Position numbers and translations under genes: made by a program. A stretch of 62,994 bases of DNA, the filler included, from Reclinomonas americana ATCC 50394 (taxonomy: Eukaryota): assembly GCA_048213135.1 (NCBI GenBank). It is 5 parts of 2 records of this genome, joined end to end, with 100 filler letters (N's around TTAATTAATTAA, not from the genome) between each part and the next. Parts side by side here need not be neighbours in the genome. Positions count along the whole stretch, not along the records: positions 29,271 to 46,997 come from PS015663.1; 4 more parts are not named here. One strand, written 5' to 3'. The notes beneath the pieces were generated by a model, which ran no database searches, had not been told where the DNA came from, and saw only the letters and a program-made list of their open reading frames with translations. Positions 1 through 62,994 of this stretch are shown piece by piece (positions within the stretch are counted from its first letter, which is position 1; each line of letters begins with the position of its first letter).

Positions 1-27519: not shown

Positions 27520-27610
27520 CCAGGTGTCCATCGGTTTGGCATGGACAGTGGCGTGTCCATGGTCCGGACCATGGACAGCGGCAGTCCATCGGTGGCCGTG
27601 TCCATGCCTC
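27520..27610. repeat. GTCCAT/ATGGAC motif cluster with a perfect 24-bp palindrome
   Basis: TGTCCATGGTCCGGACCATGGACA at 27554-27577, plus flanking copies of the hexamer. Confidence 0.85.
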
Positions 27611-27738
27611 GCCAAGCCAACTCGGTCGATTCAGTCGGCTCCAGTCGACCGAAGCGGAAAATTACTTCACTCTCTGCGTGTTTGTGAGCGAAGCCCACGC
27701 ACTCGAGTCGTCTCCCCGCGTGCGCCGCATGTGCCGCA

Positions 27739-28851
27739 ATGACCACCGTCGCCACCACAGTCAGCGAGTGCGTGGAGTCAGGCAAGAGAGAGAGACACAC
27801 ACACACTCTCTCTCCGTCTCTGACACCACCACACTAACACGTCTCCACCGCGCAGCGCCACCACTCTCTCTCAGAGGAGGCGCCTCCACACACGAGAACA
27901 CACACCGCGTCGTCACCAGCAGCGGTGAGACGGCTGTGGAGCGAGTTGTCTGGTGATGATGGCGCGTGTGTGTGCCATGTCGCAACAAAAGTGCCCCGAC
28001 GCGATGCGTTGGATCATCTCTTGTAAGTGCGAGTGTCACGGGGGTGTGTGGGGGTGTGTTTGAGCGAAAGTGTGAGTGTTTGTTGTTGTGTTGAGCACAC
28101 TGTGCGTGTGGGGGTGTTTGCTTTTCCCACGCGGGTTGCTCGCGCGCGGGAAAGTACTTGGAGATTTTTCTGACTGCTCCATCCTCGACTGCAGTGCCCT
28201 CAGAGACAACCATGCAAGGTATGATGGTGGTGGTGATGGCTACGACCATGTGCCATGCCATGTTGGCGCAGCGTTGTTGGATTCTCGGTGGTGCGTCGCC
28301 TGATTGATGATGCCTTTGTCTTGCTTCCTTATTTCCCAATCTCTCTCTCCATCTCTCTCTCTCTCACACACACACACTTCTCCCCTTGCAGTCGCCGCGT
28401 GGTGACTCGATGGCAAGCATGCACAGCCCCTCCACCGTGCTGCAGGTGTGCTGTTGTTGCGCAGTGTGGCCGCTGATGCACTGTTCTCACACTGAGTTCT
28501 TCCGATGACGCGTGCTGTTCTCTCCTCACAGGGCCGCAGCCGCTGTCGTCCACGGCGATGCGACTCAGTACGGCGATGCGACTCAGTTCTGCAGAGCTGC
28601 TTGACGATCTCCAGAAGCATCGATGCAGGTCTGTTTGTGTGAGTGGCATCGCACTGCTGATCCCACTTGCTGACACTCATTGTGCATGACGCACACAGGT
28701 TGTCACCAGATGCATATCGGTGAGTCAGTTCCCATGTGGCATCACTCTGTCTTGTGCTCATCAGAGTGTGAAACAGGCGCACAGGGAGTGCGAGGAGCAC
28801 TGCACCACAGCTTCTGGATCAGGAGGGCAGTCACCTGCTGGACTTGCGCAA
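27739..28851 (+). CDS. Unknown multi-exon gene (partial)
   Basis: A chain of short AG…GT-bounded GC-rich segments (~27856-27923, 28195-28217, 28392-28445, 28532-28628, 28699-28719, 28811-28852, the last reading LLDQEGSHLLDLRK). No homology recognised. Confidence 0.4.
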
Positions 28852-29279
28852 GGTTCGTTGCCTTCTCACTCCACAAGGGCCATTGCACGTAGCGTCTCTC
28901 TCTCATTCACCATTCTGATGAGAGCCTGCGTTGCTGTTGCTCATACATTGCCTTTCTCCTTGTTTCCATTCCATGTCGCCTGCATTCTCTCTGCTTTGTG
29001 CCTGTGCCACTCTGAATCGTCCTTCATCTCTCCCTGGCATGTGCTGTATCTCTGTTGGCCCGCGCTGCACCTGCCTCATGAACTCTGTTGCTTTCTCTGC
29101 CACACGTCGTCGTTCCCTCTCCGCACTCCAACATCTTCCACTCGTTGGCATTCTCACCACGTCAAGTGCCNNNNNNNNNNNNNNNNNNNNNNNNNNNNNN
29201 NNNNNNNNNNNNNNTTAATTAATTAANNNNNNNNNNNNNNNNNNNNNNNNNNNNNNNNNNNNNNNNNNNNCGGGTGCGG

Positions 29280-29615
29280 TATAGAGCATGGACAGATGAT
29301 GGACAGTTGATGGACACTGTATGGTGTTCATGGATGGTCCGACCAGGACCACTTTTGTGGTCTGTGGAGCGGACCGTGGACATGCAGTGTCCGTGGACTG
29401 TCCGTGCCACTGTCCATCAGTGTCCATGGAGAGTCCGTACAGTGTCCATGAAAAAGTCCATGGTCCGCTCCATGTCCATGCATCGGACCATCAAGCGGTC
29501 TTGAATAGTGTGGTCCGGCTCCATGGACTGATGTATGGAGACTCCATGCATTGTCCATGAAATGTCCATGGTCGCCGGGAATCGTTCTGTCAGGGTCCGC
29601 GCGGATCCGGACGGA
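29280..29615. repeat. Dense GTCCAT/ATGGAC/TCCATGGA motif array with a fold-back arrangement
   Basis: More than 15 variants of the motif in ~330 bp. ATGGAC predominates on the left and GTCCAT on the right. Confidence 0.8.
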
Positions 29616-29817
29616 GGACGACTTCCAGTGCAATTGTGGCGATTAAACACGTTGAGCTCTATTGTGGACGACTATCTACTGCATAGGTCGCTTCGTATTA
29701 TGGTGGAGCGCTCATCGTGGGTGGCGAGAGCGACAGTCGCGGGACGAACCGAACAATCGCAAAAAGCTCATTTTCAGCTATTTTCAATTCGACCATTTTT
29801 TCGACTTCTGTGGAGCC

Positions 29818-31410
29818 ATGATCCCCACGCTGGTACAGCGGCTGATTCGCACTTCGCTGCTGCCGCTGGAGGGTGCGCATCGACCGGCAGGCCTGGGGCC
29901 GCTGGAGGCTGTTCGCATCGCCTACACCGACCCTTCGAACGCCCGCACTCTGGTGGGCACCATGGAGAACTGTTTCGCCGTGGGTGTTGAGAAGAACGGC
30001 GTGCACATTGTGCGCGCCTCTGAAGACATCAATGGCAACCTGCTGGTCAGCACCGTCGGCACTGTGACCGTCATCAATCCCGATTCAGGGCTCGCCGAGC
30101 AAAAAATAGCCGCGTTGCGATATCTCGAAAAGAGCCACCTGCTGGTCATCGGCGTCAAGAGTCCGCCTGCTGTGTACGTTGCGCGCCTGACCACCCCGTC
30201 TTCTATCGGGAGCAACTTGGGCACGGTGTCTGCAAAGAGAGTCATTTCGTGCGCCGATCTTTCCGAGTGGAGCAACCACGCCAGTCTGCAGACTCTGGAC
30301 GCCGTGGTGGACGACGACGGAGACGGATGCTGTGTGTTTGTCGGTGGAGCGTGCGAGTACGAGTACAAGCAGAACACAGACTGCAGCATCACCGAAGAGG
30401 CGGGCACAGTCACCGATGTGATCGCCTGCGTTCATCGGGCACGACCTGTCGCCACGCTCGGTCCAGTGGCACCCATGATTGCTTTCGCCCTTCGTGAGGC
30501 TCCCACCAGCAATCCCGCCAGGCGCAAAGTGCCGACGCTGCAAAAAGGCTGCAAGTGGCTCTTCCCGAGTCCGTGGTCGCAGCAGCCAGCGCCTTCGAAA
30601 TCACCGAGATCATGCACGACCGGGTCCGTCTTTTACTACTTGACATGCCGCGGCCTTGGAGTGTGCCCCACCGATCGCCGCGTCCTCGCCTCGCTGGCGT
30701 TCTACAGCAGCAATCGAGTCAGTCATGGAGCTGACATGCACGATGGCTTCGTGCAATTCTGGGACATCACCCCTGTTCGCGAGCGAAACACTCAAGTCCG
30801 GTCGTGTGGCGAGATTCGAGTCAGTGCGAATTCCATGGTCCTGCACTTCCCCGTTCCGGACACCACCATGCTGCCGCCGAACGACTATGTGCAGCTCGGT
30901 TCGCTTGTGTGGACTGACGACGGCAGTCAACTTCTGTTCAGTGTTGCCACCGTCAACTACTTTACGCATGTGGTAGCTGTGCAAGTAGTCGAGCTCGAGC
31001 ATGATCCGCCGCAGCTGGAGATGCAGTGCAATGAGGCGGCCCGGCTCAACCACAATGTCGTGCCCCATAGCGGCAACATCGTGGCCACAGCGTTGGCTTG
31101 CCTGCCAGTGTCGTCGTCCGTCGTGCAATCGCCAGTTCGCGGTTACATTCCGTGCGCTGGCGCGCAAGATGGACGCGTGTGCTGGTGGGACTCGCCGTCC
31201 ACTGCAGTGCAGTCGTCGACAAGTCTGGAGCCGCCAGTCGCCATCCACACGACTAGCAACACCGGTGGTCATGCCACTCCTGTCACCGGCGTCGCGTTCA
31301 ATCTACCAGCGCACGCCGGTGATGCGCCGCGCTTCCTGCTCTCGTGTGCCTCTGGTCTGGACGGTACGCTTGTGGTGCGGCGACTGCGCGATCTCAATGC
31401 GCAACCGTAA
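29818..31410 (+). CDS. Intronless ~530-aa protein with WD40-like beta-propeller repeats
   Basis: Uninterrupted ORF containing DGFVQFWDI, GAQDGRVCWWD and GHATPVTGVAFN…SGLDGTLVVRRL. Confidence 0.7.
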   Translation: MIPTLVQRLIRTSLLPLEGAHRPAGLGPLEAVRIAYTDPSNARTLVGTMENCFAVGVEKNGVHIVRASEDINGNLLVSTVGTVTVINPDSGLAEQKIAALRYLEKSHLLVIGVKSPPAVYVARLTTPSSIGSNLGTVSAKRVISCADLSEWSNHASLQTLDAVVDDDGDGCCVFVGGACEYEYKQNTDCSITEEAGTVTDVIACVHRARPVATLGPVAPMIAFALREAPTSNPARRKVPTLQKGCKWLFPSPWSQQPAPSKSPRSCTTGSVFYYLTCRGLGVCPTDRRVLASLAFYSSNRVSHGADMHDGFVQFWDITPVRERNTQVRSCGEIRVSANSMVLHFPVPDTTMLPPNDYVQLGSLVWTDDGSQLLFSVATVNYFTHVVAVQVVELEHDPPQLEMQCNEAARLNHNVVPHSGNIVATALACLPVSSSVVQSPVRGYIPCAGAQDGRVCWWDSPSTAVQSSTSLEPPVAIHTTSNTGGHATPVTGVAFNLPAHAGDAPRFLLSCASGLDGTLVVRRLRDLNAQP

Positions 31411-32025
31411 CGAGCTGAGCGTCGACGTCGCCGTAGATATTGATGCGTAAGAGCTCTGTACAGAGAAAGGTGAGACAATAGTAGTGTACATCATGCACAT
31501 ATTGTCACACAGTCGTCGTTGGCAGGCGGGAAGGAGGCACAACAGCCGCCAGCATTCGTGTCGCGTCGCCCATAACAAAACACCTGGTTGTCACACCAAA
31601 CAAGCATCGCCACCAGCAACTGTGATTAAAGGTTGTGGCAGCCGATGACCCTGCGGTGGCACAGCGCGTGACCTAGACCTCGGCCCTAGGGGAGAGGAGA
31701 GTTGCGAACGCTCAGTCGAGGACATGTACACCCTGACGATTGTGTCCTCTCCTTTCGGTTCGCATCTGTTGGCTTCCTCTCTTCGGAGAGCAAGCCATCT
31801 GGTCGGTACTCTACTGTGGTGATCTGAACACAACCGCGACCACTGCCCACCCAGCTTCGCTAGACAATCCGACACCTCCACGCAGCTTCTCCACGCTCAC
31901 TCCCGGTGCCTCACCTACCGTCACATAACACATCCACAGCGTGCAAATCCACCACACACACACATTCAACACCCAGTGCGTGTGTCAACAATACAACATT
32001 TTTCATGATCAATCCCTCTCCTCAT

Positions 32026-34394
32026 TCAGCTGCTGCTCGGTGGTGGCGCCGGCTCGGCACACGCCACCGACTCGCCCGAGAACTGCTTCCACAAGATCTC
32101 CATCTCCCCCACCTCCTTGATGTGATGCACGGCCACGACGCCTTGCTTCAGCTGATCGCCGCCGTACACATCAAAGCCGGTAAAGGGCAGGTCGTACACG
32201 ATCTTGCCGTTGTTGTTGTAGAGGTAGCCGCCGAGGCGGACCTTGACGCAGTACGACAGGATGTGGTCGCCCTGCACGCACAGACACACAGAGTGTGAGA
32301 GAGAGGGAAAAGACGAAGACGACGACGACCTCGGAAAGGCGCAACATTGTACGGCGCACGCGGTTCCACACTGGGGAAATACTGATTGTGCCGGCGCTGC
32401 ATGTCCTCCAGATCCACATTGCACGACAGGATGGTGCCGTGGCGCACCAACTCACGCATTGCCGCCCCCGAGAACATGTATGTGCCGCCGTACACGATGC
32501 CCAGCAGCTCCCCCGAGAGCCACACGTCGGTGCCCACTGAGTACAGAAACAATATCAGCGCAAAAAAAATCGGACGCATGGCCAGGAGCACGCACGCGCA
32601 CCATCAATCATCGCCTTCTCCGTCTCCCACAGCAGCTGGAGCATGCCCTCCGGCTGCAGCACCATGTCGTCGTCCAGGATCAAGTAGAAGCGCTTGTCGG
32701 GGAAGGCGCGCCACAAATCAATGGGCGCAAACTGCATCTTGCGCTGTCCGGTGCTCTTGTTGGCGCGAAAAGGACACCCGGAGATCTTCTGAATGCCGAG
32801 CTCGGGCACGTCGCGATCCGACAGCACCACATGATGCGGAAACGAGCGCAGAAACGTGCGCTGCTGACACGCCACGCGCACCGTGTCCTGAAAGCGATGC
32901 GACACAATCGCCACGCCCACGTCGTCAAACGAGGGAGCGCGAGTGCGTGCACGCTCCACGTACGTTCCCCACGCGGGTGTAGGGCTGTAGACGTTGGAGC
33001 TGTGGAGTGGGCGGGAAGTGAGAAGAGTGTGAAGGCGGGTCCAGATATCGATGGGAGAGGGTGAAGGTGAAGGGGGAAGGGGAGGGAGGGAGAGAGGGAG
33101 AGAGGGTGATGGGAGAAAGAGAAAGTGCGTGAGTCTGTCTGAGTGTAGACTGTGAAAGTAGTATCTGTGCGCAGCCGTGTGTCCAGTGCCGATATCAAAG
33201 GGCAGAGACACACGAGGGAGGGGGGGGGGGGGGGGGGGGGGAGAAGGAGGCAGGGGAGGGANNNNNNNNNNNNNNNNNNNNAAAGAGAAAGTGCGTGTGC
33301 CAGTCTGAGAACTGTATTCGTGCGCAGCCATCTGTGTTCAGCGTCGATATCGATGGGCAGAGACACACAGAGAGGGGGGAGAGGGCGAAGGAGGCAGGGA
33401 GGGAGAGTGTGTGTGAGAGAGAGTGAAGGGAGAAAGAGAAAGAGAAAGTGCGTGAGGCTGTCTGAGTATTGCATGTCAGCGTGGTATCTGTGCGCAGCCG
33501 TGTTTCCAGTGCCGATATCGATGGACGGACACACAGAGAGGGGGAGAGGGTGAAGGAGGCAGGGAGGGAGAGAGTGTGAGAGAGAGAGAGGGTGAAGGGA
33601 GAAAGAGAAAGAAAAAGTGTCCGTTTGTCTGAGTATTGAACGTCGTGTCTGTCTGCTTCTCCGTCTGTGCGCAGCCGTGTGTGTCCAGTGCCGATATCGA
33701 AGGGCAGACACAGAGAGGAAGGGAGAGGGTGAAGGGTGAAGGAGAGAAAGGAAGAAGGGAGAGAAGGGAGAGAGAGAGAGTGCGTCTGAATATTGAATGT
33801 TCTGCCTCTGTCTGTCTGCGTGCATCTGTGCGCAGCCGTGTGTGTCCAGTGGTGATATCGATAGGCAGACACAGAGAGGAGGGGAGGAGAGAGAGGTCAA
33901 AGGAGAGAGAGCAAGGAAAAAGACAGACAGAGACAAAGAGAGCGAGAAAGAGCGACAGAGAGAGAAAGAGAGATTCTCAGTGTCTGCCTGTCTGTCTGTC
34001 TGTCTGTCTGCGTGTGCGTCTGTGTGTCTGTGTGTCAGTGTGTGTGTCAATGAGTGTGCGCGCGCTTACTCAACTCTTTCAACCGTCTCGGTCCAAACAA
34101 CGCCTCGACCGCTGCATCCCACCACGACAGATGCGGCAATCGCCTATGCGCATGCTGTGACTCACGCTCACACTCCAACGCTGCACCACCACCACCAGTC
34201 ACTCTCTCACTCTCATCATCAATGAGAAAAGGGCGCGTCAAGTGCGCGGCCGTGACTGTGAGCGCGTTGTTGTTGTGCTCGCGAGAGACGACGAGTGTGG
34301 TGATGGCGATGGCGATGAGAATGGCGGCGGGGAGGAGCAAGAGGCAGAGGAATGTGCGAAGGATGAACCGCCATCGCGTTGCCGCCACTGCCAT
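32026..34394 (-). CDS. Type II membrane glycosyltransferase, GT31 (Fringe/galactosyltransferase-like)
   Basis: N-terminal TM (FILRTFLCLLLLPAAILIAIAITTLVV), FPDKRFYLILDDD (DxD motif), YGGTYMFSGAAM, N|GDHILSYC and AVHHIK; four exons. Confidence 0.75.
33040..33880. repeat. Intronic tandem array of ~160-175 bp units (5 copies plus a partial)
   Basis: CTGTGCGCAGCCGTGT…CCAGTGCCGATATC…GGGCAGA at ~33165, 33320, 33487, 33665 and 33825. Confidence 0.85.
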
Positions 34395-34616
34395 TTGTGA
34401 TTGATTGTTTTTTCGAAAATTCTCGCGCGAATATTCGTGCTGGAATATGCGTGATTGCCTTTTTGGGTGAGTGGGTGAAGGAGGAGGCGGAGGAGAAGGG
34501 GGAGGGGAGGAGAGGGAAGGGAGAGGGGAAGGGAGGGGAGAAAAGAGAGAGAGAGATACACACAGAGAGAAAAGAGAGAGAGAGAAGAGAGAGTGAGTAT
34601 GTGTGAGCGTGTATGC

Positions 34617-34658
<42 letters not shown>

Positions 34659-34952
34659 TCTAGAGATCAAGAGAGAGAAAGGCAGAGAGACGGATGAGTG
34701 TGTGAGAAAGAGAGAAAGAGAAGCGCAAGAGGTGAGCGACTAAAACAGGAGAGAACGTGAGTCCCCGCGCGCGCGCCCTCGACGTCGATCATCTTTGGAC
34801 TGCATGAACACTTCTTCCACATCCCTCGCTTGGTTTGCGCAAAGAGTGTGGATATTGCAGTGCATGCAGTGTGATACGGTGGCACCGGCGACAGGAAGTT
34901 TGCTGTCCGCCAAAATGCATCGTCCTTCTTGTTGTCCGACAGGCGAGTCGTC

Positions 34953-37900
34953 ATGCGTCGGAGCGGAGGTCGTGCGCGGACTTTCGAGGAGGTCGTGCAA
35001 CAGTACGATGAGGCCTTGCAGTATTTTGACAGTGGTGATTATGCGACTGCGGCAACCCTCCTCGCTCGCTGCATGCGTGACTTTGAGGACTTGCGCGGCC
35101 TTGATGACGATGCATGGACTCTTGCGTGTGCACACAACTACGCGAATGCTCTCTTGAGTTCGGAAGATGCACAGAGCGCGTTGCTGGTGTACGAGGATGT
35201 GCTGGAGAGGAGGAAGCGCGTGTTGGGTGCGACTCACAAGGCGACATTGATTTCGGCTTCCTGCATGGGCAATGCGCTGAGGCGGCTCGGGCGGCATCGC
35301 GAGGCCATTGCATTGCTGCGCGACACGGCAGAGAAGCAAGAGCGCTATGGGGCCAAGGAGGACGTCAAGGATGTGTTGGCAACGTTGCATCGCTTGGCAC
35401 AGGCGCTCGATAAAAACAAGGAATATGAGGAATCGATCCGGATTTCACGTGACGTTGTGCGCCGGAGACGTGAAGTGCTGGGCGAGGATCACCCCTCGAC
35501 GCTGACGAGCATGTATAACATGGCAGTGACGCTGGCCGACGCAGGCGGTTTGGCCAGTCTGGAGGAGGCGTTGGAGATCTTTGAGGAGGTGTTGCCACTC
35601 CGTCGCCGCTTGCTGGGACCGGACCACGAACACACCAAGAACACGGCTGCCAGCATCACCTACACCCGAGCAGCCATTGCGACACTCCGCAAGGCTTCTT
35701 CGACGACTTCCCCATCTGGTACGTCAGTGATGCACTCTTTTATTCCTCCTCCACACTCTTGTTGTTCATCCGCAACTGCAGCTTCCTCTGCTTCTGCATC
35801 GGCTCCACCACCAGTGCGTTCTCCGGTGAGACAAACCTGACAAGTGCCGATGCTTACCCAACACTGACCTCTCTGTGCACCAACCAGGCAGCCAGGGAAC
35901 TCGGCCCGGGAACAGCAGCAGGAGGCAGCAAACGCACAACTTCAACGTAATCTGGTCGAACAGCAGCGCCTCGTGCAGCAACAGACGCAGGAGTTGACCA
36001 CGCTTCGCAGCCAGCAGTCACAATCGCAGGCCACCATCTCCCAGCTGCAGCGAGAACTGGCGCAACAACGGACGACGACGCAGCAGCACGAAGGAACCAT
36101 CGCGCAATTGCGGCGCGAGGTGGAAGAGCAACAGTCAGCGGTCCGCGAGCGGACTGCCCAAGTGGATGCATCGCAGCAGCAAGTGCAGCGACGCGATGCC
36201 ACCATCACTCAACTGCAGCGTGAGAAGAACAATCAGCAAGCCACTATCCGCCAGCGGATTGCCCAGGTGGAGGCAGCACAGCACCAGGCGCAGCAACACG
36301 AGGTCAGCATCGCGCAACTGCGGCGCGAGGCAGAGACGCAGCAAGCCACGATCCGCGAGCAGACTGCTCAGGTGGAGGCAGCACAGCAGCTGGTGCAGCA
36401 ACACGAAACTACCATCGCGCAATTGCGGCGCGAGGCGGAGGAGCAGTTACAGCGAGTCGGGCAGTTGACCGCTCAACTGGATGCAGTACAAGAGGCCGGT
36501 CGCGCAAGTGCAGCGAATGTTGCACGCCTGCAGCAGGAGCTGGAGGAGCAGAGGGCGCATGGGGAGCTGCAGCAAGAGGCCGCGATGCAGCTCCTGCGCG
36601 AGGAATGTGCGGCTCTTCGCGTCTCCCTGGAGCGAATGGACGAGCAGCGACAGCAAGAGTACGACCGAGCGCAACGACTGGCCGCTGATTTGGCCGCCGC
36701 GCAGCACGAGCTCAACCACCGCGGTGAGCATGAGTGAGTGTGTGGCGACGACTGCACATGCACTGCCCCACTAACCAGCGTTTTGCAGTTCCGCTCACGG
36801 CCTTTACCTGGGAGCAAGTTGGCGCCATCACATATGGCTTTGCTCGTCGTCTTGGCACGGGTGGACAGGGAAGCGTATTTTCTGGCACGTGGAAGGAGCA
36901 GCAGGTGGCTGTGAAGGTGTTCAACAGCGATGCGCCGTGGTGCATTGAGTCGTTCTCCAATGAGGTGAGAGTATTCGTGTGGGGAGACGCGGTGATCATC
37001 GCATTGTGTTGATAATTGTTTGTGCGGTACAGTTGGAGAAACTGAAGAGTGTGACGGTGCCCGGTGTGGTGCGCATGATTGGTTTCGCCGAGTCGGACCG
37101 CGGAGAAAAGTGCATTGTGCTGGAGGCCATGAGGTTGGTGGAGATCGAATTCTCTTGTTGCATGCAATTCTCCTGGCTCGTTTGTTGCTGATGCGCCATT
37201 CTTCTCTTGATCATTCTCAAGCGAGCACAACCTCGAGCACCGGTTGTTGGAGTATCAAGCACTCGGATTGCCCGTCATGGCCATCGAGGAACGGATGTCA
37301 TGCCTGCTTCGATGCTCGGAGATCGTGGCGGCGCTGCACAGGTGAGGCAGCGAGTGAAGTGGGAAGTCAGGTACATGTGGTCGTGTCTCATCGTCTCTTC
37401 TTGTTGTGCGCAGGATGGTTTGTGTCGCTGTCGTGCAACTTGTTGACGTCGTTTCTCACTCCCCTTCCCTCTCACTTTCTGTTCTCTCCTTCCCTCAGAA
37501 TGGTGAGTCTCTGTGCGCTCGGTTGTGAGTGGTGTGAGCTCGTTTATTCACCATGATTCGCAGTCATTCACCGCGACTTGAAGCCCGCCAACATCCTGTT
37601 TGACGAACGCGGCCAGGCATGCATCTCAGACCTGGGAATCGCGCACTGGTTCCGCACTGGCGGGGTGAGTCTCCTTTCCCATCCCTCGCCTTCCCACCGA
37701 TAATGTTCTCATGAGTGCACGTGTGGCGACAAGCAGACACACCTGTCGGTGCAGTTCGCCGGCGACCACGACTATGCTGATCCACAGGCACTGCGTGGCA
37801 TTCTGCGCCCCAGTACCGACGTATACTGCCTCGGATTCATCCTGCTGCAACTGTTCTCCGGTCAGCCAATTGCCGAGGTACACAAGTGGATCGAGGGAAT

Positions 37901-38387
37901 GGTGGAGGACGACGACGTGGCGAGACTCGATGAGGCCGCTGTGCTACTGGCCGACACCGCGGTCGGTCGGGGATGGCCCACGTCTGTCAATCGCCGTCTT
38001 GTGCGCTTGGCCATGCGGTGAGTAGTAAGCATCAGCCCCGTGCATGTTTGCACTGCGTATGTTGTCCCTCATGACTCAAGAAACAGCTGTGTCGACTATC
38101 GCCCCAATCGCCGCCCGAGTGCCGACGAACTGGTGACCGAGATGCGCGATCTCGCTGCGTTGTCGTGCCGTCGCGCGTGTGTTCTCTGTTACGATGTGCG
38201 CGACACTCGACTGCGTCCGTGCGGCCACGAGGTGTTGTGCCGCAACTGCGCGCAGCAAGTGGTCGAACGACGTGGCGAGTGTCCACTCTGTCGCACCTCG
38301 GTCACTCGCTTCGACTCGGGAGACGAATACGGATATCACACGATTGTGCTGGCGCCACTGTCGGCTGCGGCAGCTGTGAGCCCGTGA
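34953..38387 (+). CDS. TPR - coiled coil - RLK/Pelle(IRAK)-like Ser/Thr kinase - C3HC4 RING protein, copy 1
   Basis: Exons 34953-35718, 35782-35825, 35892-36723, 36789-36964, 37033-37133, 37222-37341, 37414-37417, 37499-37502, 37564-37664, 37734-38017 and 38087-38387 splice in frame. Motifs: [16 protein letters not shown] (42-aa TPR type), [35 protein letters not shown]…PCGH…CRNC…CPLCR. Confidence 0.9.
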
Positions 38388-39568
38388 TGACTGTTGGCAA
38401 GTGCAAAACATGTAATGACAGATTTCATCTGGCAAGTATCTCTCTTTCTATCTCTTGCCGCACCGCGTGCAGCTGTTAGAGGGAGTCTCAGACTGGCTGC
38501 AGGTGGCACCACTGTAGCTGCCGCAGCAGTTGCCGTTGCCAAGGTGAGTGCCAGCGGCCACGGCCGGGTAGTTGTTGCAGGGGTAGTGTGGCACTGGCAA
38601 GTCAGATCGGCCTCCGATTATGTGCACAAGAATGGGAGAGAGGGAAATAGAAGGGAGAGAGTGAGGAGCGATCAAGCAAGAAGCTGTGGGGCTGTAGCGA
38701 TGGAGATGATCAGTATCTCTTTCTCTCTTCATCGCTCATTCTCTCTCCTCTGTCACTTTCTCTTCGGCCCTCAATCACCTTGCAAAGAGCGATCGAAAAT
38801 AGGGAGTGCGCAGGTACAGAGACTGCGTTACAGTGCGAGGGGAACTGAGTGAGAGGTAGTGACTTTGGCGAGTGAAGATTGCAGTGCGTGCGAGAGGAAC
38901 ACGATCGTGAGGTGCGAACGAGGAGACTGAGCGCATGCGAGAGAAAAGACGTTCACGAGACGTTATGGTCGATCGATGAAGACTCCCTCTGCTCTACTCC
39001 ACAGATTTCCCTTTCTCGATTCAGCGATCGAAAGAGACTTGCATGCAGAGAGCACACACTCAAGACACTGTGGTGCACGTGATGTGCGAGATCGTGAGCA
39101 TCGAGGGAGACGAACGCGCGACGGTAACTGATCGCCGGTGAGATATGAGCAAGCAACCAGGCAAGAGTGTGAGAGCGAGTTTCTGTGGTGGTAAAGGATG
39201 ATGGCGAGTGGGTGTTGTAACGTGTTCGCGGCGATCTGGCAAGAACAGGATCTCGAACATATTTGTTATGGCACATGGAGGGAGGAAAGACCGACGGCAA
39301 CTGTTTCGATAATATCCATGCATTGCATAGAAGGGGAGCGACGTCGCTTGCTGTCTCAACGAAGCGACGTGAGCAGACTCGCCCTCGACGTTGATGGTCT
39401 TGCATTGGACTGCACAAACACTTCTTCCACATAGCTCGCGTGATCTGCGCAAAGAGTGTGGATATTGCAGTGCATGCAGTGTGTAATAAGGGGGCAACAA
39501 CCACAGGAAGTTGGTGCTGTCCGCCAGAATGCATCGTCCTCATGTTGTTGTCCGACTGTCGAGTCGTC

Positions 39569-42500
39569 ATGCGTCGGAGCGGAGGTCGTGCGCCGACTTT
39601 TGAGGAGGTCGTGCAGCAATTCAATGAGGCCCAACGGCACAACAGCAGTGGTGACTATGCCACTGCCGCTCCCCTTTACGGTACCTGCTGGAGAGATTTT
39701 GAGGACTTGCGCGGCCCCGACGATGAATGGACGTTGTTGTGTGCACACAACTACGCGCTTGCACTCTGCGATTCAGGAGATGCACAGAGCGCGTTGCCGG
39801 TGTGCGAGGATGTGCTGGAGAGGAGGAAGCGCGTGTCGGGTGCGACTCACAAGCGTACCCTGCTAACGGCTTCCTGCATGGGCGACGCGCTGAGTCGGCT
39901 CGGGCGTCATCGCGAGGCCATTGCATTGCTGCGTGACACGGCGGAGAAGCAGGAGCGCTATGGGGCCAAGGGGGGCGAGGATGTGTTGGCAACGTTGCAC
40001 AACTTGGCACTGGCGCTCAATTTCAACACGGATTACGAAGAGTCGATCCGGATTTCACGAGACGTCGTGCGCCGGCGACGTGAAGTGCTGGGCGAGGATC
40101 ACCCAGACACGCTGACGAGCATGCACAACATGGCATGTTCGCTGGCCGACGCAGGCGGCTTGGCCAACCTGGACGAGGCGTTGGAGATCTTCGAGGAGGT
40201 TTTGCCGCTTCGTCGTCGCGTACTTGGGCCGGACCACGCGCATACCAAAACCACGGTTGACCGCATTACCCACACCCGAGCGAAGCTCACCGCACTCCGC
40301 AAGGCTTCTGCGACGACCTCCCCATCTGGTACGTCTGTGACGCACTCTTTTTTGATTCATCCTCCACGCTCTTGTTGTTCATCCACGACTGCAGCTTCCT
40401 CTGCTTCCGCATCGGCTCCCCCGCCAGTGCGTTCCCCGGTGAGAGAAACTGACAAGTGCTGATGCTTGTCCGTCGCTGATTTCACGTGCACCAACCAGCC
40501 ACCACCGGTGAACTCGGCCCGCGAGCAGCAGCTGGAGGCAGCAAACGCACAACTGCAACGTGATCTGGCAGAGCAGCAGCGCCTCGTGCAGCAGCAGACG
40601 CAGGAGTTGACCACGCTTCGCAGCCAGCAGTCACAATCACAGGCCACCATCGCCCAGCTGCAGCGAGACCTCGCGCAACAGCGGGCGACGACGCAGCAGC
40701 ACGATGGAACCATCGCACAACTGCGGCGCGAGGTGGAAGAGCAGCAGACGGCTGTTCGCGAGCGGACTGCTCAAGTGGATGCATCGCAACAGCAAGTGCA
40801 GCGTCGCGATGCTACAATTACGCAACTGCAACGCGACAAGAACGATCAACAAGCCACTCTCCGCGAGCTGAGTGCCCAGGCTCAGCAACACGAGGCCACC
40901 GTCGCGCAACTGCTGTGCGAGCTGGAGACGCAGCAAGCCACTATCCGCGAGAGGACCACGCAGATGAATGCAGCGCAGCAGCTGGTGCAGCAACACGAAG
41001 CCACCATCGCGCAACTGCGGCGCGAGGCAGAGGAGCAGCGACAGCGAGTCGAGCAACTGACCGCTCAGTTGGATGCAGCGCAAGAGGCCGGTCGCGCAAG
41101 CACAGCAACTGTTGCACGCCTGCAGCAGGAGCTGGAGGAGCAGAGGGCGCATGTGCAGCCACAGCGAGAGGCCGTGGTGCAGCGCCTGCGCGAGGAATGT
41201 GCTTCTCTTCGAGTCTCTCTGGAGCGAATGGACGAGCAGCGCCAGCAAGAATACGACCGCGCACAACGACTGGCCGCTGATTTGGCCGCCGCACAGCACG
41301 AGCTCAACCACCGTGGTGAGTGCGAGTGAGTTTGTGGTGAAGACTGCAGATGCTGACCAGCGTTTTGCAGTTCCACTCACGGCCTTTACCTGGGAGCAAG
41401 TCGGCGCCATGACAAATGGCTTTGCCCATCGTCTTGGCACGGGCGGTCAGGGAAGCGTGTTTTCTGGCACGTGGAAGGAGCAGCAGGTGGCCGTCAAGGT
41501 GTTCGACAGCGATGCGCCGTGGTGCATCGAGTCGTTCTCCAATGAAGTGAGTGCTGCGTGTGTGCGGAGACCAGGTGATCATCCCCCTGTGTGTTTATTG
41601 CTTCTTGCTGGAATGCAGTTGGAGAAACTGAAGAGTGTGACGGTGCCTGGTGTGGTACGCATGATTGGTTTCGCCGAGTCGGACCGCGGAGAAAAGTGCA
41701 TTGTGCTGGAGGCCATGAGGTTGGTGGACATCGCGTATTCCTGGATGCATGCGGTTCTCCTGGCTCGTTATTGCTGATGTGCTGTTCTTCTCTCGTTGCT
41801 TCTCAAGCGAGCACAATCTCGAGCACCGTTTGTTGGAGTATCAAGCACTCGGTTTGGCCGTCATGGCCATCGAGGAACGCATGACATGCTTGCTTCGTTG
41901 TTCGGAGATCGTGGCGGCGTTGCATAGGTGAGGCAGCTGCTGCAATTAGAAGTCAGGTGCATGTGGTCGTTTCTCATCCTTTCTTGTTGTTGTACAGGAT
42001 GGTTTGTGGTGTCGTTGTGCAGCTTGCTGTTGACTTTGGTTCTCACTCCCCTTCCCTCTCACTGTCACTGCATTCTGTTCTCTCGCCTTCACCCAGAATG
42101 GTGAGTCTCCGTGAACTCGGTTGTGAGTGATTTGACCTCGCTTGTTAACCATGATTCGCAGTCATTCACCGCGACCTGAAGCCCGCCAACATCCTGTTTG
42201 ACGAGCGTGGTCAGGCATGCATCTCGGACCTCGGAATCGCGCACTGGTTCCGCACTGGCGGGGTGAGTCTCATTTCCCATCCCTCCCCTTCCCATCAATA
42301 ATACACTCATGAGTGTGGTGACTAGCAGACACACCTGTCGGTGCAGTTCGCCGGCGACCACAACTATGCCGATCCGCAGGCACTGCGTGGCATTCTGCGC
42401 CCGACTGCCGATGTGTACTGCCTTGGTCTCATTCTGCTGCAGCTGTTCTCGGGTCTGCCGATTGTCGAGGTACACAAGTGGATCGAGGCGATGGTGGAGG

Positions 42501-42979
42501 ACGACGACGCGGTGAGACTCGATGAGGCCGCTGTGCTACTGGCCGACACCGCGGTCGGTCGGGAATGGCCGACGTCTGTCTGTCGCCGTCTTGTGCGCTT
42601 GGCCATGCGGTGAGTAGTAAGCATCAGCCCCGTGCTTGTTTGCACTGCGTAGGTCGTCCCTCATGAATCGAGAAACAGCTGTGTTGATTATCGACCCAAT
42701 CGCCGCCCGAGTGCCGACGAACTGGTGACCGAGATGCGCGATCTCACTGCGTTGTCATGCCGTCGCGCGTGCGTTCTCTGTTACGATGTGCGCGACACCC
42801 GACTGCGTCCGTGCGGACACGAGGTGATGTGCCGCAACTGCGCGCAGCAAGTGCTTGAACGACGCGGCGAGTGCCCACTCTGTCGCACGTCCATCACCCG
42901 TTTCGACTCGGGAGATGAGTACGGATACCACACGATTGTGCAGGCACCACCATCAGCTGCGGCCGCCGTGAGCCCGTGA
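39569..42979 (+). CDS. TPR - coiled coil - RLK/Pelle(IRAK)-like kinase - RING protein, copy 2
   Basis: Same 11-exon structure and motifs as copy 1, frame intact; microexons at 41998-42001 and 42097-42100. Confidence 0.9.
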
Positions 42980-43989
42980 TGACTGATATTTGGAAGTGCA
43001 AAACATGCAATTACAGATTTCATCTGACAAGTATCTCTCTCTATCTCTCTTGTCTACTGCGTGCTGCTGTCAGAGGGAGACTGGACCGCTGTAGCTGCCA
43101 CAGTAGTTGCCGTTGCCGAGGTGAGTGCCAGCGGCCACGGCGGGGTAGTTGTTGCAGACGTAGTGCGGCACTGGCAAGTCAGATCGGCTGATGGAGACTG
43201 TGATTATGTGCACAAGAAGGGGAGAGAGAGGGAATTAGAAGGGAGAGTGTGAGGAGTGATCAAGCAAGAAGCTGTGGGGCTGTAGTGATGGAGATGATCA
43301 GTATCTCTCACTCTCTTCATCGCGCCTCATTCCCTCTCCTTTCACTCTTTCTCTCTAACACTCAATCATAGTGCAAAGAAGCGATCGAGGGAAGGCAAGT
43401 AGGGAGTGTACAGGCACAGAGACTCTGGAGAGGAACTGAGTGAGAGGCTGTGATTTGGCGAGTGAAGGTTGCCGTGCGTGCGAGAGAAACACGATCGTGA
43501 GGTGCGAACGAGCGAGACCGAATGCACACTAGAGAAAAGACGTTCACGAGACATTGTGGTCGATCGATGAAGACTCCCTCTGCTCTACTCCACAGTTTTC
43601 ACTTTCTCAACTCAGCGATCGAAAGAGACTTGCATGCTCTCTCTCTCCACTGGTATTCGATTTCCAAATTTGGATTATCGAATGCGCACGGCCCTCAAAT
43701 CCTGCACACGCGCGAGGACCCAACTCACCACATCGCCACCCTCTCTCTCCTCCTCCCCGTCTCTCCCCCACACCCACCTCCCCCTCTCCCTCTCACCAAG
43801 TTACTCCGCCACCATCAGCACGGAACAATTCCATCGAACGGCTCTACAATTTCGGAGATTGACGCGAGAGAAGACACACACACACTCTCTCTGCCCACAC
43901 TCTCACTCTGCGGTGGTCGTGCGCTCTGGTTGAATTAAGCCCCCTGATTCTCCTGTGCCACCCACATCCCGCTCCTGCGTGACCAACAA

Positions 43990-44832
43990 ATGTCCACTGC
44001 ACCACCTCCCCTCCCCGCCTCCCCCTCCTGGTCCGTCTCCTCGTGGATGTGGGGCCGCGACCCGCCCTCCTCCGCACGCAGCCCGCCTCCACCTCCCTCC
44101 GCACTGGCCGTGGTCGCTGTCGCCGTGGCCGCAGTGCGACAACGCCTCATTACCTCTCCACTGCAACAACCTCCACCGGCCGTCACCGCCTCATTCGTCG
44201 CTCAGCAGTCTGCTGCCAGTCTGCCTCCGCCTCCGCCTCTGATCGGTGGCGCTCGTGTGTCATCGCCGACAGAGTCACTCATGGCGTTGGTCAGTGAGTC
44301 ACTAGACGATGCCGACGATGACGACGACTTGCTCAACAACAACAACAATGATGGGCGGTACTCGCCGCCAGCGATTCGCCGCGTGCGTGTGGCCGCCTTG
44401 CACTTGTCCATCCCGCTGCCGCCGCACTTGCCGGCCAGGTGTTGCTCGTCGTCGTCGCCGCTGTCGTCGCCGGGAGGAAGTGCGCGGCCGCTGCAGTCGC
44501 CGTCGTCGCCTTCAATGGGAAGTGCGCCGCGGGGGCCGTTGCTGGTGCTGAATAGGCGGCATGAGCGGCGGCTGGGTCTGGCGCCGGTGGTCGATGCACC
44601 TGACCCGGACGATGATGATGACGAGGAGGAGGAAGAAGAAGAAGATGGCGAGGAGAATGACTACGATGACGATGACGACGACGAGGAAGAGGATGACGAG
44701 GAGGAGGGGGAGCAGTGGGAGCGAGCGTCGTGGGCCGACGAGCAAGACGAGGAGGCGCCGGCAGGGCGGAGTAGCAAGGCGCAGGCGGCGCAGTGGCGGT
44801 CGTCGCAGTGGGTGTCGGAGTTTGCTGGCTGA
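43990..44832 (+). CDS. Intronless 280-aa low-complexity protein (Pro/Ser-rich, long acidic tract, Trp-containing tail)
   Basis: Open ATG-TGA frame with coding-like GC content followed by an AT-richer 3' region; no recognisable domain. Confidence 0.5.
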   Translation: MSTAPPPLPASPSWSVSSWMWGRDPPSSARSPPPPPSALAVVAVAVAAVRQRLITSPLQQPPPAVTASFVAQQSAASLPPPPPLIGGARVSSPTESLMALVSESLDDADDDDDLLNNNNNDGRYSPPAIRRVRVAALHLSIPLPPHLPARCCSSSSPLSSPGGSARPLQSPSSPSMGSAPRGPLLVLNRRHERRLGLAPVVDAPDPDDDDDEEEEEEEDGEENDYDDDDDDEEEDDEEEGEQWERASWADEQDEEAPAGRSSKAQAAQWRSSQWVSEFAG

Positions 44833-44930
44833 GGTGGATCGCCTTATGATAGTTTTGAAAAACAATAAGTGTATAGCAGTGGTGTAATGTGAAAAGGGGA
44901 AGGGGAAAGGGGGAAGGGGAAGGGGAGAAG

Positions 44931-46304
44931 AGAGCGAACACACACAAAAGAAACATGCTGCTTCCTCAATACTTGTGTTTGTGTTGATGTTTTGAATAGG
45001 GTTGAACTTGTTCATCAAGACAGCTGTTGCTTGGTTGTTGGTGAATGAGTTGTTGTTGTAGAGCAGCATCAGCACTGCGAAAAACAACACTTATTGCAAG
45101 ACGGATATCGATATCGATATCACGGCCAAAAACGGGGAAAATGTCCACTTCCTTGCCGACAATGATGTCTCTCTACCATTTTCCGGGGTTTTGGGGAGTT
45201 CCTTTCCTCCAGCACATGCGCTGCAAAGTGCACGTGCATGCAAGTCATCTGAAAAAAGCGAACATGTCCGAATTCCGTATATACCGTACTTCTTATCCAG
45301 TTTGAGTCAAGTTCAACTCGCGTCCCCCATTTACAATCGCCCATCCACGAGAGCCAACACCATCCGGACATGCACCCTCTTCTGCTCCTTGCCGCCATGG
45401 CGGTGATGCTGCTAAGTTGCAACGTGCTGTCCGCCCATGCGCTGTGCGAGAACATGAGTGAGAGCGACGACATGTGGTACTGGTAGGCGCGATGACGTTA
45501 GCAACAAGACATGTACCAGGCACACTCCTCTCTCACACCCTCCTCCTTCCCCCACGCAGCTTGCCCTGCGGAGGCATCTACACGTGCTCCAACATGGTCG
45601 GCCCCGCCGATTCGTGCTGGACCAGCAGTGTGCCAGACTGCCATCTGCCCCACTTTTCAAACCAGTGGCTGTGCTGTCGGAACTGTGACGTCAGTGGCGC
45701 TGGCGAGTGTACGTGGCTCGGCAACAATCCCGGGCCGACGCCGCCCGGCCCCACTCCGCCCGGCCCCACTCCGCCAAATCCCGATCCCGGCAACCGCGGC
45801 TTTTGTCTGGGCGGACCCGGCTGCTCGTGCATTGGCGGCGCTGTCGGGCAGGTTTGCCTGCTGGTGTTCCTCGGAATCATGCTTGTCGTCGCCATTATTG
45901 TGGTCGTCACGGTGCTGCTCGTCATGCGCTACAACCGGCGCCGTCGCAAGGCGCGCGAAATGGCACCGGTGGAGTACCGACATCTTCCGACTCCGTCCGG
46001 ATCCGAACCGGCAATAGAGGCCTACAGTTACAATGGTGCGGCTCCCGTGCAGCCGTCTGTGCAGCGGCCGTCTGGGTTCTCGGTGCAGAACTAGCAAGGA
46101 AGGGGAAAGAGAATCACACAAGTCAGCAAGACAGAGCGCGAGCTTGTTGACGAATGAATCGGTGCTCAACACAGCAACAACAATTTATTCACCAACAAAC
46201 AAGCAACAGCTGTCTTGATGACCAAGTGCAACCCTGTCCAAAATATCAACACAGACACCAATCTTGAGGCAGCAGCCGGTTTTTTGTGTGTGTGTGCTCG
46301 CTCT
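44931..46304. repeat. ~135-bp imperfect inverted repeat pair (44931-45066 and 46163-46304)
   Basis: TCATCAAGACAGCTGTTGCTTG.TTGTTGGTGAAT on the left is the reverse complement of ATTCACCAACAA.CAAGCAACAGCTGTCTTGATGA on the right. Similarity extends out to AGAGCG/CGCTCT ends. Confidence 0.9.
45370..46094 (+). CDS. Small type I membrane protein: signal peptide, Cys-rich ectodomain, (GPTPP)3 stalk, TM, short tail
   Basis: Exons 45370-45482 and 45560-46094 are in frame: MHPLLLLAAMAVMLLSCNVLSAHALC…CLLVFLGIMLVVAIIVVVTVLLVMRYNRRRRK…. Confidence 0.8.
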
Positions 46305-47227
46305 CGGAGCTCCGAACAAGTCGAGAACTGCGATCTTCACCGCATAATCGTGGATTACCTGCATTCTTTTGTGTTCAACGTAGTTGCGGAAGGTGACGCC
46401 TTCACTGCTTCGCCTGGCGCACAGATCCGGACCGGCTTGTATTCTTGCAGAAACTGCAGTTGCAACGCTGCAATTTGAAGGGTCCTCGGCCGGATCTGAA
46501 GGAAGCAATGCAGAACTTTATAACTCGACAGCTGTTTCCGAGACGAGAGTGAGGGGGTGCAAAAGATTCCAGCAGGAGTGAAAAAAGCCATGGCAAGCGT
46601 CAACGAATTCGAATAATTACAAGTGCAGTTGTGAAAGCTGCGGACACTTTCTGCAAAAAGATGCAGGTGGCGACCAGCACAGCTTCACTGCTGATCACCC
46701 GCGGGCAGTGCTTTCCACTTGCAAGGCCGCAAAAAAGCAGCTTTACATAAGAGGTACTACAAAAACTGCATTTTGGACAAGGACAATTGCGGTTTTTTGT
46801 CGTTCTCAGGCGCGAGAGTGACTGCTGCACTCTCTCCTTCTCTCTCGTGTGTGCCTGCTCTGTGCCAAAGATATGAGCTCGCCACGACCCACCAGTGGCA
46901 CACCTCGTCGTCATCAGCATCGGCATGGTCATCATCATCGCACAAACGATGATGATCATCATGCGAGTGGATCTTCTTCGTTGACTGCAGCAGGCGANNN
47001 NNNNNNNNNNNNNNNNNNNNNNNNNNNNNNNNNNNNNNNNNTTAATTAATTAANNNNNNNNNNNNNNNNNNNNNNNNNNNNNNNNNNNNNNNNNNNNGGA
47101 GGAGGACTCGGGGAGATGGGCGAGGGAGATATGCAGAATGTGGTGTTTATGCGTGGGCCACTGGAGGCGGATGATGTGGGGGCGACGGTGAGGGAAAGGG
47201 AAGGGAAGGGAGATAGGGGGAGAAGGA

Positions 47228-47263
<36 letters not shown>

Positions 47264-47371
47264 GAGGGAGGGAGGAAGGAGTGCAAGGGCAAGGGAGTGT
47301 GTGAGAAAGAGAGAGAAGAAGGCTTTCAAGTTCGTTGTCTGTGCAATTACACGCATACGCAGTGAGCGTGC

Positions 47372-47417
<46 letters not shown>

Positions 47418-47715
47418 GTGTGTGTGAGAGAGAGAAAGAGAGAGTGGATTGAGTGTGCGAGCTTGCGTGTGCGCACAGAGACAGTGAGAGAGAGTGTGTG
47501 TGTGTGTGTGCTTGTCTTGACGTGATGCAGCGAGAGAAGGGAGTGCTTATGTGTGTGTGAGAGAGAGTTGATGCGAGTTGTGAGTTGTCTGTAGATTCTA
47601 TCTCATGTTTGTACGAGATTCACATTCATTCTCCCTCNNNNNNNNNNNNNNNNNNNNNNNNNNNNNNNNNNNNNNNNNNNNNNNNNNNNNNNNNNNNNNN
47701 NNNNNNNNNNNNNNN

Positions 47716-47757
<42 letters not shown>

Positions 47758-48483
47758 TCTTCTTCTTCTTCTTCTTCTTCTTCTTCTTCTTCTTCTTCTC
47801 TCTCACTCTTTCTCGCTCGCCTGTATCACGTGCCGTGTTCTCAGCTGTCATGTTCTTCGCATCGTTCTTTCCCCCTGCTCTTTGCCGCTCTCATCTTCCT
47901 CGCAGTTCGTGTGACATGCTTCTCTGATTGAAGGCTATGCACTGCGCTCTTGTGTGGTCGCTTCACTCGTTTTCTTTGTCTCATCGCGTTTGTCTTGAAC
48001 TTGATGCGAGGAGAAGGGGAGGCGATGGGGCAAGGGAGAGGGAGGAGAAGCTGAGGAGAAGGGAGAAGGAGGAGAGAGTGTGTATGCGCGCGCGCGTGAG
48101 AGGGAGATACTCACTGCCTTTCTTGCGGGCAGCTGTCAGTGTTGCTATCTTCTCTGACTGAATGCTGTGTTTCATTCACCAGCGGCTGTGTGTTTTTTCG
48201 GCGCTCATCTCGCGTCTCATTCTCTCACTCCCACTCTCTCTTCTCTCTCACACACTCTCCCTCTCCCTTTCCCCTCACGCGCCGTGACTTTCGTTGACAT
48301 GGCCACCGTGGCATCCATTCTGCCGCTCTTGACACCCTTTGTTTCCTTGTCGCTTTCTCTCGCCCACTCGCTCACTGTACGGTCTTCCTTCTCCCTCACT
48401 TTTCCTCTTGCCCCCTTTTCCCTTCTCCCTCACCCTTTCCCTCACCTTCCCCCCCTTCGCAGTTCGACTCCAAACCCGAATCG

Positions 48484-51400
48484 ATGACCTCACCCTCCCA
48501 AATCCCGCTCACCGGCGGCAGCAACCCCCGCTCCCTCGCCGAGATGGCCGACGAACCCCTCGACAAGATCGGCTGGTCCGTGTTCGGCAAGGTACGCACT
48601 CTTCCCCACCTCCCCCCCACACTCTCCTTCCATCACTCACTTTTCTTAAAACCCCGCAGGTGCTGCTGGCCGGCTCCGGCTTCCTCGCCGACGCCTACGA
48701 CCTCTTTGTGATCAACCCGGTGCTGGCGAATCTCGCGCTGCTGCACCCGCTGACCAATTTCGACAAGTCGCTCATCTCCTCGATGGCGCTGTGGGGAGCG
48801 GTGGCCGGCCAGCTGTGCTTTGGCCTGCTGGCCGACATTCTCGGCCGGCGCATCATTTTCATGTGCACCCTCGGCCTCATCACTCTCGGCTCGGTCGGCT
48901 CGGCGCTGTCGTTTGACACGCCCGCTTTCAGTGTGTACCAGCAGATTGCCTTGTGGCGCTTCTTCCTCGGCTTTGGGGTCGGTGGCGAGTACCCGCTGTC
49001 GGCCACGGTCGCCAACGAGGGCTCGACGAGGAGATATCAGGGGCGCATGATGGCCGCCGTGTTCTCCATGCAGGGCGTCGGCTCCATATTAGCCTCGGGT
49101 CTCGTCGCGCTGTGCCTGGCCATGGGCGCCAGTCACGAGTTCACCTGGCGGTTCGCGCTGGGGTTCGGTGCGCTCCCCGGGCTCATCACCTTCCCCTTCC
49201 GGTGCGCCATGGAGGAGACGGAGGCGTTCAAGGAGACGCAGGCGCAGGAGAAGAAGAGGGGGGCGGGGAGGGTGACCACGGTGGATCGGATGGTGGCGGC
49301 GGTGTTGCGTGATGAGGGAAAGGGGGGAAAGGGGGGAAAGGGGTAAAGGGGGAAGGGGGAGAAGGGGAGAGGGGAAGGAATAGGGGAAGGGTGGAAAGGG
49401 CATGGATAGGAGAGGGGTGAAGGGCGAAGAAAGAAGGGGAAGGAGTAGGGGAGGGAGATGTTGGAAGGAGAAGGGGAAGGAGAAAGGATTGGAGACGGTC
49501 ATGAGAGGTGGTTTTGTAGAAATTAGAGATGCACGCGATAGATGTGCGAAATATGTGTTGGGTGAATGGTAGGCTGGAATAGTCGCACATAATGACAGCC
49601 GAGTGCGATGTTGGAACAGGGGAAGGAGAGGGGTTGGAGAAGGTGGTGGTGAGAGATTATCGGTTTGTAGAAATCAGTGGTGCACGCGATAATTGTGTTC
49701 ACTTGTTGCATAATTCTATATGTTGGGTGAATGGTAGGCTGGAATAGTTGCACAGCTGTGAATGATAAGAGTGATGGTCGACTGCGATTGACTGAAGAGA
49801 TTCACGGAGAAGGTTGATGTTGACCGTGTGGTGTCTGAGGAGGAGTAAGAATGGCGGCACGCTGAAAGAGCGCATGACAGACAGGGCACAACCAATCAAA
49901 TGAGTTAGTGTGGCGACAGAGAAAGTCTGGCTCTTTCTCGATACGGTGTGATTCTCCGCACAATTTGTGCAAAGAAAGGTAGAAACTGAGTGACTGAGAA
50001 TAGAATGGCAGCGATCGGGTGTGGCGAGAGAGGCAATCTCCGCAATATAGAGGAGACAAAGAGTTTATTGATCGAGTGAGGCGCAGTTGAAGAGAGGACA
50101 TGCGGCACACGGAGGCAACTGATATGCACAGAGATAACCGGTTGAGTGCGTTCGGACAGAGGAGTGGATGGGAGCGCAGTTGCAGTGAGGCGTACAGAGC
50201 GTGGGATTATACTTGCGAGCGACGGCACAGAAAAGACTCAATCAGTAGAATGAGTTCAGAGTAACAGCACATGGAATGTTTGTTTGTGAATGATTGCGAA
50301 CGAGATACACGGAGACGGCACAGCAGACGTAAAGCTATTCAGCGGAGTGCGTTAGGATAGTTGAATGCCTCGTGGCGAGATGTACAGCGCAGTGTGCGAA
50401 CGACCGGGGGAGGGGTTCACGAGGAACGAGACTGCAGAGACACATCGTAGATTTGGAGATGGGTATCGGTTCTCTTCCCCTGTCTATTACCGCCGACGTC
50501 TAACTTCTACCACACAGGCGCGCCTTTTGGAAACCGATGCTGGGCACGGCAGGCGCGTGGTTCTTGCTGGACGTGTTATTCTACGGTATTTCCCTCCCTT
50601 TTCCCTCCCTCCCTCCCCCTTCCCTCTCTCCTCCCTCCCTCACCCACCTCCCACAGGCAACGGCCTCTTCACCGCCACCATCGCCCGCATCGCCGGCCTC
50701 GGCAGCTCCCCCGAGGACGACGCGCTGAATGCGCTGTACATTGGGTGCATGGCGCTGCCGGGGTACTTTTTGACGGTGATATTCTTGGAGAAGGTCGGCC
50801 GCAAGCCGCTGCAACTGTTCGGCTTCCTCATGATCAGCGCCCTCTACTTGGTGCTCGGCCTGGCCTACAGTGCGCTCCTCGATGTGCCGATTGTGTTTGT
50901 GATTGTCTACGGGTGCACGTTTTTGTTTTCCAATTTTGGTCCGAATGCCACCACGTATATTATGCCGGGCGAGTTTTTCCCCACCCATGTGAAGGTCTGT
51001 CGGGAGGGGAAGGGGCGTGAAGGGGAAGGGGGAGGAGAGGGAGAAGGGGGAGGAGAGGGAGAAGGGGGAGAAGGGGGAGGAGAGGGAGAAAAGGGAGAAG
51101 GGAGAAGGGGGAGAAGGGAGAGAAGGGGGAGAAGGGAGAGAAGGGGAGAAGGGAGAGAAGGGGGAAGGGGAGAAGGGGGAGAAGGGAGATAAGGGGAAAA
51201 TGGAAGAGGGAGCAGAAGGTGACTAGGGGAGTGAGGACTGGAAGAGCGAGCACGTGCGTAAGATAAAGGATAAGAGAAAGAGAGTGGGGAAGGAAGGGAC
51301 GAGAGCGGGAGAGTGACAGAAACGAAGGAGAAAAGAGGATGTGAAGTGATTGGGAGAGAGGACAGGGAGTGCGAGTGAGTGCACGGACGAAATAACAGAA

Positions 51401-52354
51401 GAGTGAGGTAAAGGAAGGAGAAAAGGGCGGGTGAGGTGGTGGAAAGCGAGAGAAACGGTGTCGGATGGAGGATGTGAAGTGTGGGGAGGGAGTGGGTAAA
51501 GGAAGAGAGAAAGAGAAGGGAAGAGATGACGGTGAGTGTAAGTGTGCGAGAGAAGAAAAAGGGTTGGTGAGGTGGTGGGATGGAAAAGATGGAGTGCGCG
51601 GAGGACAAGAGAGCCAGAAAGGGCCAATGGTCTGAGCGAGATGATAAGAGAGAGATTGACATTGAAGCAAGAGAGAAGGGTGAAGTGAAGATCTTTCTCC
51701 CTTGTCCAGAGGCGGAGGGCCAAGCGATGAGAAGTGTTGGAAGGGCCAATGCTTTGTTGGTGAAGAGTCAGTTAGTTGCACTCCTTCTAGCGTGATGTCC
51801 TCGTTTGTTGGTGACTGATCGCTACAGAAGAAAGTGATCGTTGTTGTTGTGGAGTAGAACGATCAGGAGCCAACTCATTCGTCGTCTCCAATCTTTCTAC
51901 TTTTATTTGCTTGTTCCCCGCCCTCCCTCCCTCGGCCCTTGTCCTTTCCATGCACTGCATCTCACTCTCTTTCCCCACACAGGCCACTTGTCACGGCATC
52001 TCAGCAGCCGCCGGAAAAGTCGGTGCCGCCATTGCCGGCGCAGGGTTGCGTTCCTTGTCCTGATCCCACCTCGTCCCGTTCCTTTCCTCACTTGCTCCGC
52101 GCACCAGTTTCTCCCATCTCACCGACTGGGGCGGTCTCGACACGACGCTCATCATTTGTGCGTGCGTGGGCGTGGCCGGCGCCCTATGGACCGTGTTCCT
52201 GGTGCCCAACTACACGCCGAACACGCTGGACGAGGTGCGAGACACGTACATGATGAGATACAATCAGTTGCTGGAGGAGAAGGTGGGCCTGCTGCAGAGC
52301 GACGCGCTGGCCGTGGACGTTGCGAAAACAAAATCTGCCAACGTGGGCATATGA
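48484..52354 (+). CDS. PHO84: MFS phosphate:H+ symporter (PHO84/PHT1 family)
   Basis: AGSGFLADAYDLF, GQLCFGLLADILGRR, WRFFLGFGVGGEYPLSA, AAVFSMQG, LGTAGAWFLLDVLFYG, FSNFGPNATTYIMPGEFFP and ATCHGISAAAGKVGA. Confidence 0.93.
49460..49760. repeat. Intronic direct duplication (~155-165 bp)
   Basis: TGTTGGGTGAATGGTAGGCTGGAATAGT.GCACA at ~49556 and ~49721; TTTGTAGAAAT at ~49513 and ~49664. Confidence 0.8.
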
Positions 52355-52449
52355 TGATGAATGCACTCGTCGTCAAGGCGGTTTTATGATTTCTTTTTGT
52401 TGGCCCCTCTCTGTACATGGTGGAGTGCGGGGGCGCGAAGGAGGCAAAG

Positions 52450-53765
52450 TTATCCTGCGCCAGAGATGAGAAGGTGGAAGGCAACAAAGAGTGCGTGCGG
52501 GATACGAACCGCGATAGACGCGGGTCACCACGTTGGTCTCGTCGACGCTGACGTTGACGCGATCGGGGCTTTTGAGGGGAAGGGAGTGAGGGGAGGGCTG
52601 TGATGGTGAAGAAGGAGGGGAGGGGAGAGAGACTCACCGGTAGTCCATGGTCACCTGCAGATTGCGGAGAGAGAGAGAAGGGAGGTGAATGCGCGTCATG
52701 CAGAGCAAAGGAATGGACGTAGTGCGATGAAAAGAAATAATAATGGCCATGCAATGAACGAGACAGAGTGTGATGAGAAGACTGAGACAATGTGCGGTAG
52801 GAAGGAGGCGAAGGAGCATGATATGAAGGAAGAGAAGAAGCGCGTAGGGAACAAGAGGAGCGAGGCGAGAAGAATGAGATGGAGCTTTTTAGGAAGGAAG
52901 AGAAAGAGCGCGGTGGACACAGAGAAGTAGCGCAGTGAGAATGAGACGGAGCGCGGTGGGAACAAGAGAGCAGCACGGCGNNNNNNNNNNNNNNNNNNNN
53001 NNNNNNNNNNNNNNNNNNNNNNNNNNNNNNNNNNNNNNNNNNNNNNNNNNNNNNNNNNNNNNNNNNNNNNNNNNNNNNNNNNNNNNNNNNNNNNNNNNNN
53101 NNNNNNNNNNNNNNNNNNNNNNNNNNNNNNNNNNNNNNNNNNNNNNNNNNNNNNNNNNNNNNNNNNNNNNNNNNNNNNNNNNNNNNNNNNNNNNNNNNNN
53201 NNNNNNNNNNNNNNNNNNNNNNNNNNNNNNNNNNNNNNNNNNNNNNNNNNNNNNNNNNNNNNNNNNNNNNNNNNNNNNNNNNNNNNNNNNNNNNNNNNNN
53301 NNNNNNNNNNNNNNNNNNNNNNNNNNNNNNNNNNNNNNNNNNNNNNNNNNNNNNNNNNNNNNNNNNNNNNNNNNNNNNNNNNNNNNNNNNNNNNNNNNNN
53401 NNNNNNNNNNNNNNNNNNNNNNNNNNNNNNNNNNNNNNNNNNNNNNNNNNNNNNNNNNNNNNNNNNNNNNNNNNNNNNNNNNNNNNNNNNNNNNNNNNNN
53501 NNNNNNNNNNNNNNNNNNNNNNNNNNNNNNNNNNNCACCTCGTTCTCCCTCTGCTTCATTCCTTCTCCTCCCCCCTTCCCTCCCCTCCCTTCCCTCACCC
53601 CCTTCCCCCTTCTCGCAGAACGACGACTTCTCCTCCTGGGTCGGCAAGAAGCTGATCGAGGGCAAGGACGCCGCCCAGTTGCACGCGCTGGCGGGCGAGA
53701 GCGCCGATGTGGTGCTGGAGACGGACCTGCCGCAGGTGCACCGCGTCATTCATCCCGGCCAGATG
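52450..53765 (-). CDS. Peptidase inhibitor I78 / potato inhibitor I-like protein, copy B (one exon lies on an apparently flipped contig)
   Basis: Minus-strand exons 52638-52654 (VTMDYR), 52510-52568 (PDRVNVSVDETNVVTRVYR) and 52450-52454 (G*). The matching upstream exon NDDFSSWVGKKLIEG…DLPQVHRVIHPGQM is at 53619-53765 on the plus strand. Confidence 0.75.
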
Positions 53766-54792
53766 GTGCGTGCTGTTTCTCGGTTTTGTTGCTCATCCTG
53801 CGTTCTCTGCTTTGCGTCACGGGATCGCACTCCATCCCTTCCTTCCTACCTTGCTCCATCTTTGTTCCGCTGCGCTACCACTCTTGTATTCTCCGCTCTC
53901 CGTCTCTCATTCCTTCCGTGCTCCGTCTCATTCTTCTCACCTCGCTCCTTCTCTTGTTCCCACCGCGCTCCGTATTCTTCTNNNNNNNNNNNNNNNNNNN
54001 NAGACGAGCATGAGGAGGAAGAGGAAGAGAACAGCAATGAGGAGACGGGAAGACAAAAAGACAAGAGGAGAGAAGAAGGAGTTGGGAGAGAGAATGGCAT
54101 CAACGAGAGAATCAGTGGCGAGAAGAGACGCAATAGAACGAGGAGAGCGAAGAGAAAGAGAGATTGAGTGAACAAAGAGAATAAAGGAGAGGGGAAGAAC
54201 AGAAAGACAGGAGAGGAGAAAGAAAGGAGAGAGCAGGAGAGGAGGAAGAGAAGCAATAACGGAGCAGGAGGGAAAGTGCGAGGGCCATGGAGACAAGGGA
54301 ACAACTGACGGAAGGAGAGTGGGCGAGGAGGAAGAACAAGGCAGCACTAAGACGAGGGAAACAGAGAATGGGAACGAGGGAAGGAAAGAAGCTCTGAGTC
54401 ACACAATCAAGATGCGAAACGTTCATCTCTCTCTTTCTGTGTGTAAATGCGTGAATGTGTGTGTGTGTGTGTGTGTGAAAGAGAGAAAGAGTACAAGTGG
54501 TCAACAAGTAGCTCTCTCTCTCTCTCTCTCTCTCTCTTCTTCTCTTTGTGCGCACAACTCACCGCAAACGCGCACGACGCACACGCGACAACAACAACAC
54601 ACAGCGCAATCAACACAGTAAACCTATATACACACACGCGTGTGTCAGACACCAGCAAGGGATCAAACAGGCACCAAAAGCACACAAGAACCGCACCGCA
54701 TCGCGATACAAATTACAATCGATGACAATCGCGTCCGCCCACGTACTTCATTGTTTCGCGACGTTCTCTCTGCTGTGCTCTGTGCAACTCGC

Positions 54793-56142
54793 TCATCCAT
54801 TGTACACTCGCGTCACTGTGCGTGCGTCGTCAATCACCACGTTCACGCGATTCGGTCTGTGTCACAGAGACTGAGTAAGAGGCAGACAGAAAAGTGGCAG
54901 CGAGAAGCTGCTTTGCACCTGTAGTCCATCGTCACCTGTGAGCACAGCGAGTGAGTCCACGCCTCAATATGCGGCGTTTCTCGTTGAAAAGCAGTCTCTC
55001 TTACTCTGTCTGCGTTCGAAACAATGGAGAAAAGGACGAGGAGGAAGAACGAGAAGGGTCTGAAACAAAGGTGAAGTGCAAGGGCAAGAAGGGGAAGAAG
55101 GAGGAGACCAGCTCTCTTGGCTGCATTCGAGAAACGGAGAGGAGGACGAGGAGGAACGAAGGGGCACTCCCCATTCTTTCTTTTATCTGCATCTGAAACA
55201 CAGGAGAAGTGGAAGGGAAACAGGAGAACAAAGATGAGTCAAGCTCTCTGGTCTGCATTGGAGAAACGGAGAGGAGGACGAGGAGGCATGAGAGGAAGGC
55301 AGGAGGAGTCTCTCTTTGCCTTTCTCTCCCAACTTCTGCTCTCATCTGCATATGAAGGGACTGAGAAGTGGAAGAGCAAACAAAAGAACAAGGACGAGTC
55401 AAGCTCTCTTGTCTGCATTCGAGAAACCGAAAGGAGGAAGAGGAAGAAGGTGCAGGAGGAGTGTCTCTTACTCCCCACTTGCTCTCAACTGCATCTGGCG
55501 GAAAGGAGAAGCGGAAGAGCAAGACGACGAAGGAGTCGAGCCTCTCATCCCTCTTATCTGCATTCACGAAAAGGAGACCAGGAGGGGAGGAAGAGTGGAG
55601 GAGTCAGAGTCGGTATCTCTTCCACTTACTCTCCTGTCAACACTCAAGTAAAGGAGGAGGAGAAGAAGAAGGAGGATGATGATGATGATGATGATGAGAG
55701 AAAGAATCAGGTGGAGTCTCTCGCTGGCTTTCTCTGTCTCTCACCTGATGAGAACTGCATGACTCTTCATGCTTTCTCTCTGCCCTTCTACTACTTCGCT
55801 CTCTTCTCCCCTGCTCATTCTCTCACAAGCTCAACGAGCACTGCTCGCATTCTCTCTCTCCCTTCTTCCCCCTCTCTCTTTCTCCTCTCCTCGCTCACCA
55901 TCGCTCCCGGCGGAATCACGCGATGCAGCAATGGCAGATCGACCTCAAACACCTCATTGGCCTCGGCAGCACGCGCACGACGATCAGCAGACACGTCGCC
56001 CTCGACGAGGTGCTTGCCCACCCACCCGGAAAAGTCCTAGGAGAGAGGAGAGAGAGAGAGGAGAATGAGAGAGTGAGGAGAGAGGAGAGAGGAGACTGAG
56101 ACTGAGGAGAAGAGCGGAGAGAAACGCGACTTGGTTGGCCAT
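54793..56142 (-). CDS. Peptidase inhibitor I78 / potato inhibitor I-like protein, copy A
   Basis: Exons 56131-56142, 55899-56036, 54919-54935 and 54793-54856 give MANQDFSGWVGKHLVEG…DLPLLHRVIPPGAMVTMDYRPNRVNVVIDDARTVTRVYNG*, matching the family signature RVIxPGxMVTMDYRxxRxN. Confidence 0.85.
54990..55570. repeat. Intronic degenerate tandem array (~130-160 bp units)
   Basis: AGCTCTCT.G.CTGCATT.GAGAAAC.GA.AGGAGGA at ~55110, 55242 and 55402. Confidence 0.75.
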
Positions 56143-57628
56143 GGCGCGTGAGAGCTGTCAAAATGATAAGGTGCGGGACAACCCGGCACGGCTTTGAAGG
56201 GCTCCTGGTGAAGTGCATGGGAAGAGTGCGTGGGAGCACTTCAACAACACAAACACCATTCTCGCTTTGGATCGTTGCTCTCTCGGAGCTTCTGTTGCGA
56301 TCCGCAAGGCTTGGACAGCACGTCGCAGCTGTTTTGACCGCCCATGCCAATCATGCCAAGCTGCAGGCTTGTTCTATCTTCCCTCGCTGACCACCTTCGT
56401 CTGCATGCCTCAGTCCGACACGCGGGAGTGCAGCTGCAGTCGACGACGGCGAAGAAGAAGACGATGATGACGAGGAGGGTTAGCGTGACCGCCGACTGCT
56501 GCGCAGTCTCTTGCGTTCGGGCGATGCGCTTGGCGCTGGTGCAGCGGTGACCTGTTATACGAAAGAACTACAGCCTCATACTGTGTCTCCAATAACCCGA
56601 CTGCCAGTCTCCACAGCTGAAAGAATCTGAGGCCTTCCTCGTCGCTCCCACTCCCACTCTAGAAGCACAACTACTGTGCACTGGACCCTCTACTGTTCTC
56701 TTGATCTCAGCATAAACTTTGCTTCCAAATCTCCCTCTCTCTCCCTCTCTCTCTCTCTCCTCGTTCTTAAATTGCCAATTCCCGTGTCTCTTCCACTCCA
56801 AATCCCAGCCAAGTTCCACTCGTTCCCAACATAATGCCTTCTTCCCCTTCTCCCTCTTACCGATCCTCTCAAATCAGCAGCACAAACCATCTTTCCTCTT
56901 CGACAACTTTCTCCCTGTGGACCAATCCTTCACCATCCCTTCCCTTCCACCTCTTCCCTGCAAGTGAGCATCTCAAATCCCCCTCAGCACAATCGTGCCC
57001 TTCTCCTTTTCCCTACCTCCCTCTCCGAAGTGAATATCTCTCTCACACTGTACCGTTCCTTCACCATCCCTTCTCTCTCTTCTCACCATTCACCCTCAAA
57101 CTTTTCTGCACAATCATCTCAGCACAATCGTGCCCTTCTTCTTTTACCCTCCCTCCCTCTCCGACAATTGTCACTCTCCCGCACACTGGACCTTCTCGCT
57201 CCCTGCCTTCCCCACAAAATCGTCAACACAAACCACCTTGCACGCACCTTCTCCTGAACACCTTCCCTTCACCGCCCTTTCCCTTCTTGCCCCTCAGCAC
57301 AATCCACTGTGCACCATCTCCCCTCCAACAAGTGAACACCTTTCCTTACCGCCCTTTCTCCTCAAATCCTCAGCACAATCCACCTTGCACTGGCCCTTCT
57401 CCTTCCCCCCCNNNNNNNNNNNNNNNNNNNNNNNNNNNNNNNNNNNNNNNNNNNNTTAATTAATTAANNNNNNNNNNNNNNNNNNNNNNNNNNNNNNNNN
57501 NNNNNNNNNNNACCTACGTAACAACCTTACCTTACCTCCCTTCCTTCCTCCTACTACCTCCTACCACACTACCACCTACTCACCTCGCCGTCCTCTCCCC
57601 CCTCCCCCCCCCCCCCCCCCCTTCCTCA

Positions 57629-58216
57629 CCCATATCGCTCATCAAACCCCCCTTCTTGACATGCCGGCGAATCCTCGCCAACACCGGCGTGTCCAACTCC
57701 TCCGTCGGCTCGCGCTTCCCCACCGCCAAGTAGAACAGATTCGGATCGCTCTCCTGCAACAGCCGCTCCAGCTGCAACAACTCCGCCTCCGGCAACTCGT
57801 GAATGTGCTCGCGCGCAAACGACCCATAGATCAAGTCCGTCTCCAACCAGCCGCGCTTTCGCGATTGGTAGACCAGGCGTCGCCGCTTCGCCTCCCACGA
57901 TTCGTTGGCCGGAGGTTCTGTAAGAGAGAGAAAAGATCAGAACTCCGCGGAGAGAGAGCGATGAGCCAGCGAGGCAGAAGGGCGTACGTTGGCGGTGAAT
58001 GACGATCTTTGAGTCAATGTCTTCGTTGAGCGAGGGCGCGACTCCGTAAATGTCGTCGAGTCCGCCGCCTCGCCAATTCGACGAGGATGATGAGGATGAT
58101 GATGACGAGCACATCATTGAGAGTGTGGGGAGCAGCGCAGGACGGCGAATGTGTGGCGTGCCTGCTGCTGCGGATTCGCGCAGCAGGCCAGATGCTGCGC
58201 GCACGAGACGCAACAT
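57629..58216 (-). CDS. SDHAF2: Succinate dehydrogenase assembly factor 2 (Sdh5) with a mitochondrial presequence; 3' end probably truncated at the linker
   Basis: KRRRLVYQSRKRGWLETDLIYGSFA…LERLLQESDPNLFY (RGxxE motif); Arg/Ala/Ser-rich N-terminus. Confidence 0.92.
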
Positions 58217-58339
58217 GAGTGGGTGTGAAATGTCCGGGACGGAGCTGAGGAGCTTGGGGAGTCTGCATCGTTTAAGTGATCATTATGATGTACACCGAGT
58301 AAAGTGAGTGGAGACAAGCATTCCGTGTCTTACGAGTGG

Positions 58340-59205
58340 AGAGATGGCGTCGGAGCGGCGACGTCGAGCGACGTCGGGCCCTTACGAGCGCGTACTCGTC
58401 GAGCCGGCGTGCATACAAGGTCGCGGTGCATGTGATGCACATGTTCTCGATGCGCTGCTGCATCCAGCTGCGACGGGAGACGTCACAGCATCGACGTCGA
58501 CACGGTCCCCGACGAACGAGCGTGCGCTCGGGGCCGGCAAGCAGCCAACACCATCGTAAGGAGTGTGTGGATGCGCCCTGTGCATAATCCAAGTGGCTGC
58601 TGTGCTTGTACGGCGACATAAACACGCGCAACCTCGACGTCGACTCTTTGCTAGACGAACGAGGCTGCTTATCGAGCCGTCAAGCAGCCTACATCATAGC
58701 AGGCGGCATGTGGATGGATTCTCTTCACAAGCCAAGCAGCTACAACGCTTGCACGGCGACACAGATGCATGAAACCTCTACATCGGCACGAGAGTCGACG
58801 AAGGAGCCTACGCTCGGGGCCGGGAAGCAGCTTGCATCATGGCAAGCAGTCTACGATAGCCTTCGCTGCGTTCGTCGAGCAGCTACAATGCTTGTACGGC
58901 GAAATAAGCAAATGCAACCTCGACGTCGACCCACCGAAGACGAACGAGGCTACACATCGAGCCGGCAAGCAGCCTACATCATAGCAGGTGGCACGTGGAT
59001 GCATCATCTTCAAAAACCAAGCAGCTGCTGTGCTTGTACGGCGATTGGGCAGGTGCAACTTCAACGTCGGAACACTCCTGACGAACAAGGCTGCATATCG
59101 ACCAGGCAAGCAGCCTATACCATGGTATGCAGTCAATGATAGCCCCTTCTACATACAACGAGTGGCTGCAGTGCTTGCACGGCGACATTATCGCAACTTC
59201 GACTG
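58340..59205. repeat. ~143-bp-period tandem repeat (about 6 units) between the divergent SDHAF2 and eIF3f genes
   Basis: GCCGGCAAGCAGCC-like core at 58403, 58533, 58676, 58819, 58961 and 59102. Confidence 0.85.
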
Positions 59206-59360
59206 TCAAAAAACCTTCTCACTGCTCTCCACTCACGCAGCGCTTCCCCACACACTCCCTCTATTCCACCACTGCACCCACAATTCGCACACCACAGCTG
59301 CTCCTCAACCACCTTGCACCGCACCTCGCAGGACAAAAATCTATCACACTCACACAACAA

Positions 59361-59872
59361 ATGGCTTCTGCGGGCGCAAGCGGTGCCTCATCAGCTGCAG
59401 CGCCCTCTGCTGCCGCCTCCTCTGCATCAGTGGTCGGCGGCTCTGCGCTGCTGTTCCCTGGCGACGGACAACATGACACTGTGCATGTGCATCCGCTCGT
59501 GCTCTTCTCCGTGGTGGATCACTGGAATCGGAGGAATGAGGGAGAGGTGGGTGGTCATGAAGGAGGAGAAGGGTGAAGGAGGCAAGGGGGAAAGAGTGTG
59601 AGAGGTGCACATGTCCTTTGTAAATGTCGCACACACGCGCACTCTCTTGTGCTCTCTCTTGCACATGTGCTGCTGATGTGCGTTAGCGAGTGTAGTGTGG
59701 AGAGAAGGAGTGAGAGAGTTGACTGGCGACTTGTTGTGTATGCTCATTGTGATGTGCTGATTTTGGACTTCCTCTCACACGAGAGAGACAGAGGGATGGA
59801 GAGAGAGAGAGAGAGAGAGAGACGTGTTCCGCACTCTGTACATGCTCTCTTGATTGCATCTCATGCTCATCC

Positions 59873-59929
<57 letters not shown>

Positions 59930-62455
59930 ATGTCCACCTCTCTCTTCGTTCAGACTCTGCACAGCATCGGTGGAAGGCCCAGCAGAGAATGTCATGACTG
60001 AGAACTTGTTCCGCAGTCTTGCTGCGTTCTTTCATCATGCTCACACTCTTCTCTATCTCACGCGCACACTGTCTGCATCTGCACTCGCCTATCCTCTCTT
60101 TCAGACCCTGGATTGCTTCTGTGAAGGCGCAGCAGAGAAGAGCGGTGATGTAGCGAGAGCACTCTTCTTGGCTTTTCTTTCTCCTCCGTTCTCTTCTCTC
60201 CTCATTCGCCTCTCCTTTCGTGTAGTCTCTGCACCGCTTCTGGGAAGGCTCAACACAGAGAAGAGCGATCACGAAGCGACTGCGCTTCTGCGCGTGCTCT
60301 CTTGTTGCATGTTCGTGCTCACACTTTTCTCACTGTCTTCCCGCGTTCTCTCTCGCTGTCTCTGCCACTATCTTCGTTCTGACCCTCGGGGATGGCAAGC
60401 TGAGGAGTGCTATCATGACTGAGATCTTATTCCGCAATCTTGCTGCTTTCTTAATGCTCACACTCTTTTCTCTTCTCTCTCTCACGCACACACTCCTCTC
60501 TCTCTCTCACGCACACACTCCTCTCTCTCTCACACGCACACACTGTCTGCATATTCACTCGCCTGTCCTGTCGTTCAGACTCTGCAAAGCTTGTGTGGAG
60601 GCTGAACAGAGAAGATGCGCACTTTTTCGTATGCTTTCTGGTCATGCATTCCTCATGCTCGCTCTCTTCTCTCTCTCACTGTCTTCTCTCGTTCTCTCTC
60701 TCTCTCTCTATTTCTATCCTGTCGTTTAGACCCTGCATAGCTTCTGTGAAGGCGCAGCAGAGAAAAGCGGTGATGCAGCGAGATCACTCTTCTTGGCTTT
60801 CTTGATTCGTCGCACGTTGCTCTCTCTCTCTCTTTCCCTCTCTCCCCTCCCTCTCTCCCCTCCCTCTCTCCCTTCCCTCTCTCCCCTCCCTCTCTCCCGT
60901 CTTGATCTCTCCCTCCCCATCATCCACTAACTTCTCGCCTGCCCTCCCCCTCACTCAGGACCGCGTGGTCGGCGCTCTGCTCGGCACGGTGCAAGACAGT
61001 CTGTTTGAGATCAAGAATGCATTCCCGCTGCAAGTCAACGTGGAGGTGCGGTGAAACACAGGCAGCACCATTATCTACACGCATGCACGCAATGCTGCAC
61101 ATAGAAGCATTGTCCGGCCGTGCAACATGTTCTTGTGCTCATGCGCCCTTTCCTTTCACACAGACGGGTGCCATCGACACGGAGCACTTTAGCAGCATGC
61201 TGCAATTGCAGCTGAAGGTCAACAAGGAGGAGGTGGTGATTGGCTGGTTGGTTTCTCGTTCCCTCGCTGCCTCTCTCGCTCTATCTCTTACCGTTGCGGT
61301 CAGGTACTCCACCGGCAAGAATGTGGGCGACGCAGCACGTTTCTTTGAGTTCTTCCAGCCGCGCTCGTTCCAGGGACGGCCAGTGCATCTGTTGCTTGAC
61401 ACTTCGTTGACAGCTGGTGAGTTGTTGGGCAGAGAGAGTGAGAGGAGAATGAGGGTGATGAGAACTACAAGCTGTTCATGCACGAGGACAATGTGCAGCG
61501 TGCAAAGAGAAAAAGAAAATGGCGAGGGAGATGAGAAACCCGCGAGTACTGCAAGCTGTTCATGCACGAGGACGATGTGCAACTTGTAAGAGAACAAGAG
61601 GAGGAGGATAGAGAGAGAGAGATAACAGAGGAGGAGAATGAGAGAGGTAAGAAAACAGGGAGAAGAGCTGAACGTGAAAGAGGGTGAGAGAAAGTGACGC
61701 AAGAGGAATGTACGAGGAAGAAAGAGAGATCAAAAAAGAAGAGACAGAAAGAGAAGGGAGGATGAATTGCGAGAAAGCCAGAGAGTGAGAAAACAAAGTG
61801 AATGAGAAAGAAAAAAGGAATGGAAGAGAAGACCAATCTTTCTCGCTTGCATCTTTCTTCAAAATAGAATGAGAACCGAAAGACAATGGAGAACGAAAAG
61901 AGAATGAGTTGCGAGAAGTTAAGAAATGATAACAGGCCAGAAATGGAAGCCATTGCCGCTCTTCTCTCACTCATCTCTGCTTCTCTTCCCCCGCACGCAG
62001 AGGGCTTCCGACCACAGTCATTCAGCATCCGACCAGTGGCCTTCGAGACGTACATTATCGGCTACCAAATGGTGCCGCTGCCGACCAGTGTCCTCAACTC
62101 AGGAATCGAGATGATTGGCTGTTGCGTGAATGGGATGAAAGATGTCTTTTCTATTCCACTTTGCTCTCGGGTTTCACCTATTCCCGTGAGAAAACTTGTG
62201 CCCGTCTCTTCTGATGATGCTCTCTCTTATTCGCTCTCTTTCTCTTGGGTTTCCATCTGCTGCACTTTTCCCTTGAACGAGCTCTAAGTCGTTTTGTTAT
62301 TGCTGCCAACTGAGTGTGATTCGTTTGATGAACTCGCTTTGCGTCTCTTGACTGGTATCTTCCCATCTTTCTCTATGTGCTGCACTCCTCCTGCACATTG
62401 AACCCTGATAACATTCGCGTTGTCGCCGACGCACACAGCTTCTCACCCTTTCTTT

Positions 62456-62491
<36 letters not shown>

Positions 62492-62757
62492 CTTGGGCGT
62501 ATTGGTGAAGAACTCTATTGCACTCACGCACCGTGCTTTCCTTCTCTTTGAACTCTATCTACCTCTCTCTCCTCCTCTGCGCTCACTTCCCCTTCCCATC
62601 CTTTGCAGTGGACGCTCTGCTCAAGAGCGAGGGCCACCTGTTGGAGCGCGACAGGGAGAATCCCGACCTCAAGCCCGACATCCAGTCGATGCTGCGGTCA
62701 ATCAACGATCTGCTGATCACACTGAGCGATGTGGAGTCGTACGTGGAGGAGGTCACG
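59361..62757 (+). CDS. EIF3F: Translation initiation factor eIF3 subunit F (MPN domain); 3' end beyond the window
   Basis: VHVHPLVLFSVVDHWNRRNEGE|DRVVGALLGT…VNKEEVVIGW|YSTG…PVHLLLDTSL…EMIG|LDALLK. RRNEG and HLxxDTSL favour eIF3f over Rpn8/CSN6. Confidence 0.88.
59940..60810. repeat. Intronic degenerate repeat array in eIF3f intron 1
   Basis: TTCAGAC[TC]CTG…GAAGGC.CAGCAGAGAA variants at ~59949, 60100, 60222, 60573 and 60725. Confidence 0.75.
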
Positions 62758-62994
62758 GTGAGTACGACCACATGTGTGTGTCTCTTGATGATTCTCTCCC
62801 TTGTCTCCATTCCCCCTCTTTCTTTCATTACTATCTACCTGTCTATCTATGCCCGCGTGCATGTTTGTGTACGCGCCTCTTGTATTCTGTCTGTTTCTCG
62901 CCTCTCTCTCTCTCTCACACACGTCTTGCATGTGTGTCTGTATGTCTCTCTGCCTGCTTGTCTCTGCATCCATATTCTCCTTGTTTCTGTCTGT

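Follow-up and report, generated by a model that had tools for sequence, protein, structure and literature searches.

Two tandem genes with matching exon structures

Positions count along the window, i.e., the whole stretch of 62,994 nucleotides (filler included) analysed from Reclinomonas americana ATCC 50394 (GenBank assembly GCA_048213135.1), in which positions 29,271 to 46,997 derive from record PS015663.1. This record holds two tandem paralogs (Table 1), running from the ATG of copy 1 at position 34953 to the final base of the copy 2 stop codon at 42979. Exon–intron structures for both copies were inferred from sequence alone, with all introns being of the GT-AG type and 42–169 nt in length. 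Between the copies, exon lengths always differ by multiples of 3, while intron lengths differ for six of the eight introns and never by a multiple of 3. With both frames open and junctions matching, the earlier description of the locus as two intact paralogs thus holds. The least certain junction is that of the 23-nt exon 6, for which the donor (GTTGTG) is weak; a longer exon 6 would keep the frame in copy 1 and was rejected because it breaks the frame of copy 2.

Table 1. Coordinates of the paralogs, their predicted domains, and the duplicated units
Feature	Position in window	Strand	Remarks
Gene copy 1	34953..38387	+	936 aa; nine exons; all introns GT-AG; frame open from ATG to TGA
Copy 1 exons	34953-35825, 35892-36723, 36789-36964, 37033-37133, 37222-37341, 37499-37521, 37564-37664, 37734-38017, 38087-38387	+	
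Copy 1 TPR domain	34953..35702	+	residues 1-250; five 42-aa kinesin-light-chain-type repeats plus capping helix
Copy 1 linker	35703-35825	+	disordered, Ser/Ala/Pro; downstream of TPR domain
Copy 1 coiled-coil exon	35892..36723	+	277 aa; 35-aa (105-nt) repeats; unbroken heptad register
Copy 1 kinase	36789..38153	+	exons 3-8 plus first 22 codons of exon 9
Copy 1 exon 6	37499..37521	+	23 nt; least certain junction; frame kept in both copies by this model
Copy 1 C3HC4 RING	38178..38291	+	zf-C3HC4_3; Pfam 1.5e-10, 41.1 bits; same exon as last kinase subdomain
Gene copy 2	39569..42979	+	930 aa; nine exons; junctions as in copy 1
Copy 2 exons	39569-40438, 40499-41315, 41371-41546, 41619-41719, 41808-41927, 42097-42119, 42162-42262, 42326-42609, 42679-42979	+	
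Copy 2 exon 6	42097-42119	+	counterpart of the copy 1 23-nt exon; frame kept
Copy 2 C3HC4 RING	42770..42883	+	zf-C3HC4_3; Pfam 5.2e-11, 42.6 bits
Duplication unit 1	34774..39046	+	blastn of region against window
Duplication unit 2	39380..43637	+	blastn of region against window

The two proteins are identical at 804 of 939 aligned columns (dN/dS of 0.22), and the units that contain the genes share 85.1% identity over 4338 aligned columns by blastn; no further copy was detected in the window by tblastn. Every part of both genes is under purifying selection, with dN/dS between the copies falling from 0.33 in the TPR domain through 0.21 in the coiled coil and 0.12 in the kinase to 0.09 in the RING; the TPR domain is thus the fastest-evolving folded domain (0.33 vs. 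0.09–0.12). Scans of the window with Rfam and for tRNAs returned no matches.

A kinesin-light-chain-type TPR head on a coiled-coil stalk

The predicted order of each protein is TPR domain, disordered linker, coiled coil, RD-type kinase, and C-terminal RING, with domain calls made on single exons or by local comparisons. At the N-terminus, Pfam TPR_10 matched at E-values of 3.1e-31 (106.9 bits) for copy 1 and 6.1e-33 (112.3 bits) for copy 2 (cut-off of 27.5), with TPR_12 also far above its cut-off (3.2e-29 and 3.7e-32, respectively). The AF2 model of this region contains 11 helices (pLDDT of 83.5), with confidence dropping below 50 over residues 258–291. The "5–6" repeats proposed by the sequence-only reading are five plus a capping helix, not six. 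Foldseek placed 4y6c (5.9e-9) and KLC1/2 as the best matches (probability of 1.00); the closest fold was that of a Podospora "kinesin light chain"-like repeat, followed by the cargo-binding domains of KLC1/2. The 42-aa helix pairs, the Pfam score, and the KLC-like superhelix of the model are therefore all consistent with a kinesin-light-chain-type TPR domain. Among the sequence matches listed, the best were TIR/NB-ARC-TPR proteins, at 35–43% identity; together with the Podospora fold match, these agree with the suggestion that NLR-like proteins of fungi and bacteria carry TPRs of this kind. There was no sign of positive selection in the TPR domain, for which the highest dN/dS of any single repeat was 0.96 (13 nonsynonymous vs. 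4 synonymous changes).

The stalk that follows extends for ~270 aa and contains 23.8% Gln, with internal 105-nt repeats at positions 36080–36490 of the copy 1 exon. Hydrophobic (LIVMF) residues recur with a periodicity of 3.5 residues, the power at this spacing being 3.13 vs. 0.15 ± 0.16 for shuffled sequences, a level reached by 0 of 2000 shuffles. In the AF2 model of this exon, helices cover residues 6–221 and 228–276 (pLDDT of 86). The ~280-aa Gln-rich coiled coil described beforehand is thus well founded. A predicted complex of two copies of the exon scored 0.09, against a mark of 0.32, a result that favours neither binding nor its absence.

An RD kinase resembling IRAK4 and plant receptor-like kinases

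All catalytic residues are present in the kinase of both copies, namely those of the Gly-loop, the VAIK Lys (as VAVK), the αC Glu, the HRD Asp, the catalytic-loop Asn, and the DFG Asp. All of the motifs cited from the raw sequence were recovered, with LAMRC...RRPS forming only once intron 8 has been spliced. Both copies carry DLG in place of DFG as well as YADPQ in place of APE (with Gln replacing the APE Glu), so that kinase activity might be reduced.

The kinase was identified via phmmer searches of the PDB, Pfam scans of library hits, and bit scores against plant kinases. With the domain split over seven exons, the N-lobe exon scored 18.5 and 20.6 bits against PK_Tyr_Ser-Thr, below the cut-off of 23.1, and the C-lobe exon matched no Pfam family. 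In the PDB, the C-lobe exon found IRAK4 first (~4e-6), followed by PBL2, ScRIPK, a LysM-RLK, Pto (entry 2qkw, which we take to be this protein), BIK1, BAK1, and FERONIA, all of them of the RLK/Pelle/IRAK family; the N-lobe exon found SYMRK first, in an alignment that starts at the second residue of that exon, the first of the kinase, and the kinase has an N-terminal extension ahead of the Gly-loop. Of the library matches scanned with Pfam, 45 of 46 were kinases. The highest score of the spliced kinase, 110 bits, was to a plant kinase, and all 18 of the named library matches (from 19 looked up) were Viridiplantae kinases, in a list biased toward multi-kinase proteins. An origin from bacterial TPR-kinases was rejected, with scores of at most 43 bits vs. 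110 for the plant kinase.

In a tree of 44 rows, both copies sit on a long basal branch (1.27 changes per site), apart from the kinase plus U-box protein P0139. As this tree was built without RAF, MLK, RIPK, or STKR outgroups, i.e., without other TKL kinases, it does not settle membership in RLK/Pelle, which we consider likely. A tyrosine gatekeeper is a hallmark of IRAK/Pelle; in both of our copies the residue preceding the hinge (...CIVLEAM...) is instead Leu. Moreover, Pfam detected no Death domain in any large exon, and the N-terminus is occupied by the TPRs. On these two grounds, the proteins do not qualify as animal IRAK/Pelle kinases proper; for the RLK/Pelle/IRAK assignment made from the raw sequence, the resemblance stands, through the IRAK4 and plant RLCK/RLK matches, whereas identity with IRAK/Pelle proper does not.

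A C-terminal RING encoded on the last kinase exon

The RING surpassed the zf-C3HC4_3 cut-off (27 bits) in both copies, and that of copy 1 matched MEX3C (8.1e-8), XIAP (3.3e-5), and cIAP2 (4.6e-5) in the PDB, with all eight metal ligands kept in the alignment to the MEX3C RING. This corroborates the C-terminal C3HC4 RING that had been proposed and places it in the IAP/MEX3/MYLIP type. Exon 9, which is 94% identical between the copies, carries the last stretch of the kinase along with the RING; the fusion of kinase to RING thus does not depend on splicing.

Domain order and search for relatives

No Pfam match to an NB-ARC or NACHT NTPase was obtained, with the TPR domain, linker, coiled coil, kinase, and RING filling all 936 aa. 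Pfam, AF2, and the gene models together thus point to the single-chain TPR/coiled-coil/kinase/RING order, with no NTPase, that had been anticipated. An NLR/STAND receptor was set aside for want of a central NB-ARC or NACHT, and a TRIM ligase because the RING here is C-terminal and no B-box was matched by Pfam.

Sequence searches found no protein with the same four-domain order. A word-based search with the kinase-tail and RING exon among longer proteins gave 543 candidates, none of them at E ≤ 0.001; metagenome scans gave 196 pattern matches with the exon 9 alignment and 172 with that of exon 8, none of which were confirmed; and the ESM Atlas yielded no usable match to exon 9. There was no recognisable orthologue above ~50% identity among 1.84 billion representatives, and no RING Pfam family occurred in any of the 120 TPR matches listed. 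In the open-access papers searched, we found no description of this domain combination, nor of RLK/Pelle kinases from protists that carry a RING or TPRs.

Comparison with known systems

The closest parallels are the plant PUB-VI/RLCK-IXb proteins (PUB32-35 and PUB50-53), which likewise unite a long α-helical/coiled-coil region, an RLK/Pelle-type cytoplasmic kinase, and a C-terminal E3 in one chain. For PUB33, a preprint reports both kinase and E3 activities, homomer formation, and links to pathogen effectors and to plant immunity (PUB33 preprint). A protein of this type from Colocasia (P0139) was among our kinase matches. However, the plant proteins carry a U-box and an N-terminal USP domain, whereas those of R. 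americana carry a zf-C3HC4_3 RING and TPRs. The RING in place of a U-box, the TPR N-terminus, and the tree position apart from P0139 together rule out membership in PUB-VI/RLCK-IXb. With P0139 placed elsewhere in the 44-row tree, the fusion appears to have arisen independently of PUB-VI and, given also the long branch, the likeness to PUB33 is one of analogy, not descent.

IRAK4/Pelle kinases work with RING ligases (TRAF6, Pellino). IRAK4 is the top solved-structure match of the C-lobe exon, and the extension before the Gly-loop is a further likeness; the R. americana proteins differ in having the ligase fused to the kinase instead of supplied by a partner protein, as well as in the missing Death domain and the Leu gatekeeper. 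CHIP/STUB1 and LRSAM1 join a repeat-containing head, serving as sensor or adaptor, through a dimerising helical middle to a RING or U-box ligase at the C-terminus, but neither is known to carry a kinase; CHIP has TPRs of a different type, and in LRSAM1 the repeats are LRRs. In Arabidopsis KEG and in mammalian MAP3K1 (MEKK1), too, a RING-type ligase shares a single polypeptide with a protein kinase; there, the RING or PHD is N-terminal of the kinase, the kinases belong to other groups, neither TPRs nor a long coiled coil are known, and the repeat domains are different (ankyrin/HERC2 and TOG/ARM, respectively). The TPR_10/TPR_12 repeat type is shared with NB-ARC-TPR and TIR-NB-ARC-TPR NLR-like proteins of bacteria, fungi, brown algae, and Acanthamoeba, which, unlike the proteins studied here, have a STAND NTPase and no kinase–RING output. 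Kinase and TPRs also occur in one chain in bacterial Ser/Thr kinase-TPR proteins and in an oomycete TKL with C-terminal TPRs (PMC3019232), but with the kinase first and the TPRs last, and with no coiled coil or RING.

The R. americana proteins are thus an unusual, though not unprecedented, kind of kinase–ligase fusion. Their novelty is limited to the four-domain combination, as helical-stalk kinase–E3 fusions are already known (plant PUB-VI/RLCK-IXb, KEG, and MAP3K1). The sequence-only reading had not recognised the architecture as described; this stands for the combination of four domains but not for stalk–kinase–E3 fusions of dual activity, which are already in print (PUB33 preprint).

Proposed function and alternatives

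We consider it an even call that the product of each gene is a single cytosolic chain of ~930 aa, oligomerised through its coiled coil and predicted to signal as both kinase and E3. Such a chain would start with a kinesin-light-chain-type TPR head that binds peptides, continue through a flexible linker and a stalk of ~270 residues, and end in a catalytically competent RD kinase resembling IRAK/RLK/Pelle, followed by an IAP/MEX3-type RING. Through the stalk, each paralog would form parallel oligomers with itself or with the other, and binding of a protein ligand by the TPR head would alter the way in which the chains are held. Adjacent kinase domains could then phosphorylate each other's activation loops. 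Phosphorylation may in turn tune the RING, for which a dimer with a bound E2 would ubiquitinate either itself or the TPR-held protein, as has been described for plant PUB33. A role in stress or defence signalling is plausible. If this model is right, a ligand-binding head, oligomerising stalk, kinase, and ubiquitin ligase in one chain would constitute a compact natural system for studying the coupling of phosphorylation to ubiquitination, as well as an independent parallel to the plant U-box kinases. The proteins also provide a data point on the spread of IRAK/RLK-type kinases and NLR-type TPR heads among eukaryotes.

One alternative, which we deem unlikely, is an NTPase-free cytosolic innate-immune receptor, in which the TPRs would sense a pathogen ligand, the coiled coil would oligomerise, and the IRAK-like kinase and RING would send a defence or death signal. 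The closeness of the TPRs to those of TIR/NB-ARC-TPR proteins and to the Podospora repeat protein, the use of this kind of kinase in both plant and animal immunity, the tandem duplication, and the faster divergence of the TPR head compared with the other folded domains would all suit such a receptor. However, even the most divergent repeat gives no sign of positive selection, only two copies were seen in the window, kinesin light chains use the same TPR type for cargo binding, and IRAK-like kinases exist in P. infestans without any known immune system (PMC3019232). Distinctly improbable is the fullest form of this idea, i.e., that a protist from a sparsely sampled lineage fused an IRAK/RLK-type kinase and IAP-type RING behind an NLR-type TPR sensor and clustering stalk to yield a complete, NTPase-free innate-immune module from receptor to output; were it true, this pairing of kinase kind with RING, as well as induced-proximity signalling, would have arisen outside of plants and animals. 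Possible, if doubtful, is a constitutive regulatory or quality-control ligase–kinase unrelated to defence, whose TPRs would bind clients or cargo of the cell itself, as those of kinesin light chain and of CHIP do, and whose kinase would only regulate the ligase. After the Podospora protein, the closest folds are indeed the KLC1/2 cargo-binding domains, the TPR–helix–E3 order recalls that of CHIP, and all parts are under purifying selection; the plant analogue PUB35 acts on an ABA transcription factor and not in immunity. A housekeeping protein would, however, be expected to have orthologues, of which none above ~50% identity emerged from the 1.84 billion representatives and none from the two metagenome scans, and a recent tandem duplication with TPR divergence better fits a lineage-specific role.

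The coupled kinase–ligase model presupposes a single chain. Introns 1 and 2 were placed from reading frames and GT-AG sites only, and intron 2 of copy 1 holds an in-frame ATG (frame 36734–37012), such that the TPR/coiled-coil and kinase/RING portions could be two adjacent genes per unit, or an internal junction could be wrong; we hold either artefact to be very improbable. This ATG is missing from copy 2 (frame 41061–41777), and the first kinase exon of copy 1 has no in-frame Met, leaving a separate copy 1 kinase gene with no start in that exon. The gaps between the parts are just 55–66 nt, affording no room for a terminator and promoter. Moreover, the codon that intron 2 interrupts is cut at an identical point in either copy, and the linker and coiled coil are under purifying selection right up to the junction.

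Gene models of the tandem paralogs

The window, which holds copies 1 and 2, the tandem paralogous genes with a TPR–coiled coil–kinase–RING order, is eukaryotic draft with numerous N runs (GC ~56-59% around the two copies). Four identical joints of 100 bases each, containing an all-frame stop linker, reveal the window to be a chain of separate contigs; genes across a joint may thus not be genomic neighbours. Both copies share one contig, between the second and third joints, within duplicated units that are 85.1% identical over 4338 columns. No third copy of the gene was found by tblastn within the window. Upstream of copy 1 lies a degenerate tandem array (self-match offsets of ~170 and 340 bases; 66-75% identity), followed by dense microsatellites.

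Features of the window (positions along the whole stretch)
Feature	Position	Strand	Content
Joints	25932-26031, 29171-29270, 46998-47097, 57412-57511		N44-TTAATTAATTAA-N44
Duplicated unit 1	34774-39046		contains copy 1
Copy 1 gene (predicted)	34953-38387	+	nine exons, 936 aa
Duplicated unit 2	39380-43637		contains copy 2
Copy 2 gene (predicted)	39569-42979	+	nine exons, 930 aa
Repeats in coiled-coil exon	36080-36490 and 40692-41082		105-base (35-aa, five-heptad) tandem repeats
Degenerate tandem array	about 33050-34024		
Microsatellites	after array, up to about 34740		GA/CT and CA/GT
HECT exon	22513-23034	+	
Phosphatidylserine synthase matches	23750-25424	-	two frames
Open frame	29656-31407	+	584 aa
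Frames with DDD-containing stretch	32151-33337	-	
Sugar-transporter gene exons	48333-51189	+	

Stop-to-stop frames, and Pfam searches on them, yielded one domain series, present twice on the + strand. Gene models for both copies, assembled from GT-AG sites and frame continuity, have outer ends that coincide exactly with 34953..42979, the interval in which the sequence-only reading had placed two such paralogs; Pfam and the models confirm that observation. Exon junctions occupy equivalent positions in the two copies. Exons are 86-98% identical, with length differences that are all multiples of three (the coiled-coil exon of copy 2 is 15 bases shorter); introns are 80-93% identical, with 6/8 unequal in length and no difference a multiple of three. 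The predicted proteins are identical at 804 of 939 aligned columns.

As exon 9 codes for the last kinase subdomain as well as the RING, the kinase–RING fusion is certain at the DNA level. The TPR–coiled coil and coiled coil–kinase joins each depend on one short predicted intron (66/60 nt and 65/55 nt, respectively, in copy 1/copy 2). In both copies intron 2 falls within a codon, at an identical position, the first kinase exon of copy 1 has no in-frame Met, and an in-frame ATG within intron 2 of copy 1 is not conserved in copy 2. The weakest point of the models is the predicted 23-nt exon 6, with its GTTGTG donor; a longer exon 6 was rejected, keeping the frame in copy 1 while breaking it in copy 2.

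Domain properties

TPR frames match Pfam TPR_10 (3.1e-31 and 6.1e-33 in the two copies). The AF2 model of exon 1 (pLDDT 83.5) predicts 11 helices, i.e., five repeats plus a cap, then a disordered tail; of the ~5-6 repeats read previously, the model thus supports five and lacks the sixth. Foldseek ranked a Podospora anserina "kinesin light chain"-like repeat protein first (4y6c, 5.9e-9), then the cargo-binding domains of KLC1/KLC2, and LGN. By sequence, actinobacterial TIR/NB-ARC-TPR proteins (35-43% identity) were closest among the matches listed, with a RING family in 0/120 of these matches.

The Gln-rich frame matches coiled-coil families in Pfam only below threshold. This stalk (24% Gln) has an LIVMF periodicity power at 3.5 residues of 3.13 vs 0.15 +/- 0.16 in shuffles (reached by 0/2000), and one heptad position is 58% LIVMF along the entire length. 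Helices of 216 and 49 residues are predicted by AF2 (pLDDT 86). The stalk is built from 35-aa (105-nt) repeats, and those in the coiled-coil exons share 73-79% identity.

The short kinase frames score 18.5 and 20.6 bits against Pfam PK_Tyr_Ser-Thr, under the 23.1 cut-off. A complete set of catalytic residues is present in this RD kinase, with DLG in place of DFG and Gln for the Glu of APE. RING frames match zf-C3HC4_3 (1.5e-10 and 5.2e-11), all eight ligands are retained, and the top PDB matches are MEX3C (8.1e-8), RNF141, XIAP, and cIAP2.

Kinase family placement

Against the PDB, the 26 best sequences for the single C-lobe exon were IRAK4 (~4e-6), followed by PBL2, ScRIPK, a LysM-RLK, 2qkw (which we take to be Pto), BIK1, BAK1, ULK4, FERONIA, and BRI1. 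For the N-lobe exon, SYMRK ranked first, before PTK6, B-Raf, and TGF-beta receptors; the SYMRK alignment starts at exon residue 2 and so takes in the pre-Gly-loop extension.

A full HMMER pass of the C-lobe exon over 1.84 billion representatives returned 49 matches at E <= 0.001 (best 1.1e-14), a list biased by the 94-aa query, for which only multi-kinase proteins accumulate enough score. Among the 46 taken into a Pfam scan (three were omitted for length), 45 were kinases, most with several kinase domains; none carried TPR or RING, and one had a U-box. Names were sought for 19 kinase matches and obtained for 18, all Viridiplantae (land plants, Closterium, Tetrabaena). The spliced kinase scored 110, 80, and 78 bits against the best plant domains vs <= 43 bits against bacterial TPR-kinases. 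A quick ML tree built on 44 kinase-domain rows paired copies 1 and 2 on a branch of length 1.27 close to the base, adjoining a Closterium domain and apart from a Colocasia kinase+U-box protein.

From these sequence comparisons the kinase likely belongs to RLK/Pelle, and only likely since RLK/Pelle was the sole TKL family represented in the tree. A Tyr gatekeeper is a hallmark of IRAK/Pelle. The Leu gatekeeper here and the absence of a death domain by Pfam rule out IRAK/Pelle proper.

Interpretation and published systems

Copies 1 and 2 are best explained as coiled-coil-oligomerised proteins with two predicted enzyme activities. The stalk would oligomerise the chains, the TPR head would bind a protein ligand, and kinase and RING may be coupled, by analogy with the plant kinase and U-box protein PUB33. 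An immune sensor is a less likely reading that the data also allow: the domain kinds are compatible, the gene is tandemly duplicated, and the TPR evolves faster than other parts (dN/dS of 0.33, vs 0.25 for the linker, 0.21 for the coiled coil, 0.12 for the kinase, and 0.09 for the RING end). However, no positive selection was seen between copies 1 and 2 (overall dN/dS 0.22). Overall, the previous interpretation is supported in part.

IRAK-like kinases also occur outside plants and animals: P. infestans has five, and one TKL of this species carries TPRs at its C-terminal end (PMC3019232). Preprint 10.1101/2020.01.27.920793 assigns an IRAK4-like kinase to the last eukaryotic common ancestor, and Ectocarpus and Acanthamoeba NB-ARC-TPR proteins are proposed receptors (PMC4053784). 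Plant PUB-VI/RLCK-IXb proteins comprise a USP domain, long helix, RLCK kinase, and U-box; PUB33 is both a kinase and a ligase, with the two activities set inversely through autophosphorylation; it assembles into homomers and is linked to pathogen effectors (preprint 10.64898/2026.02.10.704836). KEG (also in that preprint) and MAP3K1 are further kinase-ligase chains. The window's kinase-RING fusion appears independent of the plant kinase+U-box fusion, and no description of the TPR, coiled coil, kinase, and RING combination was found in the open-access literature searched.

Other features of the window

The HECT ubiquitin-ligase exon (Pfam HECT 7.4e-26) is unusually divergent, with only five longer proteins matching at E <= 0.001 (best 45% identical) and Pelomyxa schiedti UPL7 (31% identity) the sole named match. 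On the contig of copies 1 and 2, the 584-aa open frame has normal amino-acid complexity and no Pfam family. The DDD-containing frames are glycosyltransferase-like by impression; Pfam gave no match at E <= 0.001 for 32151-32603 (-). The phosphatidylserine synthase frames match Pfam PSS (9.9e-13 and 4.6e-8), and the MFS gene exons match Sugar_tr (4.4e-21 and 3.4e-7).

Follow-up and report, generated by a model that had tools for sequence, protein, structure and literature searches.

In plants, animals, fungi and brown algae, recognition receptors have been nominated by a signature of positive selection that centres on the concave face of their repeat domains; to our knowledge, no innate immune receptors have been described in the protist lineage considered here. 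CHIP/STUB1 combines a TPR domain of three 34-residue repeats with a coiled coil and a U-box E3 and lacks a kinase, and TRIM E3 ligases (e.g., TRIM5alpha) follow the order RING, B-box, coiled coil, SPRY, with no kinase between the coil and the E3. TRIM5-like clusters consist of tandem paralogues with a rapidly evolving recognition surface. For fungal NB-ARC/TPR genes, the available part of one report maps positively selected and polymorphic sites to the concave-side helices (Dyrka et al. 2014, PMC4986451). For the protist Ectocarpus, the available part of another describes NB-ARC-TPR and ROCO-LRR candidate receptors as clustered, lineage-specific repeat families with positive selection on the repeat exons, and gives concave-face mapping of selected sites for the LRRs; its SWAPSC test detected no positive selection in 'TPR-like' exons, yet an average omega of 3.5 is given for selected sites in TPR exons (Zambounis et al. 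2012, PMC3341825). In the kinesin light chains KLC1 and KLC2, the A helices line the peptide-binding groove and are almost identical between the two paralogues, with the B helices varying more (PMC5642895).

The window analysed here is a stretch of 62,994 nucleotides, filler included, from Reclinomonas americana ATCC 50394 (GCA_048213135.1; 5 parts of 2 records joined end to end with filler). A blastn self-comparison of the window identifies a single tandem duplication, in which 34774-39046 aligns with 39380-43637 at 85.1% identity over 4338 columns, and repeat families D3-D15 of the window repeat scan, spaced 4577-4613 nt apart, support these duplication units. No third copy was found within the window at either the DNA level (blastn self-comparison) or the protein level (tblastn). 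The duplication units and genes are:

34774..39046, + strand: duplication unit, copy 1, with the gene, 179 nt 5' of it and ~660 nt 3' of it (blastn self-hit)
39380..43637, + strand: duplication unit, copy 2 (blastn self-hit, repeat families)
34953..38387, + strand: gene copy 1, 935 aa, nine exons, open frame, all eight introns GT-AG
34953-35825, 35892-36723, 36789-36964, 37033-37133, 37222-37341, 37499-37521, 37564-37664, 37737-38017, 38087-38387, + strand: exons of gene copy 1
39569..42979, + strand: gene copy 2, 929 aa, nine exons, open frame, all introns GT-AG
39569-40438, 40499-41315, 41371-41546, 41619-41719, 41808-41927, 42097-42119, 42162-42262, 42329-42609, 42679-42979, + strand: exons of gene copy 2

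It should be noted that the exon models were predicted from sequence with the GT-AG rule, that copy 2 positions were transferred from copy 1 through the DNA alignment, and that the 23-nt exon at 37499-37521, together with the 42-nt intron after it, is the least certain part of the copy 1 model. In copy 2 the intron 1 acceptor is placed 6 nt earlier relative to copy 1, which gives PPPV in copy 2 and PG in copy 1. Both copies have stayed intact since the duplication, whose age is ~0.21 differences per neutral site, and the flanks are less diverged (~11%) than introns and fourfold sites (~20%). A 318-nt contig in a sequencing run from this or a closely related organism differs from both copies, and at least one more relative of the pair probably exists; among the protein collections searched, the closest relative has ~44% identity.

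Each copy encodes, in this order, a TPR domain of the 42-residue type, a coiled coil rich in Q, a protein kinase and a RING of the C3HC4 type, and the entire TPR domain lies within exon 1:

34983..35702, + strand: TPR domain, copy 1, aa 11-250, five 42-residue-type repeats and a capping helix, 11 helices (Pfam TPR_10, TPR_12; AF2 model)
39599..40315, + strand: TPR domain, copy 2, aa 11-249 (Pfam TPR_10, TPR_12; AF2 model)
35892..36723, + strand: copy 1 exon 2, encoding a Q-rich coiled coil in which a 105-nt (35-aa) unit is repeated (repeat family D1; self-hits at 36080-36490)
36789..38166, + strand: protein kinase domain, copy 1, aa ~571-862, exons 3-9 (Pfam and motifs in the translation)
38172..38309, + strand: C3HC4 RING finger, copy 1 (Pfam zf-C3HC4_3, 42.1 bits, cut-off 27)

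Pfam TPR_10 matches copies 1 and 2 with 107.6 and 112.7 bits (cut-off 27.5), and TPR_12 with 102 and 111.5 bits (cut-off 30.1). The AF2 model of the copy 1 TPR domain (mean pLDDT 83.5) has 11 helices by DSSP, at residues 11-27, 30-48, 54-69, 73-90, 96-111, 115-131, 135-154, 158-176, 181-197, 200-221 and 226-250, and that of copy 2 (mean pLDDT 86.5, pTM 0.77) has the same 11. The top Foldseek matches are the Podospora repeats 4Y6C/4Y6W (E 6e-9, TM by target 0.75), followed by KLC1/2 at ranks 3-12, and phmmer likewise ranks 4Y6C/4Y6W and KLC1/2 first (KLC E 8e-12). From sequence and model together, both TPR domains are assigned to the 42-residue type (42PR) of the TPR superfamily.

For the coiled coil, which is 7 aa shorter in copy 2, the Pfam coiled-coil matches are weak and below cut-off. 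The kinase is marked by a Pfam Pkinase match of 32.5 bits on exon 7 (cut-off 31.7), a PK_Tyr_Ser-Thr match on exon 3 (E 0.0013), and, in both translations, the G-loop, the VAxK lysine, HRD and a DFG-type motif (as DLG). The APE motif is absent from the translation, which reads YADPQ at that place; exon 8 has no Pfam match, and exons 4-6 read as kinase subdomains in translation. These features place the domain in the eukaryotic protein kinase superfamily. The RING follows C-x2-C...C-x-H...C-x2-C...C-x2-C with all eight Cys/His ligands alike in both copies, and belongs to the RING E3 ligase class (zf-C3HC4_3).

Amino-acid divergence between the copies is concentrated in the TPR domain, where 54 of 245 aligned residues are substituted and 2 further columns are gaps (columns 1-247 of the protein alignment), compared with 20/292 residues in the kinase (columns 571-862; ~93% shared; Fisher's test p 5e-7). 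The coiled coil differs at 38/266 aa, and the RING and tail at 5/76. The by-eye count of the earlier note for the TPR region, ~56 in ~247, thus equals that of the alignment, its count for the kinase was ~18 in ~285, and its coordinates were correct, 34953 being the ATG of copy 1 and ~40310 the end of the copy 2 TPR domain. That note also described the changes as clustered in the A helices, and all six pairs of A-helix strings that it quoted are present; with helices defined by DSSP on the AF2 model, 38/109 A-helix residues differ vs 10/95 B-helix residues (p 5e-5). The two B-helix strings given as identical are indeed so, but the B helices are not all invariant, since B1, B2 and B5 carry 5, 2 and 3 changes; B3 and B4 carry none, with 0 non-synonymous and 9 synonymous differences between them.

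Such a contrast between the two ends of a gene could also arise by concerted evolution, in which conversion between the tandem copies homogenizes the coiled coil, kinase and RING, leaving the TPR domain to show the true age of the duplication. Consistent with this scenario, Nei-Gojobori dS is higher in the TPR domain than in the kinase (0.43 vs 0.25), and intron 8 with its surroundings (~37860-38260) is 93-94% identical. Fourfold-degenerate sites, however, are uniform along the gene, with 22/104 differing in the TPR domain, 6/33 in the linker, 26/109 in the coiled coil, 30/143 in the kinase and 12/43 in the RING region, which is the highest (18-28% across the five regions, chi-square p 0.83; TPR vs kinase 21.2% vs 21.0%, p 1.0). 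The excess of TPR dS has no counterpart in the fourfold counts, and we attribute it to codons hit more than once. Across the introns, 104/534 sites differ (19.5%), with 7-32% for those in the kinase half, and fourfold and intron sites pooled differ at 200/966. No gene-conversion tract stands out, the longest identical run of neutral sites being 29 (permutation p 0.20). The comparison of intron and synonymous divergence along the gene that the earlier note had proposed thus finds silent divergence evenly spread over the gene and not raised in the 5' half. The contrast between TPR domain and kinase is therefore not accounted for by conversion of the 3' half, and we regard concerted evolution as highly improbable.

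Within the TPR domain, the changes recur at particular positions of the repeat. In the available part of a published survey of TPRs, positions 2, 5, 9, 12 and 13 form the concave ligand face (Magliery & Regan, PMC1261162), and this set was chosen a priori from that source. The repeat register was taken from Pfam TPR_1, TPR_2 and TPR_8 coordinates and alignment to 4Y6W; repeat 1 and the capping helix were placed by motif alignment only, and among R2-R5 the Pfam coordinates fix only R3 and R4. The resulting sites are:

34995..35675, scattered, + strand: 30 predicted groove codons, copy 1, canonical positions 2, 5, 9, 12 and 13 of six repeats
Residues 15, 18, 22, 25, 26 / 58, 61, 65, 68, 69 / 100, 103, 107, 110, 111: groove residues, copy 1
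Residues 143, 146, 150, 153, 154 / 185, 188, 192, 195, 196 / 230, 233, 237, 240, 241: groove residues, copy 1, continued

On the strength of this register and of published structures, rather than of model coordinates, the 30 sites would line the groove in this protein. Twenty of the 30 differ between the copies, vs 34/208 in the rest of the TPR domain (p 3e-8); position 9 is changed in 6/6 repeats, and of the 278,256 sets of five that can be drawn from positions 1-34, only 10 match or surpass this one. The variable sites therefore do not show the scatter that the earlier note had named as speaking against its reading. The note's attribution of the divergence to helix A stands as regards the excess on A helices, but only one face of this helix, and not the whole of it, carries the signal.

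Under a pairwise codon model, the groove codons give an omega of 3.49 (LRT 21.3, p 4e-6), an estimate for a class of sites from two sequences and no outgroup, in which a change is not assigned to either copy. With F3x4, F61 or equal codon frequencies the groove estimate is 3.7-4.7, so that overall omega is 3.5-4.7 with p <= 4e-6 (LRT against omega = 1, 21.3-29.3), in a model that allows single-base steps only and whose omega would be inflated by multi-base mutations or by short conversions templated on unseen paralogues. Groove codons of R2-R5 alone give 2.9 (p 0.001). Elsewhere omega is ~0.5-0.6 at other A-helix sites, 0.24-0.29 in the B helices and ~0.2 downstream.

The concave positions could instead simply be those that are freest in any TPR, drifting neutrally since the duplication with no adaptive change in specificity. 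The same positions 2, 5, 9, 12 and 13 are, in the available part of the survey, also the least constrained and most variable across TPRs generally (PMC1261162), and because of this part of the groove excess should arise even with no adaptation; taken as a whole, the TPR domain has an omega below 1 (0.33, Nei-Gojobori), and the groove excess is not significant against the domain's own Nei-Gojobori synonymous proportion (58/177, p 0.07), its significance depending on fourfold, intron or gene-wide silent sites, or on the codon model. Neutral drift, however, caps omega at 1, and a groove omega significantly above this speaks for positive selection and against relaxation alone. Raw pN at the groove (31/71, 0.43) likewise exceeds the proportion at the 966 neutral sites (0.207, p 2.5e-5), and all three bases are changed in 5/30 groove codons vs 0.27 expected (2/208 in the rest of the TPR domain, 2/688 outside it). 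The groove helices of KLC1 and KLC2 are, moreover, their most conserved part (PMC5642895); since these paralogues keep their groove helices, a variable groove is not the default for TPR paralogues. Relaxed constraint is thus, in our view, an unlikely explanation, and the diversifying selection claimed in the earlier note is supported, in a pairwise comparison of the two copies.

A patchwork origin of the groove, in which multi-nucleotide mutations, or short conversions templated on other TPR repeats or on unseen members of the family, put blocks of change into the A helices, could mimic a high omega. Thirteen of the 30 groove codons differ at 2-3 bases, fully mismatched three-base windows in non-coding sequence are about twice as frequent as expected (8/1323, expected 3.9), and the 318-nt contig points to a further relative. 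Imported tracts should, however, raise divergence at TPR fourfold sites, which is not raised (22/104 vs 74/328 downstream), and the changed codons are not contiguous tracts but stand singly at intervals of 3-4 residues, separated by unchanged ones; no donor sequence was found within the window (blastn, tblastn). We consider this origin to have little probability.

The scenario that we favour, and consider likely, is that of a tandem-duplicated TPR-kinase-RING gene whose output parts are under purifying selection and whose predicted groove is under positive diversifying selection. A multidomain signalling gene, encoding a TPR domain followed by a long coiled coil, a kinase and, at the C terminus, a RING E3, was duplicated in tandem. 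Purifying selection has preserved the kinase, RING, coiled coil and TPR B helices in both copies, and the predicted concave A-helix residues have undergone repeated and radical replacement, at more than the neutral rate. Given positive diversifying selection on the groove, the TPR domains of the two paralogues most likely have different ligands (peptides or proteins) in it, with one output machinery in common. The groove would capture the ligand, the coiled coil would hold the protein as an oligomer, and binding would be relayed through kinase activity and RING-dependent ubiquitination, a direction of signalling that we infer. Far more tentatively, and with considerable doubt, the proteins may belong to a family of intracellular receptors that is restricted to this lineage and lacks a NOD, in which a hypervariable TPR groove detects proteins of non-self or pathogen origin and signals directly to a built-in kinase and RING E3. 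Their functional design would then be like that of TRIM5 or NLR receptors, built from different parts, and the third related sequence would come from a larger repertoire that is diversifying. Should there be no more than these two copies, theirs is a tidy but ordinary divergence after duplication; should the family prove larger and further sequences bear out the signal, it would represent a new architecture among fast-evolving recognition proteins. The natural pair, with 93% of kinase residues in common and two thirds of predicted groove residues different, suits the study of how TPR specificity is rewritten.

The likeness to immune receptors is one of pattern alone. With NLR/STAND receptors the Reclinomonas proteins share a repeat sensor domain whose binding face is under diversifying selection, seen here as a pairwise omega of 3.5-4.7 at canonical concave positions, and with the Podospora anserina NB-ARC/TPR genes (fungal NLR-like, STAND) they share the 42-residue TPR repeats that give their best PDB matches in fold and sequence. 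Membership of the NLR/STAND class was rejected, since Pfam scans of exons 1, 2, 3, 7, 8 and 9 found no central NACHT or NB-ARC (NOD) domain and gave TPR, kinase, RING and sub-cut-off coiled-coil matches. Unlike the Podospora genes, the proteins have a kinase and a RING as outputs, their repeats are not near-copies of each other, and repeat number is equal in both copies; diversity here lies between two tandem paralogues, whereas in Podospora it lies among alleles or shuffled repeats. In Ectocarpus, as far as the available part of the source describes it, diversity arises by the shuffling of exons that each encode a single repeat, whereas here one exon holds the whole TPR domain and there is no NB-ARC. 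The kinesin light chains have the same 42PR repeat type and fold, but show the opposite pattern of conservation, the A helices being the variable ones here, and carry neither the kinase nor the RING of the Reclinomonas proteins. A CHIP-like TPR E3 was also rejected, the E3 being a zinc RING and not a U-box, and the repeats being five of the 42-residue type plus a cap. What CHIP, the TRIMs and the Reclinomonas proteins appear to have in common is the use of a coiled coil to couple a recognition domain to a RING-type E3, a resemblance of design and not membership. The signature of selection on a concave face is thus seen here in a protein without a NOD, in which a coiled coil connects a putative TPR sensor with a kinase and a RING E3.

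The stretch is eukaryotic scaffold DNA with numerous N gaps and short GT-AG introns, and blastn self-comparison reveals within it a tandem duplication carrying two paralogous genes, here called copy 1 and copy 2. No third copy was found within the window at the DNA or protein level by self-comparison and protein-level search. Nine-exon gene models, predicted from DNA, were derived from the pairwise alignment of the two copies.

34774-39046 versus 39380-43637: tandem duplication, 85.1% identity across 4338 columns
34953-38387: gene copy 1, nine-exon model, 935 aa
39569-42979: gene copy 2, nine-exon model, 929 aa

Both models have GT-AG at all introns and an open frame; with frames and splice sites intact in both copies, a pseudogene reading was rejected. 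The models are weakest at a 23-nt exon (37499-37521) and its downstream 42-nt intron, which lie inside the kinase and leave the TPR domain unaffected. This exon and intron (37499-37563) sit between kinase subdomains V and VIb, are kept without indels in both copies, and are required by the only frame-preserving splice model found there. Skipping or reading through the exon gives a frameshift or stop, and the other splice options examined break the frame. A GTACGT donor at 35719 for exon 1 was ruled out, as it has no acceptor in matching phase.

Exon 1 encodes TPR_10/TPR_12 repeats (Pfam, 102-113 bits) and then a disordered linker rich in Ser, Thr, Pro and Ala. A Q-rich coiled coil carrying internal 35-aa repeats follows in exon 2, and exons 3-9 encode a protein kinase (Pkinase, 32.5 bits on exon 7) whose motifs, read in translation, include [21 protein letters not shown] and DLG; the C-terminal end of the gene is a C3HC4 RING (42 bits). 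No NACHT or NB-ARC domain was found in the domain content of either gene model. The 105-nt repeats of the coiled-coil exon are ~74-79% alike (36080-36490 in copy 1, 40692-41082 in copy 2), and since copy 2 is 21 nt (7 aa) shorter in this region, the length of the array also varies. AlphaFold2 models of both TPR exons are confident (pLDDT 83.5 and 86.5) and have an identical set of 11 helices, comprising five A/B pairs and a capping helix. Among solved structures, the nearest are 42-residue TPR repeats from an NLR-type protein of Podospora anserina (4Y6C, 4Y6W) and kinesin light chains.

The window's own proteins and close relatives are absent from the protein libraries searched. Among 1.84 billion representatives the top identity to exon 1 was 44%, with nothing closer than ~44% in the libraries searched; longer proteins matching this exon were solely generic TPR_10/12 proteins (27-43% identity), and kinase exon 8 (C-lobe) had zero matches in the protein library search. 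One public DNA sequencing run shared 5% of the words searched, and no RNA runs were among the matches listed. Reads of the DNA run on the window gave two contigs only, one of 462 nt identical to copy 2 and one of 318 nt that is 94% like copy 1 and distinct from both copies. The latter aligns with 37551-37840, from kinase exon 7 through intron 7 into exon 8, with 2 gaps and 18 letters that differ; of 14 variant positions listed, it has the copy-2 letter at 6 and one of its own at 8. It probably comes from a third member of the family or from a divergent allele.

Other features of the window were also recorded. Immediately upstream of copy 1, 32200-34740 is a long low-complexity stretch rich in CT/GA and CA, which reads as SLSLSL or THTHTH in several translation frames. 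It includes an N gap and a repeat spaced at 323 nt (33074-33566); similar simple sequence recurs throughout the window. An MFS/sugar-transporter ORF piece (48333-49346, + strand; Sugar_tr, 75.7 bits) has its best database relatives in protist transcriptome proteins (48-56% identity), so the protein library contains nothing closely related to the source organism. A tandem array at 58510-59185 consists of five copies of a ~107-nt unit, which recur every 141-143 nt and share 66-85% similarity.

Residue differences between copy 1 and copy 2 by domain (protein alignment)
TPR: 54/245, plus 2 gap columns
Coiled coil: 38/266
Kinase: 20/292
RING and tail: 5/76

The earlier note had proposed, from the sequence, that divergence between the paralogues is concentrated in the TPR domain relative to the kinase, and there in the A helices. 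Both parts are borne out, with 38 of 109 residues differing in A helices versus 10 of 95 in B helices (p 5e-5). Its description of the B helices as invariant holds for B3 and B4 and is slightly overstated for B1, B2 and B5, which have 5, 2 and 3 changes. B3 and B4 are identical in protein yet carry 9 synonymous differences, and therefore their sameness has been kept by selection, not by recent copying.

Gene conversion of the 3' half would be a rival explanation of the contrast between TPR domain and kinase, and the earlier note had suggested silent and intron divergence along the gene as the check. Nei-Gojobori dS is 0.43 in the TPR domain and 0.25 in the kinase. However, an older TPR half is ruled out, since the excess is absent at fourfold-degenerate sites, counted only in codons whose first two bases are unchanged: 22/104 differ in the TPR domain, 6/33 in the linker, 26/109 in the coil, 30/143 in the kinase and 12/43 in the RING (chi-square p 0.83). 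Only one intron lies outside the kinase half; over all introns 104 of 534 aligned positions differ, and pooled neutral sites differ at 200 of 966. This evenness indicates a single age along the full length of both copies, ~0.21 raw differences per neutral site, and gene conversion is rejected as the source of the contrast. The longest identical neutral run (29 sites, 37982-38043) is unremarkable (permutation p 0.20). The duplicated flanks, 34774-34952 and 38388-39046, have 20/179 and 69/630 mismatches (~11%, versus ~20% at introns and fourfold sites); constraint as UTR or regulatory sequence may account for this, as may a different history of the unit ends.

To locate the changes on the fold, the repeats were placed in canonical 34-residue TPR numbering. 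The register of repeats 3 and 4 was taken directly from Pfam TPR_1, TPR_2 and TPR_8 coordinates, and that of the others from recurring H-P-x-T-L and G-x-Y-x-x-A motifs and alignment to 4Y6W. Magliery & Regan (PMC1261162) give the exposed concave-face positions as 2, 5, 9, 12, 13, 33 and 34, and the ligand contacts in HOP co-crystals as 2, 5, 6, 9, 12 and 13; in 42-residue TPRs the groove is lined by helices A (PMC5642895). At A-helix positions 2, 5, 9, 12 and 13 of the six repeats, the predicted groove, 20 of 30 sites differ, versus 34 of 208 in the remaining domain (p 3e-8). Every one of the six repeats is changed at position 9, and positions 12 and 13 are each changed in four. Choosing any five of positions 1-34 gives 278,256 subsets, of which only 10 reach 20/30; within helix A the figure is 3 of 2002. 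Many of the substitutions are radical (L>Q, N>L, F>N, K>F, A>K, V>C).

Selection was assessed with a pairwise codon model of the Goldman-Yang type, having a common synonymous rate and kappa and fitted by profile likelihood to the two sequences (n=2, no outgroup).

Omega by site class
Groove, 30 codons: 3.49 (LRT 21.3 versus omega = 1, p 4e-6)
Groove, six-position set: 2.7 (p 2e-5)
Groove, repeats 2-5 only: 2.9 (p 0.001)
Groove, three codon-frequency schemes: 3.7-4.7
Other A-helix sites: 0.5-0.6
B helices: 0.24-0.29
Downstream of TPR: 0.17-0.22

The raw non-synonymous proportion in the groove (31/71) is also higher than the neutral proportion (200/966; p 2.5e-5); set against the Nei-Gojobori pS of the TPR domain itself, the weakest form of the comparison, the excess has p 0.07. 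Pure relaxation of constraint is contradicted by a groove omega well above 1. All three bases have changed in 5 of 30 groove codons, versus 2/208 and 2/688 elsewhere. A templated patchwork or multi-base mutation is a possible explanation of the groove changes, though a less favoured one, since fourfold sites in the TPR domain are not raised and the changed codons are isolated, 3-4 residues apart. The simplest reading of these sequences is positive diversifying selection on one A-helix face, the predicted ligand groove. The earlier note's observation is real, and its interpretation, diversifying selection on the recognition face, is supported and sharpened to a single face of the A helices (omega 3.5-4.7 in the groove).

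On this reading change falls on the groove face, while scaffold, convex face and catalytic output stay the same. The two proteins probably bind different partners through the TPR groove, and the coiled coil would link binding to kinase and E3 activity. An immune role for these TPR-kinase-RING proteins is put forward as a hypothesis only.

KLC1 and KLC2 present the opposite of the tandem pair, their A helices being nearly identical, and therefore a variable groove is not automatic among TPR paralogues. CHIP combines TPR, coil and U-box, and TRIM ligases combine RING, coil and a fast-evolving recognition domain; the predicted protein appears to resemble these in design. The defining NOD domain of NLRs has no counterpart here, so the protein is not an NLR. 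The crystallised constructs of the Podospora 42-residue repeat are built of nearly identical repeats. The Ectocarpus NB-ARC-TPR and ROCO families (PMC3341825) resemble the tandem copies in spirit. Dyrka et al. (PMC4986451) place selected and polymorphic sites of fungal NLR 42-residue TPR motifs on the concave side, a pattern which matches that of the tandem copies.

What the first reader, a model, noticed from the sequence alone, without database searches (positions are those of the whole stretch)
37342..37563. Two consecutive 4-nt microexons (GATG, AATG) build the segment before the kinase catalytic loop
The upstream exon ends CAC AG (phase 2) and the HRD exon starts TC ATT CAC, so direct joining is out of frame. 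Between them lie cag|GATG|gtttgt (37414-37417) and cag|AATG|gtgagt (37499-37502). Including both gives LH-R-M-N-V-IHRD, the normal spacing. Both microexons and their splice signals are unchanged in copy 2 (41998-42001, 42097-42100) although the surrounding intron sequence has diverged. Skipping either or both frameshifts just before HRD, which could act as a splice-level off switch removing kinase activity and the RING.
Basis: partly seen in the sequence, partly recalled or inferred. Interest (0 to 1): 0.75.

Follow-up and report, generated by a model that had tools for sequence, protein, structure and literature searches.

The report
Two four-base exons in kinase gene
A duplicated kinase gene of an intron-rich eukaryote can only be read in frame if a few extra bases are spliced in just before its catalytic motif, and the best candidates are two successive exons of four bases each, an extreme but not unprecedented gene structure that no RNA data could confirm here.

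Summary
The sequence is as described. In both tandem copies of a TPR, coiled-coil, kinase and RING gene, the exon ending ...LH (CAC AG) and the exon starting TC ATT CAC (IHRD) are out of frame if joined directly. cag|GATG|gtttgt and cag|AATG|gtgagt lie between them.

Both halves of the kinase are under purifying selection in their own frames, so 2 (mod 3) extra bases must be spliced in.

I listed every GT/GC-AG chain that restores the frame. I then filtered them with rules taken from 12 other introns in the window. Only the 4+4 chain passes in both copies. It gives three introns of 72, 81 and 61 nt, each with its own branch-like motif and pyrimidine tract, and the signals are fully conserved.

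Rivals remain: a single 8-nt exon (GATGGTTT), a longer first exon followed by AATG, or one exon starting at AATG. No RNA, cDNA or orthologue could be found, so inclusion is inferred (about 0.6).

The "off switch" idea is correct as arithmetic but has no evidence. Ultra-short and adjacent microexons are already known in plants.

Side finding: GTTGCG is a recurrent intron start in this genome.

The parts
37222..37341 (+). Copy 1, kinase exon ending ...IVAALH + AG (phase 2)
   Evidence: Frame and splice sites. It is 109/120 identical to copy 2, with 9 synonymous and 2 non-synonymous codon differences, the last three of them synonymous.
37342..37413 (+). Copy 1, sub-intron 1 (72 nt): GTGAGG ... 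CTCAT ... pyrimidine tract ... CAG
   Evidence: Branch-like CTCAT lies 23 nt before the AG and 48 nt after the 5' end. The pyrimidine fraction is 0.75.
37414..37417 (+). Copy 1, candidate microexon 1, GATG
   Evidence: It is part of the only chain that passes the rules in both copies. Inclusion in mRNA is inferred, not shown.
37418..37498 (+). Copy 1, sub-intron 2 (81 nt): GTTTGT ... CTCAC x2 ... strongest pyrimidine tract of the gene ... CAG
   Evidence: Pyrimidine fraction is 0.95, with CTCAC 40 and 24 nt before the AG. A 24-nt block over the branch and tract is identical in copy 2.
37499..37502 (+). Copy 1, candidate microexon 2, AATG
   Evidence: It is followed by a consensus G|GTGAGT donor, and the 16-nt block CAGAATGGTGAGTCTC is identical in copy 2.
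37503..37563 (+). Copy 1, sub-intron 3 (61 nt): GTGAGT ... TTCAC ... CAG
   Evidence: TTCAC lies 13 nt before the AG and 47 nt after the 5' end. It contains a second conserved GTGAGTG at 37525, a rival donor.
37564..37664 (+). Copy 1, catalytic-loop exon (x)[12 protein letters not shown]...DLG...
   Evidence: Pfam Pkinase 34.7 bits against a cut-off of 31.7, profile positions 119-150. There are 6 synonymous and 0 non-synonymous codon differences from copy 2.
41808..41927 (+). Copy 2, exon ending ...AALH + AG
   Evidence: Mapped through the pairwise alignment.
41928..41997 (+). Copy 2, sub-intron 1 (70 nt)
41998..42001 (+). Copy 2, candidate microexon 1, GATG
42002..42096 (+). Copy 2, sub-intron 2 (95 nt)
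   Evidence: It differs from copy 1 by indels of 3, 9 and 2 nt.
42097..42100 (+). Copy 2, candidate microexon 2, AATG
42101..42161 (+). Copy 2, sub-intron 3 (61 nt)
42162..42262 (+). Copy 2, catalytic-loop exon
34774..43637 (+). Tandem duplication carrying the two gene copies (34774-39046 and 39380-43637, 85.5% identical)
   Evidence: Self-BLAST. Pfam finds TPR_10/TPR_12, Pkinase and zf-C3HC4_3.

Best explanation
The 222-nt interval between the ...AALH exon and the IHRD exon is not one intron. It is three ordinary short introns (72, 81 and 61 nt; 70, 95 and 61 nt in the paralogue) separated by two constitutive 4-nt coding exons, GATG and AATG. Each intron is probably recognised on its own by intron definition and the three are removed one after another, so a 4-nt exon is never handled as an isolated unit. 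The 8 inserted bases complete the codons for R-M-N-V. This links helix E to the catalytic loop (LH-RMN-VIHRD) and keeps the C-lobe and the RING in frame. Shown here: the sequence, the frame arithmetic, selection on both halves, conservation of the signals, and the fit to this genome's intron rules. Inferred: that the spliceosome uses exactly these four internal sites, and the order of removal.
For: 1. Something must be inserted. Codon differences between the copies are mostly synonymous on both sides: 21 synonymous to 6 non-synonymous in the three upstream kinase exons, and 38 to 17 in the three downstream exons. No single GT/GC-AG or AT-AC intron keeps both AALH and IHRD (28 and 39 in-frame joins examined).

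2. There are 46 (copy 1) and 45 (copy 2) in-frame chains. I filtered them with rules from 12 reference introns: donor within 1 mismatch of a proven donor, YAG acceptor, YTNAY at least 40 nt from the 5' end and 8-45 nt before the AG, and intron at least 55 nt. Only the 4+4 chain passes in both copies.

3. The reference introns are fixed by residue-level matches to PSS, HECT and MPN. They are 57-113 nt long (one is 289 nt). In the short ones the 5' end lies 43-57 nt from the branch A. The three sub-introns fit at 48, 40 or 56, and 47 nt.

4. Both signal windows are 13/13 conserved, against 76% identity elsewhere in the interval.

5. The product has the H-x3-hydrophobic-hydrophobic-HRD spacing, with a polar residue before the hydrophobic pair. 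That position is G, R, H, K or N in 15 of 15 retrieved contexts with this spacing. The 4+4 product scores highest of the 10 variants against a profile of 64 kinase segments, 75.1 bits.

6. A rule-passing two-exon chain arose in 3 of 3000 shuffles.
Against: There is no RNA, cDNA, EST-derived protein or orthologue, so inclusion is not observed.

The donor of microexon 1, GTTTGT, matches no proven donor exactly. The nearest is GTTGGT, 1 mismatch away, and G at +4 is invariant in the GTTG class.

With 2 donor mismatches allowed, a single 8-nt exon GATGGTTT also passes in both copies.

The protein profile hardly separates the rivals: 75.1 against 74.6 and 72.6 bits.

Fourteen-nt conserved blocks also occur elsewhere in these introns. 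One covers a second GTGAGTG at 37525, which could serve a 26-nt exon.

The generic microexon signature is not rare. It occurs at 6 sites in the window against a mean of 1.8 in 30 shuffles, and the two sites outside this gene look exon-internal.

Conservation rests on a single paralogue.
Confidence: 0.62

Rival explanations
1. One 8-nt microexon, GATGGTTT (37414-37421; copy 2 41998-42005). It would be spliced from donor GTGTCG (copy 1) or GTGGTG (copy 2) across a 142-nt intron to the HRD exon, giving LH-RMVF-IHRD.
For: It is in frame and stop-free in both copies. It passes the intron rules when 2 donor mismatches are allowed. The best library hit, P0008, has F directly before IHRD. Exon ends of the form TTT|GT are used elsewhere in the window (HECT intron at 23241).
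Against: The donor differs between the copies at +4 and +5, and neither version has G at +5. This model leaves unused the strongest 3' splice region of the gene (pyrimidine fraction 0.95, two CTCAC motifs, a 24-nt conserved block) and a perfectly conserved G|GTGAGT. It puts V at the position that is G, R, H, K or N in 15 of 15 contexts with this spacing. It scores 2.5 bits below the 4+4 product.
Confidence: 0.1
2. A longer first small exon starts at GATG and runs 13 to 31 nt to a downstream GT or GC, for example to GTTGAC at 37442 (42029 in copy 2). It is followed by the 4-nt AATG exon, which gives an 8- to 11-residue hydrophobic linker.
For: Several such chains are in frame in both copies. 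GTTGAC shares the GTTG core of the GTTGCG/GTTGGT donor class. Among the retrieved kinases, 15 of 56 distinct contexts have a long linker.
Against: By my count on the alignment, the extra 24 nt differ at 6 positions and carry a 3-nt indel between the copies. That is about 67% identity, which is intron-like; exons are 91-98% identical. The changes would be non-synonymous. These donors are 2 mismatches from any proven donor. Profile scores are 0.6 bits (16+4 variant) and 3.9 bits (19+4 variant) below the 4+4 product. This rival still contains a 4-nt microexon.
Confidence: 0.08
3. A single exon starts at AATG, so the GATG site is not used. Candidates are 8 nt (donor GTCTCT/GTCTCC), 14 nt, 23 nt, or 26 nt ending at the conserved GTGAGT at 37525.
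For: All are in frame in both copies. The 26-nt version uses a strong, conserved acceptor and a conserved GTGAGTG (14-nt identical block). The 8-nt version scores 74.6 bits, almost equal to 4+4.
Against: Each must skip the better G|GTGAGT donor 4 nt after the acceptor. GTCTCT is 3 mismatches from every proven donor. The 26-nt version leaves a 39-nt intron with only about 25 nt from the 5' end to the branch A, whereas the minima in 12 reference introns are 57 nt and 43 nt. The 14-nt donor differs between the copies at +4 and +5. None of these passes the rules. The complete, conserved 3' splice region before GATG is left unexplained.
Confidence: 0.08
4. No in-frame mRNA is made. The interval is removed as one intron and both copies encode truncated proteins, or the frame is restored by something other than splicing.
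For: No transcript evidence of any kind was found. The gene family has no close relative in 1.84 billion representatives (best hit 35% identity).
Against: The catalytic-loop exon, the C-lobe exon and the RING exon all show mainly synonymous, third-position differences between the copies: 38 synonymous to 17 non-synonymous, with 40 of 59 changed bases at codon position 3. The frame stays open to the same stop in both copies. That is not expected for untranslated sequence.
Confidence: 0.05

Closest known systems
Ultra-short internal coding microexons of plants (1-15 nt; Yu et al. 2022, PMC8831610; MEPDB, PMC12409088)
   Same: These are internal coding exons far below the size gene predictors accept, often missing from annotations. 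About half are not multiples of three, so they are needed to keep the frame. They sit in conserved protein motifs and are conserved in position and phase. [quoted passage not shown] I read the abstract, section 6 and passages of PMC8831610 and one passage of PMC12409088.
   Different: Here both neighbouring exons are 4 nt. Neither is in frame alone, so only the pair restores the frame. The host is an unidentified intron-dense eukaryote whose family has no close relatives. Nothing here is validated by RNA, whereas the plant cases were found from RNA-seq and some were confirmed by RT-PCR.
Three consecutive microexons of human RPS24 (3, 18 and 22 bp)
   Same: Several very small exons lie in a row between ordinary exons. 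I saw only the search listing and abstracts of PMC12207440 and PMC11162997.
   Different: Those are alternative 3'-terminal coding/UTR exons with known isoforms. Here the exons are internal, smaller, and presumably constitutive.
Microexons in kinase genes noted earlier in this scan (e1-635319, 6 nt; e1-636620, 3 nt; Naegleria and a relative)
   Same: A tiny exon supplies residues of a conserved kinase motif between short introns. These are AI notes only and were not checked here.
   Different: They come from a different genome and a different motif (APE), and each is a single exon whose length is a multiple of three.
Recursive splice sites (juxtaposed AG|GT ratchet points)
   Same: A 3' and a 5' splice signal sit almost back to back inside a stretch that is removed in steps.
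   Different: Recursive sites leave no bases in the mRNA. Here 4 bases per site must stay to keep the frame. This comparison is recalled; no paper was read.

Membership tests
Ultra-short internal coding microexon (15 nt or less) | Internal exon of 15 nt or less, bounded by an AG acceptor and a GT donor, each belonging to a complete intron | tested here: met
   cag|GATG|gtttgt and cag|AATG|gtgagt. The flanking introns are 72, 81 and 61 nt, each with a YTNAY motif and a pyrimidine tract.
Ultra-short internal coding microexon (15 nt or less) | Presence of the exon in mature mRNA (junction reads or cDNA) | not testable with these tools
The blank searches are listed under Tried and rejected.
Ultra-short internal coding microexon (15 nt or less) | Needed for an open frame and for a conserved protein motif | tested here: met
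   The frame is open to a shared stop only with 2 (mod 3) extra bases. The 4+4 chain gives the H-x3-VIHRD spacing.
Ultra-short internal coding microexon (15 nt or less) | Conservation of size, phase and splice signals in homologous genes | tested here: inconclusive
   It is met in the single paralogue (13/13 + 13/13). No orthologue was found, so the depth of comparison is one.
Eukaryotic protein kinase (Pfam PF00069) | Match above the curated cut-off, with catalytic HRD, the K of VAVK, a GxGxxG loop and a DFG-like motif | tested here: met
   The HRD exon alone scores 34.7 bits against a cut-off of 31.7. The spliced model shows [19 protein letters not shown] and DLG in place of DFG.
RING finger E3 (Pfam PF13920 zf-C3HC4_3) | Match above the curated cut-off | tested here: met
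   41.1 bits against a cut-off of 27 on the last exon.
Regulated poison/essential-exon splicing switch (unproductive splicing) | Both the inclusion and the skipping isoforms exist, and their ratio changes with conditions | not testable with these tools
   Only the arithmetic could be checked: skipping gives a stop 7 or 13 codons after LH.
Recursive splicing site | AG|GT juxtaposed so that no exon bases are retained | tested here: not met
   Four bases lie between the AG and the GT at both sites, and they must be kept for the frame.

The most novel reading that the evidence does not exclude
Both paralogues of a kinase-E3 ligase depend on two successive 4-nt exons, neither of which is in frame alone. 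Their inclusion could be regulated, so that skipping either one stops translation just before the catalytic loop. A conserved second GTGAGT at 37525 would offer an alternative in-frame 26-nt exon with a longer linker. Together these would make a splice-coded three-state switch: active, variant loop, or off.
Probability: 0.08. Interest if true: 0.7.

Novelty: new member of a known kind. Interest (0 to 1): 0.45.

Why it matters
If the pair is real, it is among the most extreme exon arrangements described: two adjacent 4-nt coding exons that only work together. It is also a clean test case for how an intron-defining spliceosome handles splice sites 4 nt apart. In practice, any gene predictor would break or truncate both genes here, so kinase and E3 counts in such intron-dense genomes are probably underestimates. 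The side observation that GTTGCG is a common intron start in this genome bears on how its 5' splice sites are recognised, and it would improve gene models generally.

Tried and rejected
RNA evidence: no RNA holder was listed for window:34700-43700.

Whole genome: none is held for this window.

Protein searches:
- Word-index search with the C-lobe exon, longer proteins: none.
- Word-index search with the exon before the junction: none.
- Word-index search with the HRD ORF: only 4 bacterial-type kinases.
- Full HMMER search of 1.84 billion representatives with the C-lobe exon: 42 hits, best 35% identity, no orthologue.

Metagenome contigs: the protein-pattern scan found 162 pattern matches but none confirmed. 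An exact 28-nt exon pattern had 0 matches.

Earlier scan notes: nothing for this genome or this sequence.

Pfam on the exon before the junction gave no hit, so the missing residues could not be counted on the Pfam profile.

An unsupervised ORF-rescue intron finder gave 21,026 candidates and was too noisy to use.

Origin of the microexons by tandem duplication was rejected: the three sub-introns are not similar to each other (z of 0.9, 0.2 and -0.1).

Rfam and tRNA scans of the window found nothing. The ESM Atlas gave no usable lead to the organism (after two unanswered calls, 40 and 47).

Mamiellales outlier-chromosome introns were considered and rejected as the source of the odd intron starts. 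By the passages I read, those introns lack conserved motifs.

Literature searches for GTTGCG or GUUGCG as a splice-site consensus showed nothing on the topic in the 25 listed titles and abstracts (15 of 145 and 10 of 32 papers). I did not read the papers.

A 2-nt exon (TG, 37530-37531) was rejected because it is absent from copy 2.

Full report
**Observation.**
- Copy 1: the exon ends ...GCG CTG CAC AG at 37341.
- cag|GATG|gtttgt is at 37414-37417 and cag|AATG|gtgagt is at 37499-37502.
- The next exon starts TC ATT CAC CGC GAC at 37564.
- Copy 2 has the same four-base pieces and the same six-base donors at 41998-42001 and 42097-42100, between exon end 41927 and exon start 42162.

**Context.** The two copies are a tandem duplication (34774-39046 and 39380-43637, 85.5% identical). 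It lies inside one gap-free stretch of the assembly, 33282-46997. Each copy encodes TPR_10/TPR_12 repeats, a long coiled coil, a protein kinase domain split into small exons, and a C-terminal RING (zf-C3HC4_3). The catalytic-loop exon alone passes Pfam's Pkinase cut-off at profile positions 119-150. With the two 4-nt pieces included, the kinase-RING part is one open frame ending at the same stop in both copies. It contains [19 protein letters not shown] and DLG.

**Something must be spliced in.**
- Between the copies, the three upstream kinase exons differ by 21 synonymous and 6 non-synonymous codons. The three downstream exons differ by 38 and 17. Most changed bases are at third codon positions. 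Both halves are therefore translated in the kinase frame.
- The upstream exon is coding to its last codon: the final three differences are synonymous.
- A stop lies three codons upstream of the HRD exon's acceptor, so that exon cannot be extended.
- I examined every single-intron join with GT-AG, GC-AG or AT-AC ends that stays in frame, 28 in copy 1 and 39 in copy 2. All of them delete either IHRD or the end of helix E, and none with a GT donor and the normal acceptor is shared by both copies.
- The mRNA must therefore carry 2 (mod 3) extra bases from the interval.

**Which bases.** Allowing up to three internal exons of 30 nt or less, GT or GC donors and introns of at least 30 nt, there are 46 in-frame, stop-free chains in copy 1 and 45 in copy 2. 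The main rivals present in both copies are:
- a single 8-nt exon GATGGTTT;
- a single 8-nt exon AATGGTGA;
- exons of 14, 23 or 26 nt starting at AATG;
- a longer first exon followed by AATG.

**Rules taken from other introns in the window.** To rank the rivals I fixed 12 other introns by protein-level evidence.
- Five are in this gene.
- Two are in a HECT gene, fixed by Pfam profile coordinates.
- Four are in a phosphatidylserine synthase gene. Their spliced product is one clean frame and matches human PSS2 residue for residue at the junction ECWWDH|LLLDV.
- One is in an MPN/JAB gene. It restores the motif I recall as GWY(S/H)TG.
- They are 57-113 nt long, with one of 289 nt.
- Donors are GTGAG[T/A/C] in six, GTTGCG in four and GTTGGT in two.
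- All end in YAG and have a YTNAY motif, mostly CTCAY, 11-30 nt before the AG.
- In the short ones the branch A lies 43-57 nt from the 5' end.

**Applying the rules.** The three sub-introns of the 4+4 model (72, 81 and 61 nt; 70, 95 and 61 nt in copy 2) fit all of this, each with its own motif. The rules were: donor within one mismatch of a proven donor, YAG, a placed YTNAY, and intron at least 55 nt.
- The 4+4 chain is the only one that passes in both copies.
- With two mismatches allowed, the GATGGTTT exon and some extended-first-exon chains pass as well.
- The 26-nt exon would leave a 39-nt intron with about 25 nt from the 5' end to the branch. That is well outside the observed range.

**Conservation.** Both 13-nt signal windows are identical between the copies, while the other 201 aligned columns of the interval are 76% identical. 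Fully conserved 13-mers make up 27 of 430 interior windows in this gene's introns.
- The longest identical runs in the interval are the branch and pyrimidine tract before AATG (24 nt), microexon 2 with its signals (16 nt), microexon 1 with its signals (14 nt), the final acceptor (14 nt), and CTCGGTTGTGAGTG (14 nt).
- That last run is not explained by the 4+4 model and keeps the 26-nt rival alive.
- By my count on the alignment, the extra bases required by the extended-first-exon rivals are only about 67% identical. That is intron-like; exons are 91-98% identical.

**Protein level.** This evidence is weak.
- Of 56 distinct HRD contexts from the 46 retrieved proteins, 15 have the H-x3 spacing and 15 have a long linker.
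- In the 15 with H-x3, the residue before the hydrophobic pair is G, R, H, K or N. This fits N in the 4+4 product and not V in the two 8-nt rivals.
- A profile of 64 kinase segments gives 75.1 bits for 4+4, 74.6 for AATGGTGA and 72.6 for GATGGTTT.

**Chance.**
- Shuffles of the interval yield some rule-passing chain in 7% of trials and a two-exon chain in 0.1%.
- Window-wide, the generic signature (good acceptor, 12 nt or less, good donor, downstream intron signature) occurs 6 times, against a mean of 1.8 in 30 shuffles, none of which reached 6.
- Four of the six sites are the ones studied here, and they are two sites seen in two copies. The other two lie inside continuous reading frames and look like false positives.
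- Such sites are therefore not rare in themselves. What is improbable is two of them inside the one interval that needs a frame repair, summing to 2 (mod 3), in both copies.

**What is missing.** No RNA, cDNA-derived protein, orthologue or further paralogue could be obtained (see Tried and rejected), so inclusion of the two exons is an inference. I put the exact 4+4 model at about 0.6, and at about 0.9 that at least one exon of 8 nt or less lies in this interval.

**The "off switch".** Skipping one microexon gives a stop 7 codons after LH, and skipping both gives a stop 13 codons after it. The arithmetic holds. Nothing indicates that skipping is regulated. [quoted passage not shown]

**Comparison with what is known.** Internal coding microexons of 1-15 nt are well documented in plants, including the green alga Chlamydomonas reinhardtii.
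- About half are not multiples of three.
- Many are missing from annotations.
- A 4-nt cluster and an adjacent 5-nt plus 12-nt pair are described (PMC8831610; abstract, section 6 and passages read).
- Earlier notes of this scan report 3-nt and 6-nt exons in amoeboflagellate kinase genes (unchecked).
- The present case is a new and rather extreme member of that kind, not a new kind.

Noticed in passing
window 25464-25407 (-), 25200-25136 (-), 25062-24774 (-), 23241-23305 (+); candidates at 14863, 17243, 17524, 52045 (+) and others: GTTGCG(T) is a recurrent intron start alongside GTGAGT. Four cases are fixed by residue-level matches (three in the PSS gene, one in the HECT gene). The hexamer occurs 64 times against 33.7 expected. 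23 of the 64 are followed by a CTNAY..YAG signature giving introns of 55-100 nt, mostly 58-70 nt, compared with 5-29% for the 11 other hexamers run through the same test (10 of them 5-25%, GTTTGT 29%). Two literature searches listed nothing on such a 5' splice-site class (listings only).
   Followed up: partly
window 61247-61303 (+) and 37134-37221 (+): GTTGGT also serves as an intron start. In an MPN/JAB gene it restores ..VIGW|YSTGK (57-nt intron), and it is the donor of the intron before the ...LH exon in both kinase copies.
   Followed up: partly
window 37525-37531 (copy 2 42123-42129): A second GTGAGTG inside sub-intron 3 sits in a 14-nt block identical in both copies. Used with the AATG acceptor and without GATG, it would give an in-frame 26-nt exon but a 39-nt intron.
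   Followed up: partly
window 25932-26031, 29171-29270, 46998-47097, 57412-57511: There are four identical 100-nt spacers of the form 44 N + TTAATTAATTAA + 44 N. They look like artificial contig-joining linkers with stops in all six frames, so order and distance across them are not reliable. The studied locus lies between such gaps in one contiguous piece.
   Followed up: yes
window 25512-24700 (-): The base-exchange phosphatidylserine synthase gene is cut into very small exons (49, 78, 65 and 73 nt) by introns of 58-65 nt plus one of 289 nt. This shows a very high intron density, which makes near-adjacent introns, and hence microexons, more likely.
   Followed up: partly
window 34774-43637 (+): The architecture of TPR_10/12, coiled coil, kinase and C-terminal RING has no close relative. 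The best of 42 hits among 1.84 billion representative proteins is 35% identical over half of the C-lobe exon. The kinase has DLG for DFG and ADPQ where APE is usual.
   Followed up: partly
window 38018-38086 vs 42610-42678: The last kinase intron is 93% identical between the copies, as high as the exons, while the other introns are 72-85% identical. This may reflect local gene conversion or a constrained intron.
   Followed up: no
window 21990-22290, 34470-34740 and elsewhere: Long purine-rich (GA)n/(GGA)n and (GT)n simple repeats fill introns and spacers. One stretch is a roughly 600-nt intron-like gap in the HECT gene whose exact ends I could not fix.
   Followed up: no
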